64,000 nucleotides of DNA, from NCBI GenBank assembly GCA_050633245.1, contig JBOEGD010000024.1, forward strand, positions 351,513 through 415,512, written 5' to 3'. The stretch is from Calditrichia bacterium. Its GTDB lineage: Bacteria; Calditrichota; Calditrichia; RBG-13-44-9; J075. Shown piece by piece: positions 1 to 64,000 of the stretch (the stretch's first letter is position 1; every line of letters starts with the position of its first letter). A program made the translations under genes and the position numbers. The notes beneath the pieces are model-generated. The model was not told where the DNA came from and made no database searches. It was given only the letters and a program-made list of their open reading frames with translations.

Positions 1-2322
1 CGCTGCTGTTCCATAAAAATCTATTTCATAAGTATGTCCGTTCAGGTAATTGATGTCAACGATCGTTGGTTCTATGGTTCCTTCAACTCCCTGTATAATT
101 CCCACATCAAGAATTCGCTGCCAAAGAGGTGATGGCTCCCATGCTACCGCGGGATATGCACCTCGGCCGATGACAAAATGGCCGTCGAAACGCAAGCGAT
201 ACTGATAAGAAACCGCGCTGATGGAATTTCCGACCAGGTCGAGAAAAATGTCGTTATTGCTAAGAGTATCACCTGCTGCGATTACTTCTGGAACTATAGA
301 CGTTTGACCTAAACGGAGCTCTGCAAACTCTATCTCTGATATCTCATTCTGAAAATCCTCATTGATAATATCAAAACCGAGGCGCGCGTTTTCACGTTGA
401 TTAATATAAAGATCCTGAAGTCCGTTTTCATACAGCATGCGCAGGTTGGTTAATTTGGGGGATGGGCGCAGACACAGGTTTTGTAATATTGCCGGGAATG
501 TGAGTTGTTCCGTGCCGCTGGTAAACGTTAACCGGCCTTCGAAAGGATATTTTTTGTTAGAAATGTCGATGCTGCCGCTATAAACCCCGTCTCCGGCAAG
601 AGTGTCGCCATTCTGTCCGTCATCGTAAATCTGAAATGAAAAACCTGGATCATTACCAATTAGTGCTGAGCAGGTGATTTTCACTACACCAGAGGCATGA
701 AACCCATTCAGATCGCTATAGACCTGTAGATTAGAGCTCGAACTTCCCGGTTGAATAGAGTATGTAATCCCGGGTCGCGGAGCTGATTCGCCAAAGCTTT
801 CCCGTATCGCGGAAACATTATTACGGAAGGCGATTAAACCCGACAAATTGTCTTCCTGTTCATCATTGAAGCCACCTACCAATGCGTAAATAACTTCCTG
901 CGTGTCGCTGTTAGCGAGTGTAAAGGGGCCGGAGTTCAGAAAAACAGCGCGATCCTCTTTGGAAAGATTATCACCTGTTGCATCCAGATCACCAAGCTGT
1001 ACCACCGGATTTCCGTCGAGAGGAAAGAAAGTCTGTTCTCCGGCTTGGGGGCCAGATCGGTAAACCTGTGCTATTTGAATACTGGTATCCGGTTCCGGGA
1101 GATAACCGCGCAGCCAGTTATACCAACGCTGTGGAGTGATTCCCGGGGCAATCTGACCGGAAAAGATATCTTCATCGGACGGGCTGTTACCGCCACGATA
1201 CGTAAAGGAGCTCATTGGAATATTGCGATAACCATCTCGCGTTCTAAAATCGAACTGTGCTTGCTCTCCGGGAGCTTCTGACAACGGCCCTTGAAGTAGT
1301 GTAACACCAAATGCAGGTGTTCCCACTCCCTGAGTGCCCACATCAATGACTGTACCGTTGTAAACATATACTAACTGCTCACTGCTGTCTGAGCCAGCCA
1401 GATCATTATTAAACTCGCCGATTTCGATATCGGAAAAGTATGATAAGTACATCTGTTCTATATCATAACCGGATTTATTTAATATTCGATAGCGGCGAAA
1501 TATAGCATTCTCATTTGCCGTGTTGACTGTAGCACTGCGATTCCACTGCGTGACCTGTAGTTCGAGTCCGACTGGTTCTGAACCAAAAACCTGAGCATTT
1601 GGTCCGGTGGCCAGATCGTGGCATACGAACCAGATAACCTGTTCGGCATTATCAAGACCCGGTTCGTCGACTCCAGGATCCCATTGTCCATTATTGTTGA
1701 GGTCATAATAGGGAGCTCCAAGATCTCCGGGCCAGTTTTCCCAATCAAATTTATATTGATTCAAGACTTGGCGTTCCTGAGCGGGTGTCACATTGGAAAA
1801 AGAAATATCGAACAAAGCTGCTGCTTCAACCCGAACTTCGGTTAGGCCTTCGATGGGGTTACCATTGCCATCGAAGAATTGCTGCCAGTCTCGGCGAATT
1901 CGATAGATCCTAACGCGCGGGTCGGAGGAAGAAATAGCTATTGGTGGAGAGGTGGTCGTTCCAGGTGTCTCAATCCAACCTTCACTTGTAGCGCTTTCAT
2001 AAAGTTGTCCTCCGGTGCGCAGTGGATTGCCAGCCGCAGGATTCGTAACGATACCGCTCCAAACCACACCGCTTGCAAATACGGTCGACAGGGCACTGCC
2101 CGGGTAGCTTGAGCCGGAAAAAGAGAAAGGACTTTGATCTGCAAGGCCATTGTTTTGTAGCCAGGCGTAAACCTGGTTTTTAGTGCTAATGCTTGATTGA
2201 AGTGCATTGAAATGTTGAGTTGCTTGCAGAGCCGTTTTATTCGGCATTTGAGCGAAAAGGTTGTTGGCGATTACAAAGATGAACGTAAATAGCCAATGAA
2301 TTGATGTTGAATTGCTTTGCAT
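1..2322 (-). CDS. Partial large secreted protein (runs off window edge); paralog of 8346/10707/35739 genes with a choice-of-anchor X-like motif
   Basis: Absent from the ORF track, presumably because no stop falls inside the window. Manual translation from ATG 2322 (AGGA RBS) gives MQSNSTSIHWLFTFIFVIANNLFAQ...TVFASGVVWSGIVTNPAAGNPLRTGGQ. Near 580-640 it reads FQIYDDGQNGDTLAGDGVYSG. Frame spot-checked, not every codon. Confidence 0.85.
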   Translation of the reverse strand, partial: MQSNSTSIHWLFTFIFVIANNLFAQMPNKTALQATQHFNALQSSISTKNQVYAWLQNNGLADQSPFSFSGSSYPGSALSTVFASGVVWSGIVTNPAAGNPLRTGGQLYESATSEGWIETPGTTTSPPIAISSSDPRVRIYRIRRDWQQFFDGNGNPIEGLTEVRVEAAALFDISFSNVTPAQERQVLNQYKFDWENWPGDLGAPYYDLNNNGQWDPGVDEPGLDNAEQVIWFVCHDLATGPNAQVFGSEPVGLELQVTQWNRSATVNTANENAIFRRYRILNKSGYDIEQMYLSYFSDIEIGEFNNDLAGSDSSEQLVYVYNGTVIDVGTQGVGTPAFGVTLLQGPLSEAPGEQAQFDFRTRDGYRNIPMSSFTYRGGNSPSDEDIFSGQIAPGITPQRWYNWLRGYLPEPDTSIQIAQVYRSGPQAGEQTFFPLDGNPVVQLGDLDATGDNLSKEDRAVFLNSGPFTLANSDTQEVIYALVGGFNDEQEDNLSGLIAFRNNVSAIRESFGESAPRPGITYSIQPGSSSSNLQVYSDLNGFHASGVVKITCSALIGNDPGFSFQIYDDGQNGDTLAGDGVYSGSIDISNKKYPFEGRLTFTSGTEQLTFPAILQNLCLRPSPKLTNLRMLYENGLQDLYINQRENARLGFDIINEDFQNEISEIEFAELRLGQTSIVPEVIAAGDTLSNNDIFLDLVGNSISAVSYQYRLRFDGHFVIGRGAYPAVAWEPSPLWQRILDVGIIQGVEGTIEPTIVDINYLNGHTYEIDFYGTAA

Positions 2323-2487
2323 GCGTTCCTGTGCTCGTTTAATTCAGAAATAAAATATAAATAAAAAGTGGATTAAAACGAATCCTTTTGACGTAAAGAA
2401 TGTGTTTGACTATTTATCAATATCGCCAAAGGCAAGAATGGTCTGAAAACAAAGGTGTGGTGTTGGCTTTGAGAGTGGGGGCTTGAA

Positions 2488-2590
2488 ACTGGAGCAGTTT
2501 AAGAGACTGGAGCAGTTTAAGAGACTGGAGCAGTTTAAGAGACTGGAGCAGTTTAAGAGACTGGAGCAGTTTTCAAAACTGCTCCAGTCT
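2488..2590. repeat. REP-like palindrome preceded by 4 tandem 18-bp copies of its left arm
   Basis: ACTGGAGCAGTTTAAGAG starts at 2488, 2506, 2524 and 2542. A perfect inverted repeat AGACTGGAGCAGTTTT-C-AAAACTGCTCCAGTCT follows at 2558-2590. Confidence 0.9.
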
Positions 2591-2596
2591 AGTCGC

Positions 2597-3190
2597 TTAC
2601 TGCGTTTTCAGTGTCTGAGACATATCAGTTATTGCTTCATCAACAACAGTTTTCAAACTTGCACTGATCGCCTTAACTACTGCAAGTGGAGATCGCTCCG
2701 TTGCCGGTGTGCGTTCGGTTATGTCTTTGCGCCAGACAATCTTGCGCGTTTTGACATCCAGTAGCTCGAAGGCGATGGAAACATTGCCGTACCAGGCATT
2801 TGCTTCATCCCACTCCTCGAGTGCATTTACCTTTGCTTGTAAAATATAATCCGGAATGGCCGTTGACGGCAGGCCAATCACGTTTTCAAAAGCACCGGAG
2901 GACTGAATTTGCTTTAGCACTTGATCGTGGACGATCTTACGTGGTGCCGCGGCCCAACGACGATAGTGATAGTACTGTAGCTCATAGGGGGAATCGCGAT
3001 AAACAAGACGGTCGCCGGAGTATACAATATCTGCCTCGAATGATTTAATGCCGAGCGTTACCGGGATACTGCTTGCTGATGCTTCAGGCATATCATAATT
3101 CAGGCTATAGTAAAACGTTTTGGGCGTGCCGCCACAGCTTATCAGCAGAGATGAAAGTAACAGGGCGGTAATTAAATGAAATCTTTTCAC
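2597..3190 (-). CDS. PqiC-family ABC transport auxiliary lipoprotein
   Basis: Lipobox LLISC, YY.L motif, YHYRRWAAAP; last gene of the Mce operon. Confidence 0.85.
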   Translation of the reverse strand: MKRFHLITALLLSSLLISCGGTPKTFYYSLNYDMPEASASSIPVTLGIKSFEADIVYSGDRLVYRDSPYELQYYHYRRWAAAPRKIVHDQVLKQIQSSGAFENVIGLPSTAIPDYILQAKVNALEEWDEANAWYGNVSIAFELLDVKTRKIVWRKDITERTPATERSPLAVVKAISASLKTVVDEAITDMSQTLKTQ

Positions 3191-3219
3191 GGTCTATATC
3201 TCCGATAGTTGTTTGCTTG

Positions 3220-4116
3220 TTACGGTAAATCGCGCTCAGATGGTGCAGCTTTGCGAATCAACATCCATGGACGTTCTTTCAGCATGCGAGTAATGTCTTC
3301 CAGGTTTTGAGAGGAAATTTGATAGCTATCAAGTATTTCAACGACGTTTGCATTGTTCGAATCGATAAGCGTCTGTAAGCTGGCCAATGTAAGCTGCATG
3401 TTAGAAAGCAGTTCATTCGACTGATCACTTGAATTTTTCAGATTGGCAAGAATTCCGTCGATGTTGCCTTTGTTGCCGTTAAACGTGCCATCAAGCGAAC
3501 CAGTCAGCTTATTCAACCTTTCGCTGAGTATGCGGAAGTTGCGCACAGTCTCGGACATTTGAAGTCGGCTGTCAGACATCAGCGTATCCATATTGCCAAC
3601 TATTGATGTAAGATGACTCTGGTTGTCGTTTCCCAGGAAGCTGTTAACTTGGGTCATTAACGTTTGTAACTCACCGGTTATGTTGCCCATGTCTTCAGCC
3701 AGCTGCGGAAAACCAGCTACTTCTTTGGTTGGAATAACGCTTTCTGTCGGAAGAAGGCTGGAGCTATTACTACCCGGACTTATTTCAATGTGATTTTCCG
3801 ACATGATGCCAAGTGCAGTGATAAAAGCGCGCGAGTCTACCCGAACCGGAATGTCTTCATTTACAATGATCTGTACTTCAATAGGGGCTGCTTCATTATC
3901 GGTTAATCCGATGCTGGTAACTTGTCCAACATCCATACCGACATATTTCACCAGTGAACCTTCAGTAATTCCGCCGATATACTCCAAATTGAGTTTATAG
4001 TCGTTTGTGCTGTTACCAACACCGATGCCGAAGATGGTTACCAGAAAGAGGGTTAGAAGTGCCAGACTGACAACGAGCATCAGACCGGTTTTGATTTCAT
4101 TCGATTTGTATTCCAT
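3220..4116 (-). CDS. mlaD: MlaD/Mce-family substrate-binding protein
   Basis: N-terminal TM, GGITEGSLVKYVGMDVGQV MCE motif, long helical C-terminus. Confidence 0.9.
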   Translation of the reverse strand: MEYKSNEIKTGLMLVVSLALLTLFLVTIFGIGVGNSTNDYKLNLEYIGGITEGSLVKYVGMDVGQVTSIGLTDNEAAPIEVQIIVNEDIPVRVDSRAFITALGIMSENHIEISPGSNSSSLLPTESVIPTKEVAGFPQLAEDMGNITGELQTLMTQVNSFLGNDNQSHLTSIVGNMDTLMSDSRLQMSETVRNFRILSERLNKLTGSLDGTFNGNKGNIDGILANLKNSSDQSNELLSNMQLTLASLQTLIDSNNANVVEILDSYQISSQNLEDITRMLKERPWMLIRKAAPSERDLP

Positions 4117-4200
4117 GGCGTGCGACCACTCTTGTATTGATAATTGATGATTTATTATTGGTGATTAACAACGGAACTCAGAACTCAGAATTACATTGTA

Positions 4201-4995
4201 TCATGTTCCGAATATCGTATTCAAATACGCATCCCGATCAATTTCTTCGGTATCCGGAACCCGATCAAAAAACTGGGTGATAATGTCATTGTTGCTGTTT
4301 CGCAACTCATCCGGAGTTCCCACGGCTAAAACCTTGCCCTCGTGCATCATTGCAATTCGATCTGCAATCAGGAACACCGATGCAAGCTCGTGTGTTACAA
4401 CGACGGTGGTCATGTTAAAGGCTTTTTTCAGCCGAATAACCAGATTGTCGATACCTGCTGCAACAACCGGATCGAGACCGGCGGAGGGTTCATCGCAGAA
4501 CAGAATCTCCGGGTCGATAGCAATTGCTCGAGCAAGACCAGCGCGCTTTTTCATTCCACCGGAAAGCTGAGACGGCATAAAGTTATCGAACCCGGATAAT
4601 CCGACCGACTCGAGCTTCATACGCATCATAATCTGAATAATGCTTTCCTCCAGGTCGGTGTGCTCGCGGATCGGAAGCGAAACGTTTTCGCCGACCGTCA
4701 TCGAGTTAAAGAGTGCTGCGGACTGAAACAGCATGCCGACTTTCTTCAGAATCTCAACTTTGTCATCGCCATCAACCTTCCCGATATCCTGCCCCTTAAT
4801 GAGGATTTCCCCACCAGCCGGTTTATATAAACCGATCATATGACGAAGAAAGGTACTTTTACCGCAACCGGATCGACCGAGGATAACCATTGTTTCGCCG
4901 GGATAAATGTCCAGGCTTACGCCGTCCAGAACAACGCGTTCTCCATAGGTGGCAATAAGATTGCGCACCTGAATAATTGGTTCTTTTTCTTCCAT
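4201..4995 (-). CDS. mlaF: MlaF/Mkl-family ABC ATPase
   Basis: Walker A GRSGCGKS, LSGGMKKRAGLARAIA, DEPSAGLDP, VTHEL. Confidence 0.93.
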   Translation of the reverse strand: MEEKEPIIQVRNLIATYGERVVLDGVSLDIYPGETMVILGRSGCGKSTFLRHMIGLYKPAGGEILIKGQDIGKVDGDDKVEILKKVGMLFQSAALFNSMTVGENVSLPIREHTDLEESIIQIMMRMKLESVGLSGFDNFMPSQLSGGMKKRAGLARAIAIDPEILFCDEPSAGLDPVVAAGIDNLVIRLKKAFNMTTVVVTHELASVFLIADRIAMMHEGKVLAVGTPDELRNSNNDIITQFFDRVPDTEEIDRDAYLNTIFGT

Positions 4996-4998
4996 ATC

Positions 4999-5796
4999 CT
5001 ATAACACTGAGTAAAATAAAACGGTGAAGAAAAGGTCTGCCAGGATTATCAGAAAGATGGATACAACAACCGACTTCGTTGTTGCTTGTCCAACACTATC
5101 TGCACCGCCACTGGCGGAAAATCCCTGATAGACGCCATTTATTGCAATGATGCCTGCAAATACAAAGCTCTTAATTAGTCCGCTGGACAAGTCTTTGATT
5201 GTCAGGGCAGACTCAACTTGATTCAAATAGCGAACGCTGGTAAGATCCAGTGAGGTCATGGCAAAAAGATAACCTCCGGCAATTCCCAGAAAGTCTGCGA
5301 TAATCGTAAGGCAGGGCAGCATAACCAACATCGCCAAGGTGCGCGGTACAACCAAAAAGTGAATAGGGTTAAATCCCATTGTCTGTAGCGCATCCACCTC
5401 TTCTGAAACCTTCATGGTGGCAATTTCGGCGCTGATAGCGGAGCCCGAGCGTCCGGCAATGATGATGGCCGTTAGCAGCGGGGCTAATTCACGAACGGTT
5501 GAAACCGTTGAAAGATTTGCCACATAGATTGTTGCACCAAACTGCTCCAGCTGATAGGCAGACTGCATGGCAATAATCATCCCTACAAAAAAGGCGATCA
5601 CCGAAACGATCGGAATTGAGTCAAAACCCATATAGGTTGCCTGCTGCAGCGTGCTGGGCCAGCGAATCTTTTTTCCCTTAAACGGGGCAATTAGCATCCA
5701 GTAAAAGACATCCTGCACCATCTGGATGATATTTCCGCCGGTTTGAAGGAGCTCAAACGTTCTGCGGCCGATATGTCCAAAAATACGATTCGTCAG
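4999..5796 (-). CDS. mlaE: MlaE-family ABC permease (start extended to a probable CTG at 5796)
   Basis: RELAPLLTAIIIAGRSGSAISAEIATMKVSEEVDAL motif. The frame is open upstream of ATG 5721 and encodes a typical MlaE N-terminus (RIFGHIGRRT). GGAGG lies 8 nt before CTG 5796. Confidence 0.88.
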   Translation of the reverse strand: MTNRIFGHIGRRTFELLQTGGNIIQMVQDVFYWMLIAPFKGKKIRWPSTLQQATYMGFDSIPIVSVIAFFVGMIIAMQSAYQLEQFGATIYVANLSTVSTVRELAPLLTAIIIAGRSGSAISAEIATMKVSEEVDALQTMGFNPIHFLVVPRTLAMLVMLPCLTIIADFLGIAGGYLFAMTSLDLTSVRYLNQVESALTIKDLSSGLIKSFVFAGIIAINGVYQGFSASGGADSVGQATTKSVVVSIFLIILADLFFTVLFYSVL

Positions 5797-5799
5797 AAC

Positions 5800-6138
5800 T
5801 TAACCCTCCACGCCTATCGCCGCGTCAACCGTCTGATGGATATCAAAAACCTGATCTAAACGACTTAATTCAAATACGCTTAAGACTTCTGGTGTAACTG
5901 CGGCAAGAGCAAATGAACCTTTATAGCCACCAGTCTTTTGCAGGGCTTCTACCAGTGTTGCAAGTCCGGAACTGTCCATATAGCTAACGCCTGACAGGTC
6001 CACAACAATACGGTTAGCTTTAACATCCGTAAGCCCGTTTAGAGCTTCCCGTAGCTTGGGCGATGAGTATAGGTCGACTTCGCCTGATACGGCGATAACT
6101 TTTGCTGCACCCTTTTCGGCGGTATCCACGTTAATCAT
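5800..6138 (-). CDS. STAS-domain anti-anti-sigma factor (RsbV/SpoIIAA-like, possibly MlaB-like)
   Basis: GEVDLYSSPKLR and VDLSGVSYMDSSGLATLV with the phosphorylatable Ser. Confidence 0.92.
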   Translation of the reverse strand: MINVDTAEKGAAKVIAVSGEVDLYSSPKLREALNGLTDVKANRIVVDLSGVSYMDSSGLATLVEALQKTGGYKGSFALAAVTPEVLSVFELSRLDQVFDIHQTVDAAIGVEG

Positions 6139-6583
6139 TTTCCTGCTTTCTGCCGGGCAAATATTTCACCAGCTTTAATTTGTTTCCATCTTCTTTACTA
6201 TAGCTGAATTCAACTTCATCCATAACGGATTGGATCAAGTGCACGCCAAGTCCGCCGGGACGTATGTCGTCCAGATCGCGAGACTTGATAACTGCTTTAT
6301 CCACTTCTTCTCCAAAATCCTGTAAAACGATTTGCAGTCGGTCTTCGTGAACCTCGCAGAAAACGTTAATTGGCTGATCATCAGCGCCTTTGTAAGAATG
6401 ACGTATGATGTTGGCAACTGCTTCGTCTACGGCTAAAATCAACTCGTTGCGACCAGCATCTGAAAATTCACATAGATGGCAAAGATGCTGAATGCCGCAT
6501 CGCACGATCTTTAGCAGTTTTGGATGGCTTTCCACGCGTATTTCAACAGAAGTCAAATTGCGCTCCAGATTATCTATTGCCAT
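6131..6583 (-). CDS. RsbW/SpoIIAB-like anti-sigma Ser kinase (HATPase_c_2)
   Basis: LAVDEAVANIIRHSY, QDFG, RPGGLGVHLIQSVMDEV. Confidence 0.9.
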   Translation of the reverse strand: MAIDNLERNLTSVEIRVESHPKLLKIVRCGIQHLCHLCEFSDAGRNELILAVDEAVANIIRHSYKGADDQPINVFCEVHEDRLQIVLQDFGEEVDKAVIKSRDLDDIRPGGLGVHLIQSVMDEVEFSYSKEDGNKLKLVKYLPGRKQEND

Positions 6584-7908
6584 TTCAGCACGACAATGGT
6601 TACATCATCTCGCCATTGTTCGTCGCCGGTAAATTTTCGAATATCGTCCATTAAATATTCTATCAACTTCTCTGGTGTGGCAGAAGAGTTGTTAAAAAGC
6701 TCCAGAACACGTTCGAGTGAATACTCGCTGCTGTCCGGCGCCTTTGCTTCAGTGACACCGTCGGTAATCATTATCAGATAGTCGCCGGTAGATAACGTTA
6801 TTTCTGATTCCTCATACGTTATGTCTGCCAGAATGCCAAGAGGAACTCCTGCGGAGTCTTCCACAAGCGCGCTGGTATTTGCTGCTTGCTTAACATGAAT
6901 AAGTGGAATATGTCCGGCATTGGCGAAAGTAAAACAGCCACTCTTGGTATTCAATATTCCATAGAGAGAGGTAACAAACATACCGCGCTGACTACGTTCT
7001 TGCAGGGTGTTATTCATATCGGACAGTAAGATGCCGGCATCGCGGTATTCCTGCGTATAAAGACGAAAATCGCTTATCATGCGTGCCATAAACAGCGCTG
7101 CTGGCACACCTTTCCCGGAAATGTCACCTATAATCAGCCCCATACGATCTTCATCAAAATCGATGAAATCGTAGAAGTCTCCACCTACCGAGCGCGCAGC
7201 CAGACTTTCTGCTGCGATGGAAAATGACTGTCCTTCGATGGTTGGAATGTTTTCCGGCATAAAACTCTGTTGAATAGACTGGGCGGCCTCTAACTGTTGA
7301 TCCAGTCGTTGTTTTTCGAGCTGTAGTTGAACCATACGGGCGTTTTCAATTGCCAGTGCAACGGATCTACAAAATGCGATAAATAGTTCAAGGTCAGCAT
7401 TGTCGAATGGTTCGCCGTCTATGCGGTTGATTACCTCTGCGATTCCGATGATGCGGTCTTTAACGATCAGCGGAACTGCCAGAATGGATTTCGTTGTAAA
7501 TCCGGTTTCTTTATCGATTGCCGAATTGAATCGCGGATCTTGCTGAGCATCGGGAATTACCTCTGCTATACCGCTGGTTGCTACGCTACCGGCTATTCCC
7601 TGTCCAAGCTGGAGTTCAATCATCTCAATCTTGTCACCTGCTTCGCCCAATGCTACAGGGCATTCCAGAACGTTGCGGTTTTCATTGATAATCATAACCG
7701 AACTGGCCTCGGCATGCATAACCTTCTGCGCCTTTTCCATTACCAGCCGAATAAGATCGTCCAGATTGAGCGTGGAAGTAATTATAGCTCCAACTTCGAT
7801 AAGACCAGAAAGCGCTGCAACTCTGGCCTTTAGCTCATCCCGTTCACGCAGAAGCTCTTCTACGTCGATAGCTTTATCTTTGGGTGACGTTTGGTTTGGC
7901 ATGCTCAT
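6574..7908 (-). CDS. GAF + PP2C/SpoIIE phosphatase (RsbU-like)
   Basis: GAF (GQGIAGSVA...DPRF...SILAVPL), then VGGDFYDF, GDISGKGVPAALFMA, TDGVTEA, DDVT. Confidence 0.93.
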   Translation of the reverse strand: MSMPNQTSPKDKAIDVEELLRERDELKARVAALSGLIEVGAIITSTLNLDDLIRLVMEKAQKVMHAEASSVMIINENRNVLECPVALGEAGDKIEMIELQLGQGIAGSVATSGIAEVIPDAQQDPRFNSAIDKETGFTTKSILAVPLIVKDRIIGIAEVINRIDGEPFDNADLELFIAFCRSVALAIENARMVQLQLEKQRLDQQLEAAQSIQQSFMPENIPTIEGQSFSIAAESLAARSVGGDFYDFIDFDEDRMGLIIGDISGKGVPAALFMARMISDFRLYTQEYRDAGILLSDMNNTLQERSQRGMFVTSLYGILNTKSGCFTFANAGHIPLIHVKQAANTSALVEDSAGVPLGILADITYEESEITLSTGDYLIMITDGVTEAKAPDSSEYSLERVLELFNNSSATPEKLIEYLMDDIRKFTGDEQWRDDVTIVVLKWQ

Positions 7909-8149
7909 AATTCGTTAATGCTTTGTGATTGACTGAACACATTCCCTCGGAAGATATCCTTATTCAAAAGAGGCTGAGAAACTCCTGATTTTCTCAGTAT
8001 GACTAATGCTAACACTAAGGAGAAAAATCGTGTCACCGTAGATCACAAATTTCCAAAATCGATTTCTTGACGATTCGTCTTTGAGGGGAGCTTCGACTAA
8101 ACATATAGCGTGGGAGAACAGTCGAGTTATGAGAGAAGCAAGATGTAAA

Positions 8150-8210
8150 TTGCCTATTGCCTATTGCCTAATTCGCTCATTTCACATTTCACAATCACTT
8201 TTCACCTTTT
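8150..8210. repeat. Composite short tandem repeat (TTGCCTA)3 + TTTCAC-type heptamers
   Basis: ttgccta x3, then tttcaca tttcaca atcactt ttcacct. It is the reverse-complement counterpart of the 24474 tract. Confidence 0.7.
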
Positions 8211-8253
8211 ACTATTAGTTCCTAAAGCCGGGTAAACCATGAACTTCTTTAAA

Positions 8254-8299
8254 TAAAAAAGAATGCCCTCCAAATATCCATCCCGGAATTCGAAGGGCA
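8254..8299 (-). terminator. Intrinsic terminator, homologous to 10616-10661
   Basis: Minus strand TGCCCTTCGAATTCC-GGGAT-GGATATTTGGAGGGCA followed by TTCTTTTTT. Confidence 0.8.
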
Positions 8300-8345
8300 C
8301 CGCTCTTACCGCTGGTTTTGCAGTTAACTCTACTTTCGACTAAAC

Positions 8346-10154
8346 TTAGCGCAGCAATATCATTTTGCGGACTTTTTGTTGATTTCCTGCCGTTAGGCGA
8401 TAGAAATAAACACCAGAGCTAACCAAATTATTTGAGGCATCCAATGCATCCCAGGTCTGCTGATATGAACCGGGAGCAAGTTTTTCGCTAACAAGAGTGC
8501 GAACTTTCTGTCCAAGTGGATTCAGAACATCTAATGTGACGCGGATCTGTTTCTCCAGCGAGAATCGTATTTGAGTCGTTGGGTTAAACGGATTGGGGAA
8601 ATTCTGATCGAGAGTGAAATCCGTTGGCGCGATGCCTCTTTCAATTCCGACTGGATTGATGCCATAGTTTGCACGGATTACTGCCACATTTTGCTTCAAT
8701 TCTGCTACGGCATCAATATGATCTCCGGTTGGATTGATACCACCGGTATAGGCATAAACAACTTCCTGTGTATCACCGTTGACTAAGGTAAACGGCCCAG
8801 TGTTCATTGCAAAGCGTCGGTCTCCTGCCACAGGGTTGTTTTCTGTACCATCTAAATCTCCTGATGCAGCGATTGGGTCACCATCGAGCGGAAAAAATGT
8901 TGGCTGTCCGATTTGCGGGCCGGCACCATGAATGTAGCGATTTGGATTCGAAATATCTGTCTCCGGTAGAAAACCGCGCATTAGATTAAACCACTGAAGC
9001 GTTCCCTCATAGTCAGCAAGGCGAGGGTCACTTATTGAGGTTCCGGCAGAGAAATAAGTAAAAGATGTTAATGGAAGATTTCGATAGCCATTACGCGGCT
9101 TGAAATCGAACAGTGCCTGGCCTCCTGTCGAAGGAACTATAGGACCTTGTAGAAGTGTGAATGCAACAGCTGCTGGCGGTAGATTGAAATTGTCATACTC
9201 TGTGTCAGAGGCGCTACTATTGTATGCAAACCCGGTTTGTAGAAGACTGTCTGACCCTGCATAGTCATCAAAAAAACTACCTATATCCGGGTCGTTCCAA
9301 AGGGATAAATACATTTCGCTTATATCATAGCCGGACATGTTAATAATACGATACCGTCGGTAAAAGGTATGCTCTTCATCGATTCTATTCTTATAGGACC
9401 AGCTGGTAATTTGGCATTCCAGGCCAATGGAAGGTGAACCATAGAGACTTATCGCCTTTGACTCATCTAAATCATGGATTGATGTCCAGACAACCTGATC
9501 CGCTTCCTGTAGCCCGGGCTCATCGATACCGGCATCCCACCGACCATTGCCGTTCAGATCGTAATAGGGAGCGCCACGATCTGCCGGCCAATTTACCCAA
9601 TCGCTGGCATATTGGTCCACGACGTCCTGGGCCTGTTGTGTTGTAACCTGCGAGGTATCAATTTGCAGCCTATCCGCTGCATCGAGAATTACCTCAGGGC
9701 TGCTGGAGGTTAAAGATTGATAGTCTTTGCGTATTCGGAAAATTGGTGTTTCTATTGAAGGGCTTGGGCCAGGGTCCGGCTGAGTCACGTAACCCGCAGA
9801 AGTTCCTACGGTATAAGTTTGTCCGCCGACTCTTAATTCAGGTTTGTTCGGATCAGGGTCATTAACAAAACCTCCCCAAACGATCCCGGATTGATAAACG
9901 GTATTGGCTGTACCACGTGGGTAAGTTATTCCTGCGCTGCCGTCTGCCGTATGATTTGCCCGGCCATCATTTCTAAGCCAGCCGAGGATGTTATTGACAT
10001 TGATTATAGTGTTGGCCCGAATTTGCTTTGAGTTATTGTTCTGGCGCTCAATATGATGTGGAACGTCAGCCGTTTTATGTTCTTCTATTGCCTGCAAACC
10101 AAAAGTGGTTAATACAAGTAAGACACATACAATAATTTTTCGAAATGGATGCAT
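8346..10154 (-). CDS. Secreted protein of unknown function with C-terminal T9SS-type/FlgD-Ig sorting domain
   Basis: Signal peptide from ATG 10154 (AGGAG RBS), YYDLNGNGRWD, WNDPDIG, QNFPNPFNP...RKMILLR. Confidence 0.88.
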   Translation of the reverse strand: MHPFRKIIVCVLLVLTTFGLQAIEEHKTADVPHHIERQNNNSKQIRANTIINVNNILGWLRNDGRANHTADGSAGITYPRGTANTVYQSGIVWGGFVNDPDPNKPELRVGGQTYTVGTSAGYVTQPDPGPSPSIETPIFRIRKDYQSLTSSSPEVILDAADRLQIDTSQVTTQQAQDVVDQYASDWVNWPADRGAPYYDLNGNGRWDAGIDEPGLQEADQVVWTSIHDLDESKAISLYGSPSIGLECQITSWSYKNRIDEEHTFYRRYRIINMSGYDISEMYLSLWNDPDIGSFFDDYAGSDSLLQTGFAYNSSASDTEYDNFNLPPAAVAFTLLQGPIVPSTGGQALFDFKPRNGYRNLPLTSFTYFSAGTSISDPRLADYEGTLQWFNLMRGFLPETDISNPNRYIHGAGPQIGQPTFFPLDGDPIAASGDLDGTENNPVAGDRRFAMNTGPFTLVNGDTQEVVYAYTGGINPTGDHIDAVAELKQNVAVIRANYGINPVGIERGIAPTDFTLDQNFPNPFNPTTQIRFSLEKQIRVTLDVLNPLGQKVRTLVSEKLAPGSYQQTWDALDASNNLVSSGVYFYRLTAGNQQKVRKMILLR

Positions 10155-10615
10155 ATTAATATCTCCTGAAGGTATTAGGTGCTTTATCAAAAATGCTGAT
10201 CAATAAGGGGTTCAGCCGCGGATGCTTTTCAACACTTTTTGGCTGATTATTTATCTTGAAGCCGATTTGTTTTTATGCAATTTCATACATGAATACTTGC
10301 TGACCATGAAGCGCGCTTTTAATGTTCTACGTTTTTAAGCTGGCTATCCCCTAGTCAGCTTGGAATGTTTTTCAAAATTATGAATGCCTGCTAAACCTAA
10401 TTAGCTGCATTTGGAATGTTTTAAGCTGTGTGGTGTGTTCGAGACGAAAGGGGGCTGTCAGCTATTCTGTCAACGACTTTCCGATAGCTGTATCAAAAAA
10501 GGCATACTGCGTAGCGAGTTCAGGAAGGAACCTTTTTGGAATCGTAGTAGGGAATAACCAGTTGGAATTAGTGTAGAGACTCTCTTTGTAAAGGCAGGAA
10601 CTGACATATTATAGC

Positions 10616-10661
10616 TAAAAAGAATGCCCTCCAAACACCCATCCCGGATATTTGAAGGGCA
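10616..10661 (-). terminator. Intrinsic terminator, homologous to 8254-8299
   Basis: Minus strand TGCCCTTCAAATATCC-GGGAT-GGGTGTTTGGAGGGCA followed by TTCTTTTT. Confidence 0.8.
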
Positions 10662-10706
10662 CCGCTCTTACTGCTGGTAGCAGCAGCATTTATTTTTTGT
10701 TAAGAA

Positions 10707-12515
10707 TCAGCGCAACAGAATCATTTTTCGAACTTTTTGCTTATCACCAGCGGTCAAGCGATAAAAATAGACGCCGGAGCCGACTCTATAATTATTCTCA
10801 TCATGGCCATCCCACGTTTGGGTATGCGAGCCTGGTGCAAGCTGTTCGCTAATCAGAGTGCGAATCCGCTGTCCAAGCGGATTAAGAACGTCCAGAGTAA
10901 TCTTGGTTGGTTTTTCCAAAGAAAAGCTGATTTGCGTCGTCGGGTTAAACGGATTCGGATAGTTCTGGTCCAAAGTAAAATCACTTGGTGCGATGATATC
11001 TTCAATACCGACAATACCTGCCCCATAGTCGGTCAGAATTTCCGCAATACTCTGCTTAAGCACGGAGATCGCGTCCAGGTAAGTGCCTGCCGGATCGATA
11101 CCTGCGGTAATAGCAATTACTATTTCCTGCGTATCCCCCGCGGCAAATGTGAATGGACCACTGTTCAGCGTAAAGCGTCTGTCATTTGCGGGCAGATTAC
11201 TTCCGGTGCCGTCGATGTCGCCAGTACTGTTTACGGGGTCGCCATCAAGTGGGAATGTCGTAATTTGACCAACGTTTGGACCCGAGCCATACAGATATGG
11301 CTGGACGTTTAGCGTATCTGTTGAAGGTTGGTAGCCACGTAACCAGTTGTACCAGGCAAGTGTTCCATTGTAATCACCAAGCAATGGATCGCCAATCGGA
11401 CTTCCAGCGGCAGAATAACCAAATGAGCCGACAGGTAAATTCACATAGCCATTGCGTTGCTTAAAATCGAAGATTGCGCGTCCACCGGTAGAGGGCACGA
11501 TGGGGCCTTGAAGAAGCGTGTGTGCAACTGCAGATGGGGGAAGTGCATAGTTCACATATTCATCATCTGAGGCAAATCCATTATAAGCGTATCCGCTCTG
11601 TAGGGCCTGATCGTTACCTACAAGATCATCCGTATAGTCGCCGATATCCGGATCGCTCCAGCTGGCAAGATACATCCTGTTAATATCGAAACCGGATTTG
11701 TTTATCAGGCGATAGCGGCGATAAAGCGCCTCGGTACGAGCGCCCCCGTCTTTATATCCCCAAGTAGTGATTTGCATTTCAATGCCGGTTGGCGGTGAAC
11801 CATACAGTGCATCGGTTAACAGTGGATCGAGGTCATGGCAAACTGTCCACAGAACCTGATCGGCATTTTCGAGGCCGGGCTCATCTACTCCGACATCCCA
11901 CTGGCCATTGTTGTTTAAGTCATAGTAGGGGGCACCGCGATCTGCCGGCCAGTTTGCCCAGGCATCGGCATACTGATCGAGAATTTCCTGCTTTTGCTGT
12001 TCGGTGACCTGAGAAGGGCTAATACCGTTTTTCTCAGCAGCATCAAGAATCACTTCCTGGCTGTTGAGGGTAAGACTTTGCCAATCGCGGCGAATGCGAT
12101 AGAGCTCGCTTACTTCGCTTGTTGGAATTGGATTCGGACCGGCTGTTTCAATCCAACCGGCAGTTGTTCCAATAAGGTGCGTTTGGCCCCCAACGCGCAG
12201 TTGAGGCTTGTTCGGATCGGGATCGTTTACAATTCCACCCCAAATAAGACCAGATTGGAATAAAGCCTGTGCAGTGCCGCGTGGATAAGTGAACCCGGAA
12301 TTACCAACAGGATCTAATTCCGCCTGACCATCGGCTCTTTGCCAGGTAGAGAGATTGTTAACATTCAGCAGCGTTTCTGTCTCTACAGCGGATTTTGACG
12401 TTGCTGCAATTGTGCTGGATTTCGTCTTGCCACTTTTTGCATCTATCGATGTATTGAAGCAGAATGCAAGGAACAGTGCGGGGGCTATGATACAATGAGT
12501 AGCCATACGAAGCAT
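10707..12515 (-). CDS. Secreted protein, tandem paralog of the 8346 gene, with C-terminal sorting domain
   Basis: Shares VNDPDPNKP.LRVGGQT, WPADRGAPYYDLN, DPDIG and the CTD with the neighbouring gene; AGGAGG RBS. Confidence 0.9.
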   Translation of the reverse strand: MLRMATHCIIAPALFLAFCFNTSIDAKSGKTKSSTIAATSKSAVETETLLNVNNLSTWQRADGQAELDPVGNSGFTYPRGTAQALFQSGLIWGGIVNDPDPNKPQLRVGGQTHLIGTTAGWIETAGPNPIPTSEVSELYRIRRDWQSLTLNSQEVILDAAEKNGISPSQVTEQQKQEILDQYADAWANWPADRGAPYYDLNNNGQWDVGVDEPGLENADQVLWTVCHDLDPLLTDALYGSPPTGIEMQITTWGYKDGGARTEALYRRYRLINKSGFDINRMYLASWSDPDIGDYTDDLVGNDQALQSGYAYNGFASDDEYVNYALPPSAVAHTLLQGPIVPSTGGRAIFDFKQRNGYVNLPVGSFGYSAAGSPIGDPLLGDYNGTLAWYNWLRGYQPSTDTLNVQPYLYGSGPNVGQITTFPLDGDPVNSTGDIDGTGSNLPANDRRFTLNSGPFTFAAGDTQEIVIAITAGIDPAGTYLDAISVLKQSIAEILTDYGAGIVGIEDIIAPSDFTLDQNYPNPFNPTTQISFSLEKPTKITLDVLNPLGQRIRTLISEQLAPGSHTQTWDGHDENNYRVGSGVYFYRLTAGDKQKVRKMILLR

Positions 12516-12632
12516 CTATCTACTCCTCCTGAGTAAAGGGTTACGTGGAATCATTCCATAAATCGACCATATAATAATCAGTTTTTTGAAAAAAAATGTG
12601 AGGGAGGAACAAAAACTCGGATTGTTTTTTGG

Positions 12633-12679
12633 AAAAAACTCGTACTGACCTAAGGCAGAAATTGTCTTCAGTCAGTACG
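12633..12679 (-). terminator. Intrinsic terminator downstream of the peroxidase gene
   Basis: CGTACTGAC...GTCAGTACG stem followed on the minus strand by AGTTTTTT. Confidence 0.7.
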
Positions 12680-12693
12680 GAAAAATTCTATAG

Positions 12694-13848
12694 TTAGTTT
12701 TGCGGAAAAGGATTGGAAAACTTTTCTTCACTCAGAAAGTTGTTGTCTGAAAGAGTGCGTAGAAATGCGACGAGTGCATCGCGTTCATTTCTATTTAAGC
12801 CTAACCGCCTGGGGGCACCACTGGCCGGATTACGGAGTTGTTCACTGAGATTTGGATGGGCTTCGATGCCATTGTTGTAGTGATTTACAACTCTGTTGAG
12901 CGTCTCAAACCTACCATCATGCATGTAAGGTGCTGTTTCTGCTACATTCCGCAATGAGCCCACCTTGAATAAACCAATTTCTTGAGGGTTACCGGTTACT
13001 CCACCAACGCCGGGATCTCCGCCATTTCGATCGAGGCCGATATTAAAGGGCTCCCGGGTGGTAAACAGGTCGGTGCTATGACAGGAGGAACAGTTCGCCT
13101 GCTGCGAAAAGAAAATCTGTTTTCCAAGATTCTCCTGCTGCGTAAAGTTGGGAAAGTTGTCCATCGGTGAATTTACTGTAGCTCTCCCCACATCATAAGG
13201 TGCCTCGCAGGAAATCATAGAACGAATAAACTGTGATAGTGCTGCTGCCACTCGCGTGCTATTAATGGTCTCATCACCAAAGGCGTTGCGAAACAGGGGA
13301 GGGTAGTAGTCAAGATTGCTGAGTCGCGTCTCCATCTCGCTGAGAGTCAGTCCCATTTCAACCGCATCCTGAATCGGTGCCAGCGTTTGATCTTCTAGTG
13401 TTTGTGCGCGTTGATCCCAAAAGAAATGACCGTTTGAATAGAAACGACTATTGCTTAGTCCCATAGAATTTCTTCCAGTCTCACCGCCGTTGAAACCTAC
13501 GCTGAATTGGCGGGGATCGGAAAAGCCATTTTCTTGCACATGGCAGGATGCACATGATATTGTGTGGTTTTGAGATAAAGCACGGTCGTAGAAAAGAACC
13601 CGCCCAAGAGTGGCTCCGGCATCGGTTATGGGGTTATTGGCCGGTAGATTATCGGTGATCTGGATTTCAGCGACACGAATGTGAGCGGGCAGCTCTGGTG
13701 AGGCATAATTATCAATGTTTGCCGGTAGTATTGGTGTGCTCAATAACTCTTCTTCATCCTGCATAACTGGACTTTGATCGTTGCCACATGAAAGCAGCAC
13801 TGACAATAGAGCTAGAATAAACGGTATTGATAAATAATTTCGAAACAT
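12694..13848 (-). CDS. Di-haem cytochrome c peroxidase/MauG-family lipoprotein
   Basis: Lipobox LLSC, LGRVLFYD, CASCH and CSSCH haem motifs, FFWDQRA, FKVGSLRNVAETAPYMHDG; AGGAGG RBS before ATG 13848. Confidence 0.9.
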   Translation of the reverse strand: MFRNYLSIPFILALLSVLLSCGNDQSPVMQDEEELLSTPILPANIDNYASPELPAHIRVAEIQITDNLPANNPITDAGATLGRVLFYDRALSQNHTISCASCHVQENGFSDPRQFSVGFNGGETGRNSMGLSNSRFYSNGHFFWDQRAQTLEDQTLAPIQDAVEMGLTLSEMETRLSNLDYYPPLFRNAFGDETINSTRVAAALSQFIRSMISCEAPYDVGRATVNSPMDNFPNFTQQENLGKQIFFSQQANCSSCHSTDLFTTREPFNIGLDRNGGDPGVGGVTGNPQEIGLFKVGSLRNVAETAPYMHDGRFETLNRVVNHYNNGIEAHPNLSEQLRNPASGAPRRLGLNRNERDALVAFLRTLSDNNFLSEEKFSNPFPQN

Positions 13849-14075
13849 ATGTTCCTCCTGTATGATTGTTGTTTCTCTCACAAAACCCACTCATACAGGC
13901 AAAAAAAATGTGTCTCTTATAGGCTTAGACCAACAGGTAGGAAAAAACTTGCAAAAATACAGATGTCAGGCGGAGGTGAAAAGAATAAAGCTTGAAGCCA
14001 AGGTTAAATACCCTGACTCCTTGCATCGTCATAACTTTGGATGATCAATAATCACTCATCGCTCATAATTCATCA

Positions 14076-15950
14076 TTATTCCCGATCACTCCATTTGGCA
14101 ACCGTGATTTCTACGGTTTGTCCTTCGGGGTATACGATAAAGCTACGATTGTCCATGTTCTGGCCATCGGCATCTTGCTCGGCTGTTGGCCAGCTACCGC
14201 GCGTAACTTTGTATTCTACATCAATCTTTTTTGGTAGACCGACCTCAACAGCATAGCTTCCATTTTTCATGCGCTCGAGCTGTAAACCATCTGCCTTCCA
14301 GCTGCCCAGCCAGCTGTTGTTACCGGCTAAAAAGAGCTTGTCCTCGGCTTCGGTGCTGGATGGAACGGTCACAACTATCTTTACCGGTACCAGAATTTCC
14401 TTGTCCAACTTGGCCACCATTTCATCATTGCCACCATTTCGATAGGCTTCTCGCAGGCCATAGGAAGCATAACCAGATTCAGGATAGCGTTTCTTGTTAC
14501 CGCTAAACAAGGCTATTGCAGCATCGGTCATGTCTTGCTGGATAAGCATTCTGCCTACGCTATTAAGCCAATCTTCGTCAACTTCGTCCGGTGAGCTTGC
14601 GATTAGCTCGTCGATGGTCTTGCTTGCCTCTTCAAATTTCCCGGCAAGATAAAGATTCTCAACAAGATTTTTGTCCGGCTTTTCGGCCTTCATTGCCATG
14701 TCTATTTTCGCAGCTTTATCTGGCAGACTAACGGCTTTAACAATTCTGCGATCGCGGGCATATAGCGTATTCCCTGAAACCGTTGGGGCTGTCCAGGTGC
14801 GATTCTCCAGCAGCTTTGTGGTTGCCAATTTATTGATACCGTTACGATCGAATGTCGCAAGAGTTAGAAGGCCATTATCATCGAGAATCAGTGCGCGGTC
14901 ACCTGCAGCAACGAGTTTCGGGTTTTTATAGCCACGTTTGCGCCAAAGAATTTCGCCGGTCTTCCAGTCGAAAGCGAACATTAAGCGGCGATCACCGCCA
15001 AGAACGAGATCGTCCATACGAACATGCGTTCCCATAAAGAGACCAATTTTTCTATTATGCCACTTCTCTTCCAGAGTATATCCATCATCAGCTTTGCTTA
15101 CTTGCAGCACCGCTGCGCCGTCGATTCCCTGTCCGGCAACTAAAATTTGGTTTTCCGGCAATAGCATTGGTGAAGGTGCATTCGTGCTTTCCGGGTTTTT
15201 GAGGGCGTGCTTCCAAAGTGTCTTGCCGGTCTTTGGAGACAGTCCCCAAACGTATTTACCACCAACGCCAATCAGATGATCTTCACCATGCATAGTTGCA
15301 ATAATTGGCGACGAGTAGCTGTTGAACATTTTTTCGCTTTTCCAGGCGATTTTCCCGGTTTTGGCATTAAACGCAAACGTCCCGGCATCTGCACCGAATC
15401 CCATTACAATGATATTGTCTCCATAGCCAATCGGACTACAGGCATTACCAAAGTAGATGACGTCTGCGTTAAACTCTTTAATCAGATTATAGGACCACGC
15501 TTTTTTGCCTGTTTTGGCATCCAAGGCCGTCAATTCTGAGGTAAACCCAAGGCTAAAGAGCATATCTTCGTAGAGGAGAGGCGTTCCATTTGGCCCTTTT
15601 TCTCCTTGCCAACCTTGATCTGCCGGCACATGAGCTGCATAGGTGTAGTCCCATTTCTTATTGCCGGTGGCTGCATCAAGTGCAACGATAATCTCCTCTT
15701 GTCCTATCGTTGTGCCATCGTATGTGCGATACATGGTATAGAGCGTTTTTCCATCTGTCACAATGGTAGAGCTACCATCTCCCAGATCTTGAGTCCATTG
15801 AGTTTCAAGCCCATCGCCACCCCAGGGATGGACAACGGTATTTTTAGGCAAGCTAAAGTCGCGCATAGGGCCCCCCCATTGCGACCATTCCTGAGCAATA
15901 AGCGTATTGCTGATAAGAAAAAAAAGTAGTGATAGTGCAAGGCGTTTCAT
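14076..15950 (-). CDS. Secreted PQQ-like (BamB-type) beta-propeller + TPR-like segment + CBM20-like domain
   Basis: Signal peptide, WSQWGGP, repeated ALDAxTGxxxW, WTAPTV, and C-terminal LFLAGNNSWLGSW...EYKVTRGSW. Confidence 0.8.
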   Translation of the reverse strand: MKRLALSLLFFLISNTLIAQEWSQWGGPMRDFSLPKNTVVHPWGGDGLETQWTQDLGDGSSTIVTDGKTLYTMYRTYDGTTIGQEEIIVALDAATGNKKWDYTYAAHVPADQGWQGEKGPNGTPLLYEDMLFSLGFTSELTALDAKTGKKAWSYNLIKEFNADVIYFGNACSPIGYGDNIIVMGFGADAGTFAFNAKTGKIAWKSEKMFNSYSSPIIATMHGEDHLIGVGGKYVWGLSPKTGKTLWKHALKNPESTNAPSPMLLPENQILVAGQGIDGAAVLQVSKADDGYTLEEKWHNRKIGLFMGTHVRMDDLVLGGDRRLMFAFDWKTGEILWRKRGYKNPKLVAAGDRALILDDNGLLTLATFDRNGINKLATTKLLENRTWTAPTVSGNTLYARDRRIVKAVSLPDKAAKIDMAMKAEKPDKNLVENLYLAGKFEEASKTIDELIASSPDEVDEDWLNSVGRMLIQQDMTDAAIALFSGNKKRYPESGYASYGLREAYRNGGNDEMVAKLDKEILVPVKIVVTVPSSTEAEDKLFLAGNNSWLGSWKADGLQLERMKNGSYAVEVGLPKKIDVEYKVTRGSWPTAEQDADGQNMDNRSFIVYPEGQTVEITVAKWSDRE

Positions 15951-16207
15951 ATAGATACTCCTGTTGAATTCCGGGGTTTGTTTGGGTGATAAAAAAGTAT
16001 AAGGATATCTGAACGGAATTGCGAACAAAAATAGATCTGTCTTTTGAACAATATTAATGCGAACTGAATCGCGATTTTTCTCTAAACCAATAAAGTCGCT
16101 GTAACCTGTGGACTTTATTTGTAGGTGATTGATGTCTTACCGGACTTCACACGATTTTCCACTATGAAAAAAGTGTTGGCTGCGCTATCTTTTTAAAAAA
16201 AGATGAG

Positions 16208-17212
16208 ATGATGATAACCGACCCACAACTAAAAGTTGGTAGTTTCTACCGGGAAAATCGCGAACGACTGAAGCTGGAGCTCCTTACTACGGATGCCGGT
16301 TTTGACCGTCTGATTACTGAGAGCGAGCTGCATCGCCCTGGCTTGGCACTGGCTGGATTTATTAAACTTTTTACATTTCATCGCGTGCAAATTCTTGGGA
16401 ATACCGAGACCCGCTATCTAAAAAGCCTGCCAAAGAAGAAGCGTCGGGAAGCATTGGAAAATCTCTTTCAGTTTGAAATACCCTGTCTTATTATCACCGA
16501 GTTTAACGATGTTTCGAGCGATATGCTTGACATTGCGACGCGCCGTTATATCCCAATTTTTCGCACGACTTATCCCACAACCAAGTTTTATCATTTATTA
16601 AGCGATTTCCTGCAAATGTTCTTTGCGCCGCGAACTACCGTCCACGGCACGCTGGTGGATGTCTATGGCGTAGGAATGTTGTTAACCGGGCGCAGCGGAA
16701 TCGGCAAGAGTGAAATTGCTCTGGACCTTATCGAGCGCGGCCATCGTTTGGTTGCAGATGATATGGTTATTATTACCCGAAAATCGGAAGAGATCGTTAT
16801 GGGAGAAGGACGCGATATTTCGGAACATATTATCGAAATTCGCGGTCTTGGTTTAGTCGATATTCGGCAAACTTTTGGTGTTCGCGGCGTTCGCGTAATC
16901 AAGCGAATTGAGGTTATTGTAGATCTGGTTGAGTTTGATGAAGATGCTTCCTATGACCGCACCGGCCTGGATGCACAGACAAAATCAATTCTGGATGTTG
17001 AACTGCCTAATGTGCTTCTGCCGATAAACCCTGGTAAGAATATTACGGTGATTGCCGAGACCATTGCGCTGAACCAACTGTTGCGCGAAGTGCATGGGCA
17101 CAACACCCCTGAAGAATTTAACAAACGATTAATGGAAAAAATGCGTAGGGCAGAGCGAGAACATCTGCGTAAGCTAAAGACACGCGATTTTCTGGATAAG
17201 GATTTTGAGTAA
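16208..17212 (+). CDS. hprK: HPr(Ser) kinase/phosphorylase
   Basis: HRPGLALAGF, HGTLVDVYGVGMLLTGRSGIGKSE, LVADD, EIRGLG. Confidence 0.96.
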   Translation: MMITDPQLKVGSFYRENRERLKLELLTTDAGFDRLITESELHRPGLALAGFIKLFTFHRVQILGNTETRYLKSLPKKKRREALENLFQFEIPCLIITEFNDVSSDMLDIATRRYIPIFRTTYPTTKFYHLLSDFLQMFFAPRTTVHGTLVDVYGVGMLLTGRSGIGKSEIALDLIERGHRLVADDMVIITRKSEEIVMGEGRDISEHIIEIRGLGLVDIRQTFGVRGVRVIKRIEVIVDLVEFDEDASYDRTGLDAQTKSILDVELPNVLLPINPGKNITVIAETIALNQLLREVHGHNTPEEFNKRLMEKMRRAEREHLRKLKTRDFLDKDFE

Positions 17213-17598
17213 TGATTCCAGGTATCATTATCAGTCATGGTAGAATAGCTGAAGAGCTTAAGAATGCCGTTGAGTTAATTGTAGGACCAACTCGTAAGCT
17301 ACATGCCATTAGCAATGATGGAAGTGAGCCGGACGAACTCTCAAAAAAAATTTTGAAATTTTCTCTGCCTGAGTTGCCGGTTTTTCTGTTCACAGATTTG
17401 CGCGGAGGAAGCTGTTGGAGAGCGGCGATGATTGCCTCAAAAGCAATTGATGAGTCCAGCGTTTTTACCGGAGTGAATTTACCCATGCTTATCTCATTTG
17501 TTACCAAGCGCTCACAGCTGTCTCATGAAGAACTTCCGGCAGTCGTATTAGAAGATGCACAGCGTGGATTACTTTTAGAAAAGAAGCCTGGCGGTTAA
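17212..17598 (+). CDS. PTS mannose/fructose-type EIIA component
   Basis: IIISHG, TDLRGGSC, GVNLPML; translationally coupled to hprK. Confidence 0.88.
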   Translation: MIPGIIISHGRIAEELKNAVELIVGPTRKLHAISNDGSEPDELSKKILKFSLPELPVFLFTDLRGGSCWRAAMIASKAIDESSVFTGVNLPMLISFVTKRSQLSHEELPAVVLEDAQRGLLLEKKPGG

Positions 17599-17627
17599 AA
17601 ATTAGTCTTTTTTTGATATAAAATATC

Positions 17628-17656
17628 TTGACACTTCATACCGGTCGTATTATATT
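17628..17656 (+). promoter_or_regulatory. Sigma70-type promoter of tRNA-Gly
   Basis: TTGACA-N17-TATATT, ending 11 nt upstream of the tRNA. Confidence 0.75.
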
Positions 17657-17667
17657 GATTGCCCAAT

Positions 17668-17740
17668 GCGAGAATAGCTCAGCTGGTAGAGCACAACCTT
17701 GCCAAGGTTGGGGTCGCGGGTTCGAGTCCCGTTTCTCGCT
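17668..17740 (+). tRNA. tRNA-Gly(GCC)
   Basis: Full cloverleaf: GCGAGAA/TTCTCGC acceptor, CAACC-TTGCCAA-GGTTG anticodon arm, GCGGG-TTCGAGT-CCCGT T arm, U73; CCA not encoded. Confidence 0.97.
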
Positions 17741-17741
17741 C

Positions 17742-17781
17742 AAGAGCCATTTCGATTTATCGGAATGGCTCTTTTCTTTTT
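17742..17781 (+). terminator. Intrinsic terminator after tRNA-Gly(GCC)
   Basis: AAGAGCCATTTCGA-TTTA-TCGGAATGGCTCTT followed by a T-rich tail. Confidence 0.85.
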
Positions 17782-17868
17782 ATGAGCAACAAAATTAAAA
17801 AACACCCTTTAAGTTTTTGTATATGAATCACATCCTATCTCTCGTAATTGCTTTTATTACGTGGGTCT

Positions 17869-17940
17869 GCGAGAATAGCTCAATGGGCAGAGCACGACCC
17901 TTCCAGGGTTGGGGCACAGGTTCGAACCCTGTTTCTCGCT
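17869..17940 (+). tRNA. Atypical tRNA-Gly(TCC), apparently derived from the adjacent tRNA-Gly(GCC)
   Basis: Identical acceptor and D stems; CGACC-CTTCCAG-GGTTG anticodon arm; 4-nt variable loop; ACAGG-TTCGAAC-CCTGT T arm; U73. Confidence 0.75.
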
Positions 17941-17942
17941 CT

Positions 17943-17982
17943 AAGGCCATCCCGATATTTCGGGATGGCCTTTACTGTTTTA
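17943..17982 (+). terminator. Terminator hairpin after the second tRNA, homologous to 17742
   Basis: AAGGCCATCCCGA-TATT-TCGGGATGGCCTT then TACTGTTTT. Confidence 0.75.
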
Positions 17983-18034
17983 TTGAATGAAAGGATCATC
18001 GTTGCTGCAGCCTTCAGGTTGTCTCAAAGCACGC

Positions 18035-20161
18035 TTATTTGAGCAAAATCATCCTGCGTGTTTGCTGCGAATTTCTGTTTTCGAGACGGTAGAGGTAAAT
18101 TCCACTTGCGACTTCGATATTATTTATATCCCTGCCATTCCAAACAACTTTATACGTACCGGCAATTAGGTCCCGATCGACAAGCCGTTGAATAGTTTGC
18201 CCGAGAACATTATAGATCGTTAAGGTTGTCTGTCCACCTTGCAGAAGGCTAAATCGAATCGTCGTCTCCGGATTGAACGGATTGGGGTAATTGCTGAATA
18301 ATTCGAATTCTTTGGGGTGCTTTGCATCGGTAATGTCTTCAATGCCTACCGGGATCGTTGTTCGCTTCAAAATATTACCAACAGGATCACAGAGCCAGCC
18401 GTTATTCGCATCAAGGAATGTAAAGTTGTTTGCGATGCCACCTGTGATCAGTGTTTCTTCCAGCCAGGTTGCGCCATTATCTGTTGAGCGCAGCATCTTT
18501 GATTTGAAGTTGACCGATCCAACGGCCCAAATTGTATTGCCTTCTACAATAGTAAATCGCGAAATTTGGGGGTCAAAATTCGGGTTTAGCAACGTCCAGT
18601 TTGTACCGCCATCAACTGTCTTGTACATCTTATTGTCAGATAATATCCATCCGGTATTGGCATCTGCAAAATAGACCTGCTGGATGTTTGTTGTAACGGG
18701 AGCGGTGAGAGGGGTCCAGTTTGTACCGCCATCAGTGGTGCTGAGCAGGGTTCCGCTATATCCAGCTAACCACCCGGTATTCTCGTCGATAAAGTGGATA
18801 TCTAACATGAATAAACCTGTCCCCCCACCATTGATTACGTTCCAGGTGAGCCCACTATCAGTCGTTTTTACCAGATGGTCACCGAGCGCCTGTACATAGC
18901 CCACGTTGACAGACGGAAAAGAACAGCTAAAGTAATTAGAAGAACCACTGGCAATGGCAAGAGTATCCCAGGTTGCAGCATTGTCCAGTGTGCGATACAC
19001 ATAGCCATTAACAGTAACGAAAAATGCACTGTTGGCATCCGGGCATGCAAATTCAAATATTCCCCAGGTTGCGTCTTGCACCTTCACCCAGTTTTCGCCA
19101 CCATCTGTTGTGCGGAGAATGTCCCCCTCGTTGCCGGCAGCCCATCCATTGTTTGCATCGAGCATCTCAATGGCGTTTAGCTGTTCAAAGCTCGCTCGGG
19201 AAAAGGAGCTGTCCCAGGTCGTTCCTCCATCTGTCGAATTGTATATCACTCCGCGGGTTCCAGCAATAATAATCGTATTTGCGTCAAGAAGCTCTCCGGT
19301 GTAAAAAAATTCTTCTGTATTGGTCGTGAGTTGATTCCATGTGCTTCCTCCATCTGAGGTTTTTACTACATAGCCATTTGATGCTACGGCGAGACCATTG
19401 TTGCTATCGTAGAAATTAATATTGTAGAATACCTGACTGGTTGTGCCGGTAGGTTGGATCGACCAGTTAACTCCTCCATCAGTAGATTTCATTATTGTGC
19501 CGAAAGCACCTGAGGCGAAGCCGGTATTGGCATCTATAAATTCGACTGATCGCAGTGTCGGGCCGGTACTCTGAATTTCTGTCCAGTTCAGCCCACCATC
19601 AATCGTGGTATAGATTGCACCGAAATTGCCAACAGCCCAGCCGTTATTTGCATCGATAAAGTGGAGATCGTTAATAAAGTTTGAAGCCGTAATAGGATAG
19701 GATGTGAAGGTGGCACCTCCATCAACTGTCTTTAAAATCTGTGCGCCATTTCCTGCTACCCAACCGGTACTATGATCGATAAAGAAAATAGCATTGTAGC
19801 CGAGGTAGGTGTTCGTTTGCGTCTTTGTCCAGTTTAAGCCACCGTTCGTAGTTTTCATAACCCGATCGCCATCCCCGACCGCCCAGCCGGTATTGGCATC
19901 GATGAAGTAGATATTCTCGAAATCATTAAAATCGTCATCATAAATATCATGAATAACTTCCCAGGTCGTTCCGGCATCTGTACTGCGCATGAATGTCGAG
20001 GCATCTCCGGAAGCGTAGATAGTATTTGCATCAATGACTTGCATATCGAGTATGCGATTACCCTGAGGTAGGGGCATTTGCCAATCCCACTTGTTTTGAG
20101 CTTGGATGGATAAACTTATAAAAAACAAAATAATAAAGGCTGGAATTGCTCGATTCATCAT
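18035..20161 (-). CDS. YCF48-like/BNR (Asp-box) beta-propeller protein with C-terminal sorting domain
   Basis: Many FIDANTGW...TTDGG.NW repeats, signal peptide, NYPNPFNP CTD. Confidence 0.9.
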   Translation of the reverse strand: MMNRAIPAFIILFFISLSIQAQNKWDWQMPLPQGNRILDMQVIDANTIYASGDASTFMRSTDAGTTWEVIHDIYDDDFNDFENIYFIDANTGWAVGDGDRVMKTTNGGLNWTKTQTNTYLGYNAIFFIDHSTGWVAGNGAQILKTVDGGATFTSYPITASNFINDLHFIDANNGWAVGNFGAIYTTIDGGLNWTEIQSTGPTLRSVEFIDANTGFASGAFGTIMKSTDGGVNWSIQPTGTTSQVFYNINFYDSNNGLAVASNGYVVKTSDGGSTWNQLTTNTEEFFYTGELLDANTIIIAGTRGVIYNSTDGGTTWDSSFSRASFEQLNAIEMLDANNGWAAGNEGDILRTTDGGENWVKVQDATWGIFEFACPDANSAFFVTVNGYVYRTLDNAATWDTLAIASGSSNYFSCSFPSVNVGYVQALGDHLVKTTDSGLTWNVINGGGTGLFMLDIHFIDENTGWLAGYSGTLLSTTDGGTNWTPLTAPVTTNIQQVYFADANTGWILSDNKMYKTVDGGTNWTLLNPNFDPQISRFTIVEGNTIWAVGSVNFKSKMLRSTDNGATWLEETLITGGIANNFTFLDANNGWLCDPVGNILKRTTIPVGIEDITDAKHPKEFELFSNYPNPFNPETTIRFSLLQGGQTTLTIYNVLGQTIQRLVDRDLIAGTYKVVWNGRDINNIEVASGIYLYRLENRNSQQTRRMILLK

Positions 20162-20294
20162 TGTTCTCCTTATCGTGATTGCGAGTGATAATTGTAATGA
20201 TGAAATCTAATGGACTGGCTTGATCCGATCTAACACGCCCCGGACAATTTTTGACACGGGAGCGCAGTGGGAGTGTTAAAAGGAGGAATTCTGT

Positions 20295-21614
20295 CTAAAT
20301 GATGTTTGATCCTTCAGAGCGAAGCGAAATCGTTACGGTTGTTCCTTCATCAATAGTGCTTTCAATTTCAATAGTACCATTGTGAGCCTCAACAATCGTT
20401 TTGCAGATGCTCATTCCAAGTCCGTAACCGCCAGTCTCACGCGAGCGAGATTTGTCGACTCGATAGAAAGGGTCGAAAATATGCGGAAGATGCTCAGCAG
20501 GTATGCCTTCGCCAAAGTCCTTGATGATAACAAAGATGTGCGCACTGGTTCTCGTCAGAGATACATGCACAGTCTTGCTCGATTGTGCGGAATACTTCAG
20601 GCTGTTTTCCAATAAATTTTTAACGACAGTTTTAATTCGCGCAGCATCCAATACAGCCGGGCAGGATTCCGGTAAATATGCGGTTTGAATCCCCGGTTTC
20701 ATGTTTTGGAAGCCGACTGCGACATCGCGAATAAGTTGTGCCAGGTTAACCTCCTGCAATTCCAAGCCGCCATTTGGACTGGCAAGTCGTTCCGCTTCCA
20801 ATATTTCACTAATCATTTTATCCATCTCGTTTAAATCTTCCAGCAAGCTCTCTTTTCGCTGCACATCCTGCAGAAACTCAAGTTCTACCTTCATGCGAGT
20901 GAGTGGAGAACGCATTTCATGGCTAACGTCCAGTAAGAGACGTTCACGCGCGCTAATCATCTGCTGAACCCGGCTGGTCATATGATTAAACGATTCTGAT
21001 AAGCGTCCCAACTCGTCTTCACTATCCACGGGGATTTTATGTGTTAGCTGTCCATTGCTGATGAATTCAACACCAGTATTTAGTTGATGAATTGGGCGAA
21101 ATATTTTGCGAATAAAGAAGTAGGCCCCGGCAAGGATAGCTGAAATTACCAGCGCCAAAATGACTAAAAGCTCTTCCCGGAAAGCACCGGGCTGCCAAAA
21201 GCTGCCGCTGAATAGAAATGTAGTGTCTCCGGCTTCCCTTAGTAGAAAAAAACGACCGCGTCGCCAATCATACGTGTTGCCTGTTTCCTCGCTTCGTTGC
21301 TTGTAAAAACTTAGCGGCTTCTCTTGTGAATTGCTACTCCAAGCTACATTGGAATGTTCTATTGCAATATTAATATTTAGATCTCGTGACAATCGTGCTG
21401 CCAACATCGTATCTGGTGGACTGCCAATTGAGCTGATTAGGTAGTCACTGTATTTCATCAGATGCGTTTCTGAGAAGCTGTTGAGGTTAGAAGGAAAAGC
21501 AGTTTTATAGAAAATCCCCAAAGCCATGCTGATTGCAAACCAGGTTGCAAAGAGCGTCAGCAAGAGCTTAAGAAAAATGGAGCGGTTTACTTTTTTAAAA
21601 AGTTTAGTCAGCAT
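20295..21614 (-). CDS. HAMP sensor histidine kinase
   Basis: Two TMs, HAMP (DELGRLSESFNHM), H-box DVSHEMRSPL, N/G boxes. ATG 21614 overlaps the response-regulator stop. Confidence 0.93.
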   Translation of the reverse strand: MLTKLFKKVNRSIFLKLLLTLFATWFAISMALGIFYKTAFPSNLNSFSETHLMKYSDYLISSIGSPPDTMLAARLSRDLNINIAIEHSNVAWSSNSQEKPLSFYKQRSEETGNTYDWRRGRFFLLREAGDTTFLFSGSFWQPGAFREELLVILALVISAILAGAYFFIRKIFRPIHQLNTGVEFISNGQLTHKIPVDSEDELGRLSESFNHMTSRVQQMISARERLLLDVSHEMRSPLTRMKVELEFLQDVQRKESLLEDLNEMDKMISEILEAERLASPNGGLELQEVNLAQLIRDVAVGFQNMKPGIQTAYLPESCPAVLDAARIKTVVKNLLENSLKYSAQSSKTVHVSLTRTSAHIFVIIKDFGEGIPAEHLPHIFDPFYRVDKSRSRETGGYGLGMSICKTIVEAHNGTIEIESTIDEGTTVTISLRSEGSNII

Positions 21615-22299
21615 TCTCTTCCTCTCCGATAAACACATAGCCGGTTCCCCAAATAGTACGGAAAAACCTTGGCTTTTTAGGATCGTCTTGTAGTTTTCGT
21701 CTCAGGCGACTTATCATAACGTCTACCGAGCGATTGAACGCATCCCATTCGATGCCGCGAGTATAGTCAAGAATCTGATCGCGATTAAATACACGCCCGG
21801 GGCTTTGGGTAAAGAGGCTGAGAATTTCAAACTCGGCAGTTGTCAGATCTAATACCTGATCTCCAAGCTTAACCAGTCGTTTGCTATAGTGTATATAAAG
21901 CTCTCCGAAGCTATGCGAATCTGATGATGAAATTTCTGTTTTGCGTCGCAATATACTCTGCATGCGTGCTACCAACTCGCGTGGTTCAAAAGGTTTGGGA
22001 AGATAATCGTCTGCACCAATCTCAAGACCTACGATTCTGTCAGTAACATCCCCGCGAGCAGTTAGCATGATTATCGGAACAGATGATTCTTTGCGAATGC
22101 GTTTACATACCTCGAAACCATCGGTGTCGGGAAGCATAACATCGAGAATAACCAAATCCGGTTTTTCTCGCTGTAATAGCTTCATGCCTTCCTCGGGGTG
22201 AGCCGCGGCGATAACCTGGTAGTTGAAGCCGGTTAAATAATCTTTCAACAGGCGAATCAACTTTTTATCATCATCGATAATGAGAATCGTTTCGTTCAT
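21604..22299 (-). CDS. OmpR/CpxR-family response regulator
   Basis: ILIIDDD, LDVMLP, GADDYLPKPF, winged-helix TIWGTGY. Confidence 0.95.
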   Translation of the reverse strand: MNETILIIDDDKKLIRLLKDYLTGFNYQVIAAAHPEEGMKLLQREKPDLVILDVMLPDTDGFEVCKRIRKESSVPIIMLTARGDVTDRIVGLEIGADDYLPKPFEPRELVARMQSILRRKTEISSSDSHSFGELYIHYSKRLVKLGDQVLDLTTAEFEILSLFTQSPGRVFNRDQILDYTRGIEWDAFNRSVDVMISRLRRKLQDDPKKPRFFRTIWGTGYVFIGEEENAD

Positions 22300-22450
22300 T
22301 TTATGCTCCAACGGTGTGCTCTTAAATAAAGCCTTCTGCTGCTTTGTTGCAAGAGAGAAGTCGCTATATAAACTGCGTCTGCCCGCAAGGGGTATGTTGC
22401 GGGCAGGGCAGCGGGGGATATATGGTTATTCGAAGACAAGGTCTTCTACG

Positions 22451-22912
22451 TTATTTCCTGCGATGGTTGCGCCGTTTGTTCAATTTCTGCAGCTTCTGAG
22501 TCAACTTCTCACGCTGCTCTGAATTTAAGCTGGCGTGGAAGTCACCCATCTTTGCAAGCAGGGTTTTGCGGAGCAGCTGAAAATCTGATTCTTTCTGAGT
22601 AAAAAGACTATCCAGTGCTTCTCCATTAAACTCGTCGCTGGTTGCTTCTGCAAGCAGGGCATCGCCGATTTCAAATCGACTATTTCTTAAGTTTTTACCC
22701 TTCGTCAATAATTCTGTTTTGACCTCCTGCAACATTGCCTGTTGCGCGGCATTTAGCGAAAGTTCAGAGGTAGCTCGCTTTATCATATACTGAGCACGCT
22801 TTTCCATCCGGGATTCGTTAAAATGTCCTCCACGAGCATGAGAAAAAGACTTGATTCCGGCGAAGAGCGTAAGGGTGCCGATGATGATGAGTAAAATTGA
22901 TTTGATAAACAT
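22451..22912 (-). CDS. Spy/CpxP-family periplasmic protein
   Basis: Signal peptide, ELSLNAAQQ and SLNSEQREK LTxxQ-like motifs; upstream of the RR/HK pair. Confidence 0.8.
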   Translation of the reverse strand: MFIKSILLIIIGTLTLFAGIKSFSHARGGHFNESRMEKRAQYMIKRATSELSLNAAQQAMLQEVKTELLTKGKNLRNSRFEIGDALLAEATSDEFNGEALDSLFTQKESDFQLLRKTLLAKMGDFHASLNSEQREKLTQKLQKLNKRRNHRRK

Positions 22913-22993
22913 AATAATTCTCCTTTTTAGTCGTGCTTTAGTGTTGCGTTCAGTAGAAGGATACGAAGCCGATGTAAATCGATAATGTCTGAA

Positions 22994-23012
22994 TTGTAAC
23001 AGTTTGTAACAG
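22994..23012. promoter_or_regulatory. Candidate OmpR/CpxR-type binding site
   Basis: Direct repeat TTGTAACAG-T-TTGTAACAG (GTAAC-N5-GTAAC) upstream of the spy-like gene. Confidence 0.6.
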
Positions 23013-23135
23013 GAGGCAGTCGTGTCGTGCTGTGTCTTGACTAGGACAGTAAAACAATTGCGAAATCGGCTAAAAAATTGGGAAAGATTGGAAAGTCCGT
23101 TAAATTAGGCGAATTAGAAACCATCAGGAGATAAG

Positions 23136-24464
23136 GTGAACACAAAATATTTCCCGGAAGTTACATCCCGTATTTCGTTTGAGGGTGCATCCTCTCGCAA
23201 TCCTCTTGCCTTTAAATATTATCAAGCTGAAAAAAAGGTTGGTAATAAAACGATGGCTGAGCACCTGCGCTTTGCCATTGCCTATTGGCATACCTTCAGT
23301 GCAGACGGCCGTGATATGTTTGGAGCGCCATCCTTTCAGCGCAATTGGCATACAAGCTCTAACTCCATGGATAGAGCGCGGCACACTCTTGATGCAGCAT
23401 TCGAGTTTTTTGAGAAGCTGGGTGCGAACTATTATTGCTTTCACGATCGCGATATTGCACCGGAAGGAAACACGTTTGCCGAATCCTGCAAAAATTTACA
23501 TGTAATGACCGATATCGCACAGGCCCTACAGCAACAAACCGGCGTGAAACTGCTTTGGGGAACCGCAAACCTTTTTAGCCATCCAATATATGCTCATGGT
23601 GCGGCAACAAACCCCGATGCCCATGTCTTTGCTCATGCCGCCGCTCAGGTAAAGCACGCGATTGAGGTAACGAAAAAACTCGGTGGTGAAAACTATGTGT
23701 TCTGGGGAGGTCGCGAAGGCTATAGTACTCTTTTGAATACGCGTCTGAAGCAAGAACAGGAACAGCTTGCGCGTTTTCTACATATGGCTGTAGACTATAA
23801 GAAAAAAATTGGTTTTACCGGTCAATTCTTAATCGAACCCAAGCCAAAAGAACCGACAAAACATCAATACGATACCGACTCTGCAACGACAATCTCATTT
23901 CTGCGCGAGTACGATTTGCTGGAGCATTTTAAGCTGAATATTGAGGCGAATCATGCCACTTTAGCCGGGAACAGCTTTGAGCACGAGCTGGCGGTCGCTT
24001 CTATTGCCGGAAAGTTGGGTAGTGTAGATGCGAACCGAGGAGATCTGCTTCTGGGCTGGGACACCGATCAATTTCCGACCGATATCTACGATACAACAAA
24101 GGCCATGATGATCATTCTGAAACAGGGTGGTCTTGGTAGCGGCGGACTAAACTTTGATGCCAAACCGCGGCGTGGCTCAGTCGATAACGTGGATCTCTTT
24201 CACGCACATATTGGCGGTATGGATGCCTTTGCGCATGGTTTAGAGATCGCCTATCGTATAATTGAAAGTGGTGTGCTAAAGTCCATTGTGAATAAACGCT
24301 ATGCGAGTTGGGAAAATGAAATCGGTAAAAAAATTCTGGAAGGCAGCGCTTCTCTGGAAGATACCGAGAGATATATCTTGCAGCATGGTGCGCCTTCAGC
24401 AAAAAGTGGCAGGCAGGAAATTCTGGAAAATATCCTGAACGATTTTATTTTTCGAGCTGATTGA
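23136..24464 (+). CDS. xylA: Xylose isomerase (class II)
   Basis: FHDRD, WGGREGY, IEPKPKEP, NIEANHA, GWDTDQF. Confidence 0.97.
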   Translation: MNTKYFPEVTSRISFEGASSRNPLAFKYYQAEKKVGNKTMAEHLRFAIAYWHTFSADGRDMFGAPSFQRNWHTSSNSMDRARHTLDAAFEFFEKLGANYYCFHDRDIAPEGNTFAESCKNLHVMTDIAQALQQQTGVKLLWGTANLFSHPIYAHGAATNPDAHVFAHAAAQVKHAIEVTKKLGGENYVFWGGREGYSTLLNTRLKQEQEQLARFLHMAVDYKKKIGFTGQFLIEPKPKEPTKHQYDTDSATTISFLREYDLLEHFKLNIEANHATLAGNSFEHELAVASIAGKLGSVDANRGDLLLGWDTDQFPTDIYDTTKAMMIILKQGGLGSGGLNFDAKPRRGSVDNVDLFHAHIGGMDAFAHGLEIAYRIIESGVLKSIVNKRYASWENEIGKKILEGSASLEDTERYILQHGAPSAKSGRQEILENILNDFIFRAD

Positions 24465-24473
24465 TGTTGTGGA

Positions 24474-24578
24474 TGAAAAGTGAAAAGTGAAACGGGAAAC
24501 GTGAGAAGTGAAACGTGAAAAGTGAAAAGTGAAACGTGAAACGTGAAAAGTGAAAAGGCAATAAGGCAATAAGGCAAT
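24474..24578. repeat. Composite tandem repeat: 12x TGAAA(A/C)G-type heptamer then 3x AAGGCAAT
   Basis: Read directly between the convergent xylA and xylB genes. Confidence 0.9.
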
Positions 24579-24596
24579 ATATATAAGCCCATGACT

Positions 24597-26090
24597 TTAG
24601 TCGTGGGTGTATTGCTCACCGTTCACCAGCGCTTGCCACTTCGAGTAAGACTCTGTCTGAGCCTGCTTATTGGATAACGTTGGTGCTACCGTTTCCAACT
24701 TCTGCAAACCGATGAATGTCTCTTTGAACGACTTATAAAATCCTGCTCCATAAGCTGCTGCCCTTGCTGCCCCCTGAGCGCCATCAGTATCGTAGAGCTC
24801 TATCGCGACACCGGTAACATCAGCAAGCGTTTGCCTGAAGACCGGGCTCAGAAACATATTCGCTCTTCCGGCGCGAATAACGTCCGGCTGCAAGCCAATT
24901 TCCTGCATGATTTGCATACCATAAAAAAAAGAATAGGCAACCCCTTCCTGAACGGCTCTGGCAAGATGCTTATCTTTATGCACATTGAAGCTCAATCCAT
25001 TAAAACTCGCGCCCGGCGATGCATTTTGCAAAATCCGCTCGGCACCATTTCCCCAAGGCAAAAAGCTGAGGCCATCGCAACCTATTGGCGCGGTTTCGGC
25101 AAGTGCATTCATTTTAGCATATGAAAGATTGCCCGGAAGCTGTTTACGCAGCCAGCTATTACTGATTCCGGTTCCGTTCAGGCATAATAATACGCCCAGC
25201 CTTGGCTGTTCGGGCGTGTAGTTTACGTGCGCAAAGGTGTTGATTCGTGAGAGTGGATCAAATTTCACGGCATCCGTTACTGCGTAAACTACGCCGGATG
25301 TGCCGGCTGTAGCGGCAATTTCACCGGGGTTCAATACGTTTAAAGAGAAGGCATTATTTGGTTGATCGCCGGCGCGATAGGTGATTGGCGTACCCGGTTT
25401 TAGTCCGATCACGGCTGCTGCATCTTTGCTAAGGCTAGCTTGCTTTCCGAAAGAGGGAATGATCTCTGGAAGCAGCTGTTCTTCAACTTCATAATAATCC
25501 AGCAAAATCTTCGCTACATCGCGATTCGCAAAATTCCAGAGAATCCCCTCTGATAGTCCGGTAGTCGTAGTGCCGAGTTCCCCACTTAGCCTCATGGCGA
25601 TATAGTCTCCCGGAAGCATCATTTTATGAATCTTTGAATACACGTCCGGCTCATTTTCTTTAACCCAGCGTAGTTTTGAGGCGGTAAAATTACCCGGCGA
25701 ATTCAATAACTGCTCCAGACAGGATTCTGCACCAATTCCCTCAAATGCGTTTCGCCCGATGTCTACTGCTCTGCTATCGCACCAGATTATCGCCGGCCGT
25801 AATACCTGCTGTTCATGGTCGACAATTACCAGTCCGTGCATTTGGTAGGAGATGCCAATCCCGCCGATCGCGTCTTTAGCAACGGTGGATTCGGTAAGCA
25901 AGTTCAGTGTCGTTTGCTGAATCCCTTCCCACCAGATTTCGGGATCCTGCTCTGCCCATCCGGCTTGCTTAGCGCTCATTGGTTGTTCGCTTTCCGGATA
26001 GACTGCGTTTGCAACAGCTTTTCCAGTGTTGCCATCCAGCAAAGTTGCTTTGATAAAAGAACTGCCGATATCATAGCCGATAAAGTACAT
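24597..26090 (-). CDS. xylB: Xylulokinase (FGGY family)
   Basis: GYDIGSS, GISYQMHG, IIWCDSR, AGDQPNNA, GTSG; adjacent to xylA. Confidence 0.93.
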   Translation of the reverse strand: MYFIGYDIGSSFIKATLLDGNTGKAVANAVYPESEQPMSAKQAGWAEQDPEIWWEGIQQTTLNLLTESTVAKDAIGGIGISYQMHGLVIVDHEQQVLRPAIIWCDSRAVDIGRNAFEGIGAESCLEQLLNSPGNFTASKLRWVKENEPDVYSKIHKMMLPGDYIAMRLSGELGTTTTGLSEGILWNFANRDVAKILLDYYEVEEQLLPEIIPSFGKQASLSKDAAAVIGLKPGTPITYRAGDQPNNAFSLNVLNPGEIAATAGTSGVVYAVTDAVKFDPLSRINTFAHVNYTPEQPRLGVLLCLNGTGISNSWLRKQLPGNLSYAKMNALAETAPIGCDGLSFLPWGNGAERILQNASPGASFNGLSFNVHKDKHLARAVQEGVAYSFFYGMQIMQEIGLQPDVIRAGRANMFLSPVFRQTLADVTGVAIELYDTDGAQGAARAAAYGAGFYKSFKETFIGLQKLETVAPTLSNKQAQTESYSKWQALVNGEQYTHD

Positions 26091-26265
26091 AAATGCTCCA
26101 ATTTAATAGACTGATAACAGGGCTATTGCATATGTTCGAGATAATGATGAAATTTACACCGCTGCCTGGTTCTACCAACTCTCATTATTTTCTTTTTCAG
26201 CAAAAGATGAAAAGTGCAAAATAGTATACAAAGTCTATTATCCTTTCAAAAAATCAGGTAATAAA

Positions 26266-26553
26266 ATGAACATTTTTCTGAAGTGGTCCGGCCTCGTTTC
26301 TATCATCGTAATGGTAAGTACTTTATTAATTGCATTAACTATGATGTGGTCTCCAGACTGGATGTCTAAAGATGTAACACCACTCTCCCAACGTTTAACG
26401 CAGATTGTCGGTTTGGCTGGGATCATTCTTGGAATAGTCGGAGGGCCGCTGATGATCGCTCTCGGACATTGGGAGGCTACGCCCATGTTTTTTCGTGGAG
26501 CGAGTATTGTAGCTTTTATTTTAGGCGCAATTGCTGCATTTCGAATGTTTTAG
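26266..26553 (+). CDS. Small hypothetical membrane protein (about 3 TM)
   Basis: Hydrophobic 95-aa ORF filling the intergenic gap. Confidence 0.55.
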   Translation: MNIFLKWSGLVSIIVMVSTLLIALTMMWSPDWMSKDVTPLSQRLTQIVGLAGIILGIVGGPLMIALGHWEATPMFFRGASIVAFILGAIAAFRMF

Positions 26554-26594
26554 CAAGTCGCAACAGCAACTTTTCTTGCTGCAACTTATACTGT

Positions 26595-27383
26595 TCAAAA
26601 ATCTTTTGCCAGAAATTTTTTCAGGGCTAAGCGATAAGGGATGTAAAACCAAAGTATCAGCAGGGCAGAGCTGACGCCTATCCCCACTATGCTGCCGAAA
26701 AAACGATGAAAAATAGCTCCGGTGTAGCCCATGAGAGCTGCTATGTCCATTTCCATTAGCAATAGAACTCTTGCCAAATCTACCGGATTTAGAGCGGTTA
26801 AAACAATAAGGGCATTTTCCAGCGGGTAGTTGCTCATAAGAATGGTTATAAACAGGACCATCGCGTCATACAGAATCACCAGTGTCAGCCAGACAATTAA
26901 CGTTATTCCAAATCCACGTAGCCTGTCATCAAAGCGCAGTGCAATCAGAAAAGAAATCGCAACAAAAATTGCCGTGAGCATCATTCCACATAAGATCAAT
27001 AAAGTCAGGACGCTGATGTTTTGGGCTGAGTAGGTATAATGAGTAAGAAATGGAATGAGTACACCAATAAAAAAGCCGATAACCAATGGACCTGTAAGAC
27101 CGGTGTATAGGCCAACGAAGAGTGTTTTCCGGTGAATCGGTTGAGCGAGCATCATTTCAATATATTCACGTGCTCCATAGAGATAAATCACTCCAAATGT
27201 TATGCTCATAAGCGGGATAATAGTAATAATTAAGTTCAAAAGACTAAGAAGAACTTTACTGTCGTCTCCCAAACGAAATAGCACTTCCGTAATTCCCCAA
27301 AAGAATAAACCGTACAGGATAACCCAACGATTACGTGCAACATTTTGCAGTTCATAAGGTAGTAGCTTCGTAAGCGTTGTCAT
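26595..27383 (-). CDS. nosY: NosY ABC permease
   Basis: Multi-TM, LAQPIHR, LNPVDLARVLLLM, ALMGYTGA; within the nos cluster. Confidence 0.9.
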   Translation of the reverse strand: MTTLTKLLPYELQNVARNRWVILYGLFFWGITEVLFRLGDDSKVLLSLLNLIITIIPLMSITFGVIYLYGAREYIEMMLAQPIHRKTLFVGLYTGLTGPLVIGFFIGVLIPFLTHYTYSAQNISVLTLLILCGMMLTAIFVAISFLIALRFDDRLRGFGITLIVWLTLVILYDAMVLFITILMSNYPLENALIVLTALNPVDLARVLLLMEMDIAALMGYTGAIFHRFFGSIVGIGVSSALLILWFYIPYRLALKKFLAKDF

Positions 27384-28087
27384 CAGTTTTCTCCCGCCAT
27401 CAAATTGGCAACGGCACGTTCCAGCCGTTCTTCTCCGGTCAGCTCAATCATTGTGGAAAGCTCTCCGCTATAAATGATCTTCCCTTCGTTGAGGTAGATC
27501 AGCTTGTCGGCTAATTCTTCAATGTCGCTCATCACATGAGACGTTAGCAGAACCGTTGCTCCCTGCGCACGATATGCAGCAATGTGTTCCTTTAAGATGC
27601 CTGCGGCCAATGGATCTAAACCTGCCGTGGGTTCATCCAAAATCAGAACATTTGGTTTAAACATAAACGCCAGTGCTGCGCTCAGCTTTTGGCGGGTTCC
27701 TCCGGAAAGAGTATGGACTGGTTTCGCCTCTTCTCCGGCCAACATAAAACGTTGCCAGAGGGTTAAATCATAGCTGGATTCCGAGCGTATGTTGCGAATG
27801 AGGGATACCACTTCAGCAACCGACAGATTATCCGGGTATCTGGCAATCTGCGGCATGTAGCCAATCTGAGACCGATAGTCCGGGTTGCTGTTTACATGAT
27901 GGCCATTAACCGTCATTTCCCCTCTGTTTGGACGAACGAGCCCTAATAGAGACTTTATGAGCGTGGTTTTTCCACAGCCATTATGGCCGAGGATTGCCGT
28001 AACTTCACCGGGTCGCATTTCGGCATTCAAATCTTCAAAAACACTTAGTTTTCCATAGGCTTTACACAGGTTTCTTATTGTAATCAT
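27383..28087 (-). CDS. nosF: NosF ABC ATPase
   Basis: GHNGCGKT, LSGGTRQK, LDEPTAGLDP; between nosD and nosY. Confidence 0.9.
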   Translation of the reverse strand: MITIRNLCKAYGKLSVFEDLNAEMRPGEVTAILGHNGCGKTTLIKSLLGLVRPNRGEMTVNGHHVNSNPDYRSQIGYMPQIARYPDNLSVAEVVSLIRNIRSESSYDLTLWQRFMLAGEEAKPVHTLSGGTRQKLSAALAFMFKPNVLILDEPTAGLDPLAAGILKEHIAAYRAQGATVLLTSHVMSDIEELADKLIYLNEGKIIYSGELSTMIELTGEERLERAVANLMAGEN

Positions 28088-29367
28088 CGCTTGAACCTCT
28101 TCATCGCCGGCCGCGTGTCCACAAGGGTTTCCGGAGTCAGGACGGGAAAAACCCGTTCAGCAACATCCAGTAGATCTACAAAAATACTTCGTAGCAAAAT
28201 TAGAGAAGGAGGATGCTTTTCTACAATCAGAGCAAAGAGGCGCACCGGTCTGAAAGGAACATCTCCTGTCCCGTCTTTATCGAGATCATAGCCGTTATAA
28301 GCACTCCAGTAGTTTCCTTCAAATCGACTAAAATTATTGCGACTGTTTGTTGCTACATCGAAGGCATTAGCAATAAAGTTGTTTTCTGAAACCTGGTTCT
28401 GAGTGCAGTTCGCCATTATCTTTACTGCCCAACCATTAGATTGAAAAGTATTGCGGACAACCTCAGTACGATTTGAATTTTCGAGATACATTCCGATGGA
28501 GTTGCCGGTAAAGTGATTTGCGCGAATACGACTGTCAGAAATGTCTTTTAGCAATAAGCCGTAGGAGGCACTTCCCCAATTGTGCTCAAAGCGATTGCTG
28601 TCCATTTCAACATTCTTGGTATACATAACGGCTACACCGGCACCGTTACGCCGGAACGTATTGGCGATATAGCGACAATGATCTGAAAACATAAAGTGCA
28701 GACCGTAGCGAAGGTTTCCTGTGCAGGTATTGTTCTTCACAAAACCATTCTTTACAAATTCAAAATATATACCGTCACGATGTCCGATCACCTCATTGTT
28801 ACTCACAACTACGTCCTTGCAATACCAAAGGTGGATACCATTTGCTGAAGCAGATTGGCGGACTGTGTTCGCAATAATTTTATTACCGATGATTCTGGAT
28901 CCCTGAGACTTTGCCAGATAGATTGCAAAAAAATTGTTGATGAATCGACAGTTTTCGATAACGCAATAGTTCACGCTTTCAATTTTGATTGCAGCACGAT
29001 CATCGATAAAGCTGGTTCCGCAGCGCGTTAGTGTTAAACCACGAATGCGTACGCTGTCTGCCGTTACGGTAAATATCTGACGCAGGCTGTCTCCATCGAA
29101 AACCGGATTGCCAATTCCCTGAATAGAAATCGCCTTGTTTATAATAATTGTTGGCTCTTTATACGTGCCGGCAAATACTCGAACGCTGTCGCCGCCTTGC
29201 GCTGCGGCGATAGCATCTGAAAGGGTTGCAAAACGCTGATTGGGACCGACAAGATGCGTTTCGGCATTTAGCCTCAAGCTAAAAATTGCACTGTTAAAAA
29301 GAATAGCCAGCAAAAAGAAAAGGAGCTTCCTCTCGAAGAAATTCTGGCGTGTTATTGCAGCATACAT
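28084..29367 (-). CDS. nosD: NosD copper-maturation beta-helix protein (start uncertain, 29367-29403)
   Basis: NGIHLWYC, HRDGIYFEF, LRYGLHFMFS, GNYWSAYNGYDLDKDGTGDVPF. Confidence 0.93.
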   Translation of the reverse strand: MYAAITRQNFFERKLLFFLLAILFNSAIFSLRLNAETHLVGPNQRFATLSDAIAAAQGGDSVRVFAGTYKEPTIIINKAISIQGIGNPVFDGDSLRQIFTVTADSVRIRGLTLTRCGTSFIDDRAAIKIESVNYCVIENCRFINNFFAIYLAKSQGSRIIGNKIIANTVRQSASANGIHLWYCKDVVVSNNEVIGHRDGIYFEFVKNGFVKNNTCTGNLRYGLHFMFSDHCRYIANTFRRNGAGVAVMYTKNVEMDSNRFEHNWGSASYGLLLKDISDSRIRANHFTGNSIGMYLENSNRTEVVRNTFQSNGWAVKIMANCTQNQVSENNFIANAFDVATNSRNNFSRFEGNYWSAYNGYDLDKDGTGDVPFRPVRLFALIVEKHPPSLILLRSIFVDLLDVAERVFPVLTPETLVDTRPAMKRFKR

Positions 29368-29383
29368 AACGATTTTCCCTACA

Positions 29384-30409
29384 CTATTTCTGTGTGGACG
29401 CAAATAATTGTGTTTTGGGCCAATCCATTAAGGTTCCGCCTAAGTCTTTCTGTAGCTGTTTTGCCTGGCTTTTTGCACTGACAGCTAAAACGCCAAGTCC
29501 CATTGGACTTCGAATCTTTTTACTGTAGAGGTAAATGGCTGACGTGGCATCAATAAGTAGACCAGGCTTTTGCCAGTCCGTTACCCACATTGAATGCGCT
29601 TTTTCATCAGGGGCGAGCGAAAATGCCACCAGACACTCGATGGAGTCGAAGGTATACACTTTATGCGTATCTGTAACGAGCTCTGCTCCAAAACGTGCAT
29701 CCGATATCCCCATCATGCAGAGGGAACATGCATCTTCGTTATAGCGAATCTCTCGTGGCTTTGGTTCGCATGAGAAAAGACTTAGCGCTAAAATTGCCAG
29801 CAGAGAGCCGTTGATAACTTTTGCTGCTGCTAGATTTTTTGCTTTGCGCCATGGAAGTGAGGCCCAACCGGCAAGCAAGATAGAAAGAATGACCAGATAG
29901 CCACCCGATGCCGGAAGTGAAATAGCGGTAAAATTGAGCAGTTGCTTTCGTCCGATCACTGGTGGTTGATAGGACATTCCGGGAATCTTAATGATGGCAT
30001 TTTCCTGATCCAGATTATGTCCATAATCATAACCCCAGAGGTAAAAGTCGTATAGGCCTGCCGCGCTGAGCATTAAAAAGGTGGCCAGCCATAGTAAGAG
30101 AAGTTTCCGCTTTCCCGTATAGGCGACTAAGAGCCCAAAAAGCATCATAAACCCAATTATATAGGGCATGTACTTAAGTTCAAGAATTGAATCAGGCACG
30201 ATCTTCTTCATGCCGATATAGTGGTTCAGATTATTGATTTTACTCAGGTCGTGTGGATTTTGTCCGTCAATCGTGTCAACCCAAATTCGCAATCCAATCC
30301 CTTCAGGATACTGAGGTGCTTCCAGCGAAATATTCCAAAGTGGCATAAAGTAGACGCCCACGAGTAATAGAGAGGCGATGGTCATGATAATACGGGATTT
30401 GACTGTCAT
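29384..30409 (-). CDS. nosL: NosB-like membrane protein fused to NosL copper chaperone
   Basis: N-terminal PLWNISLEAPQYPEG...NLNHYIGM...YQPPVIG (NosB-like); C-terminal CSLCMM, FDSIECL, SPMG (NosL). Confidence 0.85.
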   Translation of the reverse strand: MTVKSRIIMTIASLLLVGVYFMPLWNISLEAPQYPEGIGLRIWVDTIDGQNPHDLSKINNLNHYIGMKKIVPDSILELKYMPYIIGFMMLFGLLVAYTGKRKLLLLWLATFLMLSAAGLYDFYLWGYDYGHNLDQENAIIKIPGMSYQPPVIGRKQLLNFTAISLPASGGYLVILSILLAGWASLPWRKAKNLAAAKVINGSLLAILALSLFSCEPKPREIRYNEDACSLCMMGISDARFGAELVTDTHKVYTFDSIECLVAFSLAPDEKAHSMWVTDWQKPGLLIDATSAIYLYSKKIRSPMGLGVLAVSAKSQAKQLQKDLGGTLMDWPKTQLFASTQK

Positions 30410-30450
30410 TTTCTCAAACTCCCGGCTACGAATTTGCAGCCTTTAGTGGT

Positions 30451-30480
30451 GGAAGAAGCGGACATTCGCCCGCTTCTTCC
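30451..30480 (-). other. Stem-loop immediately 3' of nosZ (no U tract; possible mRNA stabiliser or attenuator)
   Basis: GGAAGAAGCGG...CCGCTTCTTCC inverted repeat. Confidence 0.6.
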
Positions 30481-30486
30481 TGATAG

Positions 30487-32451
30487 TTAACGCTTGTTAT
30501 AGCTTATTGCCAGACTTGATGTTGCAGGAGAGACGCGAACATACCCCTGCATTTCCTGGTGCAGCGCAGAACAAAAGTCCGTGCAGTAAAATGGAAATAC
30601 ACCAATTCTGTCTGGATACCAAACAAGAGTTCTTGTCTCCCCAGGCATGACCAGTAGCTCGGAGTTATTTGCCCCCATTACAGCGAAGCCGTGTGGCACG
30701 TCCCAATCCTGCTCCAGATTTGTGATATGCCAGAAGACTTTGTCACCAACTTTCACACCTTCAATATTGTCTGGAGTAAAGTGGCTGCGAATAGTTGAAC
30801 AGTAGATATGAACTTCTTTACCGTTTCTCTCGACCCGAGCCTCTTTTTCTGACTTGATCGCGAAAGGGTGCGTGTTCTCTTCAATTGGAAACATTTTTGT
30901 CGAGTTTGCCATAATCAATTCTGCCGGCAGAGCCTGGGCATAGTGCGGCTCACCGAGTGTGGGGAAGTCCAGCAAAAGCTCCATTTTATCACCAGAGATA
31001 TCGAATAGCTGAGCGGAGTGCGCGAGTTCCGGGCCCGTCGGCAGATAGCGATCTTTAGTGATCTTGTTCAAGCCGATAACATATTTCCCCCACGGCTTCT
31101 GACTATCTCCCCCGGGAATCATCAGGTGTCCGATGGAATAATAGCACGGTACTCTATCGACTACTTCCCAGGTTCCGAGTTGCCACTTTACGATCTCAGA
31201 GGAAATGAATGCCGACGTATAGGCATAGCCCTTGCCATCGAACTCGGTATGTAGAGGGCCAAGACCCGGATTTTCCACTTCGCCAGCGAGAACGGCTTCG
31301 TATTTCAGGACAGGAATTCCATCCACTTCGCCTTCAAACTCTTTGTCTTCAATTGCTTTCAACATTTTTGTAAACGAGTGGACCGGGATAATCGTTGCCA
31401 GTTTACCACCGGCCACGATGTACTCACCGCTTGGATCGACGTCAACGCCATGAGGTGACTTCGGAGTCGGCAAATAATAGATTAGACCGGGTATTTCTTT
31501 GGGGTCAAGCATCCGGACAGATGTCTTTTTCTCTGACACTGCGCTTCTGCTACCATGATCCATGTAGTTGTGATAATACTCTGCCGGCACCGTGCGAAAA
31601 TTCCCTTGTGCCAGCGCTTCTTCAGCTTTTTTCCAGTTTACCGCTGCGACAAAGTCCTTATCGTTCTGCGAGGCATTGATTTCAAGCAGCTCATTGGCCT
31701 CTTCAGTATTGTACGATGTGAAAAATGACCAGCCGTGTGAAGGACCTTTGCCGGAGTGAGAGAGATCGTAATTATATCCGGGAACCAGAATTTGGAATGC
31801 CAGTTCCATATGGCCTTTATCGTTATATGGATCGATGAAGGTCATTGTGCCCTTGAAGTGCTTCTTGTATTCAGAAATCGGTACGTCTTTCTGCGGAATT
31901 GGAACGCTAAAACGCGTTGAGGCGACAATATACTCCGAATTCGGTGTTACGAATGGAGATGCGTGATTACCACCGGAGTGTGGGATCTCGATGATTTCAT
32001 CGGTTTCGAAATCTTTGAGATCTATTCTGGCAATTCGCGGCGTATTGTTACCGTTGATGAATATGGATCGCCCGTCCGGTACGCCGTCAGTCATGGATAG
32101 TTCCGGGTGGTGCGCATCATCCCAAGGGATAAAGCCATGACTGGTCATCAGCATGCCCTTGGTTTCTTCGGCATATCCATAGCCGTTCTCGGCGTTTTGC
32201 GAGAATACCGGAATAACGCGAAATAATCGTCCTGAGGGCAGTCCGTATACAGTGAGCTGGCCACTGAATCCACCGGAGAAGAAACCGTAAAACTCATCAT
32301 ACTCTCCAGGTGGCACATACACTTTCGAAGCTGCGTCACTTCCGGTGAGAAGCGGCTGTTTTTGCCCGCTACAGGCAATGGCAATACCGAGCAAAACGGC
32401 GACAATCCCCACAATTTTGCCAAGCCTCTTTAAAAGGTTCATACTTAACAT
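30487..32451 (-). CDS. nosZ: Clade II (Sec-dependent) nitrous-oxide reductase, lipoprotein signal
   Basis: WDDAHH, GNH, PKSPHG, GPLH, EPH CuZ motifs and CuA FYCTDFCSALHQEM. No RR signal; AIAC lipobox. GGAGGT RBS before ATG 32451. Confidence 0.97.
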   Translation of the reverse strand: MLSMNLLKRLGKIVGIVAVLLGIAIACSGQKQPLLTGSDAASKVYVPPGEYDEFYGFFSGGFSGQLTVYGLPSGRLFRVIPVFSQNAENGYGYAEETKGMLMTSHGFIPWDDAHHPELSMTDGVPDGRSIFINGNNTPRIARIDLKDFETDEIIEIPHSGGNHASPFVTPNSEYIVASTRFSVPIPQKDVPISEYKKHFKGTMTFIDPYNDKGHMELAFQILVPGYNYDLSHSGKGPSHGWSFFTSYNTEEANELLEINASQNDKDFVAAVNWKKAEEALAQGNFRTVPAEYYHNYMDHGSRSAVSEKKTSVRMLDPKEIPGLIYYLPTPKSPHGVDVDPSGEYIVAGGKLATIIPVHSFTKMLKAIEDKEFEGEVDGIPVLKYEAVLAGEVENPGLGPLHTEFDGKGYAYTSAFISSEIVKWQLGTWEVVDRVPCYYSIGHLMIPGGDSQKPWGKYVIGLNKITKDRYLPTGPELAHSAQLFDISGDKMELLLDFPTLGEPHYAQALPAELIMANSTKMFPIEENTHPFAIKSEKEARVERNGKEVHIYCSTIRSHFTPDNIEGVKVGDKVFWHITNLEQDWDVPHGFAVMGANNSELLVMPGETRTLVWYPDRIGVFPFYCTDFCSALHQEMQGYVRVSPATSSLAISYNKR

Positions 32452-32529
32452 GTTCATACCTCCAATTTTTTTAACAGATAATGCAATCAATACTCGATTA
32501 CCCGGTTAGGGTTACTTCAAATGCTCTTA

Positions 32530-33018
32530 TCAGTGACTCGTCCTTGCTTCCAGTCTCAGATATTCCAGGATTTTTCGCGCGTCTTCTTCTGTCACGTTTT
32601 GGAAGGCCATTGGTGTGTAATACTGCGCGAGCAGCCTCTTGACTTCCGGGTGATATTTAATCATCGATGCCGGATCGAGAATCATATTCATTATGAATTC
32701 AGGTGAACGGCGTATCGCAACGTCGCCGAGAGGTGGGCCAACATAGCGTTCGCTCATTTTATGGCAGACGCTACACTTGGTTTCGAAGATTTTCTGACCA
32801 CTGGCAGCTATCTTTTCATCAATAGGGTCTAGCTTCATTTCTTCTTTAATCGGACCCATTCCATGAATTAATTGCCATTCATTGAGTGCGCCCTCGGGAT
32901 TGTTCTTCTTGGCGTATTTGGTTGGTTTTGGCTTGCCACCCGATTCGGATGAATCCGGGCCGCAGCTCATAAGAACTCCGATAAGCAGGAGCGCTAAAAT
33001 CTTAAATAAGCACTTCAT
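32530..33018 (-). CDS. Monohaem cytochrome c lipoprotein of the clade II nos cluster
   Basis: Lipobox LMSC, CSVCHK, YVGPPL, MILDP. Confidence 0.9.
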   Translation of the reverse strand: MKCLFKILALLLIGVLMSCGPDSSESGGKPKPTKYAKKNNPEGALNEWQLIHGMGPIKEEMKLDPIDEKIAASGQKIFETKCSVCHKMSERYVGPPLGDVAIRRSPEFIMNMILDPASMIKYHPEVKRLLAQYYTPMAFQNVTEEDARKILEYLRLEARTSH

Positions 33019-33036
33019 AAAGTCTCCAATTCAGTT

Positions 33037-33057
33037 TTAAGAGTCTTTTGTCTTTAA
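33037..33057. promoter_or_regulatory. Candidate Rrf2 operator upstream of cytochrome c/nosZ
   Basis: TTAAGAGTCTTTTGTCTTTAA, 17/21 identical to 33541-33561. Confidence 0.6.
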
Positions 33058-33072
33058 TTATTGTAAATTTTT

Positions 33073-33525
33073 TTACTTTTTTGTCTCTTTTGATACGTCT
33101 TCAATCCTAAGTCCTTCACTGGTAATCTTGTTTGCCAGTCCTGCAACTGTCGTTTCCGCCAGCATTTGCTGTAGACCGGCTCTGTAGTCTGACCATTGTT
33201 CGTGAAGGGGACATGGTTGCTGTTCGCCGCATCCGGGCAGACCAAGAATGCATTCTTCAAAAATCTCTTTGCCGCTTATGGCAATGACGATTTCGGCGAT
33301 TGAGATATTCTCCGTCGGCTTCGCCAGCGCAACTCCACCTTTTGGTCCGCGATAGGAATTCATTATGCCTTTCTGAGTAAGCGTTTGCAGAATTTTTGTG
33401 AGGAAGTGGAAGGATATTCCCAATTCTTTTGCAATACGCTTTATCGGCACGAATTCTTTACCGCCGTAGCTGGCGGTAAATAAAACGGCGCGAATAGCAT
33501 AAATACATGTTTTAGAGAGTATCAT
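33073..33525 (-). CDS. Rrf2-family transcriptional regulator with three Cys (Fe-S ligand candidates)
   Basis: LSKTCIYAIRA, SYRGPKGG, ECILGLPGCGEQQPCPLH. Confidence 0.93.
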   Translation of the reverse strand: MILSKTCIYAIRAVLFTASYGGKEFVPIKRIAKELGISFHFLTKILQTLTQKGIMNSYRGPKGGVALAKPTENISIAEIVIAISGKEIFEECILGLPGCGEQQPCPLHEQWSDYRAGLQQMLAETTVAGLANKITSEGLRIEDVSKETKK

Positions 33526-33540
33526 TGGTCGTCCCAGTAA

Positions 33541-33561
33541 TTAGGAGTTCTTTGTCTTAAA
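33541..33561. promoter_or_regulatory. Candidate Rrf2 autoregulatory operator
   Basis: TTAGGAGTTCTTTGTCTTAAA, just downstream of a minus-strand TTGACA (-35) at about 33583-33588. Confidence 0.6.
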
Positions 33562-34007
33562 TATCAGGTACAAGCAGATATTTGTCAATACTGAAAAAAA
33601 ATCGACACTCATCTTACCTTGATTGAGCGATAACAGTCATCTTTTGTGAAAAATGGAGTTTGTCGGCTGTTTTTTAATAAAAGGACGATATTTATTCAAA
33701 ATCCGGTTCTTTTTTTATAATTAAAATTGAGAGCTGTCGAGCTCCCAAACTGCTCCATTGTGAGAATGCTCCAGTCTGTCATTTTTCATGCCAGATCTGC
33801 TGATATTTCAGCATACTGCCGGGATGTCAGCACAAATACTATTTCTTCTCTTCTGAAATGATTGTTATCGATTCAATAAAAACAATGTCTTACATGTTTT
33901 TGACCTCACCTGAACCTGATTGGCATACAATTGGAAATACCTCCTGAATATAATTGATCGATACACTCATTTGGTCGGAGTGAATTAATAATCAGGAGAA
34001 AGAAGAT

Positions 34008-35456
34008 ATGAAGAATGAATCACTGCTGTTTACCGGTGGATTAAGCAGACGTCGTATGTTGGGCACGCTGATGCTCGGTTCCGGAGCGATTTTATCAGGA
34101 ATGGGTATGACTTCAATAGGAGATCGAGCCAGCCGCAGAGGACAGACGATTCTAAGCGGGATTTCAAACATGCCAAAGGGACTGGAAGAAGCTGTGCAAT
34201 TCCCGCTGATCGAAGCTCTGTATGGCAGACGCGCTCGCCGTTTTGCACTTGGAGATGAAATTGAGGATGGGCCACTGAAGTTTAAGTCAAAGTTCGAACC
34301 GATGGGACTATCCGATCTGGAGCAGATGATGGTGCTGGCTGCCGCAGCTGGCAATACCGGTTGGCATAATATGATCTATCGTAACAAGACATACGCGCCT
34401 CATCTTTCCAATTATTCTGCAGCAGCGGGTGGGCGTACCTTCCCGAGCGCGGCCGGGTTTCATACCACCGAGTTTTTCTTTACTGACGATACCGGTGTGT
34501 ATTTCCTGCCCACTCGTGATTCCGGCAATCTGGTTCCGGCAAGTAGTGATGGTTCGTTTGATTTAGATGGCTGGCTAAAGGCTCATAAAAAGCGCATCGT
34601 AAAATTGGCGGACGGGCGATTGAATTTGCCTGCCGAGGAACCGTACATGGAAGGACATAACACTTGGTGCGTAAATCGTCCTGGAAGTACGCTGATCATT
34701 CCGGTTGCCGATATCGCGCAGCATATGGTTCTAACTCTGTGTTACCTGGTGCAGAATGGCTACTGCGTATACAATGATGTGCATAATGAGAAAATTCCCG
34801 GTATGGAAAAATTCAAGGATATTGTGGATATTGAAAATCCTTATCCACTAACCTTTATGGAACAGTATGCGCTTACCGAATCCACAGCAGAGGTCTCAAC
34901 AGCCTGTTATGCCGGTATGCTGATGTTGCAGGCTATCGGGCTGGGCGGCTGGATGTTCGACGGTATTGATCGCTTTAGCATGCTTGGCGCCAGTGGAAAT
35001 CCACAAGTGCCGGGACTGGGATTTAACTTTGAGACTCGCGAAGATTGGCCTTTACCGCATGTTACGGGACTACCTGGAATTTTTGAAGGATTAACGCCCC
35101 CGCACGTTGCCGATATGACAGAGGCTGTCAAGAAAGTTGTCGATCGCAAGTTCAACACCGGTGGGCCATTTAATAAGAAAACACCAGGGCCATGGAAGGA
35201 AAGCCCGCGCGTTCGCGATAGTGCACAGTTTCACGACCCGCATTTTCAGGAATGTGTTGCAACCCAAGCCCAGTATGTCTTTGATAAGTTCGGTAAGTTC
35301 CCGGCAACTGTTCCGGCAATCTTTATTCTCACCTACCTACAGGCGCATAACCTCGACCTTGAATTCTATGATACCTTTTTCAAGGATGGTGCCTATTTAC
35401 AGACACATGCGCAGCACAATGAGTTGTGGAACCGTCAGCCGAAGCGCAGAGGATAA
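34008..35456 (+). CDS. TAT-signal protein with nitroreductase-superfamily-like motifs, function unknown
   Basis: SRRRMLG twin-arginine signal. GRRARRF and GRTFPSAAG resemble the FMN-binding RRSxR and RxxPSAG motifs. Confidence 0.6.
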   Translation: MKNESLLFTGGLSRRRMLGTLMLGSGAILSGMGMTSIGDRASRRGQTILSGISNMPKGLEEAVQFPLIEALYGRRARRFALGDEIEDGPLKFKSKFEPMGLSDLEQMMVLAAAAGNTGWHNMIYRNKTYAPHLSNYSAAAGGRTFPSAAGFHTTEFFFTDDTGVYFLPTRDSGNLVPASSDGSFDLDGWLKAHKKRIVKLADGRLNLPAEEPYMEGHNTWCVNRPGSTLIIPVADIAQHMVLTLCYLVQNGYCVYNDVHNEKIPGMEKFKDIVDIENPYPLTFMEQYALTESTAEVSTACYAGMLMLQAIGLGGWMFDGIDRFSMLGASGNPQVPGLGFNFETREDWPLPHVTGLPGIFEGLTPPHVADMTEAVKKVVDRKFNTGGPFNKKTPGPWKESPRVRDSAQFHDPHFQECVATQAQYVFDKFGKFPATVPAIFILTYLQAHNLDLEFYDTFFKDGAYLQTHAQHNELWNRQPKRRG

Positions 35457-35484
35457 CCTCTTCCCTGGAGTTTAGCCTCTACAT

Positions 35485-35524
35485 AACCCCGTCAAGGTGC
35501 ATGATTGTATTTTGACGGGGTTTT
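35485..35524 (+). terminator. Intrinsic terminator
   Basis: AACCCCGTCAAG...TTTGACGGGGTTTT. Confidence 0.7.
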
Positions 35525-35738
35525 CAATAGCTAGAAAATAATCTCCGCAATTCTGCCATCTCAAGATAATCTTTGTTATTCATAGGTGACCTGACTATCT
35601 TTTTTTACTCCATCAAAAGTTTGTGGCATTCATTATGTGTTGCATAAAGTAGATATCCGCGGGTCGCTTATACAGCAATCTGCGTGATTTTTTCTGTGTT
35701 GTGCGGGAAGTATTTCGCAATACCATTGGGGAGGATAT

Positions 35739-37385
35739 ATGATCACCAGGTCTACTATGTATTCTTTAGTTATTGCCGGTGTTTTTCTGAGCAATTTATC
35801 CGCAGAGGAGCGGAAGAAAAAGCCGGATGTGACACCCGTTAAGAAAAATAGTTTCATTGCTGATATTGCGGTTATGGATGTTAATAATATTGCATTGGAC
35901 TTAATGAATGATGGTAGCTCGGGCAATGATGGAAGAGGTTTTTATCCGAGCGGATCCGGTCTTTCATTTCTTTTTCAGGCAGGTGTGTCTGTATCCGGAT
36001 TTGTTAATGGAGATCTTCGCACCGGCTGGATGGCAAAGTCATTACTAGTTCTGGAACTACAACCCGGCACAATGAACCAGAGTCCACAGGCTCCTGATGC
36101 ACGATTTTACGAGGTTAAACTAACCGACAACTTCGGCTCTCCCAACTATATCGCCTGGCAGGAAGCGGTTGCTCAGGGAGCTGGATTTCAGGATCTTGAC
36201 GGCAACGGAATTTATAATCCCAATGTAGATCGCCCCGACATCATTGGAGACATCACCTACTGGACTGCCTTCAACGACTGCACGTCTATCTCGCAACGTA
36301 CACCTCGGTATCAAACTGAACCACTTGGGATTGAAATCCACCAGACCGTTTGGGTTTTGGAGCGGTCTGATGGATTCGGCGATATCATTTTTTTCCGTTA
36401 TCGGCTCTTTAATAAGAATGAAAATCCAATTGACTCCCTGTTGTTTTCTCATTGGTCCGACCCGGATATTGGTGATCATGGCGATGATCTGATAGGTAGT
36501 GATATTCCACTGCAGTTGAGCTATTGCTATAACAATGGGAGTGATTTAATGTATGGAATAAACCCACCGGCCTTTGGTGTTAGACTCTTGCAGGGGCCGA
36601 TTATACCAATGCCGGGTGGAACAGCATATCGATTCCGCGGCTTTGCCTTGGGAACGGAGGTAATACAAGATGCAGTGAATCTTGCCGCGTCATCTGTTCT
36701 GAGCTTTATAAATTCCGACCCTGTTTTTGGGGATCCGGGTACGGCAACAGTAGCCCGTTATTATCAGGAAGGCTGTAGAGATGTTTCCGGCCAGCCTATT
36801 ATTCCATCTGCCTGGGGCACTGGGGGGACAACGGCTGATAATTGTAAATTCTTTTATAGTGGCGATCCGGTTGCCGGAACCGGCTGGCGTGATACCGCGC
36901 CGCTAGACAAGCGCATGATATTTAGCGTTGCACCATTTCACTTCGCAGCTGGAGATACACAGGAGGTTATTTTTGCCTACCTGGTTGGCAGAGGCAATGA
37001 TCATCTGGATTCTGTTACGGAACTAAAAGATCGGGCCGAGCTTGCAGAAACCTATATTGGCTTTTCACAACCGCCAGTCGGTATTGAAAATCTTGTTACC
37101 CCGGCAGAAAACTTCAGGCTTTTTGCCAACTACCCTAATCCATTTAATCCAACGACGACTATCCAATATGAATTACCTTACGCTACTCGGATAAAGCTGA
37201 CTGTATACGATCCGCTTGGTCGTGAAGTGCGAACGCTCGTTAATACTCATAAGAATGCGGGTGAAAATCAAGTGGTTTGGGATGGCCGGGATGCATCCGG
37301 CAATGATGTCTCCAGCGGAATTTATATCTACCGGTTGATCACTGAGAGCACCAGCGTCGCCAGAAAAATGCTGCTGGTTCGCTAA
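35739..37385 (+). CDS. Secreted protein, distant paralog of 8346/10707, with C-terminal sorting domain
   Basis: FQDLDGNGIYNP, WSDPDIGDHGDDLIGSD, LLQGPII, GDTQEV, NYPNPFNP CTD. Confidence 0.88.
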   Translation: MITRSTMYSLVIAGVFLSNLSAEERKKKPDVTPVKKNSFIADIAVMDVNNIALDLMNDGSSGNDGRGFYPSGSGLSFLFQAGVSVSGFVNGDLRTGWMAKSLLVLELQPGTMNQSPQAPDARFYEVKLTDNFGSPNYIAWQEAVAQGAGFQDLDGNGIYNPNVDRPDIIGDITYWTAFNDCTSISQRTPRYQTEPLGIEIHQTVWVLERSDGFGDIIFFRYRLFNKNENPIDSLLFSHWSDPDIGDHGDDLIGSDIPLQLSYCYNNGSDLMYGINPPAFGVRLLQGPIIPMPGGTAYRFRGFALGTEVIQDAVNLAASSVLSFINSDPVFGDPGTATVARYYQEGCRDVSGQPIIPSAWGTGGTTADNCKFFYSGDPVAGTGWRDTAPLDKRMIFSVAPFHFAAGDTQEVIFAYLVGRGNDHLDSVTELKDRAELAETYIGFSQPPVGIENLVTPAENFRLFANYPNPFNPTTTIQYELPYATRIKLTVYDPLGREVRTLVNTHKNAGENQVVWDGRDASGNDVSSGIYIYRLITESTSVARKMLLVR

Positions 37386-37460
37386 GAAAAAATGCCTGTC
37401 TGGTTTTCGGTTGCTGAAAAAGTATTCCTTCCCTAGTTTTCGCTAAAGAACGAGGACAGC

Positions 37461-38216
37461 ATGAATTTTAGAGAACTTCATTTTCAAGAGAAGCCACTGC
37501 TTATAGGTAATGTGTGGGATGTCGGCAGCGCAAAAGCCTTTGAAAAAGCCGGGTTTAGCGCACTTGGCACGTCCAGTGCGGCAATTGCTCATTCACTTGG
37601 CTATGAAGATGGTGAGCAGATGAGTTTTGATGAGCTGCTATTTATCGTGAAGCGAATTCGAGCTGCTACAACACTTCCCTTGTCCGTTGATGTAGAAGCA
37701 GGCTATGCTGAAAACTCAGCAGATATCATATCAAATATTGAACGGCTGTACGAGCTTGGAATTACCGGCATCAATATTGAAGATTCACTATCCGATGGTA
37801 AGCGCACGCTTCTGTCGATTGATCATTTTGTTCCAACGTTGAAGGCGATTTCTGACTACCTCAAGTCTGGCTCCATCGACATGTTTTTAAACGTGCGTAC
37901 CGATGCCTTTCTCTTGGGGCTGCCAAATGCTTTGCAGGAATCCGAGCTGCGAGCAAGTGCCTACCGAGAGGCCGGTGCAGACGGACTTTTCGTGCCCGGA
38001 ATAACGGCCGAGTCAGATATTGCTGCCATTGTGAACTCCGCTCAATTGCCTGTGAATGTAATGGCGATGCCAAATCTGCCAAACTTTGAAATCCTTACGG
38101 AGCTCGGTGTAAAACGCATCAGTATGGGGAATTTCCCGCATGCGGCATTGTTCAATTCTTTCGATTCGATACTAAAAACGATTCTCTCAGACAATTCTTT
38201 TGCATCAATTACTTAA
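37461..38216 (+). CDS. Isocitrate lyase/PEP mutase family protein
   Basis: NVWDVGSA, TSSAAIA, VDVEAGY, GINIEDS, NVRTD, GADGLFVPG. Confidence 0.9.
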   Translation: MNFRELHFQEKPLLIGNVWDVGSAKAFEKAGFSALGTSSAAIAHSLGYEDGEQMSFDELLFIVKRIRAATTLPLSVDVEAGYAENSADIISNIERLYELGITGINIEDSLSDGKRTLLSIDHFVPTLKAISDYLKSGSIDMFLNVRTDAFLLGLPNALQESELRASAYREAGADGLFVPGITAESDIAAIVNSAQLPVNVMAMPNLPNFEILTELGVKRISMGNFPHAALFNSFDSILKTILSDNSFASIT

Positions 38217-38286
38217 CATTGATTTCTTTCTAATATGAATGCATGTCGAGCACTATTGCCTATTCACAATTCACTTGAGGTTGAAA

Positions 38287-38754
38287 ATGAAATATGTAGC
38301 AACGATTTCCTGGCAAAAGAAGCCTGAAGAAGCATTTACCGACAATAAATACAGTCGCGCCCACCACTGGCGTTTTGACGGTGGGGCAGAGGTGTATGCC
38401 AGCGCCTCGCCGGATATCGTTCCATTGCCGTATTCCGATGCCGCAGGTGTCGATCCGGAAGAAGCATTTGTCGCATCGCTATCAAGCTGTCACATGCTGT
38501 TCTTCCTATCTTTTGCTGCTGCGAAGAATTTTACCATTCTATCTTATGAAGACAATGCTGAGGGTGTAATGGGTAAAAACACAGAGAATCGTACAGCAAT
38601 GACGGAAGTAACGTTGAAACCAAGAGTACAGTTTGGCGGAGATAATATTCCGACCGCTGAGCAGATTGATGCGCTTCACCACCGGTCGCATAAGGCCTGT
38701 TTTATTGCGAATTCAGTGAAAACGAAGGTGACAGTCGTCCCGGTCAACGACTAA
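38287..38754 (+). CDS. OsmC/Ohr-family protein
   Basis: YSRAH.W.FDGG, DPEEAFVASLSSCHML, CFIANSV; start placed at ATG 38287. Confidence 0.9.
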   Translation: MKYVATISWQKKPEEAFTDNKYSRAHHWRFDGGAEVYASASPDIVPLPYSDAAGVDPEEAFVASLSSCHMLFFLSFAAAKNFTILSYEDNAEGVMGKNTENRTAMTEVTLKPRVQFGGDNIPTAEQIDALHHRSHKACFIANSVKTKVTVVPVND

Positions 38755-38755
38755 A

Positions 38756-38838
38756 GTAGTTTTGAAGCAACTAGGCAGTTTTGAAGCAAGTGGAGCAGTT
38801 TTGAAGCAATTGGAGCAGTTTTCAAAACTGCTCCAATT
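38756..38838. repeat. REP-like palindrome preceded by 3 degenerate copies of its left arm (same family as 2488)
   Basis: GTAGTTTTGAAGCAA / CTAGGCAGTTTTGAAGCAA / GTGGAGCAGTTTTGAAGCAA, then AATTGGAGCAGTTTT-C-AAAACTGCTCCAATT. Confidence 0.88.
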
Positions 38839-38943
38839 TAGCCTTAGCATCTTTTTGCGGAACGCTTTGCTCTTCAGAATCGAGTCTGCAAAAATAGGTG
38901 CCGGTGGTGAGCTTGCTTCCATCCAGGTGAAGAGCCTTCTAGA

Positions 38944-39759
38944 CTAAGCTGGTCGCGTATCTATTCGTTCAAAGATGGATCGATAGTTTCTACTGCCGCG
39001 GAGGGAGATTCCATCGTTCATTTCTACGTAATAGTCGCCATTCAGGTGAGGTGTAATCGTTTGGACCTTAGAAATATTCACCGCGGTAGAGCGATGAATT
39101 CGTATGAACTGCTGCTCGGGAAGCCGTTGAAGCAGAGATTTTATAGAGTCTCGCACCAGAAAACGCCGAGTGGGCAGGTGAAGTTGAACATAATAGTCCT
39201 CCGCTGTGATATAGTGGATATCTCCCGGAGAGATGAAGTGTATTCTCCCATCACACTTAATTGTTATTCGATCTGGCGTATGAAGCTCAGATACTCCTTC
39301 TACAAAGCGCCCACGATTTTGCTGCCGTTCATCCCGGGAATAATTCTTCAGCAGAGTATAGAGTTTTTGTCGTTCAGTTTCAATGTCGGTCTGTTGAATC
39401 CGCGTTTTAGCCAGATTTAATGCTTCGAAAAAGCGTTCATTCGTGAACGGCTTAAGCAGATAATCTACTGCATGTACATCAAATGCGCGCAAAGCGTACT
39501 GATCATAAGCCGTGGTGAAAATTACAAGCGGCATAGATTCCTGTGAGATGCTGTTTAATACATCAAATCCGTTTACCTCCGGCATTTGAATGTCCAGAAG
39601 AATCATCTGTGGTTGACATTGATTGATTTGCTCAATCGCCTCCATGCCATTGCCACAACTTGCAAGTAACTCAATGGAGTTGTCCATTCTCAACAGCGTT
39701 TGCAGGCCTTTCCGCGCCTGCTGTTCGTCATCTACAATTATCGCAGTATAGGTAGTCAA
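38944..39759 (-). CDS. LytTR-family response regulator
   Basis: IVDDE, LDIQMP, TAYDQYA, DYLLKP, FIRIHRS. Confidence 0.95.
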   Translation of the reverse strand: MTTYTAIIVDDEQQARKGLQTLLRMDNSIELLASCGNGMEAIEQINQCQPQMILLDIQMPEVNGFDVLNSISQESMPLVIFTTAYDQYALRAFDVHAVDYLLKPFTNERFFEALNLAKTRIQQTDIETERQKLYTLLKNYSRDERQQNRGRFVEGVSELHTPDRITIKCDGRIHFISPGDIHYITAEDYYVQLHLPTRRFLVRDSIKSLLQRLPEQQFIRIHRSTAVNISKVQTITPHLNGDYYVEMNDGISLRGSRNYRSIFERIDTRPA

Positions 39760-40904
39760 TTGTTCAGCTCTTGTTGTTGAAACGGGATTTCCAATTCCAC
39801 TTTCACCCCATTGCCATGGTTGTTAATTCGCATTTCGTAGCGGTCTGAATAAAGTTTCTGCAGTCTTTCGCGTACATTTGTCAATCCAATACTGTCATAA
39901 GAGATTTCAATCCCGGATTCCGGCAACGGTGGCCCGCTATTGAAAACCGTCAGCATTAAAGTTCCATTTTTCCGAGAACAATTGATTTCGAGTCTGGCCT
40001 CTTTCATGCAGAATGAGATGCCGTGTTTAAAAGCATTCTCTACCAGCGGTTGCAGGATGAGACTGGGAACCAGCGCATTGTCCGTCGTGGCTGAACTTTC
40101 TATGCTGCAAGTGAGGCGATCGCGAAAACGAATTTGCTCAATAGCCAAATACTTTGAAGTCAACTCAAGCTCTTCTTTCAGGGAGATATACTGCTCATGT
40201 TCTCTGGTTAATGTTGTGCGCAGTAAATCGCTTAGACCGGAAATCATTTCCACAGCCTGGTCGTACTGACCGGTGCGAATCAACATTGCTATCGTATTAT
40301 TTGCATTAAATAGGAAGTGTGGTTGGACTTGCATACGAAGTGCCTGAAGTTCTGCCTGACCCAGTTGAGTTTCAAGCTCTGCAGCTAAAAGCGATTGTTG
40401 CCGAGACTTTTCATAGTAGGACAAGGCAAACAATATTACCAGCACCATCCAATAGCTTGCGGTGCTGTCTATCCATGGCGGCACAAATCGTGTTGTAAGA
40501 CGATCAATCATGAATGCCAGGTAGTCTTGCGGTATATTCTGGCCAACATAAACGTAGCTGGAAAAAAGCCAACAGAGGATAAGCGTATGCATTGCGCTGA
40601 ACAGAAGTGATGCCGGAAGTTGAACTAGAACTCGCTTTGCCCAACTGAGCTGTAGCGTTCTTTTGAAAAGCTGATAAATGGGATAGCTGATTATAAACCA
40701 CGAAAGAATGTAGCAGCTGATAAATGGCAGTACGACCAACAAAGAGAAATCGCGACCGGCATAAACGGTGTTTGCCCAGTTTTTAATCAGATCCAAAATG
40801 CCCAGAAATACCCAGAAGCCCAGCATCATCTGTGCAGGGCTGATTGTGCGGGATTTTGTGATGTTTTGTACTGAGGTTGTCATTAGCTGTTTAACCGGTT
40901 TCAT
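39756..40904 (-). CDS. LytS/YehU-family sensor histidine kinase
   Basis: N-terminal TMs, LRMQVQPHFLFN, EQIRF, LQPLVENAFKHG, IGLTNV. Confidence 0.93.
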   Translation of the reverse strand: MKPVKQLMTTSVQNITKSRTISPAQMMLGFWVFLGILDLIKNWANTVYAGRDFSLLVVLPFISCYILSWFIISYPIYQLFKRTLQLSWAKRVLVQLPASLLFSAMHTLILCWLFSSYVYVGQNIPQDYLAFMIDRLTTRFVPPWIDSTASYWMVLVILFALSYYEKSRQQSLLAAELETQLGQAELQALRMQVQPHFLFNANNTIAMLIRTGQYDQAVEMISGLSDLLRTTLTREHEQYISLKEELELTSKYLAIEQIRFRDRLTCSIESSATTDNALVPSLILQPLVENAFKHGISFCMKEARLEINCSRKNGTLMLTVFNSGPPLPESGIEISYDSIGLTNVRERLQKLYSDRYEMRINNHGNGVKVELEIPFQQQELNN

Positions 40905-41598
40905 TTAGCATTTGTTCGAGCTTTTTTTCCGCACGACTCTTCCAGAATGGAATGAAGTCTTTATTCCAATAGGTTGTCATACCGCGATTTGGTGCTTTGC
41001 TGAATATCTCGTCGGCTTTTTCCAACAATATAATTCCGGCGATCACTTCCTGATAGGTTTTGTCTTCTCCGGTAAGTGCTATGCCGTTTAGCACCATTAG
41101 CAGTGGATTTTTTGGATTTAGCCTGGCCGCTGAAAGATATTCCTGCTCCTTTAGTTTAATATACCGCTCTTTGTCCGCTTCGGTTTCAGCAACTATCCAG
41201 TTTTGAAAATTGTAGATAAAACCCTGAAGCATGTGAAAGTCCGATTGTTGTGCTGTAGACTTTTGCGGCAAGCGTTTATCGGCATTATTATAGTGCTGCT
41301 GTGCTTCATAAATAAGTGCTTTTGGGTCGAGATCCTTCGGGAAATCATCAAGTCGACCTTTTAGCCGGGCTATTTGTGTGCACAGATACGCTGCCCAATA
41401 GTTTGGCAGCCACTGGTTGGGATGCTTATTGCCAAGTGCCTTAAAAGCATTCAGCGCTTCTATTTCACCTGTAACAGTCTTTGTGGTATCGTGAATAGTG
41501 ATTGCAGTCTTCATGTCTGCCTGAAAGGTTTGTGCTGTTGCCGCGGTAATAAGCAACAGACTTATACATAAGGTGATGATACAGCGGTTATGGTTCAT
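40891..41598 (-). CDS. Secreted helical (TPR-like) hypothetical protein
   Basis: Signal peptide from ATG 41598 (GGAGG RBS), WLPNYWAAY; first gene of the LytS/LytTR operon. Confidence 0.75.
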   Translation of the reverse strand: MNHNRCIITLCISLLLITAATAQTFQADMKTAITIHDTTKTVTGEIEALNAFKALGNKHPNQWLPNYWAAYLCTQIARLKGRLDDFPKDLDPKALIYEAQQHYNNADKRLPQKSTAQQSDFHMLQGFIYNFQNWIVAETEADKERYIKLKEQEYLSAARLNPKNPLLMVLNGIALTGEDKTYQEVIAGIILLEKADEIFSKAPNRGMTTYWNKDFIPFWKSRAEKKLEQMLNETG

Positions 41599-41662
41599 AC
41601 GTCCTCCGGTTTGGGTGATATCGGAAGATAGGGGTTGCCGATGAAGTTGCAAGCAATAGTCC

Positions 41663-41693
41663 GTAAGCTGAGTCGGATCCGCAGTAAGCAGAG
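41663..41693. promoter_or_regulatory. Candidate LytTR binding direct repeats
   Basis: GTAAGCTGAG (41663) and GTAAGCAGAG (41684), 21-bp period, upstream of the operon. Confidence 0.55.
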
Positions 41694-41899
41694 CTTGTTT
41701 AGCTGTTCCCATCATCTCGATGTGATTCCCGTCCTTTGATTGAGAGTGGGATTACACTATATTTTTGCAAACTCTACAATCGTTTAATATCGTGAAGCGA
41801 CAACATATCTTTCCACTTAACAACTCACGCATTACGTTTAATGTTTGTTCTGGCTGAGTTATGTTGAGAGAATCCTTACTCTTTGGAAATCTTTAAGTT

Positions 41900-43294
41900 A
41901 TGATGAAAGCACAATTGCCGGTTGGCGCCATTGTTGATGATAAGTATGAAATTCTGAGCATTCTTGGTCAGGGTGGGATGGGTATTGTCTATTTGGCGCG
42001 ACATCTTCGCTTAGAGAAAGATGTTGCGCTAAAAGTGCTCTATCCAAACCTGATGGCAGATCGCGATGCTCAGGAAAAGCGTTTTCTGGTAGAAGGGCAG
42101 GCGATGGCGCAGCTGCAGCACAAGCACATTGTTGCAGTAAGCGATCTAAAAATTAGCGACGATCTATTTTTTCTTGAGATGGAGTTAATCGATGGTGAAA
42201 CTCTCGATGCGCATATCAGGCAGTCAGGCCCACTCGAGGTTAAGCGCGCACTGCACCTCTTAAAACAAATTCTTGAAGCGATTCGCGCTGCCCACGAGCA
42301 TCCTATCCGAATCCTTCATCGCGATCTGAAACCGGGAAACATTATGCTAACCTCTGCGGACAACGTGAAGGTGACAGATTTCGGACTTGCAAAAATGCGC
42401 GAGGGAATGAATCTTACGCTGGATGGAGCATCTGCGGGAACGATGGGATATTCGGCACCCGAGCAATTTCTAAGCCTGAAAAAAGCCGATGAGAGAAGCG
42501 ATATTTATGCGCTGGGTATGATCCTGTACTCCATGTTGTTGGGCAGTAAACCCTCTTATTCAACCGATGATGAGGGTAATATTCAATCGCCTTCCGTCCT
42601 CCTGCCGGATTTATCTCAGAAAATTTGTGCCGTTATCGACAAGGCCATTCAGATAGATCCTGTTAATCGTTTTCAATCTATTGCTGAGATGCAGCGGGCA
42701 CTGTTTGCGGCAACGCCGGTTTCTGCCGATGCAGAGACAATTCTTGAAGAATCACCATCTGATAATTCTGAAAAGGTGAAGCTAAATAGCAATACGAAAC
42801 AACAGAAACCGTCTCATGGCGGTGAAGAGCTGGTGCTGCCGTCTGTTGAAGAAGCTGTTCCGTTAATTAAGCAGCGCAATCTTGCATTGATTTTACTGAT
42901 TCCCGTTGCGCTGCTGATTTTTTGGTTTGCTATTCCCAACGACCCTCCCGACAAGCCGACAGAAACTGTTTTAGCGCAACACGCTGATTTGCCGACCTTC
43001 CCCCCGACTGTGGTCGAAGCCATGCAGATAGAACACTCGAATGATCTGCTGAAATTCCTGCAGCAAAAACGCCGTGAGGGTGTTTTGTTGGTTGGTAACA
43101 AAAGTGACATGGGTAATTTTATTCAGGATGTCTATGTTGTAATCTTTGATACGTCGCGTGTACATGCGATCCTGAACAGTACTGAAGCCGGTTTTGTTGA
43201 ACTTAAAAGCGGCAAGGAACTATCGAACCTGTCTAAATATCAAGCAGATGGCATTCGCACGGCATGGATAAAATTGTATGATGCTGCAAAATAG
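41900..43294 (+). CDS. Hanks-type Ser/Thr protein kinase with TM and extracytoplasmic C-terminal domain
   Basis: LGQGGMGIVY, VALK, HRDLKPGN, DFG, APE, DIYALG, then a TM segment. Confidence 0.95.
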   Translation: MMKAQLPVGAIVDDKYEILSILGQGGMGIVYLARHLRLEKDVALKVLYPNLMADRDAQEKRFLVEGQAMAQLQHKHIVAVSDLKISDDLFFLEMELIDGETLDAHIRQSGPLEVKRALHLLKQILEAIRAAHEHPIRILHRDLKPGNIMLTSADNVKVTDFGLAKMREGMNLTLDGASAGTMGYSAPEQFLSLKKADERSDIYALGMILYSMLLGSKPSYSTDDEGNIQSPSVLLPDLSQKICAVIDKAIQIDPVNRFQSIAEMQRALFAATPVSADAETILEESPSDNSEKVKLNSNTKQQKPSHGGEELVLPSVEEAVPLIKQRNLALILLIPVALLIFWFAIPNDPPDKPTETVLAQHADLPTFPPTVVEAMQIEHSNDLLKFLQQKRREGVLLVGNKSDMGNFIQDVYVVIFDTSRVHAILNSTEAGFVELKSGKELSNLSKYQADGIRTAWIKLYDAAK

Positions 43295-43303
43295 GATAAG
43301 TGT

Positions 43304-44287
43304 ATGAGATACCTTGTTACAATACTACTTGTTTTTTTACTCGCTCCGGGACTACAGGCAAGCACGACCAAGGTTGTATTAATGGCTGGTGCAGATGTGG
43401 ATCTTACCCGGAAGCTGGAAACGAGCTTGACCGATGTATTAAATACGGTCAACTCAAATTATGACCTGAATGGCCCGCTGGACAGGCTGTCTACTCGATT
43501 TTCAGAGAACGCCTTTCAAAAATTTCAAAAGCTTTCCAGCATAACGCGCATGTATGCCGAACGCAATGAGTATCGCCTTCTGCTCACAACTACAGAGGAA
43601 GGCCATTACGAGGTGCGGGATGTTGTGGTGCGGGTTGACCCCGGAAGTACTCAAAATGTCCCGTTTCAAAATCTAGTATTTGTGTTCAATTCCTCAGGAA
43701 TAATTGTCAACGTCTATTTTGCCATTGAAACGCATCATTATCGCGATATCCTTGGTTATGGCAAAGCCGTACAGGATCTGGCAAACCGCGAAAAGATATT
43801 GTTCTTTCTGGAGCTCTACCGATCTGCCTACAGTTCTAAGGATGTAGACTTTATCCGCAGCACATTGTCTGATAATGCGTTGATTATTGTGGGGCAGGTG
43901 GTAGAAGAGCGTGAAGCCACTGCAGACTTTTTGAATAAGAGCTCATTGAGCCGAGATAAGATTAACTTCATTCGCCTGGAAAAAAGCAGCTATCTGCAGC
44001 GCCTCTCTAAGGTCTTTAAGCAAAATGATTTTGTACACATCGAATTTGATCAGGTGCGATTACAGAGGCATCCAAATCTCAAGGAGATTTACGGCATTCA
44101 GCTAAAGCAGCGCTGGAATTCGTCTAATTATACAGATGAAGGTTATCTTTTTCTGATGATAGATTTTAAGAACCCCGAAGAGCCGATGATTCACGTGCGT
44201 GCCTGGCAGCCACAGGTGTTTGAAGATGACTCAACTATCTCTATCTACGACTTTGAATTACTTCCGGGAGTTGATACAGACGAATGA
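43304..44287 (+). CDS. Secreted hypothetical protein, possible NTF2-like C-terminal domain
   Basis: Signal peptide; YRSAYSSKD...YGIQLKQRWNSSNYTDEGYLFLMIDF...IHVRAWQP. Confidence 0.75.
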   Translation: MRYLVTILLVFLLAPGLQASTTKVVLMAGADVDLTRKLETSLTDVLNTVNSNYDLNGPLDRLSTRFSENAFQKFQKLSSITRMYAERNEYRLLLTTTEEGHYEVRDVVVRVDPGSTQNVPFQNLVFVFNSSGIIVNVYFAIETHHYRDILGYGKAVQDLANREKILFFLELYRSAYSSKDVDFIRSTLSDNALIIVGQVVEEREATADFLNKSSLSRDKINFIRLEKSSYLQRLSKVFKQNDFVHIEFDQVRLQRHPNLKEIYGIQLKQRWNSSNYTDEGYLFLMIDFKNPEEPMIHVRAWQPQVFEDDSTISIYDFELLPGVDTDE

Positions 44288-45624
44288 AATCCTTCTGGTC
44301 TTTAACATGCATTCTGATATGCAGCTTCTGCCTACAGGGCGCGGACTTTGAACAATGGGGTAAATCTCTCATGGCAAGTCCGGGGAGTCATTTTGCTGAG
44401 TCTTATGAAAAGAATATCTTTCTGCGCTTTCGCAGCAAGTTTCGCTCGGCAAAACTTCTGCGCGTCTTCGGGGAAGGGCAGCGACGCGTGCTCGAACTGC
44501 GTCTTGCTGCAGGAAACAAGCCTTACTCACTTGTTATGATTGTAAACGACAAGAATCAGGTGCGGCGTGTTTATCGACAAATTGTCGGGTTGCCAATCGA
44601 TGAGCGTGAGCGACAGGATAGTGCACTGCAGTGGCTTGGCAGTCTGCTTTATCGCTGCGATGCTTCTGATCGTCAAACGCTGGAAGATCTGCTTTATCAG
44701 AAAGATATCCAGATGGCATATGAAAACAGCCATAACAAAACCGAAGTCATTCGCCGATTGCTAAAGGATTTTCCCGGCACTGTAGGTTATCGCAATATTT
44801 CGGTTGAAGAGCGTGATGGTGCCTATCGCATTGCGCTCGATCTTGCAAATTTAGAGTTGTTGAAGGTTGAAATTCCTTCGCGCCTGGCGGTATTGAATGA
44901 AGTTAATGAGCTGCGAGATTTACTGTTAAGCGATTTGCAAAATTCACTGCGCTCCACAACTGCGGTTGCTGCAAATGAGGTGGAGTTTTTTCGTGCATTG
45001 CCAAAACAGTATGCTGATTTAAAGCGAACGGCCGATATGCTTACCATTCCATATCCGACGGAAAGAAGCCTTCAGCTTACCGGAGTGGACTATATGACCG
45101 TAACTGATGAGGTTCCACCGATGCAGGCGCGATTGACGCTGGATTATGATGAATCGAAAAGTACGGTACTTATTAATCAACAGCTTCCAGTTGCGGTACG
45201 CGGTGATGTCGGTAAGGTCGATGAAGACCAGTTGAGAACATTTACGAAGGCGCTTCAACTTACATATGATATGTTTCTTTTTAGCTCGGAGGTTCAACAT
45301 CCGGTATGGACAATAATTAAAGGTAAGCTGAGTTTTCGCAATAAACAGAATGTTGAGCTTCCTGTCGAAAATGGTGCACAGTGGCAACAGCTTTGGTCTA
45401 CCCTGGCTGCGGACAAAGGGCTTTATTTTTATCCATCCTGGATAGAAAGAGAAGAAGATGCGGTTATTCTTGAAGGCGCACTATACATGTTGAAAGATAC
45501 AAAGTTTGACTTGTATCATTTGGCAGAAGTACGTTTTCGTTTTGCACTCCCAATCGCGCAAGAACCGTCATTCTTGCGCTTGTCTCTGTATTCGTGGCTG
45601 CGAAATTCTGAAGAGCTTCAATAA
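44284..45624 (+). CDS. Secreted hypothetical protein
   Basis: 446-aa ORF, ATGA overlap with the upstream gene, signal-peptide-like N-terminus. Confidence 0.75.
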   Translation: MKSFWSLTCILICSFCLQGADFEQWGKSLMASPGSHFAESYEKNIFLRFRSKFRSAKLLRVFGEGQRRVLELRLAAGNKPYSLVMIVNDKNQVRRVYRQIVGLPIDERERQDSALQWLGSLLYRCDASDRQTLEDLLYQKDIQMAYENSHNKTEVIRRLLKDFPGTVGYRNISVEERDGAYRIALDLANLELLKVEIPSRLAVLNEVNELRDLLLSDLQNSLRSTTAVAANEVEFFRALPKQYADLKRTADMLTIPYPTERSLQLTGVDYMTVTDEVPPMQARLTLDYDESKSTVLINQQLPVAVRGDVGKVDEDQLRTFTKALQLTYDMFLFSSEVQHPVWTIIKGKLSFRNKQNVELPVENGAQWQQLWSTLAADKGLYFYPSWIEREEDAVILEGALYMLKDTKFDLYHLAEVRFRFALPIAQEPSFLRLSLYSWLRNSEELQ

Positions 45625-45640
45625 CACTTTATAAAATCTG

Positions 45641-46453
45641 GTGAGAGCTATGCAAAAGACAATAAACCTGATAAAAACGACTGTGCTTTTTTGTTCAATG
45701 TCCATTGGCATCTTTGCACAATCACAGCAGATTTTTGATGACATGGTAATCGAGGATATCTCGAAAAGTGAAGAGATATCGCGTATTGTCTTGTTGGAGT
45801 CTGACCAGGCAGCTTTGGTGGTGAAATCTCAAATCCCCTCACTGGTTATCACTTCGAACAATTCAATTTTGCAAAACACACAGCGTGAACCAGGTGTCTG
45901 GTACTTGCTGTTGAAACCGGGCACACACCGCATTCGCATCAACGCTGAGGGCCATAATTCTGTTGTTCATCGCATTAATTTAAAAGATAAAGAGGTTGCA
46001 GGCTTAAAAGTGAACCTCGTTCCGGCAGATGAAAGCATTAGTGGTCTTCTTTCGATAACATCACAACCGGATTCTGCTTCGGTCTATTTAAATGATGAGC
46101 GTTACGGCAGCACGCCTTTTCTCGGTCGGATTCGCGTAGGGCGCTATAACCTGGAATTGCGGCGAAACGGCTACCTGCCATATAAGCTGCGTCTGCTTTT
46201 ATTGCCCGGTGAAAACAAGCAAATGGAAGCTATTTTGGAGCGAGATATCAGTATTGTACAAGAAACTTCGGCCAATACGCTGCCAGCTGATTCTGAAAAA
46301 GGATTCTGGACTGGAGGCAAAGCAATATTGGCGGGTGGCGGAGCCATTGTTCTTGGCGGCGCAGCCTGGCTTTTACTGTCGGGAAAAGATGATCCAACAA
46401 CAGACGATCCGGTCAATCCACTGCCCGATCCGGTATTTCCACCAAACGATTAA
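45641..46453 (+). CDS. PEGA-domain protein with C-terminal hydrophobic anchor
   Basis: LSITSQPDSASVYLND..YGSTP...GRYNLELRRNGY; C-terminal Gly-rich TM followed by LPDP.FPP. Confidence 0.85.
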   Translation: MRAMQKTINLIKTTVLFCSMSIGIFAQSQQIFDDMVIEDISKSEEISRIVLLESDQAALVVKSQIPSLVITSNNSILQNTQREPGVWYLLLKPGTHRIRINAEGHNSVVHRINLKDKEVAGLKVNLVPADESISGLLSITSQPDSASVYLNDERYGSTPFLGRIRVGRYNLELRRNGYLPYKLRLLLLPGENKQMEAILERDISIVQETSANTLPADSEKGFWTGGKAILAGGGAIVLGGAAWLLLSGKDDPTTDDPVNPLPDPVFPPND

Positions 46454-46495
46454 GATGATATCTACAATATATCGAGCTTATTGATAGAAGGACGA

Positions 46496-49400
46496 ATGCG
46501 TATGACTCGCAAAACTCTATACTACCTATTTATTAGTCTGTTGTTTTCAGCATGCTTTACTACCCTGTTTGCACAGGAAGCAGTAGCTAAAGCTGAGAAC
46601 ACTGAAGAGACAGGTTTATCTGCAGGCACGGCAATAAACTTTTTTCCAAAGATTATTGTTGTCGATGGATCTGCTATTGGTACCAGCCTTGCCGATTTTG
46701 ACAACGATGGCTTAATGGACATCTATGTCTTCACGGCGAATAATCAAAGTAACTTTTTACTGCGTAATACCACATCTTCGCCCGGGACATTTACCTGGGA
46801 TGAGGTAACGTCCGGGGCAATCGTTACGGACGATAACAAGACTCGCGCCGCCAGTTGGGGCGACTATGACAACGATGGTGATCTCGATCTTTTTACAGTA
46901 GACCGTGATGATGGTCTACAGAATTATTTATATCGCAATACCGATCCTTCAGCAAATCCATCCTTTACGCAGGTCGGCTTTCCCAAAAACGGCATTCAGT
47001 CTGAAGGCTGCAGCTGGGCAGACTATGACAATGATGGTGACCTGGATATGGTCATTAGTAATGACGACGGCGATGACGCAATCGTGCTGGAGAATGACGG
47101 TAGCGGTGTTTTAAGTAGTCGATCTCTGGGAGATCTTACCGGTAGTGGTGGGATTTCTCGGGCGTTAAGCTGGGCGGATTTCGATAATGATGGTGATGTT
47201 GACATATTTATCGCTAATGAAAGTGGCAAAAGCCTGCTGCTCGAAAACAGATTAATACCGACCGGAACCGTCGACTTTTTCGATGTAAGTAATTTATTGC
47301 CAGACGTCAGCTCCAACGATGCAGAAGGAGGCAGCTGGGGCGATTATGACAACGATGGCGATTTGGATCTTTTTGTCACTTTTTTTAACGGGCAAGATAA
47401 TGTTCTGTTCGAGAACCTGCTGGAGCAGGGGAGTAGCGCATTCACCGATATTATGTTCTCGGATGGTGAACCATCCTATGGCGGTGCCTGGGGGGATTTT
47501 GATAATGATGGCGATTTAGACCTCTATGTCGGCAACGACAATGATGGTAGCGGCAATAATATCTTCTACGAAAATGATGGCTCATCGCCACCCTGGTTAC
47601 CCTCAAATGTTGGGAATCCACCGGTCGATGACAATGCTGAAAGTCGTGGACTTGCTACCGCAGATTTCGACAGCGATGGACACCTGGATATCTTTATCGC
47701 AAATGTTGGCCCCTCAGGTGATCGCGACAATTTTATGTACCTCAATCAAGGTGGCTCCAATAACAGTATTCGCATTATGTTGGAGGGAACGACATCCAAT
47801 CGCTCCGGAATTGGTGCGCGGGTAGAGGTGTGGGATAATGGAAATCGCCAAATTCGCGAAATAACCGCACAAACCGGGTATGGAGCGCAAAGCAGCTTAT
47901 GGGCTCATTTTGGTGTGGGATCGGCAACGGTGCTCGATTCAATTATTGTGCGCTGGCCGAGTTCACCGGCACAGACGTTAACTAATGTAAGCTGGGATCC
48001 CACCACGCCATACTTAATTGTTGAATCGGATGTCAGCCCGGACATTGCTGTAGACCCTTCTAGCTATAATTTTGGTGATGTTCAAATAAATCAAACCAGC
48101 GACCACATTTTTACTGTTACCAACGATGGTGATGCGAACTTGCACATTTCCAATAGCATCTTTGTGGGTACCAACTCAGGGCTATATAGTATTATCAATG
48201 GATTTTCACCACCGGTGAATCTGGATCCGGCACAGTCTGCCGAGATCGAAGTGCGCTTTGCGCCGACAACGACTGGCCAGAAAAACGTTATTCTGCGTTT
48301 AAACTCTAATGACCCGGATGAAGACCCGCTGAACATTATTATTACCGGAGAGGGGATTCCAATTCCGGTTCCAGATATCCAGATATCCGAAACATTTATC
48401 GATTTTGGGAGCGCCGACACCAGTAGCTTTGTGAATGAAACGCTGAATATTGGAAATGTGGGGACAGCGCCCCTCACGCTAAACGCGATTCAGATAAGCG
48501 ACAATCCTTCCGAGTTTTCAGTTATTGGTTTTTCGCCACCGGTTACTATTCCTTCCGGCGATAACATTGACGTGACGCTGCGCTTTTCACCTGATTTGCT
48601 CGGAACGCGCACGGGAAAGGTTCAAATTTTAAGTAATGATCCGGACGAAGGCACGGTAACGGTTGACCTTCAAGGAACGGGGCTTGAAGTGCCGCAGCCG
48701 GATATTGCTATTCTTCCTTCTTCCTATAACTTTGGAACCGAATTTGTTGGAAATCTGGACTCGACCAACTTTACGATTAAAAACCTTGGGAATGCGGATC
48801 TCAATCTAACCACAGTCCAACTGATTGGGGCAAATGTCAGTGAGTTCTCTACAAACCTGGGTTCTTTTTTGCCGGCACAGTTGTCTGCAGGAGACTCTGC
48901 GGAGTTTAAAGCCGGGTTTCTGCCGACCAGCCTGGGAACAAAATCTGCCAGTATTCGCATTACCAGTAATGATCCTGATGAAGCCATTACAGATGTGCTC
49001 TTAAGCGGAAATTCTATTGCTGTTCCGGTGCCGGAATTAACCACAAAACCCGACCCACCACTACTCGCTTTTGGGCAGGTTTTTATTGGTGACACGCTGG
49101 ACTTACCTCTGGTTTTGCTTAACAGCGGAACGGCTACCCTTACTGTCACTGATCTGGTACTTAGCCATACCGATCGGGGCTATCGCTTTAACTCGGAAAC
49201 TTTTCCGATAACTATTCCCGCCGGAGACAGTTCTATTGTGACGGTCTCATTTGAGCCATTACAAGCAGGTTTTTCAACAACGGCTCTCACGGTAAGCAGC
49301 GATGACCCCAACTCGCCCTCTCTACCCGTTACTTTGGAAGCTACAGGCACGTCGGTGCCGGTTGCCAATATTGATGTCGATCCAACCTCTCATAACTATG

Positions 49401-52400
49401 GCTCAGTTCGTCTTGGTACTGCTGGAACGCGTACCTTTAGAGTGACTAATGTGGGGACAGCCGATCTTACTGTTTCCCCACTTACAATTACCGGTAGTCA
49501 CCCGCTGGATTTTATTATCAATAATGCGGCAGGTTTTACGCTAACACCTTCGCAGTTTAGGGATATTGTTGTCGACTTTGAACCAACTGCGCTTGCCGGT
49601 CGTACTGGAAATTTACGTATTCCCTCTAACGATTTGGGAACGCCGGTTACGCTGGTTCCTTTAGGCGGGCTTGGAACGCTGCCGCAAATTTCGGTAAATC
49701 GGGACACGTTAAACTTTGGGCAAATTCAAGTCGGCAGTTCGCTGCAGACACTGAATCTGCAATTGCAGAATACCGGAACGTCGGTTTTGACTGTTGATAG
49801 TCTTACGTTGGCTAACAGCAATCCTGCATATTTCGATACGCTCAGCTTTAACGGTCCGCAGTTAATTCAACCGGACTCAACGCTTTTGCTCGGCATCAAT
49901 TTCTTACCTGCTGCAATTGGAGACTGGCGTGGAACACTATCTGTTTGGAGCGATGATACGATAATGCCTCCGCCGATTGACGTGGCGCTGATTGCCGAAG
50001 TTGTTGCTGAGCCGGTTCCGAATATTTCGGCCTCACTCGATTCCATTTCCTTTGGTGAAATGGTCATTGTAAATAGTCAGATCAATCGCAGCGTGACGGT
50101 GCGAAATATCGGTTCGGACACGCTGTTTATCAGCGGAATCTCGACTCTGGCTCCGGATGGAAATCGCTTCAATATTATTAGCGGTGCAGATGCCGATACC
50201 TTACTTCCCAGCGCAGCGCAGATTATTTCCATCGATTTTATTCCCGATATCGCACGCGAATATTCCAGTCAGCTACAAATTTTAAGTGACGATCCCGATA
50301 TGAATGATCTGCGAGTCATTTTGCAAGGAACGGCGATCGAGGAGCCGGCACCGGTCTTGGGAATAAGTGCCGACACGCTGAATTTTGGAACTCGGCAAAT
50401 TGGTTCGACCGCGCCGTTGCGAGTCCTCAAAGTGTTCAACACGGGCAATTTAGAGCTGGATATTTCGGATGTAACAGTGACGCCGAATGAAACTTTTTTC
50501 GAGATCGTATCCGGAGGAGGCAGCTTTCAAATTGTTCCCGGTGATAGTCAGGAGATTACGGTTCGCTTTATTACTGAAAACGGACCTGATGGCTCAAAAC
50601 AGGCCACTTTAAATATTGTATCGACAGATGTTACTATCGGAACTGTAGAGGTGCTTCTGGAGGGGATTCTCTCACTTGAAGGTGGTCTGGTGTTGAACAG
50701 AGATATTCTACAATTTAATCAGGTTGGAATTGATAGCCTTGCTGAATTGAGCGTAAATATGGATAACGCCGGTATCAGCCCTCTCACTATCGCTCTACAG
50801 CTAGATCCTGATGCGACTGGAATCTATGTTGTCTCGCCACAAAACTTTATGCTGGACGGTGGTGAAGATCAGCAGGTAACGATTGGATTCAGGCCAACGG
50901 AGCTTGGGTCCTACAACTCGTTTGTCGACGTATATGTTGATGGAAATCTGGAAGAAACCGTTAATCTGCGAGGAGAGGGAAAGCTGCGTAGCGGAGTCTG
51001 GCTAAAAGTACAGCCGGATACCAGCCTTGTTTTCGATACGACGCCTGTCGGCAAGAGCAAAACTCAACAGCTAATGGTGCGTAATGTTGGCCTTGAGGAT
51101 GCGCAATTAGACACGCTGGTTGTTTCCGGAAGCGGCAATAGTCAATTTCTGCCACCGGTTATTTCAACAGATGCTCGGGTGATACCCAGTAATGAAACGA
51201 AACAATATGCGATTGTTTTCCAACCGCAAGAGCCGGGCCCGGCTACTGGACAGGTAACTGCCCAGTCTAATGATCCGCGCGGTGCGCTTTCTCTTGATTT
51301 GAGCGGTGTTGCGAACTTAGAGGCCATTCGCATTGCTCCCGATTCAATTTTTATCAGTGTTCCACCTACTGAAGGGCAGGCAGCAACCATCGAAACCGGC
51401 GTCGGCGGATCGGTGCGCGATGTTTTTCTGTTCTATCGAACAGGTACCGACTTTATCTCTTCCGGTGAGAAGGCCATTACGGATTCAATTCCAATGAACT
51501 TGCAGAATGGTCGCTACCGAATTGATATAGATGCGGCCGCAATTACCGCGACCGGACTGCAGTATAAAATTCGTGCGCGTAATGCCACCAGCAGCGATTC
51601 GCTGGACTTCAGAGATTTGAAAATTGGCATCAGTAATTTCTCCGCAGTGCAGGATGAAAGTAATTTTCCATTCGGTATACCGCAGGGGGGCTGGCAGGCG
51701 ATAGCAATTCCATTTGCTTTCAACGGCTCCATTTCCCTGTCGAATCTTCTGGGAGCACAGGAAACCGTTGGAGGCAAGCCGGTAAACTGGGGAGCCTATG
51801 AGGTTGATGATAATGGCAACATCAATCCGGTGCTCAATTTACAGGACGGCAATGGTTATTGGCTTTATCACACAGAAGCGCAGAACGTGTTTTTGCCTAT
51901 CAGCTCCGCCCAGACGAATGACTTGGACTCGTTTGGAGAACAGGAACTGAGTAATGGCTGGAATCTGATTCCCTGGACCTACAGCTTTACCGGATATCTT
52001 AGCTATAAGCCGGGAGCCGAGCAGTTAATAAATTCGGTGTGGACACAATTTAATAGCGAGAATGAGCGTATTGCCGATCAGCTGGGTGTGCAGCAGGCAA
52101 AAGTATTGCGGCCTTATAGCAGCTATTTTGTTTTTGTTGAGCAGGGACCGGTGTTCGTGAAAGAGCTCTTCGATATTTCGCTTACGCAACCCACTGTAAA
52201 ATCCACTGCCAAATCGAGTTCAATTTCCACGCCGGTTTATCTGGATCTGACCCTTCATGCTGCGTCTTATACAGATCGTTATAATACCCTGGCAACCACT
52301 CCAGCTGCACAAAATGGTTTTGATACGTATGATGAATTTGAACCACCATCTTTGGCGGAGCGAATGCGCATGTTTTTCTACGATCCTGAAGATGAGGCTG

Positions 52401-52981
52401 CAAAAGCATTGTCTGCAGATGTGAAGTTTGCTAATGACGAGGGCAATGTGTGGCACATGCGTGTTGAAGCGCCACGTGCTGTTCGAGAAGAAGTGACGCT
52501 GCATTGGAATATTGATCATCTGCCGGAGAACTTTCAGATTCGCTTAATCGATATGATTAGCAAAAAAAGCTATGAGCTCAAGGGAGTCGACGCGCTGAGT
52601 AACTACGCATTTTATCCGGTGGAAAAGCATGGGCTGAAGCTGATCGTTGGTACGCCGGAATTTATTGATCAGGCAGAGCATGAAATCCGCAGCATGCTGC
52701 CGGACCAATTTCAGCTTTCGCAGAACTATCCGAATCCATTTAACCCAACGACACGGTTTGACATTGCCGTAGCAACCAGTGGAGACGTTGAGGTGGCGGT
52801 ATATAATGTGCTCGGTCAGCGCATTGCACGTCTGCAGCAGGGCTTTCTCAGTCCCGGACGCTACACCTATGAATGGAAGGGAGAAACAGCGTCCGGCGTT
52901 CCCGCTGCGTCCGGCATTTATTTTATTCGCATGACGGCGACCAACTATAAGAGAACTATCAAGGCAATGCTGTTGCGCTAG
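46496..52981 (+). CDS. Giant secreted protein: FG-GAP propeller + ASPIC/UnbV + about 10 choice-of-anchor D/ASH Ig domains + sorting domain
   Basis: Repeated WGDYDNDGDLD, NRSGIGARV, repeated P.I.V.....FG...N.G...L...SNDPD units, QNYPNPFNP CTD. Confidence 0.9.
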   Translation: MRMTRKTLYYLFISLLFSACFTTLFAQEAVAKAENTEETGLSAGTAINFFPKIIVVDGSAIGTSLADFDNDGLMDIYVFTANNQSNFLLRNTTSSPGTFTWDEVTSGAIVTDDNKTRAASWGDYDNDGDLDLFTVDRDDGLQNYLYRNTDPSANPSFTQVGFPKNGIQSEGCSWADYDNDGDLDMVISNDDGDDAIVLENDGSGVLSSRSLGDLTGSGGISRALSWADFDNDGDVDIFIANESGKSLLLENRLIPTGTVDFFDVSNLLPDVSSNDAEGGSWGDYDNDGDLDLFVTFFNGQDNVLFENLLEQGSSAFTDIMFSDGEPSYGGAWGDFDNDGDLDLYVGNDNDGSGNNIFYENDGSSPPWLPSNVGNPPVDDNAESRGLATADFDSDGHLDIFIANVGPSGDRDNFMYLNQGGSNNSIRIMLEGTTSNRSGIGARVEVWDNGNRQIREITAQTGYGAQSSLWAHFGVGSATVLDSIIVRWPSSPAQTLTNVSWDPTTPYLIVESDVSPDIAVDPSSYNFGDVQINQTSDHIFTVTNDGDANLHISNSIFVGTNSGLYSIINGFSPPVNLDPAQSAEIEVRFAPTTTGQKNVILRLNSNDPDEDPLNIIITGEGIPIPVPDIQISETFIDFGSADTSSFVNETLNIGNVGTAPLTLNAIQISDNPSEFSVIGFSPPVTIPSGDNIDVTLRFSPDLLGTRTGKVQILSNDPDEGTVTVDLQGTGLEVPQPDIAILPSSYNFGTEFVGNLDSTNFTIKNLGNADLNLTTVQLIGANVSEFSTNLGSFLPAQLSAGDSAEFKAGFLPTSLGTKSASIRITSNDPDEAITDVLLSGNSIAVPVPELTTKPDPPLLAFGQVFIGDTLDLPLVLLNSGTATLTVTDLVLSHTDRGYRFNSETFPITIPAGDSSIVTVSFEPLQAGFSTTALTVSSDDPNSPSLPVTLEATGTSVPVANIDVDPTSHNYGSVRLGTAGTRTFRVTNVGTADLTVSPLTITGSHPLDFIINNAAGFTLTPSQFRDIVVDFEPTALAGRTGNLRIPSNDLGTPVTLVPLGGLGTLPQISVNRDTLNFGQIQVGSSLQTLNLQLQNTGTSVLTVDSLTLANSNPAYFDTLSFNGPQLIQPDSTLLLGINFLPAAIGDWRGTLSVWSDDTIMPPPIDVALIAEVVAEPVPNISASLDSISFGEMVIVNSQINRSVTVRNIGSDTLFISGISTLAPDGNRFNIISGADADTLLPSAAQIISIDFIPDIAREYSSQLQILSDDPDMNDLRVILQGTAIEEPAPVLGISADTLNFGTRQIGSTAPLRVLKVFNTGNLELDISDVTVTPNETFFEIVSGGGSFQIVPGDSQEITVRFITENGPDGSKQATLNIVSTDVTIGTVEVLLEGILSLEGGLVLNRDILQFNQVGIDSLAELSVNMDNAGISPLTIALQLDPDATGIYVVSPQNFMLDGGEDQQVTIGFRPTELGSYNSFVDVYVDGNLEETVNLRGEGKLRSGVWLKVQPDTSLVFDTTPVGKSKTQQLMVRNVGLEDAQLDTLVVSGSGNSQFLPPVISTDARVIPSNETKQYAIVFQPQEPGPATGQVTAQSNDPRGALSLDLSGVANLEAIRIAPDSIFISVPPTEGQAATIETGVGGSVRDVFLFYRTGTDFISSGEKAITDSIPMNLQNGRYRIDIDAAAITATGLQYKIRARNATSSDSLDFRDLKIGISNFSAVQDESNFPFGIPQGGWQAIAIPFAFNGSISLSNLLGAQETVGGKPVNWGAYEVDDNGNINPVLNLQDGNGYWLYHTEAQNVFLPISSAQTNDLDSFGEQELSNGWNLIPWTYSFTGYLSYKPGAEQLINSVWTQFNSENERIADQLGVQQAKVLRPYSSYFVFVEQGPVFVKELFDISLTQPTVKSTAKSSSISTPVYLDLTLHAASYTDRYNTLATTPAAQNGFDTYDEFEPPSLAERMRMFFYDPEDEAAKALSADVKFANDEGNVWHMRVEAPRAVREEVTLHWNIDHLPENFQIRLIDMISKKSYELKGVDALSNYAFYPVEKHGLKLIVGTPEFIDQAEHEIRSMLPDQFQLSQNYPNPFNPTTRFDIAVATSGDVEVAVYNVLGQRIARLQQGFLSPGRYTYEWKGETASGVPAASGIYFIRMTATNYKRTIKAMLLR

Positions 52982-53016
52982 TTTCTTAATCATTCGTTTC
53001 TGTTAAGGGAACGTCA

Positions 53017-55140
53017 TTATTGCGCTGGATAGCGAATCCACATAATATCACTTCCCAACTCGCTTGTTTGCGAGAAAAGAACCTCGCGGTGAGTTGGGTC
53101 TAGGCTCAACCCAAATGTACGGGTATATCCTTCTGCTGACAGAGTCGCCACTCTTGTGCTCTTAGAGGTTGAAAAAGAGTAAAAAAATAACATGGGTTGG
53201 TAATCTTTAGCGCGGTGAATGTAATAAATGCCATTCTCAAATACTAACCAGTTAAAGCGGTCGGCAAACTCAAGTGTTCCTAAAACAAGCTTCTCTTCGG
53301 AACCATTAAGCTGTTGTCTCCAAAGACCTGATTCCGTCCATTTTGAAAAGTAGAGGTGGTTAGTATTAGCAGATTCGCTGGCGCAATACCCTCCATTCAA
53401 AGTAACACGAGTACTTAGACCTCCGGAGAATGGGGTTTTCCATATCTCCCAAGTACCGGTTTGGTGAGAGCTAAAGTATAGCCATTTGCCATTTCCGGAG
53501 ATGTTCGGGGAGACACCACCCAAAACACGCTCAGTTGCCACACCGGATTGAACGTCCAGGGTATAGATCCTATTCTGTCCATTTATCTTCGTGTCTATGA
53601 TTACTTGCTTGCCATCAGGGGTCCACTTTGGTGGTGATGAGCGATAGGTAAGCTGAAGCTCACCTATTTGTCTTGGCTGTAGACTATTTTTGTCCAGAAC
53701 CCAAACCCTGGGAGCACCGGAACGATCCGAGATAAAGGCAATTTGTTTGCCATTGGGCGAGTGCCTGGGGCTCCAGTCTGACCAGGTTGATTGAACCAGT
53801 ATTTCCGCTTTACCGTCCGAAGAGAGTGTTTTTCGGTATATATTTGTTGAGTAGTTCCAACTTTCAAAAGCAACTTTGTTGTTGTTACTGGAAATGACGG
53901 GCCGAAGTCCAACGGATTCGTTTGATGAGAGTATTTCACTGATAGAAAGATCTGCAACCGTCACCTTCATTAGCTTGACTGCATCTTCCGAACCCGAAAG
54001 ACAATAGAGAATTTCTCGCGTATCGGCGGACCAATCCAAACCGAATATGCGTGAGTTATGTTGCGTTACTCTCCGTTCCTCACCTGAAACAACATTTAGA
54101 ATGTAAATATCCTCATTGCGATTTCCATCCTCTCTAACAAACGCAATGTATTGATCATCCGAAGAAATTGCCGGATATTTATCTCCGATAGCGGGTTGTC
54201 GAGGAGACGTGAGTTGAGTGAGCTTTTGATCGCTCATATCAACGCGGAAAAGTGCTCGTGGACGTGTTCTTACTAATTTGTCGGGATAGACTAACCACTT
54301 TTCGTTGAATGAAGCATCTAATCCAAAGATGCTTTCTAAATGTACCGGTACTATTTCTTCTGTCTTTCCCCCGTCTATTCCCATTTGACAAATAGTAGTG
54401 CTCTGTGCCGTTTTGCGTACGAATACAATTCGTTTTTGAGCATCTAATACAACGGGATACCTTTTTATTCCCACAGTAGACGGCAACTTCATTTCGCGAC
54501 CGGTAGCTAGTTCCTTAATTACCAAAAGTGAGAGAGTGGGTAAGCTGTCCTTACAAAATATAAGAAACCGGTCGTTGTCAAAGAAGTTGGGGTTTCGTTC
54601 TATTCCCGGGGCAGAAGTCAATGGAAATGTCCTTGTTGATGAGCCTTTACCGCTGTCGGATTTTAAATATAGAAGGCTAAAATAGACTCCAAGGCTTATA
54701 CATAAAAGGAGCAAGGCAGCAATCTGTAACCTGTTGTATTGCTTTAACAAAGATGTTCTTTGGGGCTTTTCCGTTGGTGTCGACTGATTTTGAAAAACAG
54801 GCTCTGCTTTAACGATTAAGCGATATCCTTTTTTGGAGATGGTCTCGATTGTTTGATTTTTGCCGTTTACGTCCCTCAGGATTTTTCGTAGTTTTGAAAT
54901 TGCTTGTGTCAGAGAATTCTCTGTAACAAGTGTTTCTCCCCATACAGAGAGGATAAGTTTATCCTTCGTTACCGTTTCACCATCTGCAGCTACAAGTAAT
55001 GCGAGCACTTCCATTACTTTCGGTTCAACCTTAATTTTCCGATTGTCTTTTATAATGCGATTCGTATTAAAGTTTACCAGGCATTCGGCAATGCGATAGG
55101 AGGCAGGCTCGATTAAGTCGTTTGTGTTTTCGGCAGACAT
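53017..55140 (-). CDS. CadC/ToxR-like winged-helix + TM + TolB/PD40 beta-propeller (membrane one-component regulator)
   Basis: VEPKVMEVL...LTQAISKLRK...IETISKKGYRL, TM, SPNGKQIAFISDRSG repeats. Confidence 0.88.
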   Translation of the reverse strand: MSAENTNDLIEPASYRIAECLVNFNTNRIIKDNRKIKVEPKVMEVLALLVAADGETVTKDKLILSVWGETLVTENSLTQAISKLRKILRDVNGKNQTIETISKKGYRLIVKAEPVFQNQSTPTEKPQRTSLLKQYNRLQIAALLLLCISLGVYFSLLYLKSDSGKGSSTRTFPLTSAPGIERNPNFFDNDRFLIFCKDSLPTLSLLVIKELATGREMKLPSTVGIKRYPVVLDAQKRIVFVRKTAQSTTICQMGIDGGKTEEIVPVHLESIFGLDASFNEKWLVYPDKLVRTRPRALFRVDMSDQKLTQLTSPRQPAIGDKYPAISSDDQYIAFVREDGNRNEDIYILNVVSGEERRVTQHNSRIFGLDWSADTREILYCLSGSEDAVKLMKVTVADLSISEILSSNESVGLRPVISSNNNKVAFESWNYSTNIYRKTLSSDGKAEILVQSTWSDWSPRHSPNGKQIAFISDRSGAPRVWVLDKNSLQPRQIGELQLTYRSSPPKWTPDGKQVIIDTKINGQNRIYTLDVQSGVATERVLGGVSPNISGNGKWLYFSSHQTGTWEIWKTPFSGGLSTRVTLNGGYCASESANTNHLYFSKWTESGLWRQQLNGSEEKLVLGTLEFADRFNWLVFENGIYYIHRAKDYQPMLFFYSFSTSKSTRVATLSAEGYTRTFGLSLDPTHREVLFSQTSELGSDIMWIRYPAQ

Positions 55141-55181
55141 GATAGATTATTTACGCTTATGTTAAGGGTCTGGTTTAAGAT

Positions 55182-55208
55182 TCATAAAATCATCATAAAA
55201 ACGTCATG
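55182..55208. promoter_or_regulatory. Candidate winged-helix operator (11-bp-period direct repeats)
   Basis: TCATAAAA at 55182 and 55193, TCAT at 55204, in the divergent intergenic region. Confidence 0.5.
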
Positions 55209-55335
55209 TTTTATTCAAGTAAAGGTGGTTAGAAAAAAGCATAATGAAATCCAATGAATGAAGCAAGAAGCGATTCATCCGCAACCAGCTGGAAGTAAAT
55301 ACGGATATGTGAACGCATCTTTGAAAGGAAAACCG

Positions 55336-57138
55336 ATGAAATGGTCTACATTTATTTTCTACGCAATATTGCTGAGCAGCACCATCACGAATGCTCAGAT
55401 GTTTACGCGCATTTTAGGTGACCCGGTAGTTAGTGACAACAGATATTCAGAAGGATCATCCTGGGGGGACATTAATAACGATGGCCTTCTGGACGTTTTT
55501 ATTCCGGATCTATTCATTGAGAATAGGAATATCTTATTCACTAATAACGGTGATGGCACATTTACTGAGATAGTGAACGGCCCTGTTGTTACTGATTTTG
55601 CAAGATCGACCGGCGGAAATTTTGGTGACATTGACAATGATGGTGATCTTGATCTGTTCGTGACAAATTGGTTTAGTAGCGACAACTTTTTGTATGAGAA
55701 TGATGGAAATGGTGCTTTTAATCGTATTACGACCGGTGCTATTGTCAACGATGGTGGACAGTCTTTTGGATCGAGTGTAATTGATTACGATAGTGATGGC
55801 TTTCTCGATGTATATGTAATTAATGGCGCGTTTACCAACGATGGTGCAGACAACTTCTTATATCATAATAATGGCGATGGTACGTTCACAAAGATAACCA
55901 GTGGTGCTCCGGTTAATGATGGACAACACTCTAACGGAAACTCCTGGTGTGATTACGATAGCGATGGGGATCCTGATCTGTTTGTCGCAAACGGTGGAGC
56001 TTTTCTCGTGACGCAAGTTGACAATGTTATCTATCAAAATAATGGCGATGGCACATTTACTGAAATTAATCCCGAAACCATCGGGATTGAACATAGCTAT
56101 TCCTCTTACGGTAATTGGGGAGACTATGATAATGATGGTGATTTCGATCTATTCGTAACAAACTACTTCGGCAATAATAATATCCTTTATAAAAACAATG
56201 GTAATGGCACATTCAGTAAAGTAACAACCGGTGTAATTGTTAATGATGGAGGAGATTCAGTAAGCTCAACCTGGGGAGATTTTGATAACGATGGAGATCT
56301 TGATCTATATGTTACTAATGATTTTAACGAAAACAATAATCTGTATCAAAATAATGGCGATGGCACGTTTACTAAAATAATCAGCGGCGATCCTTCGAAT
56401 GATGGAGGACGCTCCAATGGGGCTACCTGGGCAGATTATAACAATGATGGTTTGCTCGATCTCTTTGTGCCGAATGGACAGAGGCCGGTAACGCAGAGTA
56501 ATATTTTATATCTCAACACCGGATCCACCGGGAATAATTGGATTAACCTGAGTTGTGTTGGTACCACATCAAACCGGACGGCCATCGGCACGGAGGTTAG
56601 GGCTAAGGCAGTGGTTAACGGAGTTCCGCTCTGGCAGTTGAGACAAATTTCTGGATGCACTGGTTTTAACGCACAAAATAGTTTCAATATTGAAGTTGGG
56701 CTAGGCAATGCTGCACAGGTAGATTCTTTAATTATCAAGTGGCCCTCGGGAGTGGTTGACGTTTATACGAATGTAGATGCCAGTCTTTTTTATGAGGCTG
56801 TGGAGGGTACAGGGTTAAATCCGATTATAACCGCAATTGCGGATCAGGCCAACACACCGACAACGTTTGAACTGCAACAAAACTATCCAAATCCGTTTAA
56901 CCCGACCACTCGGCTTAATATTGCGGTGGCAACCAGTGGGGATGTTGAGGTTGCGGTTTACAATGCGCTCGGACAACAAATTACGAGCTTGCAGCAGGGT
57001 TTTCTCACTCCGGGACGTTATACCTTTGAATGGAAGGGAGAATCGGCTTCCGGCGTTCCTGCTGTTTCCGGTATCTATTTTATTCGCATGACGGCTTCCA
57101 GCTATAAGAAGACTATCAAGGCAATGCTGCTGCGCTAG
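55336..57138 (+). CDS. CRTAC1-like FG-GAP/ASPIC-UnbV secreted protein with sorting domain
   Basis: WGD.DNDGD.DL repeats, NNGDGTF, SNRTAIG, CTD; AAAGGA RBS before ATG 55336. Confidence 0.9.
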   Translation: MKWSTFIFYAILLSSTITNAQMFTRILGDPVVSDNRYSEGSSWGDINNDGLLDVFIPDLFIENRNILFTNNGDGTFTEIVNGPVVTDFARSTGGNFGDIDNDGDLDLFVTNWFSSDNFLYENDGNGAFNRITTGAIVNDGGQSFGSSVIDYDSDGFLDVYVINGAFTNDGADNFLYHNNGDGTFTKITSGAPVNDGQHSNGNSWCDYDSDGDPDLFVANGGAFLVTQVDNVIYQNNGDGTFTEINPETIGIEHSYSSYGNWGDYDNDGDFDLFVTNYFGNNNILYKNNGNGTFSKVTTGVIVNDGGDSVSSTWGDFDNDGDLDLYVTNDFNENNNLYQNNGDGTFTKIISGDPSNDGGRSNGATWADYNNDGLLDLFVPNGQRPVTQSNILYLNTGSTGNNWINLSCVGTTSNRTAIGTEVRAKAVVNGVPLWQLRQISGCTGFNAQNSFNIEVGLGNAAQVDSLIIKWPSGVVDVYTNVDASLFYEAVEGTGLNPIITAIADQANTPTTFELQQNYPNPFNPTTRLNIAVATSGDVEVAVYNALGQQITSLQQGFLTPGRYTFEWKGESASGVPAVSGIYFIRMTASSYKKTIKAMLLR

Positions 57139-57378
57139 GCTATTAATAACGCTTCGTCTTGCTGATGAGGCAAATACTTGTGCTAGTGACATCGAGAGTA
57201 AATATGCATCGTCTGAAGGAAGGGACATAATTAGTACTCAGAAAATACCTTTTTTGAGGCGAATAATACCCACTATATTTTTGAATAAGGAAGAAAATCT
57301 GTTTATAGACCTCTCTTTGAAAAAAGCGGGCGTATAGTAAAGGTCTCTTATTCAAGGTTAAAATTGGAGGTATGAGCA

Positions 57379-58659
57379 ATGGTGGACTACATCTATCGAG
57401 AGCTGAAAAACGTGGCTCGGGTGACTCTTCTGGTGAATGCTCTCTTTTTGTTTGCTGCATTGGAAGTAAATGCGCAAGTTGATACCCTGGCGGTATATGA
57501 TGTGCATAGCACCCAGGTAAACTTCATTGCTCCTTCTGTATTTGATACGACTGTAGCTTTTGATAATACGGATGCGGAACCGGGGGCTTTCCCCGGATTT
57601 ACGCAATTGGAAACAACGCCCCCCGCTATAACTCCGCCGAACTCCGGTTTCACGGATCTGCTGCCGACTCATGGTCTGTTCAATCGTAGGGACTATCCTA
57701 TTCGCACGGCAGTAAAGCTTTTCAAATACGAAAGTGATACGCTTGCACATCTTTGTACCGGCTTAATGGTAAGTGAAGGTTTAGTTTTAACCTCCGCGCA
57801 CTGTCTTGCTTTTAATCTTGATACAACCGGGGTCAGAATTTTTGTAGATAGTGTAAGAGCCATGCCGGCATTTGATAATGGAATTGAAGATCAACAATTC
57901 AAGAGTAGTGTCAGCACGAAATACTATCTTCCCAAAAGTTGGTATGACGGAAGCGGAGTTGATGATATTGCTCTCATTGCACTCGACAAGCCGCTTGGAT
58001 TACAGACAGGATGGATTGGCATCGCATTTAGCGAGGACACCAGCTTTTTTCAAAACAGTGTTTTTCACAAATTGAGTTATCCCGCAGCTGTCGATCCGTC
58101 CGATCCGACCCGGATTTTCAACGGTGATACGCTCTACTATAACTATGGAACGTTAGATGAGATTAATGACAGGTTTTTGGGGTTTAATCTAACCGGAATT
58201 ACAGGACAAAGCGGTAGCCCGCTAATATACACTGACAATTCGGTATACTATACTTTAGGTGTTCTAAATTGGGCTTTTCGGTCTCGCCATTATCGCATAA
58301 ATAGAGGTATGTTTTATGCACTTAAGAGCATTGTAGATGATATTTCAACCGGTCTGGATGAACCTGAAGATATGCTCCCGGAGGCTTTTTCCATCTCGCA
58401 GAACTATCCAAATCCGTTCAATCCGGCAACGCGATTTGACGTGGCAGTTGCTACTGATAGTGATGTTGAAATTGCTGTGTACAATATCGTGGGGCAACGC
58501 GTTGCATGGCTACAGCGCGGCAGCCTTGGCGCGGGACACTACACCTACGAATGGCAAGGCGAAACATCTGTTGGCGTTCCAGCTGCTTCAGGTATCTATT
58601 TTATTCGCATGACGGCTGCTAACTATACAAAACATATCAAGGCAATATTACTGCGGTAG
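57379..58659 (+). CDS. Trypsin-like (V8/glutamyl-endopeptidase-type) serine protease with sorting domain
   Basis: Catalytic motifs LTSAHC, DDIAL, GQSGSP; CTD. Confidence 0.88.
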   Translation: MVDYIYRELKNVARVTLLVNALFLFAALEVNAQVDTLAVYDVHSTQVNFIAPSVFDTTVAFDNTDAEPGAFPGFTQLETTPPAITPPNSGFTDLLPTHGLFNRRDYPIRTAVKLFKYESDTLAHLCTGLMVSEGLVLTSAHCLAFNLDTTGVRIFVDSVRAMPAFDNGIEDQQFKSSVSTKYYLPKSWYDGSGVDDIALIALDKPLGLQTGWIGIAFSEDTSFFQNSVFHKLSYPAAVDPSDPTRIFNGDTLYYNYGTLDEINDRFLGFNLTGITGQSGSPLIYTDNSVYYTLGVLNWAFRSRHYRINRGMFYALKSIVDDISTGLDEPEDMLPEAFSISQNYPNPFNPATRFDVAVATDSDVEIAVYNIVGQRVAWLQRGSLGAGHYTYEWQGETSVGVPAASGIYFIRMTAANYTKHIKAILLR

Positions 58660-58707
58660 AACAGGTTAAATCCGAAACCTCGAGCGCGTGATGCCGTATA
58701 AGCCTTT

Positions 58708-59562
58708 ATGGGTTATCACAAAATAGAACCTCTCGAACGTTTGCGCCCTTACGTTGAGAGCATTTGGATACAGGAAGATCTTCGCGATGCTTCTAAAGAG
58801 GCATTTGCTCCAACGACTATTATTCCCACTACTCGCATTGACATGTTGTTTTTTTATCGCGATCCTTTTTGGGATGTGAATGGAAACGCGAAAACAGTTT
58901 TCCCCCGTTTCTTTCTCCTGGGGCAGAAGACAAAGCCCAATCAAGTTGCCGCAAGCGGCCAAACCGGAGTGATCATCTTCAGCTTTAAACCTTGCGGTGC
59001 ATTTCCCTTTTTTAAACTGCCTCTTAATGAATGTATAGACCAATCGATTCCGCTTCGTGATATCGTGAAGCCGGAACGGATATGTCGTATTGAAGATCAG
59101 GTCTTGCATGCAGCCTCTTGTTTTGAAAAGGTTGTTATCCTGCAAAATTTCCTTGTAGATCAACTGGAAGAGAATGTTTTTGACGTGCAGATATTGCGCT
59201 CGGCGCATCAGATTAACCAGCAAATGGGTAGTGTGCAAATTGATGGTCTTGCACGTTCTGTCTGTTTAGGACGGCGTCAATACGAACGTCGCTTTCGACA
59301 ATCGATTGGCATGAGTCCGCAAAAATTTGCCAGCGTTATTCGTTTTCAGAAAGCGTTGTTAATGCAGCAACAAGGTTGGCATTGGGCCGATATTATTGAT
59401 GCCTGTGGTTACTACGACCAGTCTCATTTTATAAAGGAAATTAAAACCTATAGCGGATTATCTCCGCGCCGAATTCTCACTGAACCGCAACCTACTCGCC
59501 TGAAATCTTACTTCAACAATGCCCCTGGAATGTCGCAATTTTACAATACTTTGTACTTATAG
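58708..59562 (+). CDS. AraC-family regulator (DUF6597-like N-terminus)
   Basis: LRPYVESIW, RQYERRFRQSIGMSPQKF, GYYDQSHFIKE. Confidence 0.92.
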   Translation: MGYHKIEPLERLRPYVESIWIQEDLRDASKEAFAPTTIIPTTRIDMLFFYRDPFWDVNGNAKTVFPRFFLLGQKTKPNQVAASGQTGVIIFSFKPCGAFPFFKLPLNECIDQSIPLRDIVKPERICRIEDQVLHAASCFEKVVILQNFLVDQLEENVFDVQILRSAHQINQQMGSVQIDGLARSVCLGRRQYERRFRQSIGMSPQKFASVIRFQKALLMQQQGWHWADIIDACGYYDQSHFIKEIKTYSGLSPRRILTEPQPTRLKSYFNNAPGMSQFYNTLYL

Positions 59563-59580
59563 ATCTACAGATTGCAGCAA

Positions 59581-59648
59581 TGTCCATTTGCCAATTGTCA
59601 TTGTCCAATTGTCATTGTCCAATTGTCATTGTCAATTGTTCACCGTTC
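59581..59648. repeat. Short tandem repeat (CCAATTGTCATTGT)~3 plus TTCAC tail
   Basis: Read directly in the araC-downstream gene spacer. Confidence 0.75.
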
Positions 59649-59662
59649 ATCCAGGAGGCCTA

Positions 59663-60793
59663 ATGCGCCGATTCACACAACTCTTATTTACGCTATGCCT
59701 GATGTTTGGCAGCCTCAACGCTGATCCGGTTACGATTGACGCCCAAAACTGGGACATCTCCGGCAAAGAAAATGGCGTAGTGCAACATCTGGGGCGCACT
59801 GCCTTTGAATTGAAAGCAGGCAGAGCGGTTCACAAAACGATGACGTTTGAAAATGGTATCATCGAGTTTGATGTGTCTTTTCCAGCCGCTAGAAATTTTG
59901 TTGGCGTTATGTGGCGCATGCAGGATGGCGGCAATTTCGAAGAGTTTTATATGCGTCCGCACCAGTCTGGTAAAGGAGATGCAAATCAGTATACTCCAGT
60001 GTTTAACGGCAACTCCGGTTGGCAGCTTTATCATGGTGAGGGGTATGCCGCGCCGACTGAATATGTATTCGACAAGTGGATGCCAGTCAAAATTGTGGTT
60101 GCCGGAAATCGCGCAGCTGTCTACATCAAAGACATGCAGAAGCCGGCGTTTACCACTCATGAATTCAAGCGCAAAAGCGCTACCGGGCAGATCGGTTTCA
60201 AATCAGGGCCATTTGCCAAAGCGTATATCTCAAATGTTCGCGTCACATCAAATGTTGCTCCAAAATTGAGTGGAGACATGCCGACTATCGAGCCTGCACC
60301 GACGCACACGATAATGTCTTATCAAGTGTCGACTCATTTCCCGGAGAGCCGCTTGGAAAACGTCACCAAGTTGGAAGATAAATACAAAAATAACGTTGAA
60401 TGGCAGGAGCTTAGCTGCGAAGCAAATGGTACTGCCAATCTTTCACGCGTGCAAACGCATCGTGGTGATAATAATACTGCTTTTGTGAAAGTGACTATTG
60501 AATCGGCCGGGGAACAGCTTAAAAAGCTGCGGTTTGGCTATAGCGACCGGGTGCGAGTTTATATTAACGATGCCCTTGTTTATAGCGGCAATAACGCCTA
60601 TCGATCCCGCGACTTTCGCTATCTAGGCACAATAGGACTCTTCGATGCTATATATTTGCCACTACAGAAGGGAAAAAATGAAGTGCTCTTTGCAGTATCG
60701 GAAACTTTTGGTGGCTGGGGTATTCTGTCGCAACTGGAAGAAGTTAAGGGCATTCAGGTGAGCAATCGACTGCAGTCAGCTGTAGAAAAATAA
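59663..60793 (+). CDS. Secreted DUF1080/concanavalin-like hypothetical protein
   Basis: AGGAGG RBS, signal peptide, FENGIIEFDV, EEFYMRPHQSG, WQLYHGEG. Confidence 0.7.
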   Translation: MRRFTQLLFTLCLMFGSLNADPVTIDAQNWDISGKENGVVQHLGRTAFELKAGRAVHKTMTFENGIIEFDVSFPAARNFVGVMWRMQDGGNFEEFYMRPHQSGKGDANQYTPVFNGNSGWQLYHGEGYAAPTEYVFDKWMPVKIVVAGNRAAVYIKDMQKPAFTTHEFKRKSATGQIGFKSGPFAKAYISNVRVTSNVAPKLSGDMPTIEPAPTHTIMSYQVSTHFPESRLENVTKLEDKYKNNVEWQELSCEANGTANLSRVQTHRGDNNTAFVKVTIESAGEQLKKLRFGYSDRVRVYINDALVYSGNNAYRSRDFRYLGTIGLFDAIYLPLQKGKNEVLFAVSETFGGWGILSQLEEVKGIQVSNRLQSAVEK

Positions 60794-60919
60794 CTCTGGA
60801 TTTTAAACAGATTGTAATTTGCTCGCCCGTAACGAGCCTAAAGTGGCATCGAAGTGCGACGACAATTAGTAATAGAACGTATTAATAGATGAAAAACTGC
60901 TTAACAGGGAAGTTATGCG

Positions 60920-63703
60920 ATGTCATCACCAGCCAAAAATCCGTCACAAAATACACTCCTTAAATCCAAAGAACTTATATTTTTGGTATTCTGCCTGATC
61001 ATCATTGTTTGTGGCTCCCTTTACTATATTCAAGGTCGCGTTGCTATCGAAGCGAACGAGAGCGAATCGATGCGGCATGTACAGCAAATTGGTTTGCAGA
61101 TCCGGCAGCAAATTTCCTCCAGAGTCTCACCTGCAATTATTCGAACAAATAAGCTAAGTGTAAATTCGCAGCTTATCAACGGACTCAAGTCGGGCGATAA
61201 AACCTTATTGACAAACTTGGCGAACAGAGAGATTACGGATGCCACCGAGATAGACGTTATCGCGTTATTTGACAATAAAAGCAACATTGTTGCTATCAAT
61301 ACAGTGATGACCGATAGCCTGGTGTTCGAGCCGCAGAAGGTCGATGAGATCCTCAAACTGTCATTTTTAGAAAGAGAGATAATCACTTCCTGTCTCACAA
61401 ACAATATTGAGGAGGCCTCACTTGAATTTCAGACTCAGTGCGACTTTACACCAATTTTATTCAACAGCAGTGGATTGTCAGTAGCCTATTCTACACCGGT
61501 TATTGATAACAAAACGGGGGAAAATGTTGGCGTTATTAGTACTAGAATTCGCTTTGAGCGCCTAACCGATATTCTTCGCAACGGTAACTTTACTGATTTA
61601 GGTAGCGAGGTCTATTTTGTTGGTGACAATGGAAACTATTTCTCTGAAGAGATCAATAGTAGAAGCATTCAGCCGCCGATTTCTGAACAACAGGTAGCGA
61701 ACTTTATGGCTCAACAGAGTTTTCGAAACAATAACCAGCTGAGTTTGCTGCATGGCGATAAATATATGAACCTGTTTAGCTTGAGCGACCTGGAAACCAT
61801 TGAAAACGGCAATATTCACGTGATGGTAATTGCGGACAAGGGATTCGTAGAAGCCACCCTGTGGAGAAAATATTTGTTGAATTTGGCCGGACTTCTGCTA
61901 TTGCTGGGGCTTGTAATCGGCTTCTTCCTACAGTGGCGAAATTCAAATAAGCTCAGAAGTGCAAACAAAGCAATAGAACATGCGCGTCAGGCTGCTGAAT
62001 ATCATGCTACACTATTGGAAAAACAGACCGAGGAGTTGCGCACCGCAAATGCCCTTGCACTCGAAGCGACCCGGGTAAAGAGTGAGTTCCTTGCCAATAT
62101 GAGTCATGAAATAAGGACACCTTTGAACGGGGTAATTGGTATGGCCAGCCTCCTGGTTGATACGAAGCTGGACAAGGAGCAGGCTGAATACGCTCATACC
62201 ATTAACTATAGTGCTGAGGCACTGCTGCGGTTAATTAATGACATACTTGATTTTTCCAAGATCGAAGCGGGCAAGCTGGACCTTGAGGTTATTCGCTTCA
62301 AACCTGTTGCAATACTTGAGGAGGTTATGAATATCCTTGGCTTAAAGGCAGAACAAAAAGAGCTGGAGCTAATGTTCTTAGTTGCACCGGAAATCCCCAC
62401 ATCTCTAATGGGAGATCCGGAACGCCTGCGTCAGATTCTTATTAATCTCTGCAATAATGCTCTGAAGTTTACCAGACAGGGTGAGGTCGTTATTTCAATC
62501 GAACCAGTTGCAGAAATCGGCAATTCACTCGAAGTAAAATTCACCGTAAGGGATACAGGTATTGGAATTCCCGCGGAAAAAGTGAGCAATCTATTTGAGA
62601 GCTTTTCGCAGGTTGACAGCTCCACTACTCGTCACTATGGCGGAACAGGACTTGGGTTGGCGATAAGCAAAAACCTTTCCCGGTTGATGGGTGGGAATAT
62701 TGGGGTTGAAAGTGTTGAGGGTGAAGGATCTGCCTTTTGGTTCACAGCAGTATTTCAAAGGTGCGAGGACGACCAGGCAGACCAGGATTGTGCGTTACCA
62801 CTGCTCCTTGATAGCTATTCGATGGGTGATAAGCGAATTTTGATTGTCGATGATTGTCATTCTCAGCGCAATATAATTGGAAAATATTGTAAATCATGGG
62901 ATATCCCTTTCGATACTGCTGATTCCGGGGACGCTGCCATGGAAAAGTTGATTGCAGCAGAAAAAGAATCCAGACCCTTTGAGCTTGCGATTATTGACTG
63001 GAAAATGCCGCAAATGGATGGCATTAGTTTAGTGAAGTTGATAAAGTCTTCGGAGCAGTTAAAGACGACTAAAGTTATTATGATGACGTCGATTGACAAG
63101 AGCAGTTTTAAGCAGCAGGTTGCAGATTTGAACTTGGAGAGTTTTCTTAGCAAGCCGATTAGCCCCTCAGTTCTCTTTGATAACATTGCTGTTAGTTTTG
63201 GGCGAGTGGAATCTGAGCAGGCAGAAGTTCAACAGGCAATGCAGACGTTTCAGCAATCGCACCCCGAAGAGCCGGGTCAGACTCCGGAAAAAAGAATTCT
63301 TGTAGTTGAAGACAATCGGGTGAATCAACGTGTGGCGACGCGCATGATCAATAAGTTAGGTTACCATGTGGATTGCACTGAGAATGGTCAGGAAGCGGTG
63401 GAAGCTTTTCAGGCGGAGCATTACGATTTGATCTTCATGGATTGCCACATGCCGTTAATGGATGGTTATCAGGCCACTGCGGCCATACGTGCACTAGGTT
63501 GGAAAGGCAAGGAAGTTCCTATTATCGCCATGACGGCCAATGCGTTGAATGGTGAACGCGAAAAGTGTATTTCTGCGGGTATGGACGACTATCTTTCCAA
63601 GCCGGTGAAAGCGGTTTTGGTTGCCGCTATGCTTGAGCGTTGGATACCTGACGACTCTCAAGCTAAAGATAATAATCGTGCGGGTAGCGTGCAGCGATCC
63701 TGA
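60920..63703 (+). CDS. Hybrid histidine kinase (periplasmic Cache-like sensor, HisKA, HATPase, two receiver domains)
   Basis: [33 protein letters not shown], two REC domains (DWKMP, DCHMP). Confidence 0.95.
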
Positions 63704-63790
63704 ACCGGAGCAGAATACTCGTTCGCGACAAAAAATGCTTTTTTGATGTAAGAGATGTGGTTATATTAGCCCTCTCAAAACCATTTCCAT

Positions 63791-63875
63791 GCCCGGGTGG
63801 CGGAATTGGTAGACGCAAGGGACTTAAAATCCCTCGGAGTAATACTCCGTGCCGGTTCGAGTCCGGCCCCGGGTA
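63791..63875 (+). tRNA. tRNA-Leu(TAA)
   Basis: GCCCGGG/CCCGGGT acceptor, AGGGA-CTTAAAA-TCCCT anticodon arm, long variable arm, GCCGG-TTCGAGT-CCGGC T arm, A73. Confidence 0.96.
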
Positions 63876-63895
63876 CTCAGTAAAAACAATAGTTT

Positions 63896-63935
63896 AGGGC
63901 TGGTTGAAATTTGATTCAACCAGCCCTTTGTTTTT
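63896..63935 (+). terminator. Intrinsic terminator after tRNA-Leu
   Basis: AGGGCTGGTTGAA...TTCAACCAGCCCT followed by TTGTTTTT. Confidence 0.8.
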
Positions 63936-64000
63936 AATAAGTCAGCAATAAGTCAGCATACTATGCTGGAATTACTTTATGTAAGTCGTCAAAATCTCCC

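Follow-up and report, generated by a model that had tools for sequence, protein, structure and literature searches.

Introduction

To our knowledge, the documented cases of dedicated non-proteinogenic tRNAs are essentially confined to cell-wall synthesis in staphylococci. The staphylococcal NP1-NP3 tRNA-Gly(UCC) species serve as glycine donors for FmhB, FemA and FemB; their anticodon stem has six pairs and closes a loop of five bases, and their lineage is reported to be restricted to staphylococci (PMC7826273). According to the same source, glycine tRNAs ordinarily require a tight T stem because glycine itself is a weak EF-Tu binder. The literature that we searched, largely at the level of listings, gave no description of non-proteinogenic tRNAs of this kind outside staphylococci. 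Among the weak-binding outliers in Table 4 of Schrader and Uhlenbeck, two with a second, normal copy are tRNA-Gly(GCC) of Acaryochloris and tRNA-Ala(CGC) of Sorangium; in the portion of that study used here, such outlier tRNAs are regarded as candidates for functions outside translation (PMC3239215).

Here we describe a tRNA-Gly(UCC) gene from a Calditrichia bacterium, examined within a window of 64 kb (the whole stretch of DNA that was analysed). The gene arose by a lineage-specific tandem duplication of the adjoining tRNA-Gly(GCC) gene, terminator included. With the staphylococcal tRNAs it shares the UCC anticodon, the full glycyl-tRNA synthetase (GlyRS) identity set reported for them (G1-C72, C2-G71, U73, C35 and C36) and a possible extra pair that would shrink the anticodon loop to five bases (PMC7826273). 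It likewise has A49-U65 and A51-U63 instead of G49-U65 and G51-C63, with a predicted EF-Tu binding of -9.7 kcal/mol against -9.5 kcal/mol, and it is probably an extra copy besides the proteinogenic isoacceptors. Unlike the staphylococcal tRNAs, it has C50-G64 rather than U50-A64, two of the three T-stem pairs being identical, and it has kept both G18-G19 and the T-loop TTC, which they are reported to have lost (TGC or TGT; PMC7826273). It is a recent copy of the bacterium's own GCC gene, as seen in the acceptor stem, the anticodon stem and the terminator, which points to an independent origin. Its host also differs from staphylococci: proteins with type IX secretion sorting domains are part of its proteome, and nothing indicates a pentaglycine bridge. 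Like the Schrader-Uhlenbeck outliers, the tRNA has a T stem predicted to be far weaker than that of its class and, probably, a normal copy in the genome. Unlike them, it lies 1.1 kcal/mol from the class mean, under the 1.3 line given in the part of that study used here, and it combines the weak T stem with a 32-38 pair and with variable-loop and D-loop changes that recur elsewhere (PMC3239215).

Results

The tRNA locus and its surroundings comprise the following features.

16208-17212, + strand: HPr kinase gene (Pfam PF07475/PF02603), conserved anchor upstream of the tRNA locus
17212-17598, + strand: PTS EIIA-man gene (PF03610), conserved anchor upstream of the tRNA locus
17628-17656, + strand: putative sigma-70-like promoter for tRNA-Gly(GCC), TTGACA, 17 bases, TATATT (pattern match)
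17668-17740, + strand: canonical tRNA-Gly(GCC), first copy (ARAGORN, 17668-17741; Rfam)
17742-17783, + strand: terminator after the first tRNA, a hairpin of 14 pairs (17742-17773) and a T tract
17784-17868, + strand: rest of the inter-tRNA spacer
17869-17940, + strand: remodelled tRNA-Gly(UCC), second copy (ARAGORN, 17869-17941; Rfam)
17943-17982, + strand: terminator after the second tRNA, a hairpin of 13 pairs (17943-17972), homologous to the first, and a weaker T tract
63791-63876, + strand: tRNA-Leu(UAA) (ARAGORN)

The HPr kinase/EIIA-man pair stands at the same place upstream of Gly(GCC) in relatives G008 and G012, with about 65% amino acid identity (tblastx). A consensus scan found 11 of 12 matches in the promoter of the first tRNA and no promoter-like site upstream of the Gly(UCC) copy (17657-17868). 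The first tRNA has G49-U65, C50-G64 and G51-C63 in the T stem, U32 and A38 in the anticodon loop and five bases in the variable loop, and its orthologues in relatives are 90-98% identical. The second has C32 and G38, A15/C48, a variable loop of four bases (GGGC) and the T-stem pairs A49-U65, C50-G64 and A51-U63; it retains G18-G19 and the T-loop TTC (D loop AATGGGCA, T loop TTCGAAC). Against a gathering score of 29, the Rfam tRNA model gave 69.5 bits for Gly(GCC) and 63.9 bits for the Gly(UCC) copy. The minimum-free-energy fold was a cloverleaf for neither window tRNA, which is common for unmodified tRNA sequences, and these folds were left out of the evidence.

A BLAST comparison aligned the first tRNA and its hairpin to the second with 78% identity (query positions 1-112 of 114 bases). 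The match spans tRNA and hairpin, and therefore the tRNA plus terminator was duplicated as one unit, as the first-pass annotation of this DNA had proposed. Both copies have G1-C72, C2-G71, G3-C70, C35, C36 and U73, the GlyRS identity set, and differ at 14 positions. From the GCC to the UCC copy these are G15A, C16U, U17G, U20C, A28G, U32C and G34U, followed by A38G, loss of U47, G49A, G51A, G59A, U60C and C63U. Four of the 14 changes fall within the 42 stem positions, and pairing is kept in all four (G28-U42, A49-U65 and A51-U63); the binomial probability of four or fewer stem changes is 0.028. The replacement of G51-C63 by A51-U63 is a compensatory double change. That annotation had also listed the retained identity elements and paired stems, the GCC-to-UCC anticodon change, A49-U65, A51-U63, A15 opposite C48, and G38, all of which can be read directly from the two copies.

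In the anticodon arm, C32 and G38 may pair, giving a stem of six pairs and a loop of five bases. With this pair the computed cloverleaf energy changed from -24.4 to -28.0 kcal/mol, an improvement of 3.6. EF-Tu binding was estimated with the additive model in Table 2 of PMC3239215, using a baseline of -10.1 derived from Table 3 of the same source, these being the parts used here. The model predicted -9.7 kcal/mol for the Gly(UCC) copy versus -11.2 for its Gly(GCC) neighbour, -11.2 for every canonical Gly tRNA of relatives, and -9.5 for the staphylococcal cell-wall tRNA-Gly. Thus, the earlier claim that the T-stem pairs weaken EF-Tu affinity holds on these numbers. The mean of the Gly(UCC) class is given as -10.8 kcal/mol, so that the copy falls 1.1 short of it, under that source's outlier line of 1.3, and -9.7 lies within the range reported for elongator tRNAs of other classes (PMC3239215).

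The Gly(UCC) copy is the only Gly(UCC) gene in this assembly, and GGA and GGG make up 39% of the Gly codons of this genome. In relatives, Gly(UCC) belongs to a cluster Thr-Tyr-Gly(UCC)-Thr(GGT)-tuf; at 9 of 9 loci it includes both Gly(tcc) and Thr(ggt), with tuf next. Here contig C41 begins within tRNA-Tyr, after Thr(TGT), and contig C12 terminates within tuf, at EF-Tu model position 120; the stretch that corresponds to this gap spans about 0.7 kb in G008. Thr(GGT) is also absent from the assembly, yet ACC and ACT account for 51% of Thr codons. A 60-base stretch of C41 had no match among metagenome contigs. The seven distinct canonical Gly(UCC) sequences of the phylum have the loop CTTCCAA (C32/A38), G49-U65, C50-G64 and G51-C63, and a 5-base variable loop; their genes lie between tRNA-Tyr or Thr(TGT) and Thr(GGT), upstream of tuf. 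Our copy shows none of these canonical features, be it the CTTCCAA loop, the T-stem set, the variable-loop length or the position. As the assembly breaks inside a cluster in which all nine relatives examined carry the canonical gene, the copy is most likely an extra gene, with a canonical one presumably in the gap between C41 and C12. If the gap held no canonical gene, the copy would have to decode GGA and GGG. The first-pass annotation had counted a sole tRNA-Gly(TCC) against its own reading; that is what the assembly contains, but with a gap where the relatives carry the canonical gene.

BLAST searches of 15 other genomes of the family detected no orthologue of the Gly(UCC) copy. The block is, in contrast, conserved in contigs of two other populations, with 96-98% identity. 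Contigs of runs X2 and X3, both from one study, cover 17687-17983 with 12 of 297 letters different and no gaps (96%), and their flanking genes are 83-89% identical to those of this genome; an X1 contig covers 17809-17980 with 4 of 172 letters different (about 98%). Conservation in relatives, which had been suggested as a check, is thus lacking in the family genomes and present in these contigs. An exact-pattern scan for the core of the copy gave no matches in genome contigs and none in metagenome contigs, and no sequencing run contained more than 0.08 of the sampled words.

We searched for tRNAs with the same features using a pattern in which the D arm and G38 were forced and the T stem was left free; the D-loop length was adjusted for an alphaproteobacterial family. 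Within the phylum, 3 of 86 genomes matched, namely this genome (G000), G039 and G081, and so did 4 of 121 sampled genomes of the alphaproteobacterial family (G041, G042, G492 and G498), the G042 tRNA having a 7-base D loop. A different pattern, YTTCCARN{14,15}TTCRA, returned mostly chance matches in four genomes. Six other genomes from two phyla therefore share the feature set in Gly(UCC) genes. C32/G38, A51-U63 and a variable loop of four bases are common to all six distinct sequences of these odd tRNAs, and their predicted EF-Tu binding is -9.0 to -9.7 kcal/mol. Elsewhere they have U73 and a G1-C2-G3 acceptor, each acceptor stem resembling the host's own Gly tRNAs, and they differ at 49-65/50-64 (AU/CG, AU/UG, GC/AU or GC/UG). 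Neither G38 nor A51-U63 occurred in any of 28 distinct canonical U73 Gly tRNA sequences. G039 and G042 also possess a canonical Gly(tcc), typed with ARAGORN, and a tRNA that shares 96% identity with the canonical Gly(tcc) of G042 is present in both G492 and G498. Judged by these sequences, the odd tRNAs are extra to a canonical UCC tRNA in every genome where this could be assessed (G039, G042, G492 and G498).

Genes of the FemAB family adjoin the odd tRNA at two of the six judgeable loci. In G042 the tRNA is last in a same-strand run in which a FemAB-like gene (PF13480, PF02388) is accompanied by genes for a Polysacc_synt flippase and an ATP-grasp protein; among solved structures, the FemAB-like protein best matched 6snr_A, a Lipid II:glycine glycyltransferase (E 7.8e-6), with FemX next. 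In G041 a PF13480 gene (E 7e-23; BspF-like GNAT) begins 160 bases downstream on the same strand. With 6 PF13480 matches genome-wide in G041 and 7 in G042, rough arithmetic puts chance adjacency at about 0.4% and 1.4%, respectively. Because G041 and G042 come from a single family, the two odd tRNAs are probably homologous rather than independent cases. BLAST found no similarity of the two Fem-like neighbours to each other or to genes of this genome. No Fem-like neighbour was present at G039 (within 10 kb) or at G492 and G498 (within 3 kb), where the odd tRNAs neighbour a TonB-dependent receptor and an Ala-like odd tRNA (G039) or an MFS transporter (G492, G498).

This genome has five PF13480 genes, three of them also with weak PF02388 matches. 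Two (C27:171442-172404 and C1:325809-326759) stand in surface-polysaccharide clusters that also contain genes for DegT aminotransferase, asparagine synthase, sulfotransferase and flippase; the remaining three are a PEP-CTERM-associated gene (C1:141581-142642) and genes on C4 and C18. No orthologue of the C27 gene occurs in 15 other family genomes, and a solved-structure sequence search matched neither its protein nor the G041 neighbour. PF13480 matches are also found in relatives that lack the odd tRNA (six in G008, four in G012, five in G003), while G039 and G081, both carriers, have a single weak match apiece; the presence of Fem-like genes thus does not separate genomes with the odd tRNA from those without. 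Lipid aminoacylation of the MprF type was considered and rejected, the PF09924 domain (LPG_synthase_C) not being found in the genome (completeness 97%). Of the FemABX, MprF and GNAT transferases that the first-pass annotation had named, the genome therefore offers the five PF13480 genes and no MprF-type domain, and domain searches located no Fem-like gene in the 64-kb window.

Discussion

The changes in the Gly(UCC) copy match those of staphylococcal cell-wall tRNAs and recur in unrelated bacteria, and the tRNA is therefore probably a glycine carrier outside protein synthesis. That it is a dedicated non-ribosomal glycyl donor is a reading to which we give roughly even chances. The duplicate kept all that GlyRS needs (G1-C72, C2-G71, G3-C70, U73, C35 and C36) together with the elements of the L-shape, and was remodelled at sites relevant to translation: the UCC anticodon, C32 and G38, which can pair, the lost U47, and A-U pairs at 49-65 and 51-63. 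GlyRS would charge it as usual, a low affinity for EF-Tu and a poor anticodon loop would keep the Gly-tRNA off the ribosome, and the activated glycine could then pass to a transferase of the FemAB/GNAT (Acetyltransf_6) type that depends on aminoacyl-tRNA, with amino-sugar nucleotide intermediates as candidate acceptors. The most plausible candidate partners are the C27 and C1 genes in the polysaccharide clusters. We infer that the tRNA is expressed, charged and avoids EF-Tu and the ribosome, as we infer the enzyme that uses it. The strong-looking terminator of the first tRNA, with no promoter-like site ahead of the copy, speaks against the dedicated-donor reading. Diversion from the ribosome, the core of the earlier interpretation, is thus partly supported: the weak predicted T stem, the possible C32-G38 pair and the recurrence speak for it, the sole Gly(UCC) status in the assembly and the kept G18-G19 and TTC against it.

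A possible but rather unlikely alternative is an ordinary translational tRNA, an additional or the sole decoder of GGA and GGG, whose odd features are tolerated or tune decoding. Since G18-G19, U54-U55-C56 and purine 37 are kept, the copy could work on the ribosome; the intact cloverleaf with its GlyRS identity set, the 39% of Gly codons left to the only Gly(UCC) gene assembled, and a predicted binding inside the other-class elongator range and under the 1.3 line (PMC3239215, in the part used here) would all suit such a role. The assembly gap, however, falls exactly at the canonical gene's place in the relatives' cluster, and tRNAs with the same features are extra to a canonical UCC tRNA in four other genomes. 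The absence of G38 and A51-U63 from all 28 canonical sequences, and the tight T stem that glycine normally demands (PMC7826273, as far as drawn on here), also argue against ordinary decoding.

Another role outside translation appears improbable, whether in regulation, as a decoy, in supplying some other class of enzyme that uses aminoacyl-tRNA, or as an attachment-site remnant. The features themselves point to translation avoidance alone and not to a particular user, and the distance from Gly(GCC) to Leu(UAA), which comes next within about 50-130 bases at 16 of 19 loci in relatives, is 46 kb here. Nevertheless, no MprF-type domain was found in the genome, and FemAB-family genes are the sole gene-neighbourhood signal anywhere. 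A mobile island or attachment remnant was rejected: the 30 ORFs at 14076-63703 are ordinary chromosomal genes (HPr kinase, two-component systems, a nos cluster, kinases and type IX secretion sorting-domain proteins), domain searches found no integrase, transposase or phage family among them, and the tRNA is full-length rather than a 3' fragment. Least probable is a redundant duplicate drifting to a pseudogene without a function of its own: the upstream terminator and missing promoter-like site, the A15/C48 combination, which is not a standard Levitt pair, and the lack of an orthologue in 15 family genomes would fit, but 14 changes broke no pair and included one compensatory double change, as the first-pass annotation had argued, the full-length gene scores 63.9 bits with all stems paired, the block is more conserved in other populations (96-98%) than its flanking genes (83-89%), and the same changes occur in other lineages.

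Returning to the glycyl-donor reading, we tentatively consider a wider version of it, which may well not hold: bacteria beyond staphylococci would repeatedly have made ribosome-avoiding glycyl carriers from spare glycine tRNA genes of their own, for FemX/FmhB-like GNATs. The route would be shared each time (UCC anticodon, C32-G38 pair, loss of U47, A51-U63), the hosts being an alphaproteobacterial family and a small phylum whose proteins include some with type IX secretion sorting domains, and glycine would be added to surface polysaccharide precursors, not to peptidoglycan. If this is true, such systems would have the shared changes in common as determinants of recognition or avoidance.

Annotation treats genes of this kind as ordinary tRNA-Gly(UCC), and here, in an incomplete assembly, this masked the absence of the real decoder. 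If the donor reading is correct, the tRNAs would form a second, independently arisen class that reached the same T-stem and anticodon-arm solution, sometimes in an operon with a FemX/FmhB-like gene. Their sequence signature would be available for finding such tRNAs in genomes, and many uncharacterised FemAB-family genes in polysaccharide clusters would gain a testable substrate. The partitioning of aminoacyl-tRNA between the ribosome and other pathways would then be a general evolutionary solution.

A glycine tRNA with weakened predicted EF-Tu binding

Two glycine tRNA genes stand in tandem in the window, and the second is a remodelled copy of the first.

tRNA genes and associated signals in the window (gathering score of the Rfam tRNA model, 29)
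17628-17656, promoter-like site TTGACA-17-TATATT, upstream of the first tRNA gene
17668-17741, + strand, tRNA-Gly(gcc), ARAGORN; Rfam tRNA model 69.5 bits
17742-17773, terminator-like hairpin of the first tRNA gene
17869-17941, + strand, tRNA-Gly(tcc), ARAGORN; Rfam tRNA model 63.9 bits
17943-17972, terminator-like hairpin of the second tRNA gene

A search ahead of the second gene found no promoter-like site. Between the two tRNAs there are 14 differences: G15A, C16U, U17G, U20C, A28G, U32C, G34U, A38G, loss of U47, G49A, G51A, G59A, U60C and C63U. Both retain G1-C72, C2-G71, G3-C70, U73, C35, C36, U8 and A14, together with G18-G19, U33 and the T-loop TTC. Of the 14 changes, nine map to the D loop and T arm. 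Four fall among the 42 stem positions, each keeping its pair; so low a number of stem hits has a binomial probability of 0.028. Comparison of the copies bore out the first-pass annotation in every detail it had observed.

We estimated EF-Tu affinity from the additive free-energy values for three T-stem pairs in the Schrader and Uhlenbeck model, and took -10.1, from Table 3 of the same paper, as the baseline (PMC3239215). Predicted binding is -11.2 kcal/mol for the first window tRNA and all canonical glycine tRNAs of relatives, and -9.7 kcal/mol for the second window tRNA; the same source calculates -9.5 kcal/mol for the staphylococcal cell-wall tRNA. The second tRNA is predicted to lie 1.5 from its neighbor and 1.1 from the Gly(UCC) class mean of -10.8 kcal/mol, short of the 1.3 that defines an outlier in that work, where weak outliers with a second, normal gene copy are treated as candidates for functions outside translation.

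In Staphylococcus aureus, proteogenic glycine tRNAs are described as having G49-U65, C50-G64 or U50-A64, and G51-C63, and non-proteogenic ones A49-U65, U50-A64 and A51-U63; in the non-proteogenic UCC tRNAs the anticodon stem comprises six pairs and its loop five bases (PMC7826273). C32 and G38 of the window tRNA can form the same sixth pair; with it, the computed energy of the cloverleaf improves from -24.4 to -28.0 kcal/mol. Unlike the staphylococcal tRNAs, the window tRNA still has G18-G19 and the T-loop TTC.

The most likely reading, to which we give about an even chance, is that the second gene would supply a glycyl-tRNA held off EF-Tu and the ribosome and serving a FemAB-family transferase. 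It draws on the predicted binding energies, on a canonical gene that the assembly probably conceals and on parallels in other genomes.

A canonical Gly(UCC) gene very likely lies in an assembly gap

The main rival, possible though clearly less probable, is that the second tRNA is a working decoder of GGA and GGG, which make up 39% of glycine codons in this genome. The assembly (59 contigs, 97% complete) yields 35 tRNA genes by ARAGORN, among them a single Gly(gcc) and a single Gly(tcc), and its 36 Infernal matches contain no other glycine tRNA. The separate canonical Gly(TCC) gene that the first-pass annotation had asked about is therefore absent from the assembly itself. In nine of nine relatives' cluster loci (G008, G012, G007, G002, G013, G033, G040, G038 and G023), Gly(tcc) lies directly upstream of Thr(ggt) and tuf comes next; Tyr or Thr(tgt) precedes Gly(tcc) in eight. 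An assembly break coincides with this expected site: contig C41 starts inside tRNA-Tyr, which comes after Thr(TGT) on the minus strand, and contig C12 breaks off within tuf, at position 120 of the EF-Tu model. Thr(GGT) too is absent from the assembly, and ACC and ACT account for 51% of threonine codons in its long open frames. Because the assembly is cut here, Thr(GGT) is missing and all nine relatives' loci carry Gly(tcc), a canonical Gly(UCC) gene very likely lies within the gap, which would span roughly 0.7 kb. When 60 bases of C41 were searched against metagenome contigs, no match was returned. The 177-base tRNA-Thr(TGT)/tRNA-Tyr spacer (G000:C41:74-250), which abuts the contig end at the gap, is 74% G+C, against about 45% genome-wide.

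The same remodelling in other genomes

A scan of all species genomes for the T arm ACAGG/CCTGT at the proper spacing downstream of a UCC anticodon loop gave nine loci, four of them called Gly(tcc) by ARAGORN. Two of these four, in G041 and G042 of one alphaproteobacterial family, combine U73 with a glycine acceptor stem, and they share three features that the pattern left free: G38, a 4-base variable loop and C20. A second pattern, with the D arm and G38 forced and the T stem free, matched three of 86 genomes of the window's phylum (its own, G039 and G081) and, with a shorter D loop, four of 121 sampled genomes of the alphaproteobacterial family (G041, G042, G492 and G498).

Among all glycine tRNAs gathered in this analysis, C32/G38, A51-U63 and a 4-base variable loop are common to the six distinct remodelled sequences, whose predicted binding is -9.0 to -9.7. 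All 28 distinct canonical U73 sequences have A38, G49-U65 and G51-C63 (predicted -11.0 to -11.2), and one has the 4-base loop. Extra-copy status could be judged in four genomes, G041 and G081 being too fragmentary: G039 and G042 carry a canonical Gly(tcc) besides the remodelled tRNA, as well as gcc and ccc genes, and both G492 and G498 contain a tRNA with 96% identity to the canonical one of G042. Every remodelled tRNA shares its acceptor stem with the glycine tRNAs of its own host. Relative to its GCC parent, the window copy shows the same changes as the G042 copy does relative to a neighboring CCC gene: U20C, A38G, U47 loss, G49A and G51A/C63U. The remodelling therefore arose independently at least twice, once in the window's lineage and once in the alphaproteobacterial family, and perhaps a third time in the G039/G081 pair.

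Other tRNAs came to light in these scans. In G039, an Ala-like tRNA (L124:9954-10028, minus strand, contig C14; 53.9 bits, tRNA model) lies 5 bases upstream of the remodelled Gly(UCC). It has G3-U70, A73, A49-U65, A51-U63 and an abnormal anticodon arm (4-base 'cttg' in ARAGORN), and looks like a second non-decoding tRNA paired with the glycine one. Two UCC tRNAs with A73 and acceptor stems unlike those of bacterial glycine tRNAs, L066:477-552 (Ruminococcus MAG) and L062:5123-5197 (Vicinamibacterales MAG), may be anticodon-shifted tRNAs of another identity; the former resembles a tRNA-Val(TAC) gene at locus L065, in a different genome.

Candidate FemAB-family partners

The remodelled tRNA of G042 is the last gene of a same-strand run after FemAB-like, Polysacc_synt flippase and ATP-grasp genes. 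The FemAB-like gene matches PF13480 (7e-11) and PF02388 (5e-10), and its top solved-structure match is a Lipid II:glycine glycyltransferase (6snr_A, E 7.8e-6), followed by FemX and FemA. In G041, a PF13480 gene (7e-23), with a likeness to BspF-like GNATs under the NCBIfam cut-off, begins 160 bases downstream on the same strand. With six PF13480 matches in G041 and seven in G042, rough arithmetic puts the chance of such adjacency at about 0.4% and 1.4%, respectively. No Fem-like gene was found within 10 kb of the remodelled tRNA in G039, within 3 kb in G492 and G498, or in the 64-kb window. Such a neighbor thus occurs at two of six judgeable loci, both in one family, which counts against a general rule.

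The first-pass annotation had suggested a search for FemABX, MprF or GNAT aminoacyl transferases. The window's genome has five PF13480 genes, three also with weak PF02388 matches and one a PEP-CTERM-associated FemAB equivalog (TIGR03019, 346 bits); no MprF-type domain was found in it. Because relatives lacking the remodelled tRNA have four to six PF13480 matches, the presence of these genes alone does not discriminate. Two of the five, C27:171442-172404 (no orthologue in 15 other family genomes) and C1:325809-326759 (orthologue in G004 only), sit in clusters that also encode DegT aminotransferase, asparagine synthase, sulfotransferase and flippase. These surface-polysaccharide clusters (G000:C27:164541-179118 and G000:C1:324534-329121) each carry a FemAB-like GNAT, a DegT aminotransferase, a sulfotransferase and a flippase; that on C27 also has two asparagine-synthase paralogues.

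Origin, conservation and locus

By BLAST, the first gene with its hairpin matches the second at 78% identity over positions 1-112 of a 114-base query. The match spans gene and hairpin; tRNA and terminator were therefore duplicated as one unit, as the annotation had held. Since it shares its acceptor stem exactly with the genome's own GCC gene, and has a GCC-type anticodon stem and a homologous terminator, the second tRNA derives from that gene; it differs from the phylum's canonical UCC genes, whose anticodon loop reads CTTCCAA and whose T stem is GCGGG/CCCGT. None of 19 relatives' Gly(gcc) loci has a second glycine tRNA, and none of 15 other family genomes has an orthologue; the duplication is restricted to the window's lineage.

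Conservation was found in other populations. No sequencing run containing most of the window was found. A 5.4-kb contig in runs X2 and X3, of one study, spans 17687-17983 without gaps, differs there at 12 of 297 positions and extends into the gene downstream, where identity is about 83-85%; another X2/X3 contig carries the HPr kinase gene at 89%. A 172-base contig of run X1 covers 17809-17980 with four other letters. Judged by these contig identities, at least two other populations have the tRNA-spacer-tRNA-terminator block, and in them it is more conserved than the flanking coding sequence. With all four stem changes keeping their pairs and the block conserved, the annotation's argument against simple decay stands, and we reject a decaying copy or attachment remnant.

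Leu(taa) follows Gly(gcc) within about 50-130 bases in 16 of 19 relatives' loci; in the window it lies at 63791, 46 kb off. The HPr kinase and EIIA-man genes upstream of the tRNAs are syntenic with G008 and G012, and this synteny is absent from the 46-kb stretch past them. A mobile island is ruled out by the ordinary chromosomal functions of that stretch, where no integrase, phage or transposase family occurred among 30 ORFs scanned; this is a rearranged chromosomal locus. The genes that adjoin in most relatives are separated here by 17982-63790, and in G007 (contig C79) by about 58 kb; rearrangement, or the insertion of ordinary chromosomal genes, seems to recur at the Gly(GCC)-Leu(UAA) junction. 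The window also holds a nitrous-oxide reductase cluster (26595-33525: NosZ-type propeller protein, NosL, NosD, ABC ATPase and c-type cytochrome), adjoined by an Rrf2 regulator, and, at 46481-52981 on the + strand, a 2166-amino-acid open reading frame whose C-terminal region (about 52706-52984) is like the sorting-domain tails of other window proteins.

In conclusion, the second tRNA gene is an intact, conserved, lineage-specific duplicate. If it does serve a FemAB-family transferase, the contents of the two surface-polysaccharide clusters would fit glycylation of an amino sugar of the surface polysaccharide.
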